Shown: positions 1-64,000 of the stretch, one piece after another
Layout: the number at the start of each line of letters is the position of its first letter
Position numbering within the stretch: the stretch's first letter is position 1
From: an uncultured Gemmatimonadales bacterium
GTDB taxonomy: Bacteria; Gemmatimonadota; Gemmatimonadetes; Gemmatimonadales; GWC2-71-9
NCBI GenBank assembly: GCA_963828735.1
Contig: CAWHFW010000005.1
Span: 768,001 to 832,000 of the forward strand
Length of the DNA stretch: 64,000 nt
Direction of reading: 5' to 3'
Program-made: the position numbers and the translations under genes
The notes under the pieces: model-generated
What the model was told of the DNA's origin: nothing
Databases searched by the model: none
The model's input: only the letters and a program-made list of their open reading frames with translations

Positions 1-2161
1 CGGCGATCAACCCGGAGTCCGGGCGCTGCACGACCGAGCCCACGGCGGCGTTCTGGATGACGTCGCGATACGATGGCGTTCCGAGTCCCCGCAGCACCAC
101 ATCGCGCGCGCTCGGGTCCCGCAACCGTACCAGCAGGACCAGCGCCGCGGCGCGCACCTGGTCGCTCGCGTCGTGCTCCCACGCGTCCCGTGCGAGCGCG
201 AGCGCCCGATCACCCCCCACCGCGGTGAGCGCGCTCATCGCTGCCTCACGTACCTGGGCCGAGGTGTCCCGCGCGGCCGCGACGAGCCCCGGGAGTGCCA
301 CCACCTCCGGGAACCCGCCGAGCGCTTCGGCGGCCTCGGCGCGGGTGAGGAAATAGTCCGACCCCTGGGCAGCGCGAACCAGGGCCGCCCCCGCGAGCGA
401 GTCTCCGGTGCGCTGGCCGAGGCGTGAGACGGCCCAGGCGCGGAGCCAGAGATGCGGATGCCGCTCGAGCAGGACCGCGAGCCACGCGGTCGGCTGGTCG
501 AAATCCAGCGTCTTGACGACCGCGTTCTCGTCGTCGAACGCGACCATCGTCGGCTGGCCCGGGAGGCTATCGATGCGGATCGTCTGCTCGCGCCGGTCGA
601 TGGTCACCCGCCGCACCACGTCCCCGACGGCGGTCCCGACGCGAATCGCGATCGGCGCTCTGAACGCGAGCGGCACGCTGAATCGCAAGCCGGTGCTGTC
701 CGCCTTGGCGGTGTCCACCTGCGTCTGCCGCACGGCGAGCGTGAGCGTACGGGCCGCCGAGTCGTAGGAGGACGTCACGGCGAACGCGGGATAGCCCGCC
801 TGGTAGATCCACTGCGACCAGAACCAGCCCAGGCTCTCGCCGGTCGCGTCGAGCACGGCCTGCCGCAGGTCGTCGCTGGTCGCGGTCCCGAAGGCATGGC
901 GCGTGAGATAGCGCCGAATGCTCGCCCAGAACCGCTCGGGACCCAGCTGGGCCTTGAGCATCGCGAGGACCAGCGCGCCCTTGGGGTAGACGTTGTTCGA
1001 GCTGTAGGTCGCGAGCGGCATGCGGCGCCGCGCGTCGAGACCCAGGAACTGCTGATACTCCGCCAGGTAGTAGTCCTGCTCCGCGTGCTTCCCCTGCTTG
1101 GCCCCCCAATACTGCCCGGGCATGAACTCCGCCATGCCCTCGTTGAGCCAGTAATTGGCCCAGTTCTCGGCCGTGACGAGGTCGCCGAACCATTGATGGG
1201 CCAGCTCGTGCGGGATGAGCGACTGCCGGTACCAGGGTCGGTCGCGGTAGGCCCGCGGATCGGGCAACCAGTCCACCAGCGTCGTGGCGCTCACGTTCTC
1301 CATGCCGCCGATGAAGTCCGCGACCGTGACCTGCGCGTACTTGGGCCACGGGTAGGGAACGCCGGTCAGGCGACTGTACACCTCCATCATGTCCGGCGTC
1401 ACGCCGAACAGCGGCCGCGCGAGCGCGGTGTCCTCGCGGTAGACGTAGTAGTCCACCGGAATGCCGCGCCAGCGATCGGAGATTTTCGCGAACGGCGCCA
1501 CCGCGAGCGAGATCAGATACGTCGAGGCCGGCTTCTCCTGCCGCCACGTCACGGTGTGCATGCCGCCGGACGCGGGACGGTCGCTCACGAGCCGGCCGTT
1601 GGAAACGACCGTGAGCTTGGCCGGTACGGTGGCGGCGAGCTCCCAGGTGGCCTTGTCGGCTGGAGCGCCCCAGGTGGGCAGCCAGCGCGGATTGCCGTCC
1701 GTGCCGCCGCCGCTGTAGACCTGTTGCGGACGATGCGGGCGGCCGTCGCTCGGAAAGAAGTAGAGGCCCTGGCCTTGCCGGATGCGTCCGTGGTAGTGCA
1801 CCGTGAAGCGGACGGTGTCGCCGAAGGCCGCGGGGCGAGGGAGTCGGACGACGAGCGAATCGCCGGGACGCGCATAGGCCCGCGACGGCGTCACGCTCCG
1901 GACCTCCAGCGTCCGGCCCATGTCGAGGATGACCGAGTCGAGTCCGGGGCTGAGGGAGACGAGCGTGGTGGCGACGCGGGCGTCGAATGCGGTCGAGTCC
2001 CAGTCGAAGTTCCTGAGCTCGATCCGCTGGTGAATCAGGTCGTAGTCGTGGGAGGGAGTGAAGCTGCCGTTGACGACCCGTTCGAGGTTCGATTGAGCGC
2101 CGAGGGGTGCGGCCGCGAGGGCGATCGCGGCAAGGGATAGGCAGAAGGATGCGCGGAGCAT
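1..2161 (-). CDS. M1 family aminopeptidase (PepN-like) with signal peptide and C-terminal HEAT-like repeats; 3' end runs off the window
   Basis: Manual minus-strand translation from ATG 2161 (MLRASFCLSLAAIALAA...) shows GGMEN, HELAHQWFGDLVT and WLNEG motifs; absent from the ORF track because its stop lies outside the window. Confidence 0.9.
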   Translation of the reverse strand, partial: MLRASFCLSLAAIALAAAPLGAQSNLERVVNGSFTPSHDYDLIHQRIELRNFDWDSTAFDARVATTLVSLSPGLDSVILDMGRTLEVRSVTPSRAYARPGDSLVVRLPRPAAFGDTVRFTVHYHGRIRQGQGLYFFPSDGRPHRPQQVYSGGGTDGNPRWLPTWGAPADKATWELAATVPAKLTVVSNGRLVSDRPASGGMHTVTWRQEKPASTYLISLAVAPFAKISDRWRGIPVDYYVYREDTALARPLFGVTPDMMEVYSRLTGVPYPWPKYAQVTVADFIGGMENVSATTLVDWLPDPRAYRDRPWYRQSLIPHELAHQWFGDLVTAENWANYWLNEGMAEFMPGQYWGAKQGKHAEQDYYLAEYQQFLGLDARRRMPLATYSSNNVYPKGALVLAMLKAQLGPERFWASIRRYLTRHAFGTATSDDLRQAVLDATGESLGWFWSQWIYQAGYPAFAVTSSYDSAARTLTLAVRQTQVDTAKADSTGLRFSVPLAFRAPIAIRVGTAVGDVVRRVTIDRREQTIRIDSLPGQPTMVAFDDENAVVKTLDFDQPTAWLAVLLERHPHLWLRAWAVSRLGQRTGDSLAGAALVRAAQGSDYFLTRAEAAEALGGFPEVVALPGLVAAARDTSAQVREAAMSALTAVGGDRALALARDAWEHDASDQVRAAALVLLVRLRDPSARDVVLRGLGTPSYRDVIQNAAVGSVVQRPDSGLIA

Positions 2162-2220
2162 GCGCGGAATCTACCTAGCCGTGGCGCTCGTCCACCGTGA
2201 GCGTGAAGAGGAGCGGCGTA

Positions 2221-2856
2221 CTAGAACAGCGCCAGCTGCGCCAGCGGCGCGAAGGTCAGCCGATGATGGCAGGTGGGGCCGTGCAGGCGGAGCCCTTCGT
2301 GATGCTCGTCCGTGCCGTAGCCCATGTTGGTTTGCCACCCGTAGCCCGGGTGGCGTTGGGCCAGCCGCTCCATGAGCCGGTCGCGCGTCGTCTTGGCCAG
2401 GACCGAGGCGGCTGCGATGGACTGGCAGCGGGCGTCGCCGTCCACCAGGGCGTCGTGCAGGTAGCCCACCTCCGGGAGCGGGAGCCCGTCGATGAGGATG
2501 CGATAGGGCCGGCCGCTCAGGACGGCGTGGCGGATCAGCGCGGTGAGCGCGCGGCGCATCGCGAGGGCCGTGGCCACCCGGATGTTGAGCCGGTCGATCT
2601 CGTGCGACGACGCGGCGCCGACGGCGCACGCGAGCGCACGCGCCCGGATGCGGTCGGCCAGCACCCGGCGGACCCGGGCGGGCAGGATCTTGCTGTCGCG
2701 GAGACCGCGCACCGCACGACAGTCCGGCGGAAATACGACGGCCGCGGCGACCACTGGTCCAGCCAGTGGGCCGCGGCCCGCTTCGTCGACGCCCACGAGG
2801 AGCGTCTCGTCGGCCCAGGCCGCCCGTTCCCGTTGGAGCGAGGGACGGGAGGGCAC
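2221..2856 (-). CDS. rnhB: Ribonuclease HII
   Basis: GVDEAGRGPLAGPV, LRDSK, DGDA..SIAAASVLAK motifs; downstream of rplS. Confidence 0.95.
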   Translation of the reverse strand: MPSRPSLQRERAAWADETLLVGVDEAGRGPLAGPVVAAAVVFPPDCRAVRGLRDSKILPARVRRVLADRIRARALACAVGAASSHEIDRLNIRVATALAMRRALTALIRHAVLSGRPYRILIDGLPLPEVGYLHDALVDGDARCQSIAAASVLAKTTRDRLMERLAQRHPGYGWQTNMGYGTDEHHEGLRLHGPTCHHRLTFAPLAQLALF

Positions 2857-2860
2857 CTGC

Positions 2861-3208
2861 TCAGCCCTCGCGCTTCTCCCGGATGCGCGCGGCCTTGCCG
2901 CTCAGCGCGCGCAGGTAGTAGAGCTTGGCCCGGCGGACCCGGCCACGGCGCACCACCTCCACCGTGGCGATGGTCGGGCTGTGGATCGGGAAGAGCCGCT
3001 CGACCCCGACACCGGCCGAGACCTTCCGGACGGTGAAGTTCTCGCTGATCCCGCCGCCCCGTTTGGCGATGACCAGGCCCTCGAAGGCCTGCAGCCGCTC
3101 CTTGTCGCCCTCGCGGACGCGGACCATGACCCGGACGGTATCTCCCGGCTCGAATGCAGGAATGTCCGTGCGCAAGCCCTCACGGGCCACCTCTGCCAAT
3201 CGCTCCAT
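2861..3208 (-). CDS. rplS: 50S ribosomal protein L19
   Basis: [33 protein letters not shown] 3208 preceded by GGAGG. Confidence 0.97.
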
Positions 3209-3295
3209 GTTTCCCTCCGTCGTAGGTCGTGAATTGCACGTCGTCGGCTCGAAGGCGGGGGTCGCGGAAACGTCGGCGACCCAGGGCCTCACGAG

Positions 3296-3976
3296 CTACG
3301 ACTTGTACTTCTCCCACAGATCCGGCCGCCGCTCCCGCGTCAACCGCTCCGCCTCCGCCCGCCGCCACGCATCGATGCGCGCGTGGTCGCCCGACCGGAG
3401 CACCTCGGGCACCGCCAGCCCGCGATACTCGGGGGGCCGGGTGTAACTCGGCGGGCTCAGGAGCCCGTCGTAGTGCGAATCGCCGCTCGCGCTCTCGTGA
3501 TCGCTCAGGGCGCCGGGGAGGAGCCGGACCACGGCATCGAGGACGCAGATCGCCGCCGGCTCGCCGCCCGAGAGCACGAAGTCGCCGACCGAGCACTCCT
3601 CCGTGGCGAGCCGCTCGGCGACCCGCTGGTCCACGTCCTTGTAATGCCCGCAGAGCAGCGTGAGACGCCGACCCACCGAAAACCGCACCGCGTCATCGTG
3701 CGTGAACCGCCGGCCCCGCGCCGACAACAGGACGACCGACTCCAGCGGGCCGAGGCTCTCGACGGCTTCGAAGAACGGCTCCGGCTTGAGCACCATCCCC
3801 GCCCCGCCACCGTACGCGTAATCGTCCACCGTCGCGTGCCGGTCGTGTGTGAAGTCGCGGAGCTGGACCAGGTTGAACGCCACCAGTCCGGCGGCCGCGG
3901 CCCGGCCCGGAATGCTCGTGGCCGTGAACGGGGCGATGACCTCGGGGAACAGGGTGACGACGTCGATCGTCAGCAT
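3296..3976 (-). CDS. trmD: tRNA (guanine37-N1)-methyltransferase
   Basis: VDDYAYGGGAGMVLKPEP, SVGDFVLSGGE, YTRPPE motifs; operon context. Confidence 0.96.
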   Translation of the reverse strand: MLTIDVVTLFPEVIAPFTATSIPGRAAAAGLVAFNLVQLRDFTHDRHATVDDYAYGGGAGMVLKPEPFFEAVESLGPLESVVLLSARGRRFTHDDAVRFSVGRRLTLLCGHYKDVDQRVAERLATEECSVGDFVLSGGEPAAICVLDAVVRLLPGALSDHESASGDSHYDGLLSPPSYTRPPEYRGLAVPEVLRSGDHARIDAWRRAEAERLTRERRPDLWEKYKS

Positions 3977-4036
3977 GCGATCATCGGGATGACGCCCGTC
4001 ACGCGTTCACCTGACCGTTCGACCGGGGACGATCCC

Positions 4037-4564
4037 CTACTCCACCAGCCCCTCCGGCGGCGTCACCACCAGCCGGCGCCCCGCGCGATCCACCTGCTGC
4101 ACGAATTCCTTCTTGTACGGCAGCAGAAACTCGCGCTTGGGTCCCTGCACCTCGATCATGACTCCCGACGGCAGCTCGTACACGCCGGTCACGAGACCCA
4201 GCGGCGTCTCGTCGGGCAGCCGGACCGCGAAGCCGTCGAGCTCGTGGAGGTAGACTTCGTCGTCCTTGGGCGGCGCGAGCTCGCTCGCCGGCGCCGCCAG
4301 GAACAGCCCCCGCCACGGATCGATCGCCTCGCGCCGGTCGGCGCCGGCGAACTTGATCAGCCACTCGCGGTGGTACGACCGGCTCCGCTCGATCGTGAGC
4401 GGCCCCGCGACCGTCTCTCCGTCCAGCCCCACCAGCCACACCGACCGTCCGGGCGCGAACACCGCGTCGGGATCGTCGGTGATCGGGAAGAGCGTGAGAT
4501 CCCCCTTCAACCCGTGCGGCTTCCTGAGCCGGCCCACCACGAGGTGGTGGGCGTCGGCGGTCAT
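4037..4564 (-). CDS. rimM: 16S rRNA processing protein RimM
   Basis: VGRLRKPHGLKG, YLHELDG, LLPYKKEFV; lies between rpsP and trmD. Confidence 0.93.
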   Translation of the reverse strand: MTADAHHLVVGRLRKPHGLKGDLTLFPITDDPDAVFAPGRSVWLVGLDGETVAGPLTIERSRSYHREWLIKFAGADRREAIDPWRGLFLAAPASELAPPKDDEVYLHELDGFAVRLPDETPLGLVTGVYELPSGVMIEVQGPKREFLLPYKKEFVQQVDRAGRRLVVTPPEGLVE

Positions 4565-4827
4565 CAGGCCGTCGCTGGCTTGAACACCCCGGCCTGCTTG
4601 AGGAGCGACTGAACCGTGTCCGAGGGCGTCGCGCCTTGCTTGATCCATTGGCGCGCCTTGTCGGCGTCCACCTGGACCTTCTCGGCGGCCGTCGCGCCCT
4701 TGGGGTTGTAGGTGCCGATGATCTCGATGAACCGCCCGTCGCGCGGCGACTCCTGGTCGGCGACCACGATGCGGTACAGCGGGAGCTTCTTGCGGCCGAC
4801 GCGACGCAGCCGAATCCGAGTTGCCAT
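4564..4827 (-). CDS. rpsP: 30S ribosomal protein S16
   Basis: [35 protein letters not shown]. Confidence 0.97.
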
Positions 4828-4849
4828 GTCCGTTCCTGGAGTTGCCGGG

Positions 4850-6193
4850 TTAACCGGGGAAAGGGCCACGCCCGAAGGGGAGGCGCATGCCCGCGCCCCC
4901 GCCCTTGCCCACGCTCTTCATGACCTTCTGCATCTGCTTGAACTGCGCGAGCAGCGTGTTCACTTCCTGCACCGTGCGCCCGCTGCCCTTGGCGATCCGG
5001 AGCCGCCGCTGCCCGTTGATGACGTCAGGGTTCGACCGCTCCTTGGCCGTCATCGAGAGCACGATGGCTTCCACGTGCTTGAGCTTCTTGTCGTCGATCT
5101 TGGCCGCCTGCAGCATGGCCGGGTTCATCCCGGGCAGCATGCCGAGCACGTTCTTGAGCGGCCCCATCTTCTGCATCTGGCGCATGGCGTTGAGGAAGTC
5201 CTCGAGGTCCATCCCCTTCTTCGAGGTGACCTTCTTCGCCAGCCGCTCGGCTTCCTTCTCGTCGACCGCGGTCTGCGCCTTCTCGACCAGCGAGAGGATG
5301 TCGCCCTGCTGGAGAATCCGCCCCGCGAGTCGGTCGGGATGGAACGGCTCGAGCGCGTCCAGCTTCTCGCCCACGCCGATGAACTTGATCGGCGCCTTGG
5401 TCACGCCATAGATGGACAGCGCGGCACCACCCCGCGCGTCGCCGTCCATCTTGGTCAGGATGACGCCGGTGACGCCGAGCGCATCGTGGAAGCCCTGCGC
5501 GATCCGCACCGCGTCCTGGCCCGTCATCCCGTCGGCCACGAGGAGGATCTCGTGCGGGTTGACGGCGGCCTTGAGCCTCCTGAGCTCGTCCATCATCTCG
5601 TCGTCGATCTGGAGCCGGCCCGCGGTGTCGACGATGACGGTCCGCGCCCGCGCCTTGCCCGCCTCGACGATGCCTCGCTTCACGATGCCGACCACGTCTT
5701 TCGACGACGGGTCGCCGAACGCGCCGACCTCGACCTGCTTCGACAGCGTCAGCAGCTGGTCGATGGCCGCCGGACGGTACACGTCGGCCGCGACCAGGAA
5801 CGGCGCCTTCTGCTCCAGCTTGAGCCGGCGCGCCAGCTTGCCGGCCGTGGTCGTCTTGCCCGATCCCTGAAGGCCGACGAGCAGGATGATCGTCGGCGGC
5901 ACGGTGGCGTGGACGATCGGCGCCTGCTTTTCGCCGAGCAACGCCACCAGCTCGTCGTAGACGATCTTGACCAGCTGATGTCCGGCACGAACGTCCTTGA
6001 TGGCGGTGACGCCCACTGCCTTCGCCTGCACCCGCTCGAGGAACTCGCGGGTCAGGTCGAAGCTGACGTCGGCTTCCAGGAGGATCCGGCGGATCTCCCG
6101 GAGGCCCTCCTTGACCGCATCTTCCGTCAGGACACCACGTCCAGTGAGCTTCTGGAGGGTGTCGTTGAGTTTCTGGGACAGCTCGTCGAACAT
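4850..6193 (-). CDS. ffh: Signal recognition particle protein Ffh
   Basis: [33 protein letters not shown], Met-rich M domain. Confidence 0.97.
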
Positions 6194-6202
6194 AAGCCCG
6201 TA

Positions 6203-6231
6203 AGCATAACCGGCGGGCGGGTTTTGGACAA
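6203..6231 (-). promoter_or_regulatory. Putative sigma70 promoter of the ffh-rpsP operon (very short leader)
   Basis: Minus strand TTGTCC-N17-TATGCT, 9 nt upstream of the ffh ATG. Confidence 0.55.
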
Positions 6232-6370
6232 GCCGCGGGGTCCGGAACTTGGCCCGAAGTCGATCCCCAACGCCGCAGCGCTCTGGGTCGGGCATCCCTG
6301 CGACCCGGGGGTTCAGCGCCGGAGACAGCAGTACCTCAGAGCAGATCGAGTTACCGCCGACCCCCGAAGC

Positions 6371-9300
6371 TCACCGGCTCGAGAGCCGCGCCACCGCCAG
6401 CCGTGCCTCATCCACCAAGTGCCGGTGTCTTGCGGTAGGCATGTCGTAGCGCAGGAGGAACTCTCGGTAGTACTCCAGAGCCAAGGGAGCGTTCCCGCGC
6501 GCGTCCTCGATTCGGGCGCGTTCAAGGTACGCGAGGCTGGCGAACACGCCGCCCCCCACGGCGCCGCTTACACCGCCCCACGCCTCGTTCCACGTTAGCA
6601 GCCGGGCCGCCTGAGCGGACTCTCCAGCCTGGACGAGCCACCGTGAGGCGGCCAGGCGATCAAGGGCGGTGAGATACTGCGCGAAGGCCCCGTCCGACAG
6701 TCGCTCGGCGCGTTGCCACTCCAACGCGGCCAGGGTGAATCCGGCTTTTCGCGTCGCACCGGAGAGGCCTAGCTGAAACGCTGCCAGCGAGCGCTCCCAG
6801 GGTGCGTTCTTCCAGCTGGTATAGATCCGGTCCACCCTCTCGAGCTCTCGTCGGGCCGACTCGAGACTCGCCAGATCGCCCCGCGCCCAAGCCAGCATCC
6901 CGTCAAGCCAAACGAGCTCGGCCTTGAACTCGGGCTGCCCTTCGTCCATCGGTGCAGCGGCGACCATCTTGGCGGCGGCGTCGCGTCGCTTGGCGGCCTC
7001 GCTCGTGTTCAGACCGCCCAGCCAGACACCAGCCACAGCCAGCGCATATCGGTCGAGGGCGGTCCACCATGACCGCCACTCGTTGGGCACCTCTTTGGCA
7101 GATTCATCCAGCATTGCCGCCACCGAGTCCCAGGCCCCGCGGCCCACCCAGGTGAACGCCAGAAAACGCCGGTGGCGCGCGGCGACCTCAGATGAGGTCT
7201 TGAGCCGGAGAATCCGGCGACTGATCTCCGTCTGTGCCGGGAGGAATCCGCACCACCCTGCCAGCGCGACTCCCGCGCCGCCTCCCTGGGCATTCGCGCG
7301 CACCACGCTGTCCATCAATGCCGGATCGGCCTTGCCTCCCGTTTCCGCCATGCGCGCGAGCAGTCGGAACTGCAGCAGTTCGTTGAACCCTTCCCCTTGC
7401 TCCAGGGAGGAACCCGCCCCGAGCCGGGCCAGTGCCGCCTCGATGGTGCGAGCCGCACCCGTTGAATTGCGGCTCTTACAATAGACCCAGTGCAGATGCT
7501 CCCACGCCGGGGTCAGCCGGGGGTTGAGTTGGAGGGCGCGCTCCAGCACCGGTCCCGCTTCGGCTATCCTGCGACCGAGAATTGGAGCCCAGTGCACCAT
7601 GTAGTCGCCGTACTGCAACCAGCCGAACCAATAGTCCGGGAATCGCTGAGTGACCTCTTTAGCCCTTGCGAGAGCGACGGAGAGGCTGTCGCGAAGCGCC
7701 ATGGAGGTTTCGATGGAAAGACGGTCGGCCGGAGGTAGGTCGAATCGGTGAGTCTCGAAGGTTTTCACGATCGTACTGTCGATGTCCTGACCCTCCCAAT
7801 ACCCTCGGCTGAACGCATAGCGCCAGTACGGCAACCAGAAGGTCGAGTCGGCTGAGATCGCATTGGCATACTCAGCGGCCGCGTCCTCCCATCGGTTTTC
7901 GACCAGGGCGCGTTCCCCTTCCAGGAACGCCCGGAGAGCCGGCGCGGAGCGAGTCTTGAGGGCCGCATCCAGGCTCGGCGTGGGCGGCTCGCCGCGCAGC
8001 CAGATGCGTTGCAGAAGGGTCCGACAGATCGAATCGCTCAACACGGCTACGGAATCGGGGGAGGCCGTTACCGAAGCCCGCGCCATCGGCGTCAGACTGT
8101 CGCTGGTAAAGAGCCCGAAGTCCAATCGAACCAGCCGCGGATCCAGCCGGACAATGCTTCCGTGCAGCACGCTGCCGGCCCCGAGCCGGCGCCCCAGGGC
8201 CGCACCGTCAGGGAGCGAGAAACCAGCTCTGGGGTCGACTGACTGGGCGAGGACGGTGTGGGGGTCTACCGTCCGGACCTCGCCCACTTCATCCAGATTG
8301 GCGCTGACGGTGAACACCAGGTCGCGGCCTAGCCGGGTGAGCGCGGTATCCGCCACGCTGGGCGCGAAGGGGAGCACCGCGATGCGTGCCGCGGACGGAA
8401 CGATCTTCGGTCCACGCCAATGGAATGCCAGCCACCCCCATGCTGCTCCTATTGCTATGACCATTGCCCCGATGGCCGTGACCCACGGGAAACGCCGGGA
8501 TGTTGTCCGGACCTTGCGTCTCGTGGCCAAGGCCGGCGAGGTCAGAGCCCGAATGAACTGCTCGGCGGTCGCGAACCGATCGGCGGGGGCTTTGGCCAGG
8601 GCCGTCGTAATCGCGTCATCGATTGCCTCGGGTACCGAGCCGCGGATGGCCTGGATCCGAGGGACCGCGTCCAGCGAATGCCGCGCCATGATCGCCCGCG
8701 CCGTGGGCCCGCTGAACGGTGGCTGGCCCGCCAGCATCTCGTAGAGCACACAGGCCAGCCCATAGACGTCACTCCGGGCATCCACTGGGTCCCCGACAAT
8801 CTGCTCAGGACTCATGTAGGCCGGGGTTCCCATCCCCCAGCCCGTCTCCGTGAGCCGCGAATCGCCGGCGATCTCGATGGCCTTGGCGATGCCGAAGTCA
8901 GCCACCAACGCGTGCGCACCCGAGAGCAGAATGTTCTCGGGCTTGATATCGCGGTGCACTACTCCATTCCGGTGCGCTTCCCCCAGGGCATCGGCGACGT
9001 CCCCGGCAATATGAAGTGCGTCCTCGACGGGCAACGCTCCTTCTCGGGTGAGCCGCTGCCGCAGCGACTCGCCTGAGACATACGGCATCACGTAAAAGAG
9101 GAATCCCGCTGCCACGCCGGAATCGTGCAGCGGGAGGATGTGAGGATGCTGGAGCCCGGCCTCGATCCGGATCTCCCGCAGGAATCGCTCGGCTCCTAAC
9201 CCGGCAGCCAGCTCGGGGTGAAGGACCTTCACAGCCACTGGCCGCAGATGCTTCAGGTCCCGCGCCAGGTAGACAGTCGCCATCCCGCCGCGACCCAGCG

Positions 9301-9388
9301 GCCGCTCGATCGGGTATCGGTCGGCCAGTGCCTCCTGCAGCTGCGATGGAATCTCGAGTCCTTCGCGATCGGACCCGGAGCTATTCAC
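6371..9388 (-). CDS. Hanks-type Ser/Thr protein kinase with TM segment and TolB-like/TPR C-terminal region (intact)
   Basis: [31 protein letters not shown]; hydrophobic stretch WVTAIGAMVIAIGAAWGWL; IAVLPF motif. Confidence 0.93.
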   Translation of the reverse strand: MNSSGSDREGLEIPSQLQEALADRYPIERPLGRGGMATVYLARDLKHLRPVAVKVLHPELAAGLGAERFLREIRIEAGLQHPHILPLHDSGVAAGFLFYVMPYVSGESLRQRLTREGALPVEDALHIAGDVADALGEAHRNGVVHRDIKPENILLSGAHALVADFGIAKAIEIAGDSRLTETGWGMGTPAYMSPEQIVGDPVDARSDVYGLACVLYEMLAGQPPFSGPTARAIMARHSLDAVPRIQAIRGSVPEAIDDAITTALAKAPADRFATAEQFIRALTSPALATRRKVRTTSRRFPWVTAIGAMVIAIGAAWGWLAFHWRGPKIVPSAARIAVLPFAPSVADTALTRLGRDLVFTVSANLDEVGEVRTVDPHTVLAQSVDPRAGFSLPDGAALGRRLGAGSVLHGSIVRLDPRLVRLDFGLFTSDSLTPMARASVTASPDSVAVLSDSICRTLLQRIWLRGEPPTPSLDAALKTRSAPALRAFLEGERALVENRWEDAAAEYANAISADSTFWLPYWRYAFSRGYWEGQDIDSTIVKTFETHRFDLPPADRLSIETSMALRDSLSVALARAKEVTQRFPDYWFGWLQYGDYMVHWAPILGRRIAEAGPVLERALQLNPRLTPAWEHLHWVYCKSRNSTGAARTIEAALARLGAGSSLEQGEGFNELLQFRLLARMAETGGKADPALMDSVVRANAQGGGAGVALAGWCGFLPAQTEISRRILRLKTSSEVAARHRRFLAFTWVGRGAWDSVAAMLDESAKEVPNEWRSWWTALDRYALAVAGVWLGGLNTSEAAKRRDAAAKMVAAAPMDEGQPEFKAELVWLDGMLAWARGDLASLESARRELERVDRIYTSWKNAPWERSLAAFQLGLSGATRKAGFTLAALEWQRAERLSDGAFAQYLTALDRLAASRWLVQAGESAQAARLLTWNEAWGGVSGAVGGGVFASLAYLERARIEDARGNAPLALEYYREFLLRYDMPTARHRHLVDEARLAVARLSSR

Positions 9389-10163
9389 CCTGCCGCCCCC
9401 CTGGCGGCCAGCCCCGCAACGGCGATTCCCAAATCTGGACTTCCCGGGCGCGGATCTTTGCGACCAAGCCCTCGGTTTCGGGCGAGGGAAGGACGCCGTA
9501 TTCGGCTGCTAGGCGGCGGCGGAAATCCTGGTAGCTCCTGAGGGCACCGGCCCGGTCGCCGCGACGGTCGAGGATCCGGATGAGCCGACGAATGCCTGAC
9601 TCATCGTCCGGCGAGAGTTCGACTGCCCGACGGGCCCATGGCGCCGCAGCTGCCAAGTCTCCCCGCTGTTCTGCCTCATCGACGCCGGACCACGCCGCTC
9701 TCGCAGCACGAGTGCGAAGGCTTACCCGCTCGCCTTCCAGCCATTGTTCGAACTCGGACGAGACATCAGCTACGAACACGCCCGAGAGCAGGTCCCCGCG
9801 ATAGAGCTCGGTCGCACCCCTCCAGTCAGCGGCATCGCACGCCAGATCGAATTCAGTGATGTCGCATCGCAACGCGTCGGGGTTCACCCCGATTTCCTCT
9901 TCTCCCCGGTTGATCAACACGTCCGGCCCGAGCTGGGCGCGGAGAAAGCGCATCGCCTGCCGGAGGGCTCCCCTCGCGTGCGCCAGGTCAAGCTCGGGCC
10001 AGAAAAGGGCGACGACGGCGTCCCTGCGACGAAACCGCAGAGAGCAGGCTGTGGCGAGGTACACGAGGAGGGCGAGGCGCTTGGGCTGCACCAGAATCGC
10101 ATGCAGCTCGCACCCGTCTGAATCGGTGAGATCCAGGCTGCCGAGCGCGCGGAGCCGAATCAT
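9381..10163 (-). CDS. SARP/AfsR-family transcriptional activator (wHTH + BTAD)
   Basis: IRLRALG, KRLALLVYLA, LFWPE, LYRGDLL, FEQWL, RRAVELSPDDES, LPSPET pattern. Confidence 0.85.
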   Translation of the reverse strand: MIRLRALGSLDLTDSDGCELHAILVQPKRLALLVYLATACSLRFRRRDAVVALFWPELDLAHARGALRQAMRFLRAQLGPDVLINRGEEEIGVNPDALRCDITEFDLACDAADWRGATELYRGDLLSGVFVADVSSEFEQWLEGERVSLRTRAARAAWSGVDEAEQRGDLAAAAPWARRAVELSPDDESGIRRLIRILDRRGDRAGALRSYQDFRRRLAAEYGVLPSPETEGLVAKIRAREVQIWESPLRGWPPGGRQGE

Positions 10164-10201
10164 TGCTACCGACTATGAGGGAGGGCTCGAACCATGGACC
10201 C

Positions 10202-10257
10202 GGATCACGCCAACATCACGGCGGCGTCACGGCTGGATCACCGGAAGGGTGTAGGGT
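10202..10257 (+). promoter_or_regulatory. Four direct repeats at 11-bp period followed by a -10 element: SARP-type activated promoter
   Basis: ATCACGC (10204), ATCACGG (10215), GTCACGG (10226), ATCACCG (10237); TAGGGT at 10252, 8 nt after the last heptamer. Confidence 0.7.
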
Positions 10258-10380
10258 GTTCGCGGGGCCTGGTCCACCTAATGTAACGCCGGCGGGGGCA
10301 CCTGCCAGAGAGCCAGTTGGGGGCGGAGGTGTGACCGATTCATCAGGGCTGCGTTTCTCTCTACTACTCACGAGGTTACT

Positions 10381-10917
10381 ATGCGCTCCTATCTCACTGC
10401 CGGAGCCCTCTGGCTCGGCGCCGTACTCACGATCGGCTGCTCGCCCGAACAATCTCTTCCGACTGGACCGGCCGAGCCGGGGCCTGCATTCGCGGGCGCT
10501 CCTTGGGGCCCGGAAGATCCCCGCTTCAACCTGGAGGTGATCCTCCGCAGTCCGACGGGCAGCCGAGGCTTCGGCCACGTCGCGTTCCGCCAGCCCAACG
10601 ACGACCTGCTCGTCATCGAGTTGGGAACTTGGGTGCGGGATCTCCCGCCGAACTCCAGTTTCGTGCTTCAACGCGCCGTGGACACCCAGCTCGATGGGGT
10701 GTGCACCAGCACGACGTGGCTTACCCTGGGTAAGGGCCTCAGTCCACAGACGCTCGACACCGATGCGTCAGGGGGCGCGCGGGAGGATCTCTTCAGGAAC
10801 GTCGCGGCGTTCCCCGTCGGGGCGACATTCGACATCCACTTCCGGGTAGTCGATGCGGCGACACAGTCGGTGGTGGTGCTCGCGAGCGACTGTTATCAGT
10901 TCACGATCAGCCAGTGA
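10381..10917 (+). CDS. Hypothetical lipoprotein
   Basis: GAGG RBS, signal peptide with lipobox LTIGC, beta-rich mature region with two further Cys. Confidence 0.75.
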   Translation: MRSYLTAGALWLGAVLTIGCSPEQSLPTGPAEPGPAFAGAPWGPEDPRFNLEVILRSPTGSRGFGHVAFRQPNDDLLVIELGTWVRDLPPNSSFVLQRAVDTQLDGVCTSTTWLTLGKGLSPQTLDTDASGGAREDLFRNVAAFPVGATFDIHFRVVDAATQSVVVLASDCYQFTISQ

Positions 10918-11032
10918 TGATGACTCCGACGCGGCGAAGCAGCCGGCGCGGCTCCCTATGGGCCGCGCATCCGGCCCTCTGCGACAGACTGCGAAGGGAG
11001 ACGCGTGCTGGTAGGCGAAGCCGTCATCGATC

Positions 11033-14001
11033 TCACCGTTCGCCCTCCCCCGTCAGCCGCTCCAGTCCGGCCCGGGCCTCTGCCACATAGGACGACAGCT
11101 CAGGATCGGGATGGCGCCACATGTCGACCACGAATTGATAGGAGCGGACGAGCTTCGTCGCGCCTGACCCAGACGCTCGGCGACCCGAGCCTGCAGCAGG
11201 CGCTGGAGCACGTTGAGTGCTCCTTCCCAGGTTTCCCAGTCGAGTACCGCCGCTGCAGCCGAGTCGTTCCCCTCGAGCCGCGAAAAGCTGGACGCGCAGG
11301 AAGTCCACGTCCGGGCGCCGGCTGATGCCGGCGAGCCGGCGCGCGGCCTCTACCGTATCGCGGCGCGCCAGGGCCAGGTAGACCTCACCGAGGCGGGCCA
11401 CCTCACGCTGCGTCGCGGCGGGTCTCTTCGTCATTCGCTCCCGCCGAGGCAGCGGCAAGCGCCCGTTCGATGAACGCATGGATCGAGGACGTGTCGCCCT
11501 GGCCGGCCCACCAGGGCAAGGGTCTGGACATGGGGCCTACGTCGGGGCCCTTGAGCCAGCTGCGAAAGACCGCCGCCGCTGTATCCTTGGGCACCACGCC
11601 GAACAGCGCGAGCGTGAGCAAGAGAAACCGGAGCCGCGATCCACCAGGATCGGCTGCTCTCGCAGCACGCGATAGCTCTCGCGCAGGTGCCCACGGTTCA
11701 TGAGGGCCATTACCAGGTTGTTGTTGGCGTCCGGCGGATACTGCATCGGGGCCCGGCCAGGGCGAGGCTGCACGAGCTGCCGAGCGAGCCAGACGTCCGT
11801 CTCGGCCGAATCGGGGCAGTGGCGGAGCATCCAGGTGACGTCCTTGAGCCTCTCGCCCGGAGCGTGTCGAGAACCGGCTGGATCTCCGCGCGCCAGCCAC
11901 CGGTGCCGTCGAGCAGGCGGGCGAGGACCAGTGCGTCGACGGGCGCGGCAGGCACGTTGTCGCGCGCGAGATGCATGGCGCGAGCAGGTCGGAGGTATCC
12001 CAAGGCTCGCCCGCAGTCGCCGCGATCCAGCGTGCGGAAGATCGGGATGCACATATGCCTCCGCGAACGTCGAGTCGAGGGCGATCGAGTGGTCGAACGC
12101 GTCCAGCTCTTGGGCCACGGTCGCCCCGACCTCGGTTCCGTAGTGCTCGCGCGCCTCGCCGAGCTGGTACCAGACCTCCGGATCGCCGGGATAGCTCCGG
12201 GTGGCCGCCTCGAGGATCTGGAAGCGCCGCTCACCAGCAGTGACCGGGTTGTCGAGTCGAGCCGGGGGTCGTCCGATCCGCCTGGAGCGAATCCGCTGTC
12301 ACCAGGAGACTGTCTCGCGGGGACAGCCCGTGGTTGAACCGTCCGGCCTGGAAGTAGAACGGGCGGCCGATCTCTGCGTCATGCGCGCCCTTCCATCCGT
12401 GGGCGAGGGCCAGCCGCCGGAGCGCCAGGGCGAAGGTGCTGTCGAGCTCGACGGCACGCTCGAAGCTCGCGATCGCCGAGTCGAGTGCGCCCCGGCGGAA
12501 ATGCTGCTCGCCCTGGAGGAACGCCTTGAGCGCGACGAGGGACCGGGTGCCCACGGACCCCAGGCGGACCGGCCCGCGGGCCGAGATCCCCAGATCCCGC
12601 ACGAAGGCCACCGAGAGCGAATCGGCGAGCGGAGCTCAGGCGCTCGGTGCGGTCTGACCGCTCGAACTCGCTGCGATGGATGCCCGTGGACGACGTCGAG
12701 CAGGGTCGCGCTCAGGCGCGCCGAATCGCCGCCGAGCCCGACCACCTGCCCAAACACTGCGAGCCGGGCCCCGGTGCGGCGCCCGAGCTCCCGGGCCGAG
12801 GCGGGATCGGCTCGCCCGCTCCAGCGGCGAAGCACGATCGTGGGCGAGACGGTGCGCAGCGGCCCGAGTCCGTCGAGGGTGCGGGCCAGCACGTCCACCA
12901 GCCCGTCGTGCCAGAGGGCTCAGCTTGGGATCGAGCACGTCGAACGGCGCGACCGCCACCAGGTTCGGATCCAACGTCGGAACCGGCGGGCGGCGCCACC
13001 GCCAGATCCCGAACGCTCCGAGCAGCGAGCAGGGCGAGGACCCCGAGCGGGATCCACCAGCGGCCTCCGTCGCTGCGCGCCGTCCGGGCGCGGCTGAGCA
13101 CGCGGCATCGCCTCCCGATCCGGGCTTCAAGGGCGTCCGCAAACTGCGCTGCGGTGGCGAATCGGTCAGCCGGCGAACGCGCCAGGGCCCGCGCGATCGC
13201 TCGCTCGATCGACTCCGGTACATCCCGGATCGTACTCAGGTGCGGCACTGGCTCGACCAGGCGCTTGGCGAGGATGACCTGGGGCGTACGGCCGGTGAAC
13301 GGGGGCTCGCCCGCCACCATCTCGTACAGCACGCAGCCGAGCGAGTAGAGATCGCTCCGGCCGTCGAGGTGGTCCTCGCCGGCGGCCTGCTCCGGGCTCA
13401 TGTAGGTCGGCGTGCCGAGCGCGAGCCCGGTCGCGGTGAGCCTCTCCCCGCCCGCGGTGCTCAGCGCTCGGGCGATGCCGAAGTCCGCCACCATCGCCTG
13501 GTCGCCCTGCAGCAGGATGTTCTCGGGTTTGATGTCCCGGTGCACGATGCCTTGCGCGTGCGCGTAGCCCAGCGCGGCGAGCACCTGGCGCGCGATCCTG
13601 AGGGCGTCATCCAGCGGGAGCTGCCTCTCGCGCTCCAGACGCTGACGGAGAGACTCGCCCACCACGTACGGCATGACGTAGTAAAGGAAAGTCGTGGGTC
13701 GTGAGTCGGGAGTCGTTGGGGTTCCTCTCCGACTTTCGACGACTCAGACGGCTTTCCCGGAGTCGAACAGCGGCAGGATGTGGGGGTGCTGGAGTCGGGC
13801 GGCGATCTGGATTTCGCGGAGGAAGCGCTCCGGACCGACGCCGGCGGCGAGCTCCGGCTGGAGCAGCTTGAGCGCGACCAGGCGATCGTGCTTCAGGTCG
13901 CGTGCGAGGTAGACGGTCGCCATCCCCCCGCGGCCGAGCTCGCGCTCGATCACGTATCGTCCTGCGAGGGCGGTCTCGGGGAGCGGCGAGAGGTCGGTCA
14001 T
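11033..14001 (-). CDS. Second Ser/Thr kinase + TolB/TPR region; several frameshifts and one in-frame TGA inside an inserted repeat
   Basis: Fragments 13744-14001 (GRGGMA..VALK), 12712-13674 ([21 protein letters not shown]) and downstream VAVAPF/TPR pieces ending YQFVVDMWRHPDPEL..RLTGEGER. Confidence 0.8.
13691..13749. repeat. Heptamer (GTCGnnn) tandem repeat with imperfect inverted arm, inserted inside the kinase gene
   Basis: GTCGTGG GTCGTGA GTCGGGA GTCGTTG, spacer, then TCCGAC TTTCGAC GACTCAGAC. Confidence 0.7.
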
Positions 14002-14004
14002 TTG

Positions 14005-14125
14005 CTACTGGTCGCCGACGAGCCCCGCCAGCTCGGCCCGCGCGCTGTCCCGCTCAGGCGTGAAGGGTGGCGCGGGATCGGCGAGCGCCAGGTCGTGCTG
14101 GTTGGCGTGGATCGCGCTGGCCGGG
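14005..14125 (-). pseudogene. Relic C-terminus of a lost kinase paralog
   Basis: Reads AIHANQHDLALADPAPPFTPERDSARAELAGLVGDQ*, matching the end of kinase 3 ([34 protein letters not shown]); shares CGCTGTCCCGCTCAG (14043 and 14268). Confidence 0.65.
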
Positions 14126-14229
14126 GCGCACGCCGGGGGGACTCTTCGCGATCCATCATGGTGAAACCTTCTCTCCCCTGAGGCAACCCACGTCGCCTCC
14201 CGCGCCCGAATTCGCGCTATCAGCTATCG

Positions 14230-17175
14230 CTATCGCTCCCCGACGAGCCTCGCCACCTCCGCGCGCACGCTGTCCCGCTCAGCCCGGAGCGGCGGCTCGG
14301 GATCCGATCGGAGCGCGAGGTAGTGCTGGTAGGCGCTCGATCGCGCCGGCCGTGTCGCCGGCGAGCGCGGCTAGGCGGCCTTCCTCCCGGAGGTAGGTCG
14401 AGAGATATCGCGGCGTACGCAGGCCGTACTCCCGGCGCCGGACCGTCGCGAGCGCACGCGGCAGGTTGCCTTGCTTCTCCAGCAGGCGGGCGAGGACGAG
14501 GTTCCAGCCCTCACCCCACCACCCGTCGGCCCCTCGCGCTACGAGCGAATCCAGTCGGGCGACGAGCGCCCGCCGCGTTCGGCTGTCGAGCCGGCGGTCG
14601 CGAGCCACGCTTCGAGCAGGTCCGCGCACATGGAGGCGTTGACAGCGACGGAGGCCGAGTCAGCGGCGGAGAGTCCCGGCACGACGGCCGCCCGAAGTCG
14701 CGCGATGTCCGGCCGCACCGAACCCAGTTCACCACGCGCCAGCCGCCATTGCTGCACAAAGCAGATGTCGTCGTACTGCGCCCTGCGGTCGTCCGTGCCT
14801 GACGCCAGCACGCGGGTGCGGCGAAGCCGCACCCGTACCGCCTCGTCTGCTGCAGCGGAGTCCCCATCCCAGTACACGGCATCGGTGATGCGGCTCGGCG
14901 GGGAATCGTCGAACTCTCGTTCGATTTCTGGTGGAGGCGGCCAGCCCCTCGCGCGGGCGTCCACCGTTCATCGCCAGCTGGTACTGGAGACGGAGCGCGT
15001 CCCGTCGTGCCGAGTCCGAGTCGGCTCGCTTGAGCAGGATGGCGACCGCCCGGCGGGCATCATCGAGCCTCGCGCCGGTCTCCTGGCTCCGTTCGAAGAT
15101 GTTGAACAAGTTCTTCCCACTCAGCTGATCGAATCGCGCACGGATCCGTGCGAGCGCCGCGGTGTCGCGCAGCGTATACGCCATCTGCCAGCGGAGGTAG
15201 TCGGCGTCGTCGCTCCCCGAGTCGGCCGTGAGCGCAATGGTCCCGAGGCGGCGGACCGAAGCGGTGTCCCCCTCCGCGGCGGAGAGATCGAACAGGTGCA
15301 GGAGGGGTTCGGCATAGGACGAGTCGAGGTCGAGCGCCCGGCGGAAGTCGGCGGCCGCCCGCTTCAGGGGTGCGTCGTAGCCGGCTAGGGCGCCCCAGTG
15401 GTAGAAATGATCACCCAGCTCGTACCATCCTTCCGGGCTCTCCGGCACCGCCGCCACGATCTCTTGCAGAGCGGCGATTTTCTCCTCGAGCGACAGCGGC
15501 GGGCCGTTGGGATAATTGGGCCCCGTCCAGGGGGCAATGAGCGCCCGATCGCGCGGGCTCAGCCGGTCGCGCCCGGCCCAGGCCAGCCGGAGCCCCCGCC
15601 AGTGATCGTTTCCACCGTCCCAGAACTTGGCCTCGTTGAGCCCCACGCCCGCGAGCGCGAACGTGGAGTCGAGGTCGAGCGCATGGTTGAAGCTCTGGAA
15701 CGCGTCTCGGAAGCGGCCGGCGCGGAGCGCCGCCTGGCCGTCGATGTAGGCTCGAAGCGCAGGCAGCGAAGTAAGGGTCGCTAGCTCGGTGCGCCCGCTC
15801 TCGCCGGCCAGGAGCTGGGCGGTGAGCCGGTCCACCAGCGCAGGAAGGCTGTCCGCCGTGCCCGTGACGCTGGCCCGTGACCTGGTGGCGCCGCCAGGAA
15901 CCGTAAGGACCGACGCGGTGAGCACCAGCTGCTCCGGAGTACCCACCACGCCGCCATCCACCAGGCGTCCGGCACCGAGCCCGCGGGCCACATTCGCCGC
16001 CGCTTCAGGCGAGAGGTCGCTGGCCCCCAAGTGGAGCGCGCGATGCCAGCGACTCAGCAGGGCACGGGGATCGAGCGCTCTTGGACCGCCCTCGCCGGTC
16101 AGCTTGACCGCGAGGAGATCGACGATTCCTTCCCGCAGGTACCCCAAGGCGGGGGCCGCACCTGCGACCCTGAACGGCAGGACAGCGACCAGCCCGGGGT
16201 CAACTCCTTCGGCCGACGCAGGACTTTGACGCCAGCGAAAGACTCCGATCGCGAACGCGATCGTCCCGACAGCTGCGGTGATCGCTCCGGCTGTCTGGCG
16301 AGGGAACGGGCGCGCACGGGGCGTGCGAGGCGCTCGCTCGGCCGCCATGAGCGCATGACTGAACTGCTCGACGGTCGCGAAGCGATCGGCCGGCACTTTC
16401 TCGAGCGCCCGTAGGACTGCCTGCTCCACTCCTCCGGGATGTTTCGCCGCACAGTGCGGAGCGGCGCGACCGGATCCAAGGCGTGGCGCGCCAGGATCGC
16501 CTGCGCGGTCGGGCCGGTAAACGGCGGCTCGCCGGCCAGCATCTCGTACAGCACGCAGCCGAGGGAGTAGAGGTCGCTCCGCGCGTCGAGCTGGCCGTCC
16601 CCGGCCGCCTGCTCCGGGCTCATGTAATGTGGCGTGCCCAGCGCAAGGCCGGTCTCGGTCAGCTTCTCCGTGCCGGCCGCGTGAGCGCGCGGGCGATGCC
16701 GAAGTCGGCCACCAGGCACTGCTCGCCCGACAGGAGGATGTTCTCCGGCTTGATGTCGCGATGGATGATCCCGTGCTGGTGCGCGTAGCTCAAGGCACCG
16801 GCGACCGCGGCCGCGATCCGGAGGGCGTCCTCCACCGAGACCTGCCGCTCACGCACGAGGCGTTGGCGGAGGGACTCACCCTCGACGAACGGCATCGTAT
16901 ACCAGAGCAACCCGTCATCGCCGCCCGAGTCATGGACGGGGAGGATGTGCGGGTGCTGAAGCCGTGCGGTGACTCGGATCTCCCGAAGGAAGCGCTCGGC
17001 ACCGAGCGCGTGGGCGAGCTCCGGGCGCAAGACCTTGAGCGGCAACCAGGCGATCGTGCTTGAGGTCGCGCGCGAGGTAGACGATAGCCATCCCGCCGCG
17101 CCCGAGCTCGCGCTCGATGGCGTAGCGGTCCGCCAAAGCGGAGTGCAGTCCGGGAAACGCCTCAGCCGAGCTCAT
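14230..17175 (-). CDS. Third Ser/Thr kinase + TolB/TPR region (frameshifted)
   Basis: [57 protein letters not shown]; stop TAG at 14230-14232. Confidence 0.82.
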
Positions 17176-17322
17176 GGCTGATCCTCTCCGGCAGCCGAGG
17201 GCTGCCGGCGAAGCAAGCCAGCGAGGCTTTCGCTTCCTCGACTGAAGGTTGGCCGCTCGGGAAGCCGCCACTCCCGCGATGCCAGCGTCTGACCGGCACT
17301 GCTGTCGGGCCTAACGGTGAAA

Positions 17323-17369
17323 GCGTCGCGGTCGCCGAGCGCGGTTTGCAGGCGGGGAAGGACGTCCAT
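17323..17369 (-). pseudogene. Relic N-terminus of a kinase paralog
   Basis: MDVLPRLQTALGDRDA resembles the starts LQEALADRY / LHSALADRY, then similarity stops. Confidence 0.5.
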
Positions 17370-17564
17370 CACGGCGATTCGCTTGGGGAGGCCTAGGTAA
17401 GCTACGGCCCCGGCACGGGGTTTACCACCGGAGGCAAGCCCGAGGAGCCGGACGCACTGCATCGAGCGGACAGGGAGTGCTGCCTGACGGCCTTTCTGGC
17501 CTCTGGCGCGACGAGAAGGACCGGATTCGCAACATCTCCCTCGCAGCGCTCGACCGCGGGGCGG

Positions 17565-17593
17565 TGGACATTTCCCGACCCGTCCCGTATCGT
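17565..17593 (+). promoter_or_regulatory. Putative sigma70 promoter for the TonB receptor operon
   Basis: TGGACA-N17-TATCGT. Confidence 0.45.
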
Positions 17594-17733
17594 GGTGCCA
17601 TCACCCACAACTGATTCAGCAGCCGCTCGGCAACCGATCTGCGCCCTCTGATTGGACAGGGGGATGGCTGCCATTCCTTCGCCCGAGTCCTGGGCTCCGG
17701 CGTCCGCCCATCAGCGCGAAGTCTCGATCGCTC

Positions 17734-20700
17734 GTGCGATGGGTCTTCGTGCTCGAGTGCCTGCTCTTGACTCAAGCCCACCTGCTGCGCGCTCAGGCGC
17801 CCACCGGCACGATCGAAGGCCATGTCAAGAACCAGGCCGGCGGCGTTATCGCTGAAGCTCAGGTGATGATCGTCGGCACCGCCTTCGGTGCCCTGACCGA
17901 TTCCCGCGGACACTACTTCATCAACAACATTCCCGCCGGTCCGGCGACGGTTCGCGCCCTCTTCGTGGGCTTCGGTCCGGTGGAGATGCAGCAATCTCCG
18001 GGTGCTCGCCGGCCAGACGGTCACCCGGGATTTCGCCCTGGAGAGCGTCATCCGGTGCAGCTCCAGGGATCGAGGTTATGGTCGCCCGCAACGCGCTGGT
18101 CCCGCGTGACGAGGTGACGACGACGCAGCGGGTGCAGGGTGACTTTCTCGTGCGCCTGCCCGATCGATCGCGTGAACGAGCTGCTGGCTCTGCAGCCAGG
18201 CGTTGACGCAACCGGCCGCGCGGCGCCTTGGCACTCTCCATTCGGGGCGGGCGACCCGACGAGGTCGCCGTCTACGTGGATGGCGTACCGGTGACCCCGG
18301 CTATCGCGGCCTCGGGCTCGCCACGCCCAGCACCCAGCTCAGCGTCGGCACCAACGGGGTCGAGGAGGCCGCCGTCATCGACGGGATCGCCGTCGGCCGA
18401 GTTCGGCAATGCCCAGTCCGGCTTGGTCTCGCTGGTCACCCGGACTGGCGGCACGACGGTACAGCGCGGCGCGGTCAGCTACGAGACCGACGAACCGTTC
18501 GGCGTGAATCACGGTCTCGGGCTCAATCGGATCGAGGCCAGCATCGGCGGACCTCTCGCCCGCCACCTCACGTTCTTCGCGGCAGGTGTGTCGAGGGCCA
18601 GCGGTCGGCAGCGGCCGGGCGCGGCAGCGAAAGGCCCCGCTCTTCGTCTCGGCCGGCCAGGATACCGTCGTGGCGGTCCCCCTCGATCTCCTCCGCACTG
18701 CGGATACGACCGACGTACCGGTGTACCGGCTGGCGGCGTATCGGGGACACTGCGACGAGTTTTCCGCAAGAGCGCCAACCGGGTATCCGCACCAACTACG
18801 GCTTTAACTGCCAGGGGAATCCGGATTCCCAGCAGCCCAACCTCCACCTACGAGCTTCAGGGCAAGCTCACCTACTCGTTCGGCACCGGTTCCCGTGTGG
18901 GCTTGAGCTACCTGCGCAGCCAGACCCAGGAGCGTGCATTCGACTACGCCAATCTGTACAACTGCGCGGTCGCTCTTCGGGATCCGGGACTGGAGCGACG
19001 TTCTCACGCTCACCTGGACCCCCAATCTCGCGCGTTCCGCGAAGCGCGCGCTCGCACTCGAGGTCTATCTCTCGTACCAGCAGAATCGATCCATCAGCAG
19101 CCCCCTGACACCGGAGAGCGAGCGGGGCAGCCGTGACCCATTCGGCGGCTATCTGATCCGGCCGCTCGGTTTCCTGTTCGACTTCGACAACTTCCCGCTC
19201 GACCAGGCACTGGTCGAGAATGTTCGCCTCAATCGCCCGGGGTCCCGACGGATCACCGATCAAGATCGAGAGCCCGCCGACTTCAATCTCGTCGACGAGT
19301 TTCGAAACAATGCCTACGGACTTCGCGGCTGGAGTGAGGCGGGTGGGCCGGCCGGGCGCATGCGACTCTACCGCGAGAATCGGTACATCGCCAAGGCGAA
19401 CCTGGATTGGCAGGTCGACCGCTACGACCGGCTCAGGCTCGGCGGGGAGGTCAACGCGCTACTCGATCGGACGCTACGAGTCCGAGCTGGCCGCGGTCGG
19501 CGATGCCTACCTCGAGCGGCCGGAGACGGTGGAACGTCTTCGTGGAGGATCGGCTGGATCTCGGCGACGTGGTCGCTCATCGGCGGCCTGCGCTACGACA
19601 GCTATGCGTCTCGCGCCAGCCGTCCGTTTCTCCTGGATACGGTGGCCGCCAGCCCGACGTTCGGGCAATACCTCAACATCGAGGGCGCGCCGATCTATGA
19701 GGTCGGTGGAACCTTCGACGACCGGCCGCTGGTCATCACTCGACCGGACCGGAGCCACGGGTACCTCAGCCCGCACATCCAGGTGTCCTTTCCGGTTAGC
19801 GACCGGACCAACCTTCGACTCTCCTACGCCCACCAGGTGCGAGGCCCCCGACTTCGCGCTGGTCCTGGACGGCGTGAACGTCGGCGGGCGTGGGGCCGAC
19901 CTGGCGTTCGGCAAGACGATCAGCTTCGAGTTCGGGGCTCGCCATGCCTTCAGCGACGACATGGTCCTCGACATGGCGGTCTACAACCACGACAACCTCG
20001 CGCTTGCGTCGGCACGGACCTTTCTCGTCGACGATCCGGTCGCGGCAGCGCAAGAGCACCGTCGTTCGGGTGACGAACGCGGATTTCGGGAATGTCGCGG
20101 CGTGGACCTGCGGCTCGATCGGCGATTCGGCGACGTGTTCAACGGCACGATCAGTTACACCTACCAGACGGGCCAGGAGTACCGCCGTCCGATCCGCTGG
20201 ACATCCAGGATCGAGGAGTCACCGCGGTGAACGAGCTGGGCGGAATCGTGAGCCCGCCACCTCAGGCGATCATCCCGACGGGGTGAGCCGGCCCCACGAC
20301 CTGACCGCGACGTTCGCCCTGGCCGCTTCCACCCGGCTGGCGAAAAGGGAGCGTCCTCGGTACCGTGCTCGGCAACCTCGGTCTCTTCGGCACCGCGCGC
20401 TTCGCCAGCGGGACGCCGTACACGCCGTGCCGCGAGCCCAGGGCGAGTGGGGATGCCGGCACGACGGGCGCGGACGAACAGTGCTCGACTTCCCAGCTCC
20501 AGGCAGTTCGATCTTCGGCTGACCAAGAGGCTTCGGTCTCGGCCGCGCTGGGATCACCGCTTACGTCGATGCCCGGAACGTTTTCAATTTCACCAATGTC
20601 CTCCAGGTCTTCTCCGTCACGGGGAGCACCGTCAATGCCGCCCGACCATCAAGTGCGCTGGGCGGCCGACAGCACCTCCTTCGCCGAGGATGCGCGTGCG

Positions 20701-20980
20701 ACGGAGCGTGTACTGGGGCTGACGGGGCCATCGATCTCAGATTCAACGGTCTGGTCGCGTCGGGCTGCAACGCCTGGGTGACCGCCAGCACCCGCGCGGC
20801 CGCGCCCGATTGCGTGTATCTGATCCGTGCCGAGGAGCGGTTCGGCGACGGTGACCACGTGTTCACGCTCGCCGAGCAGCGCCGCGCGTCCGACGCGTTC
20901 TATGCCTTCGACCAGCGGGCCGTACAACTTCACGGGACGATCCTCGCCGGCTGCGGCTCGGGATCGAGGTGACGTTTTGA
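17734..20980 (+). CDS. TonB-dependent receptor with N-terminal carboxypeptidase-regulatory-like domain (many frameshifts)
   Basis: Signal peptide, TGTIEGHV..GALTDSRGHYFINNIPAG, plug LSIRGGRPDEVAVYVDG, AEFGNAQSG, GGLRYD, C-terminal RLRLGIEVTF*. Confidence 0.8.
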
Positions 20981-20983
20981 TGC

Positions 20984-23900
20984 GTGAGGCGGGTCGCGCT
21001 GTTGCTGGCGGTGCTGGTGATCGGCGCGCCGGTGCTCGACACGGCGGCACCGGCTGCCGCCGACCGGATCCCTCCCACCCGTCCGCCGGGTTCCGGCTCT
21101 TCGCCCGGAGCCGCGGCGCGCTCAGCGTCAACCAGGTCTACTGCGGCTTGCTGGCGAATGGCACTCATCTGCGTCGACAGCACTGGCTCCGCAGACCGTC
21201 GGTGGCGGGTTCTGGCCCAAGGGGACCGTCGACCAGTACGTCTTCGCCGTCGGGCTTCCAGGTAGCAGGCATCGTCGGCGGAATCAGATCGGAGAACCCC
21301 TGGGCCGGCGATACGACGGGAGACCTCTTCATCTCTTTGCGGGGCCGGGTAAACGGCGAACAGGTCCAGCCCATCTACAATTCGACCGACCCTGGTGACG
21401 TGGCCAACTGGCCGGCCGCCGCCTACGTGCCGGACGAGCCCAACGAGGCCGACAATCTGTTTCACCCGTCCTCCGCGGCCGGGTGGCCGCCTCGGAGGGC
21501 GACGTCTGGTGGCTCACGTGGGACGGGAACCCGTTGCTCAACAGACCAGCGACTCCATCCCCTCGGGCTGGTCCTGGAGCAGCGCGGCATGGCGTGGAAC
21601 ACGCCGAGCGGCAACCAGGACATTATCTACTTCATCTACACCCTCTACAACATCACCTCCACCCGCGTGGCAGACTACGTGGGTGTACGCCCCGCGATGC
21701 GCGAGATTCTGCTGGACAAGGCTCGGGAATTCCAGGACAGGAACAATGCGGCGTTCGGCATCACGCTGCCCGTCAGACGGGGTATCCGATCACGAGCATG
21801 CACGTGGCATTCGCCGCCGACATGGATGTCGGCACAGTTCAATGAGAACTACGCCTCGGCCAACGTCCCGTTCGCGCTGGGGTACACCTACGAACACGAC
21901 TTCGCCGCAACCCGACAACTGGACGTTCGACCCCGCACATCTTCGGCCCTCCATTCTTCCCGGCGACAGGCTTTGCGGGAGTGAAGTACCTTCGCAGCCC
22001 GCGTGACTCGCTGGACCGAGCGGTCGGACTCACCGTGTTCGGCGCCTTCGCCGGTGGCGGGGGTGCATGATCCGACCAGCTCGGTCCAGCTCTTCCGCTA
22101 TCTCACCGGTACGCCCGATCCAGCCGTCGGCGATCCCCCGTGCAACGCCGGAGACCCGAAAGCCAGCCACATCTGCTTCATCAACAAGAGCCCGCCAGGC
22201 GACATGAGGTTCTTTCAGGCGACTGGTCCCCTGACGCTTCCGCCCGGCGGGTTTCAGTCGATCGTGGTGGCCTACATCTTCGCCGCCCCCGTCGCAACCG
22301 CGGGCTGCCAGCACCTTCTGCGACGTGACGCCCGGCGACCCGACCATTCTGGGCGACGCAGGCCGCATGGCCGCCGGGGTCAACGCGATCGACTCACTGA
22401 CCGGCTACCAGGGGTTCAACGACCTCAACGGGGACGGTCGGGTGGAGCAGAGTGAATTCGAGGTCGTTCCAGGCTCGCTGCTCGGGTAAGGCGCTGGTGG
22501 CCCAGACACTGTTCGACAACGGGTTCGTGCTCGCCTCGACCGCCCCCGATGCCCCCGACTTCTTTCTGATTCCAGGACCGAACCAGGTAGCGGTGATCTG
22601 GCGACCGTCAGCGACCGAGACCACGGGCGACCCCTCCTTCGGACTCGCCAGCCAGCCGACCGGGACCGGCGGCGAGCCCAATGTGATGTACGACCCGAAC
22701 TATCGCCGGTTCGACGTGGAAGGCTACCGCATTTATCGCGGCCGGGTCGACACGCCCAGTCAGCTTCAGCTCATCGCCCAGTTCGACTATGCCAACACCG
22801 TCATGGCCGACTGGCGCGGCCAGGTGAATCCAGTCGCGGACTGCGCCCCTGAACTCGGCATCAACACAGCGACGGGGGGAGACATCGGCTTCGGCTGCCG
22901 CGTACCGTTCGACTCGGTGATCCCCGGCGTCGCTCCGTCGGTGAGCGACACGATCCCGCTCGTGGGACCGGTGGTTCAGGTCAGGCTCGCCCCCGAGGGA
23001 CGCCAGCGGCTGGCTACCGGGACCGTCCTCTTCATCCAGCTCGACACCGCGATCAACGGCACCGCTGCCGGCTGCCTCGCTGGCCGCCGGTCCCAATGGG
23101 GCGCAGTGCACGTTGCGCGATACCGAAGTGCCGTTCGCGTTCGTGGACCGTGGCGTCCGAAACGATCTGCGGTATTTCTATGCGGTGACGGCGTTCGACA
23201 TCAACTCGATTCAGTCGGGACCGTCGAGCCTCGAGTCGGCGAGACGGACAAAGTCGGTCACGCCGGCCAGCTCGGCGTCGAACCTGCAGCGTCCGGTACT
23301 GTCCAGGTCACCCTCGCCGGTCGCGGTCTCACCCTCGACACGGCAGGAGCGTTCCCGACCCTCGATCCGGAAACTGGCCGCTTCGATGGACCGTTCCCAC
23401 CTGCCAACGGCGTTTGCACTTGGCCTGGCGGATCTGGTGCAGACGCTGCTGCCCGACTCGCGTTCCGGCTCCGTGTCGCTCACGCTGGATAGTCTCCAGC
23501 TCGGCTCGGCCTACGAGCATGGCGTAGGCGAGCAGGGTCTGCCGGTCCACTTTTATCTGACGTCCGCGGGAGATGCGGCGACCGTTCGGTTGCAGGTCCC
23601 GGTGGTGCAGGACCAGAGCTCGGACCTGCAGGGTCGGCTCCAGCTACGTCGATGCAGTCCCGTTGGAGAAAGCCGTCATCGACCGGTTCGGTGGCGGAGC
23701 GGGGTTCCAGTTGCGCGGCCGCCTCGACCTCGCGCTCCCCGGCAACAATTACGCGAGCTCATGGGGGACGCGGCTGTCGCAACGCCGCCGCAGGATTCGC
23801 GGCCGACGGCACCACTGGCTGCGAGTACAATGGACCACGCTGGTTCGACGGGCCCTCGCCCCAACGAGACGAGACCCAGGTCGATCCACAGTCCTCGCAC

Positions 23901-24949
23901 CCACCCAACTCGGCCTCCCCCGGTCCGATGGCCGATCTCAACAACGCCGGCACGCTCACCGGCGTGACCACGATCCAGATGCCCCATTCCTATGAGACGG
24001 CGGAGGCCGGATTACCGCAGTCGTCGAGGGCGTGCTCGGCGCGGCGCAGCGGGCCGCGGATTTCAACCTCTGGTGGGGCGCGGACGGCGGGATCGACTCG
24101 GTCGTCGACGTCACCCATGACGTGACGGTGCCGTTCGACAGCCTCCGTCTCGCAGGCTCGTGGGGCGTGCTGAACCAGGCCGCTACAGCGGCTGCCGGAT
24201 CGTTCGACGGCAGACCCGACGTGCTGACGACCATGGACTTCGCCTGCGTCGAGCCGCTCCGCTCTCTGTCGTGGCGGTGCAGGCAAGCTATCGGTGCACG
24301 GCGGCTCCGTTCGTCCTGAGCCGCACCGTCACGCCGGGGCCGATCGCGATTTGGGACCAGACAACCGCCACGGCTCAGGACGGCGGCGGTTCGGCCGGGC
24401 GCCGGCTTCGCGCTCTACCTGGCCGGCAACATCACGATCTTCGAGCTGGCTGCCGGTCTGCCGCCGGCGGGCACCGTCTGGAGCCTGCGAACCTACGTCG
24501 GCGCCATCAGCGGGGGCCGAGGCGCAGCCGGTGACCGGGGACCCTACACTTTCACTGCGCAACCCCGGCCACTCACGGCGACCGGGGTTCAGCTCCACCT
24601 GGAGTACGAGGTAGTCAACCGCATCGTCCCGGCGACCGGTAACGACCTCAGCCGCGTGCACACGGTGCCGGACCCGTACTACGTGACCAGTAAGTTCGAG
24701 CGCACCACCGACGTCAAGGTCATCGAGTTCGTCAACCTGCCGGCCGACTGCATCATTCGGATCTATTCTACCAGCGGGATCCTGGTCTCGCTGCTCGAGC
24801 ACCATTCGAGCACCTATGGCGGCTCCGAGCGATGGAACGTGCTCAATCGCAACAACCAGGTGGTGGCGAGCGGAGTCTACTTCTATCACCTCGAGGCGGG
24901 CGACGCCCGGCGGGTGGGCCGCTTCGTGGTCGTCAACTACGCCCAGTAG
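20984..24949 (+). CDS. Large secreted protein with T9SS-CTD/FlgD-Ig-like C-terminal domain (many frameshifts)
   Basis: Signal peptide; DVEGYRIYRG, YFYAVTAFD; C-terminus HTVPDPYYV..FVNLP..IRIYSTSG..WNVLNRNNQVVASGVYFYHL. Confidence 0.75.
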
Positions 24950-25145
24950 CCTAAACGGTCACGCGACTGGCCTTGGCTCATCGAGCTCCGCCACACGCCT
25001 TTTAGAGAAGGGCGTGCCGGCGCGTCTTGACAGTCCTCCCGCGTCTCCGCCCGGCCCGTCAAGGCCAGTGCCAAGCCCATGTCTTGTCAGCGATTGATCC
25101 CGGTCCGCCGGCTCCCGCCGATCGATCCCATGTACCTTTGAGCCG

Positions 25146-26426
25146 ATGAACGACCTCCCTCCGATCCCTCAAGTCCTCGACGCGGAGACCAAACGGCTGC
25201 AGCTCGCCCGCATGAAACGGCGGGCAACCGGGCTGCTGGTGCTCATGGGCGTGGTCTTCATGATCGCCTGGGGACTCGAGGGTACGTACGCCTGGCTCGG
25301 CTACGTGCGCGCGACCGCGGAAGCGGGGCTCGTGGGTGGTGTGGCGGACTGGTTCGCCATTACCGCGCTGTTCCGGCACCCGCTCAACCTGCCGATCCCG
25401 CACACCGCCATCATCCCCCAGCGGAAGGATCGCATCGGCCGAAGTCTCGGCAATTTCGTGCAGAACAACTTCCTCTCGCCGGAGGTCCTGGGCGCCAAGC
25501 TGCGCGCGGCGGGCCTCAGCCGTCGGGCCGCGGAGTGGTTGCGTGAGCCCGAGCACGCGCGGACGCTGGTGCGGCAGTCCGCGGGCGCGCTCCGAAGCGC
25601 GACCGCGGTCGTCCGCGACGACGACGTCCACGCCTTGCTCGAGCGCAGCGTGATCGAGCCGCTCAAGCGCCGGCCGATCGCCCCCGTGCTCGCCGACGGG
25701 CTGGCGCTCCTCACGGTGAACGACCGCCACCAGCAGCTGCTCGACCGGCTGGTGCACAGCCTCGGCGACCTGGTCGAGCAGAACCAGACGCTCATCCGCG
25801 AGCGGATCCGCGAGGAGAGCCCCTGGTGGGTCCCGGCATTCGTGGACGACCAGGTCCACGAGCGCGTGGTGGACGGCATCGGCCGGACGCTGTCCCAGGT
25901 GAGCGCGGATCCCAACCATCCGCTGCGGCGGCAGCTCGACGACCTGCTGGTGAGCTGGATCGAGCAGCTTCGCGCGTCGCCCGAAGCGATCGCGCGCGCG
26001 GAGCAGATCAAGCAGCAGGTGCTCGACCACCCCACCAGCGAGCAGCTCACCGAATCGCTCTGGCGCGAGGTGAAGAAGGTGTTGGACCGGCAGGTGGAGG
26101 CCGCCGAGCACGGCGCGCCGGGCGGGCTCGAGCGCGGGCTCACCGCCCTCGCGCAGGCCACACTCGAGGACGAGACGCTGCTGGCCAAGCTGGACGACTG
26201 GATGATCGGCGCCGTGCTCCGGATCGTCGAGCAGCACCGGCACGAGGTGGGCCAGCTCATCGCGCACACCGTGAGCGTGTGGGACCCGGAAGAAACCTCG
26301 CGGCGCATCGAGCTCCAGGTCGGACGGGACCTTCAGTTCATCCGGATCAACGGCACGCTCGTGGGCGGTCTGGTCGGGCTCGTGCTCTATTCGCTCATGC
26401 GGTTTCTGGGACACCCACAGCCGTAG
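25146..26426 (+). CDS. DUF445 (YjiN-like) membrane protein
   Basis: AEAGLVGGVADWFAITALFRHP, GRDLQFIRINGTLVGG. Confidence 0.9.
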   Translation: MNDLPPIPQVLDAETKRLQLARMKRRATGLLVLMGVVFMIAWGLEGTYAWLGYVRATAEAGLVGGVADWFAITALFRHPLNLPIPHTAIIPQRKDRIGRSLGNFVQNNFLSPEVLGAKLRAAGLSRRAAEWLREPEHARTLVRQSAGALRSATAVVRDDDVHALLERSVIEPLKRRPIAPVLADGLALLTVNDRHQQLLDRLVHSLGDLVEQNQTLIRERIREESPWWVPAFVDDQVHERVVDGIGRTLSQVSADPNHPLRRQLDDLLVSWIEQLRASPEAIARAEQIKQQVLDHPTSEQLTESLWREVKKVLDRQVEAAEHGAPGGLERGLTALAQATLEDETLLAKLDDWMIGAVLRIVEQHRHEVGQLIAHTVSVWDPEETSRRIELQVGRDLQFIRINGTLVGGLVGLVLYSLMRFLGHPQP

Positions 26427-26538
26427 GACTTCGGGGGGCGACAGCGGCGTGGCGTCAAGTCGGGCTCACGCCTCGACGCCGTGTCGATCCGACTGCAGCT
26501 TGAAACGTTCGACCGACCCGTGAGCGCCAGGAGCCGCG

Positions 26539-28014
26539 ATGAGCAGCATGCCGCCAGAGACCACGTCCGCCCTTCCCGCGGAGCCGGTTCCCGCCGAGGT
26601 CCTCGGCCTTCGCGCCGCGGAGCTGGCCGCGCGCGTGCGGCAGGCGTTGTACCGGACGCCGCCGTCCGACCTCGCCGAGGCGTACCGGCGGATGCGCGAG
26701 GGGGCCACCGCGCGTCACCTCGACTACTTCATGGACGGCGCCGTCCAGACCATCCGCGTGTTTCCCTGCCCGATCACGCTGTTGCCCGAGGAAGTCGACT
26801 ACGTCCACCGGGTCGTGCGCACCCTCCACGACGCGATGGTCCGCCTGCCCGATCTCTACCTCGCGGATGCGGACGTGCGCTCCATCCTCCGCCTCGAGCC
26901 CGAGGAGGACGCCTGGCTCCGCGACTGTTGGCGCCCGGCGATGCAATGCCGGAATCCCGTGTTCGGCCGGTTGGACGCGCTGGTGGACTACAGCAGCCCG
27001 GTCTGGAAGGACACGTTCAAGTTCGTCGAGCCGAACCTGACAGGGATCGGCGGCCTGCACCTGATTCCCTCGGTCGAGGAGATCCTGAGCGAGATCGTGG
27101 TCCCGCTGATCGTGGCACAGGACGCGGGCCTCAGGCTGGAGCGACTCGCGGACGCACGCGAGCTGCTGCACGGCGAGCTCGTGGCCCAGCTCGAGGCGGT
27201 CGGGCGCCCGGGGGGATGCGTGTGTTTCGTGGAGCCCAAGTACGAGCTCGAGGGAATCGACGAGCAGCGACGGCTGGTCGAGTACCTGCGGGAGCGGCAC
27301 GGCATGGAAACGGTGCACGCCGACCCGAGCGAGCTCCGGATGAAGGGCGCGGAGGTCTACTACGAGGATGCGCGGGTGGACCTGGTCTACCGGGACTACA
27401 GCGTGCTCGACCTGGTCGAGCTCGAGCGCGAGGGCGTGGATGTCACCCCCATGCGGACCTTGTTTCGCGAGAACCGCGTGATCAGCTCGATCGGCGGCGA
27501 GCTCGACCACAAGGCGAGCTGGGAGATTCTCACCGATCCGGAGCTCGCCGGGCGCCACTTCGATGAGGCCTCGCGCCGCTGCTTTCAGCGCCACATCCTG
27601 TGGACGCGGGTGCTGTCCGAGCGCCGGACCACCCTGCCCGGCGGAGATACGGGCGACCTGATCGGGTATGCCCGCGACTCCCGTGAGACGCTGGTGCTCA
27701 AGCCCTCGCGCGGGTACGGAGGCGACGGCGTGCTGGTGGGGCAGACGCAGTCCGCCACGGAGTGGGAGCAGGCGCTCGACTCCGCGCTCGCCGACGAGGA
27801 GCTGTGGGTTGTCCAGGCGCTGGCCCACATTCCGGTGCTCGAGGTGCCGACGCTATCGGAGGACGGCTCCCTGCGCCCGGAGATGTACTACCACGTGATG
27901 GGATATGCGTCGGATGCCGACGGGCTCGCGATTCTCGCGAGGGCCTCGCAGCGCCAGGTCGTCAACGTGGCGCAGCGGGGTGGGATGGCGGCGGTGATGG
28001 CGGTGAAGGCCTGA
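26539..28014 (+). CDS. Circularly permuted ATP-grasp (glutathionylspermidine synthase-like) ligase
   Basis: FGRLD, KFVEPN, DLVYRD, DHKAS, HILWTR, LVLKPSRGYGGDGV, WVVQ motifs. Confidence 0.7.
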   Translation: MSSMPPETTSALPAEPVPAEVLGLRAAELAARVRQALYRTPPSDLAEAYRRMREGATARHLDYFMDGAVQTIRVFPCPITLLPEEVDYVHRVVRTLHDAMVRLPDLYLADADVRSILRLEPEEDAWLRDCWRPAMQCRNPVFGRLDALVDYSSPVWKDTFKFVEPNLTGIGGLHLIPSVEEILSEIVVPLIVAQDAGLRLERLADARELLHGELVAQLEAVGRPGGCVCFVEPKYELEGIDEQRRLVEYLRERHGMETVHADPSELRMKGAEVYYEDARVDLVYRDYSVLDLVELEREGVDVTPMRTLFRENRVISSIGGELDHKASWEILTDPELAGRHFDEASRRCFQRHILWTRVLSERRTTLPGGDTGDLIGYARDSRETLVLKPSRGYGGDGVLVGQTQSATEWEQALDSALADEELWVVQALAHIPVLEVPTLSEDGSLRPEMYYHVMGYASDADGLAILARASQRQVVNVAQRGGMAAVMAVKA

Positions 28015-28017
28015 GGT

Positions 28018-29232
28018 TCACTTGCCCTGGACCACTGCCTCCGGCAGGTTCGCCCACCGCGCCCATCCATCCGGGGCCAGTACGTATCGCACCGCCGGAC
28101 GATCGGTGACCGTCACGGGCTCGAACACCGCGCGGTAGCCCGGCCGCGCCGTTCGCCGGAGCGCGGGCCCGGCCGTCCGGACGAAGCGATCGGCCGAGCG
28201 TTGATCGTCCCACACGACGTACCAGACGAGCGCCGGGCCAGCTGCAGTGTCGTACACGCGGAATCGGTCGCCGCCCCAGCCGATCGGCACGACGGTCTGC
28301 ACCTCGTCCGAGCCGGCGAGCGACGCGAGCAGGACGCGGATCTCGCTCTCGCCCAGCACGTCCTCGTGCAGCACGTTGCTGTCCGGGGGGAACGCGAGCA
28401 CGGCCGGCTGGTCGCCGCGGGCGTAGCGCTCCGGATGGAGGATCTGCTCGGTCGACACCGGCATCCGTGGTCCGAAGGGCAGTGTGTCCCGCGCGCCGGA
28501 CGTCTTCCACCAGTACATGAACTCCGCCCCGTCGAGATAGGGGAAGATCAACGCCTCCCGAACCACCAGCGGCGCGCGGGCAAAGACAGGCATGAGCGAC
28601 TGCTTTTCGCGCACCTGCTCACGGTACATCTCCCAGAACTGCGGCATCTCGGTCACGTTCTGACCCGGCGCCAGCACCTCGATCGACGCCAGCGTGGCCT
28701 GGCCCTCGAGGATGGACTGCGCCGCCGTGAGCCGATCGTTGTTGTCCGTCGCGTTCAGGATGGAGTCGAGCGGGAGGTGCTGGCCCTGGAGCGCGTGCAC
28801 CATCTCGTGCGCCAGCACGAGCCGGAGCTGCTCGCGCTCGGCGCCGGCTACCCCGAAGAGCATCGCCGAGTCCGGGTCGTAGTAGCCGGCGACCTGCTCG
28901 GCATAGAGATCGAGCAGCAGCCCGCGGAGCTGGAGCGTATCCGGCAAGAGGCCGAACAGGCGATAGGCGGTCTCCAGCCCGCGCATGCGAGCGGGCGGCA
29001 GCTCCTCGTCCAGCTTCGCGAGCAGATAGCCCCGTACCTGCTCGCGCGTACGAAGCGCCGAGCGCGGCGGCGTCCGGAACGTGAGCCGCGAGGCTCGCTC
29101 GACCGGTCCGCGCAGGCTGTCCACGAGCTGGCGCAGCACCACTTCCTCCGGGCCGCCGCGGCTCTGCCCTCGACACGCGGCCGCCACCGCCAGCGCGGCG
29201 AGAGTGGCAAGGACGAATCGAAGGCGGGTCAT
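28018..29232 (-). CDS. Lipoprotein with zincin-like HExxH motif
   Basis: Lipobox VAAAC; VAGYYDP, LAHEMVHALQ, ILEGQAT, FPYLDG, STEQILHP, GWGGDR. Confidence 0.75.
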   Translation of the reverse strand: MTRLRFVLATLAALAVAAACRGQSRGGPEEVVLRQLVDSLRGPVERASRLTFRTPPRSALRTREQVRGYLLAKLDEELPPARMRGLETAYRLFGLLPDTLQLRGLLLDLYAEQVAGYYDPDSAMLFGVAGAEREQLRLVLAHEMVHALQGQHLPLDSILNATDNNDRLTAAQSILEGQATLASIEVLAPGQNVTEMPQFWEMYREQVREKQSLMPVFARAPLVVREALIFPYLDGAEFMYWWKTSGARDTLPFGPRMPVSTEQILHPERYARGDQPAVLAFPPDSNVLHEDVLGESEIRVLLASLAGSDEVQTVVPIGWGGDRFRVYDTAAGPALVWYVVWDDQRSADRFVRTAGPALRRTARPGYRAVFEPVTVTDRPAVRYVLAPDGWARWANLPEAVVQGK

Positions 29233-29240
29233 CGGGCGTC

Positions 29241-30011
29241 TCACCCGGCACCCAGGTAGCCGCTGTACCAGGCCAGAATCGACGGACCGACCAGGTACGT
29301 GGCCGCCGCGCCGATGGCGAGGAAGATGCCGAACGGCACGAGCTTCTTGTGTCCGGCCAGGCTGAGCGGAACGAAGATCAGGCTCCCGATCAGAGCGCCG
29401 AGGAAGATCGTGAGCAGGGTTCCCTGCCAGCCGAGGAACGCGCCGACCATCGCCATCATCTTGATGTCGCCACCGCCCATCGCCTCCTGCTTGAACATCC
29501 ACTCGCCGGCAATCGCAACCAGCCAGAGCAGGCCGAATCCCACCGCCGCGCCGAGCAGCGCGGTGCCGAGCGGCTGACGGCCCGCGGCCAGGGCGAGCAG
29601 GATACCCAGCACGAGCCCGCCGATCGAGAACTCGTCCGGGATGATGTAGGCGCGGGCATCCGTCATGGCGATGCCGAGCAGGATGGTCGCGAACGCCGCC
29701 CCCTTGAGCCCCTCGAGCCCGATGCCGTGACGCCAGGCCATGAATGCCCAGATCAGCCCTGTCACGAGCTCGATGAGCGGATACTGAATCGAGATCGGCT
29801 CGCGGCACCCACGACAGCGCCCCCGCAGCAGGAGCCACGAGAGGATCGGCACGTTGTCGTACCAGCGGAGACCCGCGCCGCACTTGGGGCAGTGGGATGG
29901 CGGGCGAACGACCGACTCCTTCGGCTCCGCGCCCCACCGCAGGATGCAGACGTTGAGGAAGCTCCCGATCACTGCCCCGAATACCCCAGCGATGACGATG
30001 AACAACGGCAT
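29241..30011 (-). CDS. pilD: Prepilin peptidase (A24)
   Basis: IGSFLNVCI, CPKC/CRGC zinc pairs, MGGGDIKM, VPFGIFL. Confidence 0.92.
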   Translation of the reverse strand: MPLFIVIAGVFGAVIGSFLNVCILRWGAEPKESVVRPPSHCPKCGAGLRWYDNVPILSWLLLRGRCRGCREPISIQYPLIELVTGLIWAFMAWRHGIGLEGLKGAAFATILLGIAMTDARAYIIPDEFSIGGLVLGILLALAAGRQPLGTALLGAAVGFGLLWLVAIAGEWMFKQEAMGGGDIKMMAMVGAFLGWQGTLLTIFLGALIGSLIFVPLSLAGHKKLVPFGIFLAIGAAATYLVGPSILAWYSGYLGAG

Positions 30012-30012
30012 G

Positions 30013-30801
30013 TCAGACGTCACGCGTGACCTCGTACAGAAGGATGCCGGCGGCGACCGCCACGTTGAGAGACTCGACACCGGGCGCGAGTGGAATAGCG
30101 ACGCGGCGAGGCGCCGCCGCGGCGAGCACAGGACCCACGCCCGCGCCTTCGTTGCCGAGCACGAGGCCGAGCGGCGCACGGCGCGCCCTGGCCTGCCGGG
30201 CGAGCGGCTCCCCATCCGCCGCGGCGACGAGCAGCTCGACGCCGCGCACCCCGGCCCAGCCGACGAAGGCGCCGGCATCGGACGAGGTGGCCGGGAGCCG
30301 GAACGCCGCCCCCATGCTCCCGCGCAGCACCTTGGGATTGGTGAGCTCGGCCGTGCCTTTGAGCGCGACCATGCCCGCCGCTCCGAGCGCCAGCGCGGTG
30401 CGAAGGATGGTGCCGACGTTCCCCGGGTCCTGCACGCCGTCGAGCACGATCACCACGCTGCCGGCCGGCGTCGGAATGTCGTCGAGGGCCCACACGCGCG
30501 GCTCGACCACGGCCACGACGCCCTGCGGCTGCTCGGTGTCGGCCAGCTCGTCGAGCTCGGGTGACGTCACCGCGACCACCGGAATGCCGCGAGCCTCGAG
30601 CGCGATCTTGAGGGCCGAGCCACGCGGAGTACCTTCCAACGCCGGCGAGACGGCCGCTCCGCGCACCGGCACGTTCGCCGCCAGCGCCTCCTCGACGAGC
30701 CGAACGCCTTCGGCCAACGCCAGTCCGCGGCGCTCGCGGCCCCGCCGGCGAGCGAGGTCGCGGATCGTCGTCAGGAGCGTACCACCCTTGGAGGTGCTCA
30801 C
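30013..30801 (-). CDS. TrmH/SpoU family RNA methyltransferase
   Basis: VQDPGNVGTILRT, LVLGNEGAG, ESLNVAVAAGILLY; only nearby start is GTG 30801. Confidence 0.88.
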   Translation of the reverse strand: MSTSKGGTLLTTIRDLARRRGRERRGLALAEGVRLVEEALAANVPVRGAAVSPALEGTPRGSALKIALEARGIPVVAVTSPELDELADTEQPQGVVAVVEPRVWALDDIPTPAGSVVIVLDGVQDPGNVGTILRTALALGAAGMVALKGTAELTNPKVLRGSMGAAFRLPATSSDAGAFVGWAGVRGVELLVAAADGEPLARQARARRAPLGLVLGNEGAGVGPVLAAAAPRRVAIPLAPGVESLNVAVAAGILLYEVTRDV

Positions 30802-30804
30802 GGG

Positions 30805-31611
30805 ATGAAGATCGCCCTCACCATCGCCGGCTCCGACTCGGGAGGCGGCGCGGGCATCCAGGCCGACCTCAAGACGTTCCAGCAGTTCGGCGTGTTCGGC
30901 ACGTCGGTCGTCGTGGCGCTCACCGCGCAGAACACGCGCGGGGTTCGCGCCGTCGAAACGGTGCCCGAGGCGATGATCTCGGCGCAGCTCACCGCGCTCG
31001 CCGAGGACCTGCCCCCCGCCGCGCTCAAGACCGGCATGCTCGCCGAGGCGTCCATCGTCCGGCTCGTGGCCAAGGCGATCCGCGAGAACGGCTGGCGCCC
31101 GCTGGTCGTCGACCCCGTCATGGTCTCCACCTCGGGCCACCGGCTGCTCACGACCGAGGCGGAGGACGTGATCCGCGACAGCCTGCTTCCGCTGGCGGCG
31201 CTGGTGACGCCGAATCTCGACGAGGCCGCCGTGCTCACGGGCCGCGTGGTGCACGACCTCTCGACCATGGAGCGCGCGGGCGAGACCCTGCTCCGGTTCG
31301 GGGCCGCGGCGGCGCTGGTCAAGGGCGGGCACCTGAACGCCGGCGGGGAGACCCTCACGGACGTGCTCGTCACCCCCGACGGCGTCCGACACTTCCCCCA
31401 TCCTCGCCTCGACACCACCTCGACCCACGGCACGGGCTGCACGCTCTCCGCGGCGGTCGCGGCCGGGCTGGCGCTCGACCGCCCGCTCGAGACGGCGGTG
31501 GCCGACGCGCTCGACTTCGTCCACCGCGCCATGGCGCGCGCCCCGGGGCTGGGCGCCGGGCACGGCCCCCTCGACCACACCGTCACAGCGCCGCCACCAC
31601 CCCCTCGATGA
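30805..31611 (+). CDS. thiD: Hydroxymethylpyrimidine/phosphomethylpyrimidine kinase
   Basis: LTIAGSDSGGGAGIQADLKT, VDPVM, TPNLDE, KGGH, THGTGCTLS. Confidence 0.95.
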   Translation: MKIALTIAGSDSGGGAGIQADLKTFQQFGVFGTSVVVALTAQNTRGVRAVETVPEAMISAQLTALAEDLPPAALKTGMLAEASIVRLVAKAIRENGWRPLVVDPVMVSTSGHRLLTTEAEDVIRDSLLPLAALVTPNLDEAAVLTGRVVHDLSTMERAGETLLRFGAAAALVKGGHLNAGGETLTDVLVTPDGVRHFPHPRLDTTSTHGTGCTLSAAVAAGLALDRPLETAVADALDFVHRAMARAPGLGAGHGPLDHTVTAPPPPPR

Positions 31612-32419
31612 GCGAGGCGAGCTCGCCCGCAACGCGGTAGGCGACCTCCATCACCTCGAGGTGGTGGAGCTTCTGCGGCGTCACGCCGGCCGCCGGGTTG
31701 GTGATCGCGGAGAAGCCGAGACAGCGCATGCCCGCCGCCCGCGCGGCGATCACCTCGATGACCGTGGACATCCCCACCGCGTCCGCGCCCAGACGCTCCA
31801 GCATGCGGATCTCGGCCGGGGTCTCGTAGCTCGGCCCCAGGAGTCCCACGTACACGCCTTCCGCGAGCGCGATCCGGTTCGTCCGGGCTACCTCCCGCGC
31901 GAGCGCGCGGAGCGCCGGGTCGTATGGGTCCGACATGTCGGGGAACCGCGTCTCGCCCGGCAGCGACGGGCCGAACAGCCCGTTCCGGAAGCTCAGGTTG
32001 ATCTGGTCGGCGATGAGCATGACCGTGCCCGAGCCGAAGCTCCGCCGGATTCCGCCCGCCGCGTTCGTGAGGACGAGTGTCTCGACGCCGAGCCGCGCGA
32101 AGACGCGCACGGGCAGCGCGGTAAGCGCCGGCGGGTGACCCTCGTACATGTGGAAACGCCCGCTCTGCACCAGCACGCTCCGACCGGCGAGCGTACCCGC
32201 GACGAGCTCGCCGCTGTGGCCGATCACCGTGGGCGAGGGAAAGTGCGGAATCCGGTGATAGGGCACGCGCACCGCGTCGGTCAGCCGCTCCGCGAACTGC
32301 CCCAGCCCCGAGCCGAGCACGATCGCGACGCTCGGCGTCCGCCCGCCAAGGTGCTCCCGGAGGGCCGCCGCGGCTTCGTCGGCCATCGCGGCCCAGGCCG
32401 CCGTCCCGCTCGCGGTCAC
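31583..32419 (-). CDS. Purine nucleoside phosphorylase (PunA/PNP-I type)
   Basis: VLGSGLG, GRFHMYEG, TNAAGG, GPSYETPAE, VGMST; GTGA overlap with the NupC stop. Confidence 0.92.
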   Translation of the reverse strand: MTASGTAAWAAMADEAAAALREHLGGRTPSVAIVLGSGLGQFAERLTDAVRVPYHRIPHFPSPTVIGHSGELVAGTLAGRSVLVQSGRFHMYEGHPPALTALPVRVFARLGVETLVLTNAAGGIRRSFGSGTVMLIADQINLSFRNGLFGPSLPGETRFPDMSDPYDPALRALAREVARTNRIALAEGVYVGLLGPSYETPAEIRMLERLGADAVGMSTVIEVIAARAAGMRCLGFSAITNPAAGVTPQKLHHLEVMEVAYRVAGELASLIEGVVAAL

Positions 32420-33879
32420 AGCAGGATGCCCGCGATCGTGGCGGAGAGGAAGTTGGCGAGCGTGCCGGCCAGCATGGCGCGGAGGCCCAGCCGCGCGAGG
32501 TCGCGCTTCCGCTCCGGGACGAGCGCGCCGATGCCGCCGAGCTGGATGCCGACCGAGCTGAAGTTGGCGAAGCCCGCCAGCGCGAACGACGCGATCGTGA
32601 ACGAGCGGGGGTCCAGCTGGGCCTTCAGCGGCGCCAGCTGCGCGTAGGCGATGAACTCGTTCAGCACCATGCGGGTGCCGAGCAGGCTGCCGATCACGCC
32701 GCTGTCGTGCCACGGTACGCCCATCGCCCACGCGATCGGCCGGAAGATCCAGCCGAGCACCGTCTGCAGGTTGGCGGGGAACCAGTCGACGTAGCGGTGG
32801 ATGGCGCCGAACCCGCCGTTCAGCAGCGCCACCAGGGCCACGAACGAGACCAGCATCGCGATCACGTTGAGCATGAGCTGGAGACCCTCGCTCGTGCCGC
32901 GGGCCGCGGCCTCGAGCAGGTTCACGTCCTGCTTCGGCATGTCGAGCGTGACCGTGCCGTAGGTCTCGGGCGTCTCGGTCTCGGGCTCGAACAGCTTGGC
33001 CATCATGATCGTGCCCGGCGCGGTCATGATGACCGCGGTGAGCAGGTGGCGCGCCTCGATCCCGAACGCGATGTAGGCCACCATGATCGATCCCGAGATG
33101 TGGGCCATGCCGGAGGTCATGACGGTCATGAGCTCCGACCGGGTCATGCGCGGCAGGAACGGGCGAATGGTGAGCGGCGCCTCGGTCTGTCCCATGAAGA
33201 TCGAGGCGGCCACGTTGAGGCTCTCGGCGCCGCTCGCGCCCATGACGCGGCTCATCACCACGGCGAACGCCCGGACGATGAGCTGCATGATGCCGAGGTA
33301 ATAGAGGATGGCGAACAGCGCGCTGACGAAGATGATCGCCGGCAGGAGCTGGAAGGCGAAGATGACCCCCAGGCTCGAATGCTGCTTGCCCAGCTCGCCG
33401 AAGACGAATTCCGAGCCGATGTACGAGTATCCGAGGATGCCGGTGACCAGGTTCCCCAGCCAGCGGAAGAGCGCCTGCCCCGCCGGAATGCGCAGCACGA
33501 AGATCGCGAAGAGGAGCTGCAGTCCGAGCCCCCACGCGATGACGCGCCACCGGATGGCGCTCCGGTTGTGCGAGAGGAGGATCCCGATCGCGAGGATGAG
33601 CGCGAGGCCGACCAGCCCGGACAAGCGGCTGACGAGGGACGTCGGACCGGTAGAGGCGACCGGAGTCGGCGCCTGGACCTGCGCGCCGGGGACGGTCGGC
33701 GGCGCCTGAACGGTCGCGGTGCCGGCGCTCGAGTCCGCCTGGATCGCGGTGGTCCGCGCGAGCGGCAGCTCCATCGCGGCGAGCCCGCGCCAGGCCAGGC
33801 CCGGAATCAGCCACGAGCCCGCGATGGCAAGCCCGATCACGGCAACGGCCACGACGATCGAACGACCGCGCATCGGCAT
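32416..33879 (-). CDS. NupC/NupX (CNT family) nucleoside transporter
   Basis: FAFQLLP, IFMGQTEAPL, LNEFIAY, GFANFSSVGI. Confidence 0.92.
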   Translation of the reverse strand: MPMRGRSIVVAVAVIGLAIAGSWLIPGLAWRGLAAMELPLARTTAIQADSSAGTATVQAPPTVPGAQVQAPTPVASTGPTSLVSRLSGLVGLALILAIGILLSHNRSAIRWRVIAWGLGLQLLFAIFVLRIPAGQALFRWLGNLVTGILGYSYIGSEFVFGELGKQHSSLGVIFAFQLLPAIIFVSALFAILYYLGIMQLIVRAFAVVMSRVMGASGAESLNVAASIFMGQTEAPLTIRPFLPRMTRSELMTVMTSGMAHISGSIMVAYIAFGIEARHLLTAVIMTAPGTIMMAKLFEPETETPETYGTVTLDMPKQDVNLLEAAARGTSEGLQLMLNVIAMLVSFVALVALLNGGFGAIHRYVDWFPANLQTVLGWIFRPIAWAMGVPWHDSGVIGSLLGTRMVLNEFIAYAQLAPLKAQLDPRSFTIASFALAGFANFSSVGIQLGGIGALVPERKRDLARLGLRAMLAGTLANFLSATIAGILL

Positions 33880-33941
33880 GCCTGCTCCACGATGTGAGTG
33901 AGGATGTTGGGATACCGGGTCCAGCGACGACACGAGCCGGC

Positions 33942-34967
33942 CTATTGCAGCGCCGCCAGCTCCTCCGCCACCCGCTCGACCAATGCCTGGCGCTCGGGCC
34001 ACGGCAGAAACGCGTTCGCGAAGCCGTCGAGGATGCACCGGTCGATCTCGGACCGGGTGAATCCGAGCTGCGTGTGCGCAAGCCAGTACTCGTCGCTCAG
34101 CGTCACCCCAGTCATGAGCCACCCGTCCGTGCAGAGCGTCACCGCAAGCCCGGCATCGAGGTAGGCGCGCACCGGGTGCTCCGAGGCGCGCGCCACGGCG
34201 CGGGTCTGGACGTTGCTGGTGATGTTGGTCTCGATGAGCAGCCGGCGGTCGCGAATATAGTCGCGCAGCACCGGATCTTCGTAGAGGCGCGTTCCGTGAC
34301 CGATCCGGTCGGCGTGGCAGTGGTGCACCGCCTCCGCGATGGACCCCGCGCCGGCCGCCTCGCCGGCGTGCACGGTGATCCCCAGGTTCCCGTCCGCCGC
34401 GGCGTCGAAGGCGGCCTGATGGACCCCTGGCGGCCGGCCCGCCTCACCGCCGGCGAGATCGAACGCGACGACCCCGCGATCCCGGTACGCCACGCTGAGC
34501 CGGGCGATGGCCAGCGAGACATCCGGGGAGTAGTGTCGGAGCGAGCAGTTGATGACGCGGGTGATCACCCCGAAATCGCGCTCCCCACGCGCCAGCCCCC
34601 GGAGCTCCGCCTCCAATGCCTGCTCCATCGTGAGCCCGCCCCGGGTGCTCAGCTTGGGGCAGTACCGCACCTCCAGGTACCGCAGGCCGTCGCGCGCGGC
34701 GTCCTCGACCATCTCGTAGGCCACCCGCTCGATGCCTTCGGGCGCCTGCAGCAGTGGGATGGTGTACTCGAAGCGCGCGAGGTAGTCCTCGAGGCTGCTC
34801 GCGTCATCCACCACCATGAACTGTTGGAGCCCGTCGAGGTCGGTCGTCGGGAGCTCGAACCTGGCCTGGCGCGCGAGCTCGACCATCGTCGCCGGACGGA
34901 GGGCGCTGTCCAGGTGCACGTGCAGCTCCGCCTTGGGCAGGCGGGTCAGCAGCTCACGCGTGAGCAT
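33942..34967 (-). CDS. add: Adenosine deaminase
   Basis: LPKAELHVHLD, FDLAGGE, TVHAGE, RIGHG. Confidence 0.9.
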   Translation of the reverse strand: MLTRELLTRLPKAELHVHLDSALRPATMVELARQARFELPTTDLDGLQQFMVVDDASSLEDYLARFEYTIPLLQAPEGIERVAYEMVEDAARDGLRYLEVRYCPKLSTRGGLTMEQALEAELRGLARGERDFGVITRVINCSLRHYSPDVSLAIARLSVAYRDRGVVAFDLAGGEAGRPPGVHQAAFDAAADGNLGITVHAGEAAGAGSIAEAVHHCHADRIGHGTRLYEDPVLRDYIRDRRLLIETNITSNVQTRAVARASEHPVRAYLDAGLAVTLCTDGWLMTGVTLSDEYWLAHTQLGFTRSEIDRCILDGFANAFLPWPERQALVERVAEELAALQ

Positions 34968-35187
34968 CGGTGTCCGGTTCACCGCGGCGCGCACGGACGA
35001 TCACGCGGAGGATGGACCCCGCGGCGAGCGCACCGTCCAGCGGCACCGCGATCCCCCGCGCGTCGGTCACCATCGCGCCGCCCGACGCGGCATGTGCCTC
35101 GAGCTCGGGATCATGAGCGCGGATGGCCCCGCGGACATCGGTGCCCGCCTCCACATCCACCGGCACCGCATTGATGAACACCCGCAT
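34954..35187 (-). CDS. Small hypothetical protein, probable beta-grasp (ThiS/MoaD-like) fold
   Basis: MRVFINAVPVDVEAGTDVRGAI..LAAGSILRVI; sits in the operon between the nucleotidase and add. Confidence 0.6.
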   Translation of the reverse strand: MRVFINAVPVDVEAGTDVRGAIRAHDPELEAHAASGGAMVTDARGIAVPLDGALAAGSILRVIVRARRGEPDTDAHA

Positions 35188-35195
35188 CCCCGCGC

Positions 35196-38100
35196 TCACG
35201 GTCGGGTGGACAGGAACGCCACCGCCCCCGCCACCTCAACCGGCTGGGGAAGCCGCCGCAGGAAGGTGGCGACGGCCTCCACGTCGATCAGCCCCGCGCG
35301 CTGGTACTGGACCTCGCGCAGCGTGGTGAGCCCGCCCGCGCCCTCCGCGGTCGGGAGATCGGTCGCGAGCGTCACTTCGGCGTCGGGCTTGAGCTTGCGC
35401 CCGCCCTGGAGCGTCACGCCGCGAACCCGCCGCCCCGACGGCGCCTTCGGATCGTATCGCACCTGCAGTCCGGCGAGGTGCACGCTCGGACCGTCGGCGA
35501 GCAGGAGCGACTGCTCCAGCAGGGCCGTGAGCTGCGTGCCCGTGAGCGTCACTCGCACGAGGTCGGAACGGGCGGGCTCGACCGCGGAGAGCCTCGCGTA
35601 GGTCGCCGAGCCCGCGGGAAGGTCGGCGCGAATCGTCTCGCTCCGCACCAGGCCGATGTCGGCGCGCAGCACGTTCCGCCGCGCTTCGGCGATCAGGGCG
35701 CCGAGCGGATACTGGGCGCCGCCGCGCTCCAGCGGTCGCTTGATCTCGGCGATCGGGCGCGCGAGGAGCGTGTCGCTTCGGCGCGTGTAGGTCTCGAGCG
35801 CGGCCCGGAGCTCGGTGCCGCCGCCCGAGCGCGCCGAGTCCACCGGGGACACGCCGACCCGGAACTCGAGCCCGCCGGCTGGCGTCTTCACCAGATCCGC
35901 CACGCCCACCATCCGCCCCTCGCTTCCGGTCTCGAGAATGGGGATCCCGGCCACCCGCGCGGTGATCGCACGGTGCGTATGTCCGGCGACGATCAGGCTC
36001 ACGCCGCTCCGCCCGAGCTCCTCCGCGAGACGCATGATCTCGCCGGTACACACCACCGAATCGCAGCTCCCGCCCGCGTGGGCCAGCAGGATCGTGATCG
36101 CCGGCTTCCGCGCCGCGACCTGGCCGAGCACATCGTGCAGCGCCAGCTCGCCCTCGTTGAAGCGCAGGCCGCGGGTGCGATCGGCGGGAAGCGTGCGCTT
36201 CGTCTCGGGCGTAATGTAGCCGATCACCGCGACCGGCATGCCCGCCACGTCGAGCACGCGAAATGGCTCGATCCAGTCGGGCCGCAGGCCCGAGACGCTG
36301 TCCACGATGTTCGCCGCCAGCCAGGGATAGGGTGACTCGCCCATCCGGTCGCGCAACACGTCGAGGGACCAGTCGAAATCGTGGTCGCCAAGCGCTGCGG
36401 CGGCGAATCCGAGTCGCCCCAACACCTCCATGCCCGCGCGCCCCCGCGTCTCGTCCTGGACCGGGGTGCCCTGCATCGCGTCGCCCGCGTCGAGGCGAAC
36501 GGACGGGCAGTCGCACTCCTTGCCGAGGCTGTCGAGCGCGGCGGCGAGCGCGCCCGCGCCGGGCAGGAAGCGGCCATGCAGGTCACCGGTCGCCAGGACG
36601 CGGAGGAGGACGGTGTCGCGCGCCGCCTTGGGGAGCGGCGGCGCGGGGACGCCGAAGAGCCCGCGCACGGCGCGGTCGGCCACCTCGGGCACGATCCTCC
36701 AGCTCGATATCCCCGCCAGCTCGGTCGAGTCGAGCGGGCTCCGGGCGCGCACCGCGTCGAAGAGCAGGTCGAAGATGCGCTCGCCCTTGTCATAGACGAT
36801 CGGCGCGCCTCGGACCATGTCGTAGCCGCCGGCCCCCGTCTGCCGATAGCTGTTGATCGCCATCGTGAAGCTGTCGGTCGGCTCGACCGCGCGACCGCGG
36901 ACGCTGAGGTGCTGGATCCGGTCGCCGACGGCGTGGCGCAGGTCGATCTCGTAGCTCGCGCCGGCCACCACGTCGTAGTTGTAGCCCGGCACCGAGTCGT
37001 TGATCCCGACGCGACCCGCCGGATCCACGCGGTAGTATCGCGCGCTCCACTCGAGATACGCCTTGAGCTTCGCGCCGCTCAGCCGGATGGCCCGGAGGGT
37101 ATTGTCGAACGGGTACAGCGCGAGCACGTGGCTCACGCGGATGGTATCGGCGTCGAACCCCGCGCGGAGGTCGAACGCGGAGGCCGCCGAGAGCTGCGCC
37201 CGCGTCCGGCGGAGCTGGACGTCCTGGACGAAGTCGAGGATCGGCGTGGGACCCACCCGCGCCGCCGTCGCGCGCATGGGCACGGTCGCGAGGCCGATGG
37301 CGGTCCGTGCCCACCCGCGAACCGCGTCGTGCCAGGGCGCGAGCCGCTGCGCCAGCAGCGTGGACGCGGCGACCTCGCGGGTCGAGACCAGCTCGGCCCG
37401 CACCGCCAGGAGGCGCCAGGCGCCGCCGTTCCGCGCGAGGTCGAGGTGCACCACCGACACGCTCGCCCCGAACGGACGCGGCTGCACGAAGTGGACGCCC
37501 GCGATGACCGAGTCACGCATCTCACGATGCGAGTGCCCGACGACGACGATGTCCGGCTTGGCGGGGAGTCTGGCGAGCCCGGCCGCGACGTTCTCGTCCC
37601 CGACGCCCGTCGTATCGTAGGACGCGCGCCCACCAAGACCCGAGTGCACCAGGGCGACGGTCACGTCGGCGTCGCGCCGCATCGCATCGAGCACGGGGGC
37701 GGCTGCGGGCAGGATCGGCCCGATCCGCGCATTGCCGCGGAGCTGGTCGCGGTCCCACACCATCGTGCCGGGGGTGGTGAGGCCGGTGATCGCGACGCGC
37801 ACGCCCTCACGCTGGACCACGCGCCACGACGGGAAGAGCAGCGAATCGCCCCGGCCCGCGTACACGTTGGCGCTCACGTAAGGAAACCGCGCCTCGGCCA
37901 CCGCCTGCTGGAAGAACGGGACGCCCCAGTCGAAGTCATGATTGCCCGGGGTCGCCGCGTCGTACCCCGCGAGGTTCAGCGCCTCGATCATCGGCGCCGG
38001 CCGCGTGGGAACGACGCGTGCGAAATAGGTGGCGAACGGGTCGCCCTGGAGGAGGTCGCCGGCATCCACCACGACGACCTGGCCGGGATACTGCGCGCGG

Positions 38101-38273
38101 AGTGAGTCCACCACGGTCGCCACCCGCGCGACGCCGCCCGCGAAGGGGCGGTCCGCGATGTAGTCCCAGTCGGTGGCGTGGCCGTGGAGGTCCGTGGTCG
38201 CCACCAGCACGACGTGCGCCGTATCCTGGAGCGGAGCGGCGGCGAGCACGAGCGTGGTGAGGAGGGAGAGCAT
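35196..38273 (-). CDS. Secreted tandem 2',3'-cyclic phosphodiesterase / 5'-nucleotidase (two metallophosphoesterase + C-terminal modules)
   Basis: Module 1 TTDLHG, DAGD, GNHD, GHSH, PFDN; module 2 TGDLHG, DAGD, GDHD, GHTH. Confidence 0.88.
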   Translation of the reverse strand: MLSLLTTLVLAAAPLQDTAHVVLVATTDLHGHATDWDYIADRPFAGGVARVATVVDSLRAQYPGQVVVVDAGDLLQGDPFATYFARVVPTRPAPMIEALNLAGYDAATPGNHDFDWGVPFFQQAVAEARFPYVSANVYAGRGDSLLFPSWRVVQREGVRVAITGLTTPGTMVWDRDQLRGNARIGPILPAAAPVLDAMRRDADVTVALVHSGLGGRASYDTTGVGDENVAAGLARLPAKPDIVVVGHSHREMRDSVIAGVHFVQPRPFGASVSVVHLDLARNGGAWRLLAVRAELVSTREVAASTLLAQRLAPWHDAVRGWARTAIGLATVPMRATAARVGPTPILDFVQDVQLRRTRAQLSAASAFDLRAGFDADTIRVSHVLALYPFDNTLRAIRLSGAKLKAYLEWSARYYRVDPAGRVGINDSVPGYNYDVVAGASYEIDLRHAVGDRIQHLSVRGRAVEPTDSFTMAINSYRQTGAGGYDMVRGAPIVYDKGERIFDLLFDAVRARSPLDSTELAGISSWRIVPEVADRAVRGLFGVPAPPLPKAARDTVLLRVLATGDLHGRFLPGAGALAAALDSLGKECDCPSVRLDAGDAMQGTPVQDETRGRAGMEVLGRLGFAAAALGDHDFDWSLDVLRDRMGESPYPWLAANIVDSVSGLRPDWIEPFRVLDVAGMPVAVIGYITPETKRTLPADRTRGLRFNEGELALHDVLGQVAARKPAITILLAHAGGSCDSVVCTGEIMRLAEELGRSGVSLIVAGHTHRAITARVAGIPILETGSEGRMVGVADLVKTPAGGLEFRVGVSPVDSARSGGGTELRAALETYTRRSDTLLARPIAEIKRPLERGGAQYPLGALIAEARRNVLRADIGLVRSETIRADLPAGSATYARLSAVEPARSDLVRVTLTGTQLTALLEQSLLLADGPSVHLAGLQVRYDPKAPSGRRVRGVTLQGGRKLKPDAEVTLATDLPTAEGAGGLTTLREVQYQRAGLIDVEAVATFLRRLPQPVEVAGAVAFLSTRP

Positions 38274-38380
38274 CGGGAAGAAATATGGAGGCGGGGGGTG
38301 CGCGCTGTCATCCTGCGCAGAGGCCGCGGTGTGGGCTCCGGCCGCGCGCTTTGCGGACCGCACGCGCATCCGCCCTTGCG

Positions 38381-38402
38381 TATATACGGCGACACGTATA
38401 TA
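38381..38402. promoter_or_regulatory. Perfect 8-6-8 inverted repeat, candidate ArsR operator
   Basis: TATATACG-GCGACA-CGTATATA just upstream of the ArsR start, overlapping a TTGCGT -35-like hexamer. Confidence 0.65.
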
Positions 38403-38413
38403 TGTTTGTCCGC

Positions 38414-38779
38414 ATGGACCTGCCGCTGTCCTCCACCGAGCTGCTGCTCACGGTCGCCGAGCCGACCCGGCTCCGCATCCTCAATTGCCTGGCGGCGGCG
38501 CCGCTCTTCGTGTCCGACTTGCAGGCGGTCCTCGATCTCCCTCAGCCGACCGTATCGCGGCACCTTCAGGTGCTCCGGCGCGTCGATGTAGTCCGCGACA
38601 CCCCGATCGCCCAATTCGTGCTCTACCGCCTCCGCCGAGACCTCGGTACGCAGGGCCGGCTTCTGTCGGCCATTCTGGACGCCGTCGTGCACGACGACGC
38701 GTCCATGCGCAGCGAGCGGGATCGCGCGGCCGAGCGGAGTCGGTCGCACACCAAGTCCCGGGTGGAGAGGATCTCATGA
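38414..38779 (+). CDS. ArsR/SmtB family transcriptional regulator
   Basis: AEPTRLRILNCL, VSDLQAVLDLPQPTVSRHLQVL, VLYRL; ATGA overlap with phoB. Confidence 0.85.
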   Translation: MDLPLSSTELLLTVAEPTRLRILNCLAAAPLFVSDLQAVLDLPQPTVSRHLQVLRRVDVVRDTPIAQFVLYRLRRDLGTQGRLLSAILDAVVHDDASMRSERDRAAERSRSHTKSRVERIS

Positions 38780-39483
38780 CGCACCGCATTCTCGTGGTCG
38801 ACGACGAGCCGGACATCACCGCGCTCGTGGCCTACCATCTCGCGAAGGCCGGCTTCCGGGTCTCGACGGCGAATACCGGTCCCGATGCGCTCAAGGCCGC
38901 GCGGGAGGAGCGCCCGGACATCGTGATCCTGGACCTCATGCTGCCCGGGGTCTCGGGCTACGACGTCCTCGCGGAGCTCCGCAAGCGCGACGAGACCCGC
39001 GATGTCGGCGTCATCCTGCTCACCGCCCGGCGGGAGGAAACCGACCGGATCCGCGGCCTTTCCCTCGGCGCCGACGACTACCTGACCAAGCCGTTCTCCC
39101 CGCAGGAGCTGTCACTCCGCGTGCGGGGGTTGCTCCGCCGCCTGGCCTCCCCGCCGGTCACGGCAGGGAGCACCCTGGCCGCCGGCCCGATCAGCATCGA
39201 CCGCTCCGCGCACCGGGCGAGCGTCGGCGGACAGGAGCTCAACCTCACGGCCACCGAATACAAGCTGCTGCTCACGCTGGTCGAGCGTCGCGGCCGGGTG
39301 CAGACCCGTCCGCAGCTGCTCGAGACGGTGTGGGAGGCGCAGCCCGACATCCAGACCCGCACGGTGGACATGCACGTCCAGCGCCTCCGCACGAAGCTCG
39401 GCGAGGCCGGGAAACTGATCGAGACGGTGCGCGGATTCGGCTACCGGTTCCGCGGCACCGAGCGGGGGGCGCGCGCCAGGTGA
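38776..39483 (+). CDS. phoB: PhoB-like OmpR-family response regulator
   Basis: ILVVDDE, LDLMLP, GADDYLTKPFS, RTVDMHV, ETVRGFGY; adjacent to pst genes. Confidence 0.88.
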   Translation: MTHRILVVDDEPDITALVAYHLAKAGFRVSTANTGPDALKAAREERPDIVILDLMLPGVSGYDVLAELRKRDETRDVGVILLTARREETDRIRGLSLGADDYLTKPFSPQELSLRVRGLLRRLASPPVTAGSTLAAGPISIDRSAHRASVGGQELNLTATEYKLLLTLVERRGRVQTRPQLLETVWEAQPDIQTRTVDMHVQRLRTKLGEAGKLIETVRGFGYRFRGTERGARAR

Positions 39484-41192
39484 GCTTTGCGCAGCGACTC
39501 GTGCTCGGCACCGTCGCCATCCTGGTCCTCGTCGTGCTGGTGCTGGTCTGGGGCGCGGAGCGCTCGCTCCGGCGCGATCTCGAGGGAGACATCGGCAGCG
39601 GGCTGGAGAACGAGGCCCGGCTGATTCGTGAGGCGCTGCCGGCCGATTCGGCCGCGTGGGACCAGGCCGTGCACCGGCTGGCCGCGCAGAACGGCCACCG
39701 GATCACGATCGTGGACCGGACCGGCCGCGTTCGCGCGGACAGCGATTTCCCGCCGGGCCCGCTGCCGCCGATCGAGAACCACGCCGGACGTCCCGAGGTG
39801 CACGCCGCGCTCGAGGGCCAGCCGGGAGCGGCCACCCGGCGAAGCGAGACGGTGGGGCGTCTGCTCATGTACGTCGCGGTGCCGGGCGGACCGGGCGCGG
39901 TGCGGGTCGCGGCGGACCTGACGCAGGTGGATCAGATCATCCGCCGGGCCCAGGGCGCGGTGGCCGGCGCGGCGCTGCTGGCCCTGTTCCTCGGGACGGT
40001 GCTCGCGCTGATCGCCGGGCGCTCGGTCGCGCGGCCGCTCACGAGCATCGCGGGGGCCGCGCGGGCGATTGCCGCCGGCGCCCCGCCCCGCTTTCCTCGC
40101 TCGGGGATTCCGGACGTGGACGCGCTGGTGCAGTCGCTGCGGCAGATGCACCGGCAGCTCGGCGACCGCTTCGACGAGCTTCGCCGCGAGCAGGCCGAGT
40201 CGGCCGCGCTGGTCGAATCCATGATCGAGGGAGTCGTGGCCGCCGACGGCCGCGGCCGCATCGTGACCGCGAACCCCGCCGCGCGCCGGCTCCTGGGCTA
40301 CGGCGCCACGGAGGCCCTGCCCGACCTGCCCGAGCTGTTCCGGGTGAAGGCCGCGCGCGAGGTCGTGGATGCGGTGCTCAGGGGCGAGCCGGTGGAGGAC
40401 CGCCAGCTCGAGATGGACGACCGGGTCTTCCTGGTGAACGCGCGTCCCCTGCCCACCGGCGGCGCCGTGCTGGTCCTGCACGACCTCACCGAGGTTCGCC
40501 GGCTCGAGGCGGTGCGGCGGGACTTCGTCGCGAACGTCTCGCACGAGCTCAAGACCCCGCTCACCTCGATCTCGGGCTACGCGGAAACGCTCCTGGGTGA
40601 CGCCGCCGACACCGAGACGACCGAGCGCTTCCTCCGCACCATCCTCAGCAACGCGCGTCGCATGCAGCGGCTGGTGGACGACCTGCTCGACCTCTCGCGG
40701 ATCGAGGCCGGCCGCTGGCACCCCACGCTGAGCGAGGTGGACGTCGCGGCCGTGGCGCGGGAAAGCTGGACCGCCCTGGCCGGCCGGGCGGACAGCCACC
40801 GCATCGAGCTGGCGCTCGACGTGTCCTCCGACGCCGTGACCGTCGACGCCGACCTCGACGCCCTGCGGCAGGTCCTGACCAACCTGATGGACAACTCGCT
40901 CCGGCACACGCCCGAAGGCGGCCGCATCACCTGCGTCACCCGCCGGATGGACGGCGGCGTCGCCGTGAGCATCCGCGACAACGGGTCCGGCATCATGCGG
41001 GAGCACCTGCCCCGGATCTTCGAGCGGTTCTACCGCGCGGATCAGTCCCGCTCCCGCGAGGAAGGCGGCACCGGCCTAGGACTCGCCATCGTGAAGCACC
41101 TCGTCGAGGCGCACGGCGGCCGGGTGACCGCCGAGAGCGAGCGGGGCAGCGGCACGACGGTCACCTGCCTCTTTCCCGACCCCCCCGCCTGA
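39480..41192 (+). CDS. phoR: PhoR-like sensor histidine kinase (TM, HAMP, PAS, HisKA, HATPase)
   Basis: RRDFVANVSHELKTPLT, RIFERFYR, GGTGLGLAIVKH. Confidence 0.9.
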   Translation: MSFAQRLVLGTVAILVLVVLVLVWGAERSLRRDLEGDIGSGLENEARLIREALPADSAAWDQAVHRLAAQNGHRITIVDRTGRVRADSDFPPGPLPPIENHAGRPEVHAALEGQPGAATRRSETVGRLLMYVAVPGGPGAVRVAADLTQVDQIIRRAQGAVAGAALLALFLGTVLALIAGRSVARPLTSIAGAARAIAAGAPPRFPRSGIPDVDALVQSLRQMHRQLGDRFDELRREQAESAALVESMIEGVVAADGRGRIVTANPAARRLLGYGATEALPDLPELFRVKAAREVVDAVLRGEPVEDRQLEMDDRVFLVNARPLPTGGAVLVLHDLTEVRRLEAVRRDFVANVSHELKTPLTSISGYAETLLGDAADTETTERFLRTILSNARRMQRLVDDLLDLSRIEAGRWHPTLSEVDVAAVARESWTALAGRADSHRIELALDVSSDAVTVDADLDALRQVLTNLMDNSLRHTPEGGRITCVTRRMDGGVAVSIRDNGSGIMREHLPRIFERFYRADQSRSREEGGTGLGLAIVKHLVEAHGGRVTAESERGSGTTVTCLFPDPPA

Positions 41193-41447
41193 GGCCGTCC
41201 GCCCCCGCACACCTCCCGGTAGCTCGCGTCCAGGCGTCGAGCTCCCGATCCTAGCTCAAGCCTTCCGCGGTCGGCGCGCACCCCGCGCCAGTCGCACGCC
41301 ATTCAGCTCCGCTTGTACCCCCGATCGGCACGCCCACGCAATCGTTTCGTCACGCTGATCCCGATATCAGGAGGAGGTGACACGCTCACCGCGCCGAGGC
41401 GCGCAACCGATGGTCTTGGTGAGGTTAGGGCCACTCGTGGCGGTGGG

Positions 41448-41485
41448 TTTACCCGTCTGTTACACGTCCGCCGACGTTCCGTGAC
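41448..41485. promoter_or_regulatory. Candidate Pho box upstream of the porin-pstS operon
   Basis: TTTAC 41448, GTTAC 41459, GTGAC 41481 (11-bp phase); TTACnCGTC repeated twice. Confidence 0.5.
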
Positions 41486-41575
41486 CGGCGCGGGGCTGTT
41501 TTGGCGGCGCAGAGCGCGACGTCGGCGCTCTTGCAGTGACGGCGTGGTGCAACCGACCCCTACCACGAGGTGCAG

Positions 41576-42634
41576 ATGCGGTCCGCTCTCAAGCTCGCCG
41601 GTTTCCTCGTCATGCTCGGCTCCTTCGCCGGCGCGGGTACCGCCGCAGCCCAGGGCACCCCCCCGCCGACGCCGAGCGTCACCGTCGGCGGCGTGGTCTA
41701 CGCGCAGTACCTTTACCAGCTCAAGGACACCGCCAACCACGTCAACAGCTTCGACATCACCCGCTCGTACATCAACGTCATCGGCAAGTTCCCCAGCGGC
41801 CTCGCCACCCGCGTCACCGCCGACATCTACCGCAACACCGACGCCTCCCTCGCCTTCCGCCTCAAGTACGCGTACGCCGCATTCACCCCCGAGGGCAGCG
41901 CGCTGACCTTCAAGCTGGGTGAGATCCACACCCCGTGGCTCGACTGGGAAGAGGCCCTTTGGGACTATCGCATGCAGGGCCAGATGGCGATGGAGCGCGC
42001 CGGGTACCTCTCGAGCTCCGACTTCGGCGCCGGCGTGGACGGCAACTGGAAGAAGGACTTCGTCAACATGCAGGTCGGCATCTACAACGGCGAGAACTAC
42101 AACCACGGCCCCGGCGATCAGCGCAAGGACGCCATGGGCCGCGTGTCGGTGCGGCTGCTCCAGACCGATGACGGCACCCGCGTGGGCGGTCTCCGGGCGA
42201 CGGCTTACGGGCAGGTCGGCAAACCGACGGGCGGCGGCATCCGCGACCGCTGGATCGGCATGCTGTCCTACAGAAGCAAGCTCTTCACGCTCGCTGGGGA
42301 ATACGCGCGCACCAAGGACCGGCAGGACGCGCCCGCCGCGCCCGCGACACCGACCGCCGAGGTCGAGGGCGAGATCCTGAGCTTCTTCGGCACCCTGAAG
42401 ATCCCGAACACCCGCGCCGCGATCATCGGTCGCGTGGACCTGACCGATCCGGACAAGGACGTCTCGGACAACCGCCTGACGCGTTACATCGCGGGCGCGT
42501 CGTACCAGCTGACGCCGGCGCTTCGCCTGCTGGCGGACGTGGACAACCTCGCCTTCGAGGGCGACGCCCCGATCGCCCCGGCCCTCTACGCCACCAAGAC
42601 GCAGGGGCTGTTCCAGATTCAGTTCGTCTTCTAA
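41576..42634 (+). CDS. Outer-membrane porin, probably phosphate-regulated (OprO/P-like)
   Basis: Signal peptide, FRLKYAYA, amphipathic beta strands, C-terminal QIQFVF; first gene of the pst cluster. Confidence 0.7.
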   Translation: MRSALKLAGFLVMLGSFAGAGTAAAQGTPPPTPSVTVGGVVYAQYLYQLKDTANHVNSFDITRSYINVIGKFPSGLATRVTADIYRNTDASLAFRLKYAYAAFTPEGSALTFKLGEIHTPWLDWEEALWDYRMQGQMAMERAGYLSSSDFGAGVDGNWKKDFVNMQVGIYNGENYNHGPGDQRKDAMGRVSVRLLQTDDGTRVGGLRATAYGQVGKPTGGGIRDRWIGMLSYRSKLFTLAGEYARTKDRQDAPAAPATPTAEVEGEILSFFGTLKIPNTRAAIIGRVDLTDPDKDVSDNRLTRYIAGASYQLTPALRLLADVDNLAFEGDAPIAPALYATKTQGLFQIQFVF

Positions 42635-42661
42635 CCGACAGCTCTAACCGTGAGGGAATCC

Positions 42662-43717
42662 ATGCGCAGTCTCCTGCACCGCGGCGGCCTCACCCTGGGC
42701 CTGACCTCGCTCGTCCTCGCCGGCCCGGCGGCCGCGCAGACGAGCCTCACCGGGGCGGGGGCCACGTTCCCCAACCCGATCTACACGAAGTGGTTCGACG
42801 CGTACAACAAGAAGACCGGCGTCCAGATCAACTATCAGTCCATCGGCTCGGGTGGCGGCATCCGCCAGTTCACCGAGGGCACGGTGGACTTCGGCGCCTC
42901 CGACGGGCCGATGAACGACGAGCAGATCGAGGCCGCGAAGGGCAACGTGCTCCACGTGCCGACCGTGATGGGTGCCGTCGTGCTCACCTACAACCTCCCA
43001 GAGGTCGGGACGACCAAGCTGCGCTTCGATGGCGCGACGATCGCGGGGATCTTTCAGGGCACGATCACCAAGTGGAACGACAAGGCGATCGCGAAGCTCA
43101 ACCCCGGCGTGAAGCTACCGGACAGCGACATCATCGTCGTGCACCGCTCGGACGGCTCCGGCACGAGCTACATCTTCAGCGACTTCCTCTCCAAGGTCTC
43201 GCTCGACTGGAAGGACAAGGTCGGGAAGGCGACGTCGGTCAACTGGCCCGTGGGGCTCGGCGGCAAGGGCAACGAGGGCGTCACCCAGCAGGTGAAGCAG
43301 ACCGAGGGCTCGATCGGCTATGTCGAGCTGATCTACGCGCTCTCGAACCAGCTTCCCTACGCCACGGTCAAGAACGCGGCGGGTGAGTTCGTCGACGCCT
43401 CTCTGGAATCGGTCACCGCCGCCGCGGCGAGCGCCAAGTTCGAGAAGAACACCGATTTCCGGGTCTCGATCACCAACGCCCCGGGCAAGGGTGCTTATCC
43501 TATCTCGTCGTTCACCTGGCTGCTGGTGCACCCGGACATGGCCGATGCGGGGAAGGCCAAGGCCCTCCGCGATTTCCTCAAGTGGATGATCACGCCCGAC
43601 GCCCAGCAGATGGCCGGGGAGCTCAAGTACGCCCCGCTGCCGAAGGAAGTGGTGCAGCTGATCGACGCGCGGCTCCCGACGCTCAAGGCCAACGGGAAGA
43701 CCATCGCGAGCGAGTAG
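42662..43717 (+). CDS. pstS: Phosphate ABC transporter binding protein (soluble, AxA signal peptide)
   Basis: GAGATFP, YQSIGSGGG, DFGASD, RSDGSGTS, GGKGNEGV. Confidence 0.95.
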   Translation: MRSLLHRGGLTLGLTSLVLAGPAAAQTSLTGAGATFPNPIYTKWFDAYNKKTGVQINYQSIGSGGGIRQFTEGTVDFGASDGPMNDEQIEAAKGNVLHVPTVMGAVVLTYNLPEVGTTKLRFDGATIAGIFQGTITKWNDKAIAKLNPGVKLPDSDIIVVHRSDGSGTSYIFSDFLSKVSLDWKDKVGKATSVNWPVGLGGKGNEGVTQQVKQTEGSIGYVELIYALSNQLPYATVKNAAGEFVDASLESVTAAAASAKFEKNTDFRVSITNAPGKGAYPISSFTWLLVHPDMADAGKAKALRDFLKWMITPDAQQMAGELKYAPLPKEVVQLIDARLPTLKANGKTIASE

Positions 43718-43741
43718 GCCGGTCCACCGACGAAGGACGGG

Positions 43742-43774
43742 ACAGCCGGCATCGTATTTCGTGCCGGCTGTTTC
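43742..43774 (+). terminator. Stem-loop after pstS1 (terminator or mRNA stabiliser)
   Basis: ACAGCCGGCA-N10-TGCCGGCTGT followed by TTC. Confidence 0.6.
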
Positions 43775-43834
43775 AGGTCGGCTCCTGACGGTGCTAGCTT
43801 CCCAGCGAGGACCACCCGCGGCGAGGAGGGGACC

Positions 43835-44878
43835 GTGTTCCGTTCCGCATGGCGCTGGCTCCTGGTGATGGCGCTCGCCGGTGTCGGCTGCTCTTCAGGG
43901 GAGCGGTCCCCCTCCGCCGGCGCCCGCGCCGCGCCGATCACGGGCGCCGGCGCCACCTTCCCCAATCCCATCTACTCGAAGTGGTTCGACGCCTACGCCA
44001 AGGAGGCCGGCGTTCGCATCAATTATCAGTCCATCGGCTCCGGCGGCGGCATCCGTCAGTTCACCGAGGGCACGGTGGATTTCGGCGCGACCGACGGCCC
44101 GATGACCGACCAGCAGATCGCCGCCGTCCACGGCGACGTGCTCCATGTCCCGACGGTGCTTGGCGCGGTGGTCGCGACCTACAACCTGCCCGGCCTCGGC
44201 AAGCAGGCGCTGCGGTTCGACGGCCCGACGCTCGCCGACATCTTCCTCGGCCGTATCACCCACTGGAACGACCCGCGGATCCAGGCCCTCAATCCCGGCG
44301 TCTCCCTGCCCGCGACCGACATCCTCGTGGTGCACCGCTCGGACGGCTCCGGGACGAGCTTCATCTTCACCGATTTCCTCTCCAAGGTGTCGCCCGAGTG
44401 GAAGTCCAAGGTCGGGCACGCGACGTCGGTCGAGTGGCCGGTCGGCCTCGGCGGCAAGGGCAACGAGGGGGTGACCCAGCAGGTCAAGCAGTCCGAGGGC
44501 GCGATCGGTTACGTCGAGCTCATCTACGCGCTCTCGAACGGTTTGCCGGCCGCCGAGATGCGGAACGCGGCCGGCCAGTTCATCGTGCCGACGCTCAAGG
44601 GGGTGAGCGCGGCGGCGAGCGGCGTCGACTTCCCGCCGACGACGGACTACCGGGTGTCGATTACCGATGCACCCGGCGCCGACGCCTACCCCATCGCGTC
44701 CTTCACCTGGCTGCTCATCCACACCCGGGACACGACATCGGAGAAGCAGCGCGCGATCCGCGGCTTCCTGCGGTGGATGCTGGAACCGGAAGCCCAGCGT
44801 ATGGCCGCGGATCTCCACTACGCCCCGCTCCCGGTCAAGGTCATCGAGTCCGTGCGAAGCCGACTCGGGGCCTCGTGA
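43835..44878 (+). CDS. pstS: Second phosphate-binding protein (lipoprotein form)
   Basis: Same motifs as pstS1; N-terminal LAGVGC lipobox-like signal. Confidence 0.92.
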   Translation: MFRSAWRWLLVMALAGVGCSSGERSPSAGARAAPITGAGATFPNPIYSKWFDAYAKEAGVRINYQSIGSGGGIRQFTEGTVDFGATDGPMTDQQIAAVHGDVLHVPTVLGAVVATYNLPGLGKQALRFDGPTLADIFLGRITHWNDPRIQALNPGVSLPATDILVVHRSDGSGTSFIFTDFLSKVSPEWKSKVGHATSVEWPVGLGGKGNEGVTQQVKQSEGAIGYVELIYALSNGLPAAEMRNAAGQFIVPTLKGVSAAASGVDFPPTTDYRVSITDAPGADAYPIASFTWLLIHTRDTTSEKQRAIRGFLRWMLEPEAQRMAADLHYAPLPVKVIESVRSRLGAS

Positions 44879-44928
44879 CCGATCCGTTACAAAGACGTGA
44901 CGGCCCTCCCGGGCGGTTCGGGTAAACT
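44875..44928. promoter_or_regulatory. Candidate Pho box plus -10 upstream of pstC
   Basis: GTGAC 44875, GTTAC 44886, GTGAC 44897 (exact 11-bp period); TAAACT at 44923, 6 nt before the ATG. Confidence 0.55.
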
Positions 44929-44934
44929 CCCCGC

Positions 44935-45924
44935 ATGACCGCGCTCACCGATCGCGACCTCGCCCCGCCAGCGACGCCCGACCGGCCGTCGCTCGAGCGT
45001 AGCAGCTACAGCGACAAGGTGTTCAAGGGCCTGCTCACCCTCGGCGCGCTGAGCATTCCGGTGCTGCTCGGCTTCCTGGTGCTGGAGCTCTTTAAGGGCG
45101 CGCGGCTCGCCATGGGCAAGTTCGGCCTCCACTTCGTCACCACGAGCGTCTGGGATCCGGTCGGCGAGCAGTTCGGCGCCTTTCCGCTGATTTTCGGGAC
45201 GCTGGTCTCATCCCTCGTGGCCCTCGTCATCGCGGTCCCCCTGTCGCTCGGGGTGGCGATCTACCTGACGGAGTTCGCGCCCAAGCCGCTGCGCCAGCCG
45301 ATCGCCTTCCTCATCAGTCTCCTGGCCGCGATTCCGAGCGTGGTCTACGGGCTCTGGGGCATCTTCGTGCTGATCCCCGCCCTCCGCAAAACGGCGTTCC
45401 CGCTGCTCCGCGAGGTGTTCGGCTTCCTTCCGCTGTTCCAGGGTCCGATCTACGGCCCGTCCATGCTGGCCGCCGGCATCATCCTCTCGATCATGGTGAT
45501 GCCGTTCATCATGTCGGTTTCGCGCGAAGTGTTGATGGCGGTGCCGAACACGCAGCGTGAGGCGTCGCTCGCGCTCGGGGCCACGCGGTGGGAAGCCGTG
45601 ATCACGACGGTGGTCCCTTACGCGCGCTCGGGCATCATCGGGGCGATCATCCTCGGCCTCGGCCGCGCCCTGGGCGAGACGATGGCGGTCACGATGCTGA
45701 TCGGCAACCGCCACGAGGTCGCCGCGTCGCTGTTCGCGCCGGGTTATACCATGGCCGCCGCCATCGCGAACGAATTCTCCGAGGCGGTGGGGGACATGCA
45801 CCTGTCAGCGCTCGCCTACGTGGCCTTCCTCCTGTTCGTGGTGACCGTCCTGGTCAACGCGGGCGCGCGGCTGCTCATCTGGCGCGTGGCACGAGGGTCG
45901 GCGGCCGGAGCGAAGGCGCTGTGA
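44935..45924 (+). CDS. pstC: Phosphate ABC permease PstC
   Basis: LAAIPSVVYGLWG, ALGATRWE, LGRALGETMAV. Confidence 0.95.
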   Translation: MTALTDRDLAPPATPDRPSLERSSYSDKVFKGLLTLGALSIPVLLGFLVLELFKGARLAMGKFGLHFVTTSVWDPVGEQFGAFPLIFGTLVSSLVALVIAVPLSLGVAIYLTEFAPKPLRQPIAFLISLLAAIPSVVYGLWGIFVLIPALRKTAFPLLREVFGFLPLFQGPIYGPSMLAAGIILSIMVMPFIMSVSREVLMAVPNTQREASLALGATRWEAVITTVVPYARSGIIGAIILGLGRALGETMAVTMLIGNRHEVAASLFAPGYTMAAAIANEFSEAVGDMHLSALAYVAFLLFVVTVLVNAGARLLIWRVARGSAAGAKAL

Positions 45925-45937
45925 AGCGGACGTCGGC

Positions 45938-46783
45938 ATGAACCGGCGGATGCTCCGGCGCTGGTTCAGCAACGGGATGGTGGGGCTCATGGTGGGCGCC
46001 GTCATCGTGGCGCTGCTGCCGCTGATCTTCATCCTCGTCAACCTGCTCCTCAAGGGCGCCGGCAGCCTCTCGCTCGACTTCTTCACCAAGACGCCCGCGC
46101 CCGCGGGCGAGAGCGGCGGGGGAGTCGTGCATGCGATCGTCGGCACGTTGATCATCGTCGGGATGGCGAGCCTGATCGGCCTGCCGATCGGGGTCGCGGC
46201 GGGCATCTATTGCGCGGAGTACCCGACCAGCCGCCTCACCTGGGTCACCCGTTTCGTGGCGGACGTGCTGAACGGCACGCCGTCGATCGTGGTCGGCGTA
46301 TTCGCGTGGGCCTGGATCGTGGCGACACAGAAACACTTCTCGGCCCTGGCCGGGAGTGCGGCGCTCGCGATGCTCATGATCCCGATGGTGCTTCGCACCA
46401 CCGAGGAGATGATCAAGCTGGTGCCCAACTCGCTGCGCGAGGCGGCCCTGGCCCTCGGGTACCCGCGCTGGCGCACCAGCCTCGGCGTCGTCGTGCGCAC
46501 CACGCTGCCGGGCATCGTGACGGGAAGCCTGCTCGCGGTCGCCCGCGTTGCGGGCGAAACGGCGCCGCTTCTCTTCACCGCGCTCGGCAGCCAGTATCTG
46601 AGCTACAAGCTGAACCAGCCGATGGCAGCCCTGCCGCTGACGGTGTTCACCTATGCGACCGGGCCCTACGAGGAGTGGCACCGGTACGCCTGGGCCTCGG
46701 CGCTGGTCCTGATTCTCGTGGTGTTCGTGCTGAGCCTGGGTGCGCGGCTCGCGATCCGCCGGAGTTTCGACTTCAATGGGTGA
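45938..46783 (+). CDS. pstA: Phosphate ABC permease PstA
   Basis: [24 protein letters not shown]. Confidence 0.95.
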
Positions 46784-47603
46784 GCCCGCGCTGCGCACCG
46801 CCCCACCCGTCCCGCGAGCTCCCGCGCCAGGGCAGGATGCGCTGACGCGCGTGCGCGTCGAGACGGACAAGCTCACCGCCATGTACGGCAAGTTCACCGC
46901 GGTGAAGGGCGTGTCGCTGGGGTTCGCGGCCAATCGCGTGCATGCCCTGATCGGGCCGTCGGGGTGCGGGAAGTCCACCTTTCTCCGCACGCTCAACCGG
47001 ATGCACGAGTTGTCGGATCACGGCTGGATCACGGGCCGCGTGCTGCTCGATGGCGAAGACATCTACGCCCCGCGCGTCAACGCGATGCAGCTCCGGCGCC
47101 GGATCGGGATGGTCTTCCAGCGGCCGACGCCGTTCCCCACCATGTCGATCTACGACAACGTGGCGGCGGGCCTGCGGGTGCACGCCCGGCGGCCCAGGGC
47201 GGAGCTCGATGCGGTGGTCGAGCGGTCGCTCCGGCAGGCGGCCCTCTGGGACGAGGTCAAGGACCGGCTTCGAGCCAGCGCGATGGCGCTGTCGGGTGGG
47301 CAGCAGCAGCGGCTCTGCATCGCGCGGACGATCGCGCCGACGCCGGACGTGGTCCTGCTGGACGAGCCCACGTCGTCGCTCGATCCCCAGGGCACGCAGC
47401 GGATCGAGGAGCTGCTCTTCGAGCTGAAGCAGGAGTTCACCATCATCATCGTGACCCACAACATGCAGCAGGCCGCCCGCGTGTCTGACACCACGACCTT
47501 CTTCTACCTCGGCACGATGGTCGAGTCGGGCAACACCCGCCAGATCTTCACGGCGCCGAAGAACGAGCAGACCGAGGCGTACATCACCGGGAGGTTCGGA
47601 TGA
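46776..47603 (+). CDS. pstB: Phosphate ABC ATPase PstB (copy 1)
   Basis: [37 protein letters not shown]. Confidence 0.95.
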
Positions 47604-48454
47604 CCAGCACCGCCCCCGCACGAGCGCAGCCGGGCTTCGTCCCCGTCCCGCGCGCGACGCTGGCGCCGCGGCCGCCGGCGCCGACGCCGGAGCAGCGCGG
47701 CTCCCCGGCCGTGGATGTCCGGAACTTCAGCTTCGCCTACGGCAGTCGGCAGATCCTCCGCGACCTGACGTTCGAGATCGAGCGTAAGTCGGTCACGGCG
47801 ATCATCGGCCCGTCGGGCTGCGGGAAGTCCACGTTCCTCCGGTCGATCAACCGGCTCAACGACCTGATCCCCGGCATCCGTCACGAGGGCGACATCCTGG
47901 TCGAAGGCACGTCCGTCTTCTCGCCGAGCACCGACCTGGTGGCGCTCCGGCAGAAGGTGGGCATGGTGTTCCAGCAGCCCAATCCGTTCCCGAAGTCGGT
48001 GTTCGACAACGTGGCGTACGGCCCCGCGCTCAACCGGCTCGTGCCCCGGCGCGACCTGCCCGACGTGGTGGAGAAGTGTCTGCGTCAGGCCGCGCTTTGG
48101 GACGAGGTGAAGGATCGCCTGGATGAGGGCGGCACCGGGCTCTCCGGCGGCCAGCAGCAGCGGCTCTGCATCGCGCGGGCGCTCGGCAACCAGCCCGAGG
48201 TCCTGCTGATGGACGAGCCGTGCTCGGCGCTGGATCCCGTCGCCACCCAGCGGGTCGAGGAGTTGATCTTCGAGCTGAAGAAGGACTACACGATCGTCAT
48301 CGTGACCCACAACATGCAGCAGGCGGCGCGCGTGTCGGACTACACGGGCTTCTTCGACCGCGGCGAGCTCGTCGAGTTCGGCGAGACCGAGCGGATCTTC
48401 ACGAAGCCGGCCAGCGAGCGCACGGAAGCCTACATCACCGGGAGATTCGGATGA
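47600..48454 (+). CDS. pstB: Phosphate ABC ATPase PstB (copy 2)
   Basis: [33 protein letters not shown]. Confidence 0.95.
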
Positions 48455-49170
48455 GCCTCGACGTCCATCGCCACTTCCACGACGAGCTGAGCCACGTCAA
48501 GGTGCGCCTGCTCACGATGTCGGGCGAGGCGGAGGCGGCGCTCGGCCTCTCGGTGGACGCACTCCTCGAGCGCGACGAAGAGAAGGCCCGACGCGTCATC
48601 GCCGGCGACCGGGTCATCGACAGCATGGAGGTCGAGATCGAGGAGCAGTGCATCAACCTCCTCGCCCTCCAGCAGCCGATGGCACGAGACCTCCGCATGC
48701 TCACCTCGGCGCTCAAGATCGCCAACGACCTCGAGCGCGTGGGCGACCACGCGGTTAACATTGCTCAGAGCGCCGAGCGGCTTTCGCAGGCCCGCCCGAT
48801 CGCGCCCGAGCCCGAGATCATCGAGATGGCCCGGCTGGCCCGGGACATGCTGTCGGACGCCCTGGAGGCATTCATCCGGGGTGATGCCGCCGCAGGCCGC
48901 GAGGTCTGCTTGCGGGACGACAAGGTGGATGCGCTGCACCGCTCCGTCTTCCGTATCCTGCTGACGCACATGATGGAGGACCCGCACATGATCGGCGCGG
49001 GCATGGAGCTCTTCCTGGTGAGCCGGAACCTCGAGCGCGTGGCCGACCTCGCCACCAACATCGGCGAGGACGTGGTCTTCCTCGTGGAAGGGAAGTCCAT
49101 CAAGCACCACGCCGAGGACGGCGGCGACGCGCGCCCGTCCGGCGTGTATCCGGCGGCGACGGGCGCGTGA
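48451..49170 (+). CDS. phoU: Phosphate signalling protein PhoU
   Basis: [38 protein letters not shown]. Confidence 0.95.
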
Positions 49171-50753
49171 TCGCGCGGCCCGCCGCGAAGGCTCCCCCGC
49201 CGGAGGCGCCGGCCACCCGCGACCGCATCGCCGCCATCGACGTTGGCTCCAATTCGGTCCGGCTTCTCGTCGCCGAGTACGACCCCGCCTCGGGCCTCTC
49301 CATCATCGATGAAATGAAGGATCAGCCCCGCCTGGCGGCGGGGCTCGCCGCCACCGGCTGCCTCGACGAGCGGGCCATCGAGCGCGCGCTCCAGACGCTG
49401 GCCCGCATGCGCGAGGTGTGCCAGCGCCGCGGCGTGAAGCGCATCTCGGCCGTGGCCACGGCCGCGGTGCGTGAGGCGGAAAACGGACCGTGGTTCGTCC
49501 GACGGGTCCGGCAGGAGCTCGACATCCCGCTCCGGATCATCGATGCGGAGACCGAGGCCGCGCTGTCGTACCGCTCCGTGGCGCACCACTTTCGGCTGGC
49601 CGGCGAGCGGACCCTGGTCGCGGACATCGGCGGTGGCAGCCTCGAGCTCATCGGCGCGGTGGACGGGCTGGTCGAGCTGACCATATCGCTGCCCCTCGGA
49701 GCCGTAAGGCTCACCGAGCTCCACCTGCCCGGCGACCGCGCCGCGCACAAGGAGATCGAGCAGCTCCGTGAGCACATCCGGAAACAGCTCAAGCGCGGCC
49801 TCTCCGGTCGCGAATGGGCCGCGGCCACGATCATCGGCTCCGGCGGCACGTTCACCAGCCTCGGCCGGATGGTGCATGCGCGGCGCGGCCAGCCTGCCGG
49901 GGACACTGTCCACGGCGTGGCCGTCACCGCCGCCGAGATCGAGCAGCTCATCGACTGGCTCGCCAGCCGGACGCCCGAGCAGCGCCGTGAGGTGCCTGGG
50001 CTCAATCCCGAGCGCGGGGACATCATCCTCGCTGGGCTCGCGGTCACGGCCGAGCTGCTCGACTGGGTCCGGTCGCGCTCGCTCACCGTGAGCGCGTTCG
50101 GCCTGCGCGAGGGGCTGCTGCTCGAGATGGCGGGCGCGAAGGAGATCGCCGCGGCGGATCCGCTGCGCCTGTTCCGGGAGTTCGCCGAGCGCTGCCAGTG
50201 CGATCGGCGCCATGTCGAGCAGGTGCGCTACCTGGCGCTCCTGCTCTTCGACCAGCTCGGCGGGGAGCTCGGCTGCGAGCCCGAGGAGCGGCTCCTGCTG
50301 GAGGCCGCGGGGCTGCTCCACGACGTCGGCCAGCTCGTGAGCTACCGCAAGCATCACAAGCACAGCTACCAGCTCATCATGCACGCGGACCGGCTGGGCC
50401 TCGCCCCGCGCGAGCGCGGCCTGGTCGCCCTGATCAGCCGATACCACCGGCAGACAGGTCCCCGGAAGAAGCACGAGGAATTCGCGGCGCTCCCGGCGGC
50501 GGATCAGGCCGTGGTTCGGCGACTGAGTGCGATTCTCCGCGTGGCCGACGGGCTCGACCGCGGCCATACCGCGGCGGTCGAAACCGTGGCCACCGAGCTC
50601 GGCGCCAGCGCGCTGACAGTGCGAATCGCCCCACGGCTCAAGGGGGCGGACCTGGGACTCGAGTGCTGGGGCGCTTCCCGGAAGGCGGACGTGCTGGCCA
50701 AGCTCCTCGAGCGTGACGTCGAGATCGTCGCCGAGGTGCCCACCGGAGCGTAA
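49167..50753 (+). CDS. ppx: Exopolyphosphatase Ppx/GppA with HD domain
   Basis: AAIDVGSNS, DIGGGSLE, GLREG, LLHDVG, HHKHSY. Confidence 0.9.
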   Translation: MIARPAAKAPPPEAPATRDRIAAIDVGSNSVRLLVAEYDPASGLSIIDEMKDQPRLAAGLAATGCLDERAIERALQTLARMREVCQRRGVKRISAVATAAVREAENGPWFVRRVRQELDIPLRIIDAETEAALSYRSVAHHFRLAGERTLVADIGGGSLELIGAVDGLVELTISLPLGAVRLTELHLPGDRAAHKEIEQLREHIRKQLKRGLSGREWAAATIIGSGGTFTSLGRMVHARRGQPAGDTVHGVAVTAAEIEQLIDWLASRTPEQRREVPGLNPERGDIILAGLAVTAELLDWVRSRSLTVSAFGLREGLLLEMAGAKEIAAADPLRLFREFAERCQCDRRHVEQVRYLALLLFDQLGGELGCEPEERLLLEAAGLLHDVGQLVSYRKHHKHSYQLIMHADRLGLAPRERGLVALISRYHRQTGPRKKHEEFAALPAADQAVVRRLSAILRVADGLDRGHTAAVETVATELGASALTVRIAPRLKGADLGLECWGASRKADVLAKLLERDVEIVAEVPTGA

Positions 50754-50828
50754 AGGGGTAACCTGCCCGTCCGATCGGGGTTAGTATAACCGGAACGCGT
50801 CGAGCGTCCGACGCCCCCGGAGGCGAGC

Positions 50829-51861
50829 ATGACCTCCCGTCACGGCGATACCCTTCCCGTCGCCGACATTTCAATCCTCTGGATCACGGCCGGTCTGGGC
50901 TGCGACGGCGACACCATCGCCATGACCGCGGCCACGCAGCCGAGCATCGAGGACCTCGTCTCCGGCGCCCTTCCCTGGACCCCGAACGTCAAGCTGCTAC
51001 AATCCGTTCCTGTCTCCCGAAAACGGCGACGAGTTCGTCCGCTTCTTCCATCGGGGCGCCGCGGGCGAGCTCGATCCCTTCATCCTGGTGGTCGAGGGCT
51101 CCATTCCCGACGAGACCAACAAGGCCGAAGGCTACTGGGCATCGTTCGGCACCGATCCCGCGACCGGCCAGCCGATCACCACCTGCGAATGGATCGATCG
51201 GCTGGCGCCCAAGGCGTGGGCCGTGATCGCGGCCGGGACCTGCGCCACCTACGGCGGCATCCATGCCATGGAGGGCAATCCCACCGGCTGCATGGGCCTG
51301 CCCGATTACCTCGGCTGGGAGTGGCGATCGGCGAGCGGACATCCCGCATCGTCTGCGTGCCGGGCTGTCCGGTGCAGCCGGACAACATGACCGAGACGCT
51401 GCTCTACCTGCTCCACATGGCCGCCGGGCGCGCGCCGATGATTCCGCTCGACGACGCGCTGCGTCCGACGCTGGCTGTTCGAGCAGACGGTGCACGAAGG
51501 ATGCGATCGCGGCGGCTACTACGAGCAGGCGCCAGTTCGCCGAGGAATACGGATCGCCGCTCGTGCATCGTGAAGCTGGGCTGCTGGGGACCGGTGGTGC
51601 AGTGCAACGTCGGCAAGCGCGGCTGGATGGGCGGCATCGGCGGCTGCCCGAACGTCGGCGGCATCTGCATCGGCTGCACCATGCCCGGCTTTCCCGACAA
51701 GTTCATGCCGTTCATGGATCAGCCGCCGGGCTCGCTGCTCTCGTCCGCCGCGGTCATGACCTACGGACGGGCGATTCACGCCCTGCGCCGGTTCACGCAG
51801 GCGTCGCTCAACAAGGAGCCCGGCTCGCGGCGCGGCCGCGAGGCCGGCGGCACGCGAGTAA
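50829..51861 (+). CDS. Extra group 1h-type [NiFe]-hydrogenase small-subunit paralog (frameshifted; 3' end uncertain)
   Basis: WITAGLGCDGD, VEGSIP, GTCATYGGI, PGCP, VHEGCDR, CIVKLGCWGP, CPNVGGICIGCTMPGFPD across frames; GAGG RBS. Confidence 0.85.
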
Positions 51862-51909
51862 TAGCCGGCGGCTCGCGAGACCGGAGCCCGCCGGAAGCGT
51901 GCAGACACG

Positions 51910-53387
51910 GTGCTCCTCGACCTGGCCGCCGTGTTCGTGCGAAGCGCCGCGTCGAGCCGGCGACCGCCCGACCGACCAACCGCCTGACGCCCAGCCTCGA
52001 GGCGAGGTACCGCACCCTGGTCGAGCAGATTGCCGGCCGTCGTCTTCATGGCCTATCTCGACCGCGGCATCGGCGAGGCCTACGTGAGCCCGCAGATCGA
52101 GGCGGCGCTGGGCTTCTCGCAGGCAGGAATGGCTCGAGGATCCGGTGCGCTGGTATCACCAGATCCATCCGGACGACAAGCGAGCGCTGGAGCATCGAGG
52201 CCGCGCGAGATGTTTCTGACCGGCAAGCCGCTGCGCTCCGCCTATCGCGTGCTGCCCGCGACGGCCGCATCGTCTGGTTCCACTGCGAGGCCAAGATGGT
52301 GCGGCGGCGACGACGGCGGCCCTGGTTCATCCATGGCGTCGGGTTCGACATCACCGACCTGAAGCGGCGGAAGCGGCGCTGCAGGAGGAGCGCAACGTGC
52401 TCACCGCGATTCTCGACACCGTCGGCGCGCTGGTCGTGGTGCTCGATCCGGACGGCCGCATCGTCCGGTTCAACCGCGCGTGCGAAGCTGACGAGCGGCT
52501 ACTCGTTCGGCGAAGTCCGCGGCCGCAACATCTGGGACCTGTTCCTCACGCCGGAGGAGAGCGAGCGGTTCCAGCGCGTTGCTGGCCGAGCTCCGACCGG
52601 CCAGGAGCCCAGCGACTACGAGGCCGACTGGCTGACGCGCGACGGGTCCCGCCGCCGGATCGCCTGGTCGAGCACGGTGCTGCCGGGCTCGACGCGCGAC
52701 GCCGAGCCACATCATCACGACCGGCATCGACATCACCGAGCGGAAGCGGCTGGAGAAGACGATGCTCGAGATCAGCGCGCGGGAGCAGCGCCGGATCGGC
52801 CAGGACCTGCACGACGGCCTCGGCCAGCATCTGACCGGCATCGCGTTCATGAGCAAGGTGCTGGCGCAGAAGCTGGCCGAGGAGCGCGCGCCGGAAGGCC
52901 GGCGCATGCCGCCAAGATCGTCCAGCTGGTGAACGAGGCGATCGACAAGACGCGCGAGCTGGCGCGCGGACTGCTGCCGGTGGTCTCCGACGCGGAAGGG
53001 CTGATGTCGGCGCTCCGGCAGTGGGCCGGCGAGGTGGAGGATCTGTTCAGCGTCTCCTGCCGGTTCGATTGCGCGGAGCCGGTGCTCGTGCCGGACGTGG
53101 GCATGGCGACGCACCTGTACCACATCGCGCACGAAGCCGTGAACAACGCGATCAAGCACGGCGACGCCACGCCGGATACGGCTCACGCTGGGCCGGGAGA
53201 ACGGCACCGGGACGCTCACCGTCGAGGACGACGGCATCGGCATCTCCGACGGTGCCCACGGGTCACCCCGGACATGGGGCTCCACATCATGAGCTACCGC
53301 GCCAACATGATCGGCGGCTCCCTGGAAGTTCGCGCCGGCCAGCAGGGCGGCACGCAGGTCTGCTGCCGTTTCCCGCTCCAGCGCTGA
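51910..53387 (+). CDS. Soluble double-PAS histidine kinase, HisKA_3 (NarX-like) class (frameshifted; start uncertain)
   Basis: YRTLVEQI, IHPDD, DITD, second PAS ILDTVGALVVVLD..DITERK, EQRRIGQDLHDGLGQHL, EAVNNAIKHG, MGL; no TM segment seen. Confidence 0.82.
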
Positions 53388-53399
53388 GTCGAGGAGATC

Positions 53400-54093
53400 A
53401 TGCATGCCGCAGAGTACCGTCGGTGTCCGCGGCGCCGAGGAAGCATCGCGTGTTCGTGGTCGACGATCATCCCATCGTGCGCCAGGGACTCGCGCTGCTG
53501 ATCAACCAGGAGCCCGATCTGGTGGTCTGCGGCGAGGCCGAGGAAGCGCACTCGGCGCTGCAGGCGATCGCGTCGCTCCGGCCCGATATCCTCATCCTGG
53601 ACATCTCGCTGCCGCGGTCCGGACGGGCTCGATCTGCTCAAGACCATCCGCGCCACCGACCCGGACACTCCCGGTCCTGGTGCTCTCCATGCACGACGAG
53701 TCGATCTACGCGGAGCGGGCGCTTCGCGCGGGCGCGAACGGCTACATCATGAAGCAGGAGGCCACGGAGAACGTGCTCGTGGCGCTGCGCCGCATCCTCG
53801 GCGGCGAGGTCTACGTGAGCGACGGATCGCCAACACGATGCTCCGCCAGCTGGTGTCGGGCTCGCGGAAATCGGACGGTCCACCGGAGGCGCGTCTGAGC
53901 GATCGGGAGCTCGAGGTGTTCCGGATGATCGGTGACGGGCATGGGAACGCGGCAGATCGCCGAGGACCTGCACCTGAGCGTGAAGACGGTCGAGACCTAT
54001 CAGGCGCACATCAAGGAGAAGCTGTCCCTGCGGACCGCGCGCGATCTGGTGCAGCACGCCATCCAGTGGAGGCTGAGCGAGGAGATTGGGTAG
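53400..54093 (+). CDS. NarL/FixJ-family response regulator (frameshifted)
   Basis: [62 protein letters not shown]. Confidence 0.88.
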
Positions 54094-54109
54094 ATCGCTG
54101 CCGCAGCAC

Positions 54110-54147
54110 CGGGGTTTCCCCGATGAAGGGATGGGGAAGTCCCCGAT
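54110..54147. promoter_or_regulatory. Two GGGG-N3/4-CCCCGAT palindromes upstream of hhyS, candidate regulator binding sites
   Basis: CGGGGTTTCCCCGAT (54110) and ATGGGGAAGTCCCCGAT (54131). Confidence 0.5.
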
Positions 54148-54341
54148 AATCCGCGTCGGGACCCGCCTGCTTGCGGGCTCTTTCGGCAAATCCTAACTCA
54201 TACTGTGCGTCAGGTTCGACGCGGCGCCCGCGAGTGCCGGTGCCGCGTTGGCGTAGACCCTGCCTCGAGCGTCGGCGCATCGCTGGTCCGACGCACCGAT
54301 CCGGGACTCTCTCCGGATCCCTGTGCCTGGAAGGAGCGGCC

Positions 54342-55409
<1,068 letters not shown>

Positions 55410-55428
55410 CGGCAAAGGAGCGAGCGCG

Positions 55429-57228
55429 ATGACCACCGCCACGGTCCCCAAGACCGAGAGCCGGGAGAAACAGCGCAAGCTGGTGGAGATGAACTGGGAT
55501 CCCGATCACCCGGATCGTGGGCAGCCTGGGAATCTTCACCAAGATCGACTTCGACAACCGCGAGGTGGCCGAGTGCCACAGCACCTCGTCGATCTTCCGC
55601 GGCTACAGCATCTTCATGAAGGGCAAGGATCCGCGCGACGCCCACTTCATCACCAGCCGCATCTGCGGCATCTGCGGCGACAACCACGCCACCTGCGCCA
55701 CCTACGCCCAGAACATGGCGTTCGGCGTGCGCCCGCCTGCGCTCGGCGAGTGGATCGTCAACCTCGGCGAGGCCGCCGAGTACATGTTCGACCACAACAT
55801 CTTCCAGGACAACCTGGTCGGCGTGGATTTCTGCGAGCAGATGGTTCGAGGAGACCAATCCCGGCGTCTGGGAGAAGGCCAAGAAGACCGAGGCGCCCCA
55901 CGCGGCCGACCACGGGTACCGCACGATCGCCGACATCATGACGGCGCTCAATCCGTTCACCGGCGAGTTCTACCGCGAGACCCTGCACATGAGCCGCTAT
56001 GACGCGCGAGATGTTCTGCCTGATGGAAGGCCGGCACGTCCATCCCTCGACGCTCTATCCGGGCGGCGTCGGCACGGTGCCGACGGTGCAGCTGTTCACC
56101 GACTACCTCGTCCGCCTGATGAAGTACGTGGAGTTCATGAAGAAGTGCGTGCCGCTGCACGACGATCTCTTCGACTTCTTCTACGAGGCGCTGCCGGGCT
56201 ACGAGAAGGTCGGCTATCGCCGGACGCTGCTGGGCTGCTGGGGCTCGTTCAACAATCCGGACGTCTGCGACTACACCTACAAGAACATGACCAACTGGGG
56301 CGACGCGATGTTCGTCACCCCCGGCGTCGTGGTGGACGGCAAGCTGGTGACCCACGACCTGATCAAGATCAACCTGAACATCCGCATCCTGCTGGGGCAC
56401 TCCTTCTACGACGACTGGGCCAACGCGCGAGACGTTCGTCAAGACCGACCCGCTCGGGAACCCGGTCGATCAGCGGCATCCCTGGAACCAGACCACGATT
56501 CCGCGGCCGCAGAAGCGCGACTTCGACGGCAAGTACACCTGGGTGATGTCGCCGCGCTGGTTCGACAGCGGACAAGGACCATCTGGCGCTCGATACCGGC
56601 GGCGGCCCGATCGCCCGGTTCTGGGCGACGGCGCTCGCGGGCATCGTGGACATCGGCTACGTCAAGGCGACGGGCACGAGCGTCAAGATGTACCTGCCCA
56701 AGACCGCGACGAAGCCCGAGGCCGAGTTCGAGTGGAAGATTCCGAAGTGGAGCAACGCGATCGAGCGGGACCGCGCCCGGACCTACTTCCAGGTATACGC
56801 CGCCGCTTGCGCCTACCACTTCGTCGAGAAGGCGCTGGCCGAGTTGCATGCCGGACGCACCAAGACCTGGAACGAGTTCACGGTGCCCGACGAGGCGATC
56901 GGCTGCGGCTTCCACGAGGCGGTGCGCGGCGTGCTGTCGCATCACGTCGTGATCCGGAAGGGCAAGATCGCGAACTACCATCCGTATCCGCCGACGCCGT
57001 GGAACGGCAAGCGTGCGGGACATCTACGGCACGCCGGGTCCCTACGAGGACGCGGTGCAGAACACGCCGATCTTCGAGGAGAACGGTCCCGACAAATTCA
57101 AGGGGATCGACATCATGCGCGCGGTACGGAGCTTCGATCCGTGCCTGCCATGCGGCGTGCACATGTATCTGGGCAACGGCAAGGTGCTGGAGCAGCATCA
57201 TTCGCCGCTCTTCGGCAATCACGGCTGA
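55429..57228 (+). CDS. hhyL: Group 1h [NiFe]-hydrogenase large subunit (frameshifted)
   Basis: L1 [12 protein letters not shown] and L2 [11 protein letters not shown] with C-terminal tail; [20 protein letters not shown]. Confidence 0.92.
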
Positions 57229-57232
57229 CGCG

Positions 57233-58137
57233 ATGCCCAGACAAACCGAGCTCGAGCGACGGATCGCGGCGATAGACCAGCTGGTCCGGTCGCTCGAGAA
57301 CGCGTCCGATCCCGCCACCCGCGCCGCGGCGCAGGAGCTCGCCGGCACGCTCATGGAGCTCCACGCCGCGGCGCTCGAGCGCGTGCTCGCGATCATCGGC
57401 CGGCAAGGGCCGGCCGCGAGCGCTATCGTCGAACAGCTGGCCGGCGACGAGGTGGTCTCGGGCGTGCTGCTCCTGCACGACCTCCACCCGGTGGACCTGC
57501 CGACCCGCGTCCGCGGCGCCCTCGAGAAGACGCGGCCCTACCTGCAGTCCCACGGCGGCAACGTCGAGCTCGTGGGCATCGACGAGGCCGGCGTGGTGCG
57601 GCTCAGGATGGTGGGAAGCTGCCACGGCTGCCCGTCGTCCGCGATGACGCTCAAGCTGGCCATCGAGCAGGCGATTCAGGAAGCGGCGCCGGATGTGACC
57701 GCCATCGTGGTGGACGGCGAGCCGAACGGGGGCCCCGGGACGCCTGCCCCCGCGAGCTCGTGGCGCTCGAGCCGATGCATCACGCGCCTGCCGAGACGAG
57801 CGGCGACGTGTGGCACGACGTCCCGCTGCTCGACGACCTCCGTCCCGGCGAGGCCCGCGCGCTGGCAATCGCCGGCCGGGAGGTCCTGTTCCTCGCGCTG
57901 GAGGGGCGGCACTACGCGTACGGCGCTCGCTGCCCGGCCTGCAACGCCGAGCTGGCCGGCGCCGAGCTTGCGGGCCACACGCTGGCCTGTCCGGCCTGTG
58001 GGCGGGGCTACGACGTGATCCAGGCGGGCCGCGCGATCGATCGCGGTGATCTCCATCTCGACCCGTTCCCCATCCTCACCCGGCACGGACGCGTGCAGAT
58101 GGCCGTGCCGCCGCCGATGGTGACGGCCTCGCCGTAG
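57233..58137 (+). CDS. NifU-like + Rieske-like Fe-S protein (HhyE-like; one frameshift near 57760)
   Basis: [30 protein letters not shown]-terminal RCPAC...ACPAC. Confidence 0.8.
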
Positions 58138-58140
58138 TCC

Positions 58141-58779
58141 ATGCCGACGGCCGACCATTCCGACGGCGCCTTCTCGGCGCTCCGGCGCTTTGCCCGGCCT
58201 CGCGCGCCGGTCGAGCGCTGCGATCTGTGTGGGCTCGAGCTCCCGGCCGGCCACGATCACCTGATCGAGCCGGGCCGTCGCGAGATGGCCTGCGCCTGCC
58301 CCGCCTGTGCCCTGCTCTTCACCGGACGGGCCGGGGCCCGATACAAGCGGATTCCACGTGATGTCGCCCTGCTGGAGGGCTTCTCGCTCACCGACGCCCA
58401 GTGGGAGAGTCTCCGCCTGCCGATCAGCCTCGCCTTCTTCTACGAAAGCACGCCGCAGTCGCGCGTGGTCGCGTGCTACCCCAGTCCCGCGGGCGCCACC
58501 GAGTCGCTGCTCGAGCTCGAGACCTGGTCGGAGCTTCGAGCCCGGAATCCAGTGCTCGCCCGTCTCGAGCCCGATGTCGAGGCGCTGCTGGTAAATCGCA
58601 CCAGCGCCCCGGGCGACCATCTGATCGTCCCGATCGACGAGTGCTTCAAACTGGTCGGCCTCATCCGCATGCACTGGAAGGGGCTCTCCGGGGGAACGCA
58701 GGTATGGAAGGAGATCTCGGCGTTCTTCGCCGCGCTCCACGAGCGGGCCCGTCCGATCCCCGAGGCGATGCGTGCCTGA
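58141..58779 (+). CDS. Hydrogenase-cluster conserved protein (DUF5947-like)
   Basis: ERCDLC, CACPACALLF, YPSPAGATES, PIDECFKLVG. Confidence 0.8.
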   Translation: MPTADHSDGAFSALRRFARPRAPVERCDLCGLELPAGHDHLIEPGRREMACACPACALLFTGRAGARYKRIPRDVALLEGFSLTDAQWESLRLPISLAFFYESTPQSRVVACYPSPAGATESLLELETWSELRARNPVLARLEPDVEALLVNRTSAPGDHLIVPIDECFKLVGLIRMHWKGLSGGTQVWKEISAFFAALHERARPIPEAMRA

Positions 58780-59422
58780 CCTGGATTTCCGCATCGAGGG
58801 CGCCGAGGTGGTGCCGTACGCGACGGCGCCGCTGCTGGCCTTCCGCCTCGCCGTCCGAAACGCGCAGCCCGACGAGAGCGTCCACACCGTCGTGCTGCGC
58901 TGCCAGATCCAGATCGAGGTGACCCGCCGACACTACGATCGGGGGGAGGAGGTGCGGCTGCGCGATCTCTTCGGCGAGCCGGAGCGGTGGGGCCAGACCC
59001 TTCGCACGATGCTATGGACCCACACCACGGCGGTGGTGCCGGCCTTCGAGGGCGAGACGGTCACCGAGCTGCACGTCCCGTGCAGCTACGATTTCAATCT
59101 GGCGGCGACCAAGTTCTTCTATGGACTGGCCGGCGGCGAGGTGCCGCTCGCGTTCCTCTTCAGCGGGAGCGTGTTCTACCAGAGCGCGTCCGGCGCGCTT
59201 CAGGTCAGCCCCATCTCGTGGACCAAGGAGGCGCAGTTCCGGCTTCCCGTCGCCACCTGGCAGCGGCTGATGGATGCGTACTATCCGAACCTGGCATTCC
59301 TGCAGCTGCGCCGCGACGTCTACGATCGGCTGTACCAGTACAAGGTGCGACACGGCATCACCGGCTGGGAGCAGGCGGTGGAAGGGATGCTGCGCGTGGT
59401 GGAGGAAGGAGCGCCGGTGTGA
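58772..59422 (+). CDS. Hydrogenase-cluster conserved protein (DUF6084-like)
   Basis: LRCQIQIE, LFGEPERWG, VPCSYDF, FLFSGSVFY. Confidence 0.8.
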   Translation: MPDLDFRIEGAEVVPYATAPLLAFRLAVRNAQPDESVHTVVLRCQIQIEVTRRHYDRGEEVRLRDLFGEPERWGQTLRTMLWTHTTAVVPAFEGETVTELHVPCSYDFNLAATKFFYGLAGGEVPLAFLFSGSVFYQSASGALQVSPISWTKEAQFRLPVATWQRLMDAYYPNLAFLQLRRDVYDRLYQYKVRHGITGWEQAVEGMLRVVEEGAPV

Positions 59423-60447
59423 GCCGGGGGGACGTGGGGGCGCTCGCGCGAACGCTGCTCTATGAAGGGTACCTGTTGTACCCGTACCGCCCGTCGGCGG
59501 TGAAGAACCGGCAGCGCTTCAATTTCGGCGTGATCTACCCGGACGCGCACAGCCGCGCCCAGGATGGCGTCGAGCCGAGCCTCATGCGGACCGAATGCCT
59601 GGTCGTGGGTCCGACGCCGACGGTCGACATCGAGGTACGATTCCTCCACTTGGTCACCCGGACCGTCGAGCAGCCGACGGAGGGAGGCGCCGGCGCCCGC
59701 GAGGTCGCGCGCCTCGAGGCCGGCGGCCGGGTCTACCAGCCATGGCAGGAGGCGGTGGAGCGGGAGGTCACGCTGTCCCGCCTCGCGCTGTCGGATCTCC
59801 TGGGAAGCATCCACCGTCGGCGTGTCGCGTTCCCAGACACGGACCAGCGCGAGCCCATCTCCGGATCGAGCGGGGACCCGGTGGGCGTCGTTCGCCGCCG
59901 GCAGGCGGGGATCGAACTCGAGATCGAGGTAGCCGTCCGGCCGGCCGGCGATGACGCGTACGTGATCGGCGTTGAAATCGACAACCGGACCGAGCGGGTG
60001 CCGAGCCCGGCGCTCCGCGACGAGCTTCTCTCGGTGTGCCTCGTGGCCGTCCACACGATCCTGACCGTCGAGAGCGGCGAGTTCACCTCCCTGATCGATC
60101 CGCCCGCCGCCCTGCGCGAGGCGACGGCCCAGTGCCGGAACGTCGGGACCTGGCCCGTGCTCGCCGGTCCGCCCGGCACGCGGGACACCATGCTGTCGTC
60201 TCCCATCATCCTCTACGACTACCCCGAGATCGCGCCCGAGAGCCGTGGTGACCTGTTCGACGGTACCGAGATCGACGAGATCCTGTCGCTCCGGATCATG
60301 ACCTTGAGCGACGACGAGAAGCGGGAGATCGCCGAGTCGGACGAGCACGCGCGGCTGCTGCTCGAGCGCACCGAGTCGCTGGCGGCGGAAGAACTGATGG
60401 GCCTGCATGGGACCATGCGACCCGTGCGCGCGAGGGATGGCGCGTGA
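59419..60447 (+). CDS. Hydrogenase-cluster conserved hypothetical protein
   Basis: LLYEGYLLYPYRPSAVKN, SSPIILYDYPEIAPES.GDLFDGTEIDEIL. Confidence 0.8.
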   Translation: MSRGDVGALARTLLYEGYLLYPYRPSAVKNRQRFNFGVIYPDAHSRAQDGVEPSLMRTECLVVGPTPTVDIEVRFLHLVTRTVEQPTEGGAGAREVARLEAGGRVYQPWQEAVEREVTLSRLALSDLLGSIHRRRVAFPDTDQREPISGSSGDPVGVVRRRQAGIELEIEVAVRPAGDDAYVIGVEIDNRTERVPSPALRDELLSVCLVAVHTILTVESGEFTSLIDPPAALREATAQCRNVGTWPVLAGPPGTRDTMLSSPIILYDYPEIAPESRGDLFDGTEIDEILSLRIMTLSDDEKREIAESDEHARLLLERTESLAAEELMGLHGTMRPVRARDGA

Positions 60448-61211
60448 GTGCCGCCGGCCCGCTCCCGGCCAAGGGCGCGCGCGTCCGGCTCCGGCCGCGG
60501 GCCGGCGGGGACGTGCTCGATCTGATCCTCATCGACAAGGCTGCGACCGTCGAGTCCGTCGAGGAAGACCTCGAGGGGAAGGTCCTCGTCTCGGTGGTGC
60601 TCGACGATGACCCCGGCGCCCACCTCGGCATGATGCGCCAGCCCGGGCACCGCTTCTTCTTCGCGCCTGAGGACCTCGAGATTCTGCCGGACGATGGCAC
60701 CGTGCGACCCGCGGCGACCCGGTCCATCCTGGTCGCCGGCATCGGCAACATCTTTCTGGGCGATGACGGCTTCGGCGTCGAAGTGGCCCAGCGGATGGCG
60801 GCGCGGCCGCTTCCCGCCGGGGTATCCGTCGGCGACTACGGGATCCGCGGCTACGACTTGGCCTACGCCCTCATGGCCGGTCCCGATCACGCGATTCTGG
60901 TGGATGCATGCCCCCGCGGCGAGGCTCCGGGAACGTTGTACGTGATGGAGCCCGAACCGGACGAGCTCGAGGCCGCCACCGGCGATCCCGGCTTCCTGGA
61001 TGGCCACGCGATGAATCCGGTGAGCGTGCTCCGCCTCGCGCGCTCGCTCGGGGGAGCGCCCGCGCCCGTGGTAGTGGTGGGGTGCGAGCCGGGGACACTG
61101 GGCCCCGAGGAAGGGCACATCGGCCTCAGCCCACCGGTGCAGGCGGCGGTTGCCGAAGCAGTCACGCTGGTCGAGTCGTTGATCGCGCGGTTCCTCGCGT
61201 CGGAACCCTGA
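60444..61211 (+). CDS. Hydrogenase maturation protease with extra N-terminal domain
   Basis: ILVAGIGNIFLGDDGFGVEV, DYGIRG, VDA, DGHAMNP, VVGCEP from about residue 90. Confidence 0.88.
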   Translation: MSAAGPLPAKGARVRLRPRAGGDVLDLILIDKAATVESVEEDLEGKVLVSVVLDDDPGAHLGMMRQPGHRFFFAPEDLEILPDDGTVRPAATRSILVAGIGNIFLGDDGFGVEVAQRMAARPLPAGVSVGDYGIRGYDLAYALMAGPDHAILVDACPRGEAPGTLYVMEPEPDELEAATGDPGFLDGHAMNPVSVLRLARSLGGAPAPVVVVGCEPGTLGPEEGHIGLSPPVQAAVAEAVTLVESLIARFLASEP

Positions 61212-61249
61212 TCGGCGTCCATCGCCACCCAGAGAGAGGAGTGTGCTGC

Positions 61250-61459
61250 ATGACCACGATCGCATCGGTGCGGGACGGTGAGGCAAGCGACCGGGAGACG
61301 CTGATGCTCTTTGGAGGTCTCGCCTGCATGGTCTTCGGCGCCGGCCTCGTGCTGTCCAATCGCTCCATCCGGCGGTATCTGGGCGAGGTGAGTCCGGGTC
61401 TCCTCCTGGAAACCGCCATGCCCGACGTGCAGCGCTACTTGAAGCTGCGGGCGATGTAG
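61250..61459 (+). CDS. Small single-TM protein ending PDVQRYLKLRAM
   Basis: AGGAG RBS; hydrophobic LMLFGGLACMVFGAGLVL. Confidence 0.7.
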   Translation: MTTIASVRDGEASDRETLMLFGGLACMVFGAGLVLSNRSIRRYLGEVSPGLLLETAMPDVQRYLKLRAM

Positions 61460-61469
61460 GCCCGAACCC

Positions 61470-62090
61470 GTGCGCTACCGGATCGACGCGAGCGCCAGTC
61501 GCTTCACGGTCCGCGCCTTCGCCGGGGGCGTGCTGGGTGGCATGGGGCACGATCCGACCTTCCTCGCGCGGGACCTCGCCGGGGAGGTCGAGTTCGATCC
61601 CGGGCCGCCGAGTGCGAGCTCGGTCCGGCTGGCGGTGAAGTCGTCCTCGCTCGGCCTCCTCGACTCCATAAGCGACAAGGATCGGCGCGAGATCGAGCGG
61701 GTGACGAACCAGGAGGTGCTCGAGAGCGAGGCCTACCCGGAGATCCTGTTCGTCGCCGAGCGGGTCGCGCTCACGGGGAGTCCGGGGGGACCGTTCCAGG
61801 CCGCGCTCGACGGCGAGCTCACGCTCCACGGCGTGAGCCGGCCATGCCAGGTGCCGCTCCGCATCTACCCGTCGGGCGACATGGTGCGCGCCCAGGGCGA
61901 GACGACGCTCCGCCAGAGCGACTACCACATCGACCAGGTTGCGGTGGCGGGTGGCATGCTCAAGGTTAAGGACGAGGTGAAGTTGGCGTTCGACATCGTC
62001 GCCCGACCGGTAGCGGAACGGCAGCCGGCGGCGGGCCCGACAGCCGATCGGCGGGAGGGCGCCGGCGGCGTCGAAGCGTCGACCGCGTGA
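61470..62090 (+). CDS. YceI-like polyisoprenoid-binding protein, no signal peptide
   Basis: YRIDASASRF, LESEAYPEILF, GELTLHGVSR, QSDYHI, VKDEVKLAFDIVA. Confidence 0.8.
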   Translation: MRYRIDASASRFTVRAFAGGVLGGMGHDPTFLARDLAGEVEFDPGPPSASSVRLAVKSSSLGLLDSISDKDRREIERVTNQEVLESEAYPEILFVAERVALTGSPGGPFQAALDGELTLHGVSRPCQVPLRIYPSGDMVRAQGETTLRQSDYHIDQVAVAGGMLKVKDEVKLAFDIVARPVAERQPAAGPTADRREGAGGVEASTA

Positions 62091-62175
62091 CCTGGGATCG
62101 AGGCGGCGAGTTGACGACTCGGCTCCCCGCGCGCAAATAGGACGTAAGGAAATAGCGAGTAAGGGGAGCGTCGCC

Positions 62176-62461
62176 ATGTGTCTTGCCATCCCGGGGAAGA
62201 TCGTCGAGCTGGTCGCGGACTGGCCCACGATCGGCGTGGTCGAGGTGACGGGGGTCCGCCGTCGCGTGGACCTGGGCCTCCTGCAGGACGAGCGGCCGCA
62301 GGTGGGTGACTGGGTGCTCATCCATGTCGGGTTCGCCATGAGCAAGATCAGCGAGCACGAGGCCGCCGATCAGATGCGCACGCTCAGCGATCCTCGGCGA
62401 GGACCAGGCGGCCATGGATGAGGTCCGCGGCTACGGGCTGGAAGGGAAGGATGAGCCGTGA
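62176..62461 (+). CDS. hypC: Hydrogenase chaperone HypC (one frameshift near 62386)
   Basis: MCLAIPGKIVE, VGDWVLIHVGFAM. Confidence 0.92.
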
Positions 62462-63593
62462 AATTCGTGGATGAGTTCCGCGACCCCGAGGTGATCGGCC
62501 GGACGGCCGACGAGATTCGGCGCCTCGCCGATCCCGGTCGCCACTACCGTCTGATGGAGGTCTGCGGCGGCCACACGCACGCGATCTATCGCTTCGGCCT
62601 CAAGGACGTACTGCCGCCGAACATCGAGCTGATCCATGGGCCGGGCTGCCCCGTCTGCGTGCTGCCGATGGGCCGGATCGACGACGGGCTGCTGCTGGCC
62701 CAGCGCCCCGACGTCATCTTCAGCGCGTTCGGCGACATGATGCGCGTGCCCGGCGCGCACGGCAGCCCTCTCGAGCACAAGGCGAAAGGGCTGGACGTCC
62801 GCATCGTCTATTCCCCGTCGGATGCGCTCAAGCTCGCGCGGACCAATCCGGACAAGCACGTCGTGTTCTTCGCGATCGGCTTCGAGACGACCGCGCCCTC
62901 GACCGCGCTGACGCTGCTCCGCGCGCGCGAGGAGGGGCTCCGGAACTTCTCGGTCTTCTGCAACCACGTCACCATCATCCCGGCCATCCGGGCCATCCTC
63001 GACTCGCCCGACATGCGCCTCGACGGCTTCATCGGCCCGGGGCACGTCTCGACGGTGATTGGCTGTCGCCCCTATGAGTGGATCGCCCGGGACGAGGCGA
63101 AGCCCATCGTGGTCTCCGGCTTCGAGCCGCTCGATCTGCTGCAGTCGATCGTGATGCTCCTGCGCCAGCTCGGGGAAGGCCGGGCCGAGGTCGAGAACCA
63201 GTACACCCGGGTGGTCCCGTGGGAGGGAAACCGCGCCGCGCTTCGGGCCATGGCGCGAGGTGTTCGAGCTCCGGCCGTACTTCGAATGGCGCGGGCTCGG
63301 ATTCATCTCGCAGTCGGCGCTTCGGATCCGCGACGAGTTCGCCGCGTGGGACGCCGAGCGCCTCTTCGATGTGGCCGGGCGTTCGCGTTACCGACCCCAA
63401 GGCCGCCCAGTGCGGAGAGGTGCTCAAGGGCGTCCTCAAGCCGGTCCAGTGCAAGCTGTTCGGGCGCGAATGCACGCCCGAGCACCCCGTTGGCGCCCTG
63501 ATGGTTTCTTCGGAAGGATCATGCGCCGCGTACTACAACTACGAACACCGCAAGGCCAGCGCCTCGACGCAGAGTCTCGTGGCACCGGTCTGA
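62458..63593 (+). CDS. hypD: Hydrogenase maturation protein HypD (frameshifted near the 3' end)
   Basis: MEVCGGHTH, GPGCPVC, GFETTAP, PGHVS, GALMVSSEGSCAA. Confidence 0.95.
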
Positions 63594-63607
63594 CGGGCGA
63601 GGCCTCC

Positions 63608-64000
63608 GTGGACGGCCCCTCGCCCCAGGTCCGTTTCCGCGACCCGCAGATCGAGATGGCGCATGGCGCCGGGGGCAAGGCGAGCCGCCGGCTCGTGGAC
63701 GGCCTGTTCGTTCCCCTGCTCTACGACCTCTCGACACCTGCCGCCGATCGGCTCGGCGACGCGGCGCGGCTCGCCGTGGACGGGGCCGAGCTCGCGATCA
63801 CCACCGACAGCTTCGTGGTCACTCCGCTCCGCTTCCCCGGCGGCTCGATCGGCGAATTGGCCGTGAACGGGACCGTGAACGACCTGGCCGTGTCGGGCGC
63901 CACGCCGGTGGCCATCGTGACGACGTTCCTGCTCGAGGCCGGGCTCCCGACGTCCGAGCTCGAGGCCGAGGTGCGCGCGATGGCCGATGCCGCGCGCCGG
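63608..64000 (+). CDS. hypE: Hydrogenase maturation protein HypE (partial, runs off the window)
   Basis: MAHGAGGK, GDAA, TTDSFVV.PL.FPGGSIGELAVNGTVNDLA. Confidence 0.92.
   Translation, partial: MDGPSPQVRFRDPQIEMAHGAGGKASRRLVDGLFVPLLYDLSTPAADRLGDAARLAVDGAELAITTDSFVVTPLRFPGGSIGELAVNGTVNDLAVSGATPVAIVTTFLLEAGLPTSELEAEVRAMADAARR

Follow-up and report, generated by a model that had tools for sequence, protein, structure and literature searches.

An orphan group 1h hydrogenase small subunit in a conserved, putative sensory cassette with a PAS kinase and a NarL-type regulator upstream of hhySL

Group 2b hydrogenases sense H2 in the HoxBC-HoxJ-HoxA pathway of Cupriavidus necator and the HupUV-HupT-HupR pathway of Rhodobacter capsulatus, both of which use an NtrC-type response regulator. 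In NreB-NreC and DevS/DosT-DosR, Fe-S or heme sensors feed HisKA_3 kinases and NarL-type regulators. Atmospheric H2 has its main biological sink in the group 1h hydrogenases of soil bacteria, and we know of no dedicated regulator of these enzymes that has been characterized. The consulted sections of mycobacterial work, which also describe the sensory hydrogenase of C. necator with its two-component pathway, name DosST/DosR for Hhy, placing the M. smegmatis enzyme under its control, and give the huc regulators as unresolved (PMC13098282). For cultured strains, namely Acidobacteriaceae bacterium KBS 83, Edaphobacter aggregans and Pyrinomonas methylaliphatogenes K22, an 'additional copy of hhyS', also termed 'hhyS homolog', has been described ~3,600 bp 5' of hhySL (Giguere et al. 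2020, PMC8027828, which cites Greening et al. 2015 PNAS). The main text, as far as consulted, reports its presence and RT-qPCR, with the transcript detected in KBS 83 and not in Edaphobacter aggregans, contains 'kinase', 'sensor' and 'regulat' 0 times, and describes higher hhyL and hhyS expression on carbon limitation in cultured Acidobacteria.

Here we analyzed a stretch of 64,000 nucleotides, termed the window, in which an orphan small-subunit paralog of the group 1h type (the paralog), a soluble kinase and a NarL-type regulator precede hhySL. Together they represent a real, conserved and putative sensory cassette, a variant of hydrogenase-linked two-component sensing that recurs in many soil-bacterial genomes. 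As in the group 2b pathways, the gene for a hydrogenase-derived Fe-S subunit is linked to those for a soluble PAS kinase and a regulator beside uptake-hydrogenase genes, and the logic would be to report H2 to transcription. Unlike these pathways, the cassette has no dedicated sensor large subunit in its own genome or in the loci examined; its small subunit is of the 1h type with HofK (5AA5), not a 2b protein, as nearest relative; the kinase belongs to the HisKA_3 type and the regulator to the NarL/GerE type (Response_reg and GerE), not the NtrC type; the presumed target is a high-affinity, atmospheric-H2 enzyme; and the sensor pair is portable among transmitter types. With NreB-NreC and DevS/DosT-DosR it shares the HisKA_3 kinase, the NarL-type regulator and a redox-active cofactor as presumed input, although a separate protein of hydrogenase origin would carry this cofactor here, instead of the kinase's own PAS or GAF domain.

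The layout of the window resembles that of the published acidobacterial extra hhyS, with 3,513 nt between the starts of the paralog and hhyS versus ~3.6 kb, and by this comparison of layout the paralog most likely belongs to the same gene family. The extra copy in Acidobacteria is already known (PMC8027828, in the sections consulted); to these our analysis adds the paralog clade, its link to PAS1, the fusion and the palindrome, and it extends the occurrence of the gene to a probable Gemmatimonadota genus. Within the literature searched, we found no description of the paralog-kinase-regulator module and no structure paper for HofK.

Organization of the locus

The initial annotation had claimed a complete second small subunit lacking a large subunit of its own, followed by a soluble two-PAS HisKA_3 kinase and a NarL-type regulator, all upstream of hhySL. 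Alignment and Pfam analysis located the genes in this arrangement (Table 1), and the window copy of the paralog has every one of the CDGD, GTC, PGCP, HEGC, CIVKLGC and CPNVGGICIGC motifs. Frameshift-aware alignment to the intact orthologs of genome G019 yielded identities of 277/344 aligned residues for the paralog, 350/504 for the kinase, 172/226 for the regulator and 316/352 for HhyS. The 3' end of the paralog is approximate, as the frame of the TAA at 51859-51861 is shifted; the kinase ends with the stop codon at 53385-53387, and its start codon was not identifiable within the window. The HypE gene extends past the window end.

Table 1 Features of the hydrogenase locus in the window
Feature	Position	Strand	Remarks
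Orphan group-1h-type [NiFe]-hydrogenase small-subunit paralog	50829..51861	+	5 frameshifts; no Tat signal; all Fe-S ligand positions kept
Kinase, soluble: N-terminal helix, PAS1 (PAS_3), PAS2, HisKA_3, HATPase_c	~51850..53387	+	15 frameshifts
Regulator, NarL/LuxR-type: Response_reg, GerE	53404..54093	+	5 frameshifts
Palindrome copy 1, 17 bp, predicted regulator operator	54108..54124	.	score 20.1
Palindrome copy 2, weaker, 23 nt 3' of copy 1	54131..54147	.	score 14.0
HhyS, canonical group 1h small subunit	54342..55409	+	8 frameshifts
HhyL, group 1h large subunit	55432..57216	+	at least 7 frame pieces
Hhy accessory/maturation genes: DUF5947, DUF6084, HycI-like protease, YceI, HypC, HypD, HypE	57864..64000	+	tblastn with G019 proteins; Pfam on G019 proteins

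Pfam searches with the intact G019 proteins detected PF01058 and PF14720 in both small subunits, the paralog matching Oxidored_q6 (8.6e-20) and NiFe_hyd_SSU_C (2e-22), and the HhyL ortholog aligned to 5AA5 chain C (HofG) with 1142 bits. The genome of the window holds three small-subunit matches and two large-subunit loci, one on contig C2 next to its own Tat-signal small subunit and the other in the window next to HhyS. Since both large-subunit loci adjoin other small subunits, the paralog is left without a partner of its own, as had been claimed, and the search for a separate cognate large subunit gave none in this genome and none in the loci examined. The paralog shares with HhyS and HofK the fold family, the absence of a Tat signal, the CDGD motif and the other ligand positions. 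It differs from them in its separate clade, its diagnostic residues, its mostly missing tail and its neighborhood, as the next gene is the kinase while the only 1h large subunit follows HhyS.

In the intact G019 kinase, Pfam identified PAS_3, PAS_4/PAS_9, HisKA_3 and HATPase_c, and the AF2 model of this ortholog (mean pLDDT 79.9) contained no membrane helix. Kinase and regulator display the hallmarks of a two-component pair, namely HisKA_3 and HATPase_c with a conserved phospho-acceptor histidine, and REC plus GerE in the regulator; residues H319 (within DLHDGLGQ), N430, G459, G471 and G473 were invariant in 35 kinases. The best NCBIfam models for the regulator were MctR, UvrY and NarL, all under their cut-offs. 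PAS1 is far more constrained than PAS2, with 51% versus 9% invariant positions. We identified no cofactor signature in PAS1, and a Foldseek comparison of the kinase model with the PDB returned generic PAS-PAS-kinase, NifL, FixL and LOV matches that gave no clue to a cofactor.

Linkage of the paralog to PAS1 and of the regulator to hhyS

The initial annotation had made a conserved linkage between paralog and kinase a condition of its proposal, and across genomes this linkage proved very strongly conserved. Among the best 80 loci of 560 kinase relatives in genome contigs, nearly all displayed the order paralog-kinase-regulator-HhyS-HhyL, with the five genes all at a coverage of at least 85% in 47 of the 80 and the others cut by contig ends or frameshifts. 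Where the kinase carried the N-terminal helix and PAS1 and upstream DNA was present, a small-subunit gene lay directly 5' of it in 72/74 loci; an adjacent paralog was missing at three PAS1-bearing kinases (L035, L091, L106). Two short kinases of 365-367 residues (L090, L095) start just before PAS2, and the paralog is found nowhere in their genomes. Of 301 evenly drawn Acidobacteriota genomes, 14 contained a 1h-type small subunit and eight of these the paralog, which in 8/8 cases was situated directly 5' of a PAS1-bearing kinase. The remaining 6/14 carry a 1h enzyme without it, showing that the hydrogenase does not need the paralog.

The pair of paralog and PAS1 occurs with transmitters of four types, in one case as a naturally fused protein. 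The transmitters in the Acidobacteriota sample comprised the orthologous HisKA_3, a divergent HisKA_3 and HisKA+REC hybrids, and in genome G609 ~600 kb separate the paralog-kinase pair from hhySL, and a CstA carbon-starvation gene follows the pair. Two fusion proteins, P0395 (ENA) and P0443 (JGI), are 90% identical, have the order small subunit-linker-helix-PAS_3-HisKA_2/HWE and keep the frame across a diverged linker; they are the only ones that we accepted as a true fusion among 48 longer-protein matches. P0408 is a possible further fusion, P0425 and P0430 were discarded as frameshift artefacts, and the others were mostly merges of the small subunit with a large subunit or HypE. The long representatives of the 50% library contained no PAS fusion, and several chimeric reading frames among them (small subunit with large subunit, HypF or GGDEF/EAL) were taken as gene-call merges. 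A mirror-tree analysis of 47 loci yielded no specific signal (partial r between pairwise distances of 0.08 for paralog-PAS1 and 0.10 for paralog-HhyL), and complex prediction of the paralog with three 4Fe-4S clusters and kinase residues 1-305 gave 0.00 twice, which counts neither way. Judged by gene neighborhoods and the fusion, the paralog and the N-terminal helix plus PAS1 of the kinase form one conserved unit.

Upstream of hhyS we detected a palindrome family with the 17-bp consensus ATCGGGGAATCCCCGAT. Its first copy lies ~234 nt 5' of the hhyS start, and the two copies of Table 1 are the only sites in the window at a threshold of 12. The palindrome was present in 61/66 regulator-hhyS intergenic regions, including 23/28 that did not seed the matrix, and stayed by hhyS in seven more loci in which hhyS was displaced or outside the 66-region set; ~1.1 Mb of other locus DNA contained five weak matches. 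Further hhyS upstream regions had the palindrome in 3/3 cases with an orthologous regulator, in 0/6 with a divergent regulator and in 0/10 without a two-component system. The palindrome thus co-varies with the orthologous regulator, tying the regulator to hhyS, and the regulator probably acts on hhyS via this predicted operator. Autoregulation through sites 5' of the paralog was rejected, as ten apparent matches turned out to be either mis-assigned hhyS sites, from loci with a broken or absent paralog, or the shared divergent region of L072. Likewise, a conserved CCGCCTGCTTGCGG element was dismissed as a sigma-54 promoter owing to its GG-to-GC spacing of 12 instead of 10.

Proposed signaling and alternative roles of the paralog

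We propose, with evenly balanced confidence, that the conserved paralog feeds the soluble kinase, that the NarL-type regulator controls hhySL via the palindrome and that the signal stems from H2 oxidation. The paralog would bind the helix/PAS1 region of the kinase, and H2 oxidation would reduce its three clusters. Lacking its own large subunit, the paralog cannot split H2 alone, and the most likely electron route would be pairing with HhyL, the only 1h large subunit, or drawing electrons from the Hhy enzyme. Its redox state would then alter kinase activity and subsequently the phosphorylation of the regulator, which would control hhySL through the 17-bp palindrome conserved 5' of hhyS. The parts of this scheme differ in strength: the paralog is very probably the input of the kinase and likely a hydrogen- or redox-sensing one that would switch the hydrogenase genes, whereas for an H2-derived rather than a general redox signal we consider the prospects to be slightly below even. 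We infer the binding to the kinase as well as the H2 dependence, on which the description as an 'independently evolved H2 sensor' would rest. If true, this would be a hydrogenase-derived sensor without its own catalytic subunit, and the cassette offers a concrete candidate circuit that runs from an Fe-S input protein via a PAS kinase and a NarL-type regulator to a defined predicted operator. A more far-reaching reading, tentative and in our view rather unlikely, is that the paralog and helix/PAS1 form a portable two-protein hydrogen sensor that borrows HhyL: the paralog would compete with HhyS to form a signaling hydrogenase reporting atmospheric-H2 turnover, plugged into at least four transmitter types, and would supply the regulator so far missing for atmospheric H2 uptake in dominant soil phyla.

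The paralog could also serve as kinase input for the general cellular redox, O2 or Fe-S status, with the cytoplasmic pool poising its clusters, much like the Fe-S or heme sensors of HisKA_3/NarL-type systems, and HhyL uninvolved, which we judge unlikely, yet the foremost of the alternatives. The lacking large subunit and the remote pair of G609 with its CstA neighbor are in line with such a role. The consulted literature adds that redox/O2-sensing DosST/DosR governs M. smegmatis Hhy (PMC13098282) and that carbon limitation induces acidobacterial hhyLS (PMC8027828), a response that an energy or redox signal would explain no less well than H2. However, the paralog is conserved over its whole length, with 204/339 alignment columns at least 95% conserved, near the level of HhyS, and just 11 clade-diagnostic switches, which would be surprising for a protein that no longer uses its large-subunit interface; moreover, the module lies directly before hhySL in most loci.

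We regard it as improbable that the paralog is instead an alternative structural small subunit or assembly aid for HhyL, giving an isoenzyme with another electron outlet, without signaling and with the kinase adjacency reflecting co-regulation. It is HofK-like over its full length, with 5AA5 chain A (HofK) as best solved relative (E 3.1e-154, gapless alignment of residues 18-339), and has lost none of the ligands: C32, C145, C186, H228, C231, C251, C257, C264, C278, C285 and C288 were invariant in 35 paralogs, position 35, the CDGD carboxylate, being D, or E in four variants. We presume the assignment of these residues to the individual clusters. Diagnostic residues I92, W137, Q263, G267 and Q303 occur in all paralogs including the variants, and W57, N104, C126 and C182 in most; Q263 and G267 flank the ligand Cys264, and together with the HhyS C-terminal tail (...LTTGYhPRsY), absent from most paralogs, they could change the choice of partner. 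Against a purely structural role, the paralog stays with PAS1 and not with hhySL when the two are separated (G609), accompanies four transmitter types, also occurs fused to a kinase, and is lacking where kinases have no PAS1.

Integrity and evolution of the genes

The 33 frameshifts in the paralog, kinase, regulator and HhyS genes look like local assembly errors. Single extra bases account for 26 of the breaks, no in-frame stops occur between them, and the orthologs are intact in two genomes of the same genus. A frame-switch proxy reached 5.25 per kb at 52-56 kb of the window versus a genome median of ~1.25, and the C2 hydrogenase reads without breaks; the errors are thus local and not genome-wide. 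Because of the frameshifts, table-11 calling produced an 852-residue reading frame (50829..53387), which we rejected as a false merge of paralog and kinase. As the window copy is frameshifted, function in this organism depends on the breaks being assembly artefacts. The raised local proxy beside an intact C2 hydrogenase would also suit a cassette that, including hhySL, is truly pseudogenized here with the family functional elsewhere. We consider this highly improbable given the nature of the breaks, a terminal HhyS branch of just 0.008-0.013 in the trees, far too few substitutions for a gene with 8 indels, and the database reading frame of a close relative (P0430), which breaks elsewhere in the same gene.

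A tree of both small subunits, as envisaged in the initial annotation, resolved the paralog as its own clade (72 paralogs versus 69 HhyS, SH-aLRT 98) spanning two phyla, and a second tree likewise placed it outside the HhyS clade (support 98, stem 0.39 vs 0.11). The dN/dS values, with a median of 0.07 and 0.11 for the G018-G019 pair, point to purifying selection. A recent, decaying hhyS duplicate, as the 79% DNA identity between paralog and hhyS in the window genome might suggest, is refuted by these trees and dN/dS values and disfavored by the more than 120 database clusters at least 80% identical to an acidobacterial paralog, some with more than 1000 member sequences. These clusters make the paralog very abundant in soil metagenomes. 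In public records the proteins carry names such as 'hydrogenase small subunit', 'hypothetical protein' and even 'HypE'.

Gene content of the cassette

The region has a G+C content of 65–72%, giving long false open reading frames in all frames. Read with translation table 11, 50829..53387 formed a single 852-aa ORF, and three-frame translation revealed that the recognisable protein switches frame every 60–150 nt. When 40 relatives were searched at the DNA level, two genomes of the same genus, G018 and G019, proved to contain the entire 3.3-kb stretch (78% identity) and, after it, a second small-subunit gene; their cassette genes are unbroken. In these intact orthologs, the orphan group 1h-type [NiFe]-hydrogenase small subunit (termed para) comprises 345 aa, the kinase 503–508 aa (the G019 copy overlapping the para stop by 14 nt), the regulator 228 aa and HhyS 353 aa. 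Pfam analysis yielded Oxidored_q6 and NiFe_hyd_SSU_C for both small subunits, PAS_3-PAS-HisKA_3-HATPase_c for the kinase and Response_reg with GerE for the regulator; no NCBIfam equivalog was obtained above cut-off. Together, the Pfam domains and the intact genes bear out the initial annotation, which placed a small subunit directly before a PAS HisKA_3 kinase and a NarL-type regulator. Gene limits and frame breaks in the window were derived from frameshift-aware alignment of the G019 proteins.

Gene limits and frame breaks of the cassette and its downstream genes
Gene	Position	Frame breaks	Basis or location
para	50829-~51861	5	alignment to G019
kinase	~51850-53387	15	alignment to G019
regulator	53404-54093	5	alignment to G019
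HhyS	54342-55409	8	alignment to G019
HhyL	55432-57216	in pieces	downstream of HhyS
DUF5947, DUF6084, HycI-like protease, YceI, HypC, HypD, HypE			downstream of HhyL

Among solved structures, both chains of PDB 5AA5, an actinobacterial-type (group 1h) hydrogenase from Ralstonia, are closest: para aligned ungapped with the small chain HofK (E 3.1e-154), and the G019 HhyL matched the large chain HofG with 1142 bits. The window's own genome contains three small-subunit matches versus two large-subunit loci, leaving para without a large subunit of its own, as had been proposed for this complete second small subunit. The second hydrogenase is intact on another contig of this genome (C2:657640-660700); its small subunit carries the Tat signal SRREFLEF and a hydrophobic C-terminal tail, its large subunit comprises ~600 aa, and the enzyme resembles membrane-bound group 1 hydrogenases, with no apparent relation to the 1h cassette. 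Another, unrelated two-component pair is indicated ~10 kb upstream of the cassette by weak matches to the regulator (38782-39138; 32% identity) and the kinase (40161-41177; 21%).

Constraint on para and its linkage to the kinase

The kinase family comprised 5725 proteins at E ≤ 1e-20 of 8000 scored candidates; the best 120 matches were all at least 60% identical, the few named ones being labelled Gemmatimonadales or Acidiferrales. A scan with the kinase alignment, using one genome per species, yielded 560 relatives, of which the best 80 loci derive chiefly from Terriglobia (Acidobacteriota) with few Gemmatimonadota, and nearly all of these 80 show the order para-kinase-regulator-HhyS-HhyL by tblastn. 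A single branch split 72 para from 69 HhyS sequences (SH-aLRT 98) in the tree built from 142 small subunits. Para again formed its own clade, also with support of 98, in a second tree that used the C2 subunit as outgroup and included 16 representatives of a 50%-identity library; its stem length was 0.39 versus 0.11 for HhyS. In both clades the Gemmatimonadota sequences were nested within acidobacterial ones, and the sub-groupings matched between them, as expected for a cassette moving as a unit.

Nei–Gojobori analysis of 150 random pairs from 53 loci resulted in median dN/dS values, taken from unsaturated pairs, of 0.070 for para (72 pairs), 0.049 for HhyS, 0.147 for the kinase and 0.125 for the regulator; the close pair G018–G019 exhibited 0.11 for para and 0.047 for HhyS. 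Judged by its sequence, para is an old, constrained paralog and not a recent decaying duplicate (dN/dS near 1). The 11 ligand Cys/His residues were invariant (n = 35 para). I37, W57, I92, N104, W137, C182, G234, Q263, G267, Q303 and S331 distinguish para from HhyS, C126 is nearly invariant and the HhyS tail LTTGYhPRsY is lost; including the distant para of variant modules, I92, W137, Q263, G267 and Q303 form the constant core.

The N-terminal part of the kinase was present in 75 of the 80 loci, with upstream DNA covered in 74 of these. A small-subunit gene lay directly upstream in 72/74 (71 counted by script plus a degraded copy in L080), the exceptions being L035 and L091, so that the linkage is conserved across genomes. 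The kinases of L090 and L095 are short (365–367 aa) and start just before PAS2; a search of both genomes yielded no para, all their small subunits adjoining a large subunit. The verrucomicrobial locus L096 exhibits a receiver domain where PAS1 would be and has no hydrogenase small subunit. Invariant columns made up 51% of PAS1, 49% of the phospho-acceptor helix and 9% of PAS2.

Of 301 evenly drawn Acidobacteriota genomes, 14 contained a small subunit of the 1h type scoring ≥500 bits (the overall 1h tally of 22 counts G354, a genome left out afterwards). Para occurred in eight of these 14, each time immediately preceding a gene that encodes the helix and PAS1 region (52–63% identity); the remainder of this gene differs, being the orthologous HisKA_3 kinase in G488. 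Loci L105, L108, L109 and L110 encode HisKA_3 kinases of only 27–37% and regulators of 31–37% identity, beside variant para with CDGE replacing the proximal-cluster motif CDGD. L107 and L113 contain hybrid kinases (PAS_3-HisKA-HATPase-REC), and L106 a PAS1 kinase without adjoining para, its genome carrying para elsewhere (L107). In genome G609, para and a hybrid kinase lie ~600 kb away from hhySL, followed by cstA; this locus (L113; G609:C1:2035000-2047000, locus coordinates 5097-10386) reads para, PAS_3-HisKA-HATPase-REC-REC and, directly after, the CstA carbon-starvation transporter gene. In L117 (G371) and L118 (G387), the genes before hhySL encode a kinase of the HisKA_3 type (27–31% identity) and a regulator of the LuxR type (37%), and both para and the palindrome described below are absent. 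Two-component control of 1h genes seems common in Acidobacteriota even where para is missing.

A search for longer proteins identified P0395 (ENA, 761 aa) and P0443 (JGI, 763 aa), 90% identical and composed of a para-like small subunit, a linker, a helix, PAS_3 and a HisKA_2/HWE kinase. With the linker diverged and its frame preserved, we take these sequences as a true fusion. The partial P0408 (Thermoleophilaceae MAG, NCBI), whose small subunit shares 55% identity with para and is joined by a hydrophobic segment to PAS-PAS-HisKA, may be another, actinobacterial fusion of different build. P0425 and P0430 were rejected as frameshift artefacts. Many database ORFs, mostly from ENA assemblies, join a small subunit to a large subunit, HypE, HypF or GGDEF/EAL (P0186 included), and are probably gene-call merges from lost stops or frameshifts.

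The palindrome upstream of hhyS and the putative signal

The regulator–hhyS spacer (median 337 nt) contains a 17-bp palindrome with the consensus ATCGGGGAATCCCCGAT. Its exact 9-mer core was found in 38/66 spacers versus a shuffled maximum of 5, and a matrix built from these core spacers detected the site in 61/66, including 23 of the 28 non-seed ones. Elsewhere in ~1.1 Mb of locus DNA the matrix gave 12 matches: seven immediately preceding hhyS at loci that are not part of the 66-spacer set, and five weak ones (14.0–17.0 bits). Among the seven are L060, L071 and L092, where regulator and hhyS are 3–5 kb apart and the site stays at hhyS. The sites at 54108 and 54131 are the only two in the 64-kb window. 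In further loci, the site preceded hhyS in 3/3 cases with an orthologous regulator in the genome (L112, L098, L099), in 0/6 with a divergent regulator and in 0/10 lacking a neighbouring two-component system, as far as the loci extend. Since short-kinase loci retain the palindrome and para tracks PAS1, the kinase (PAS2), regulator and operator would constitute the core circuit, with para and PAS1 added as input. A second conserved element, a CCGCCTGCTTGCGG-like short hairpin, lies downstream of the palindrome (~54160-54185, and in the spacers of L018-L097), its 8-mer CAAGCGGG occurring in 30/66 regulator–hhyS spacers; its spacing is not that of a sigma-54 promoter.

Linkage, constraint, ligand retention, fusion and operator co-variation are established; beyond these, we infer that para would bind the helix/PAS1 region of the kinase, that the redox state of its clusters would set kinase activity and that the regulator would act at the palindrome. 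Conservation of para is near the HhyS level along its entire length (204/339 columns at ≥95%), suggesting that it may still be able to pair with HhyL, and on this ground an H2-derived signal is favoured. A signal reflecting general redox or energy status is a less likely but serious alternative, in view of the induction of hhy by carbon limitation in culture, mentioned in PMC8027828. The proposal of a non-canonical H2-sensing module for the group 1h hydrogenase is partly supported: the cassette is real and conserved, a variant of hydrogenase-linked two-component sensing with putative function.

No description of the module was found in the literature on group 1h plus kinase or regulator. The passages of Eichorst et al. 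2018 (PMC5900883) on acidobacterial 1h clusters do not contain the word 'kinase'. Giguere et al. 2020 (PMC8027828) mention for KBS 83 and E. aggregans 'an additional copy of hhyS ca. 3,600 bp upstream', likewise present in P. methylaliphatogenes, its transcript being detected only in KBS 83. 'Kinase', 'sensor' and 'regulat' are absent from the main text of that paper, SI-2 or Greening et al. 2015 may voice a sensory role, and the phrase 'hhyS homolog' was not found in the searched literature beyond it.

Distribution and origin of the frame breaks

Among 300 other Gemmatimonadota genomes, only two, both of the window's genus, contained an orthologous kinase (67–71% identity), in addition to G018 and G019. 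Both this confinement and the nested position of the Gemmatimonadota sequences in the trees suggest that the cassette was transferred from Acidobacteriota. Metagenomes are very rich in para-type proteins: the 120 best-matching clusters all share ≥80% identity with an acidobacterial para, and several of them have >1000 members.

As a proxy for frame switches we used GC3 phase switches, which amounted to 5.25 per kb at 52–56 kb and 2.5–3.75 per kb at 8–24 kb of the window versus a median of ~1.25 per kb over all seven contigs, indicating local damage. We read the frameshifts as assembly error, because 26 of 33 breaks are single extra bases (the other 7 being two extra or one missing) and none lie in homopolymers, in-frame stops are absent between breaks, all four genes are struck about equally, structural hhyS and hhyL too, and the terminal branch of the window HhyS measures only 0.008–0.013 substitutions per site. 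Genuine frameshifts, with the cassette pseudogenised in this genome, are very improbable, as eight indels with nearly zero private substitutions in HhyS are unlike neutral decay and the near-identical P0430 from another assembly has its para frame broken at a different position. Bursts of frame breaks, mainly single inserted bases, occur at 50800-57200, 8000-24000 and 62000-64000, the 7-contig assembly being otherwise clean.
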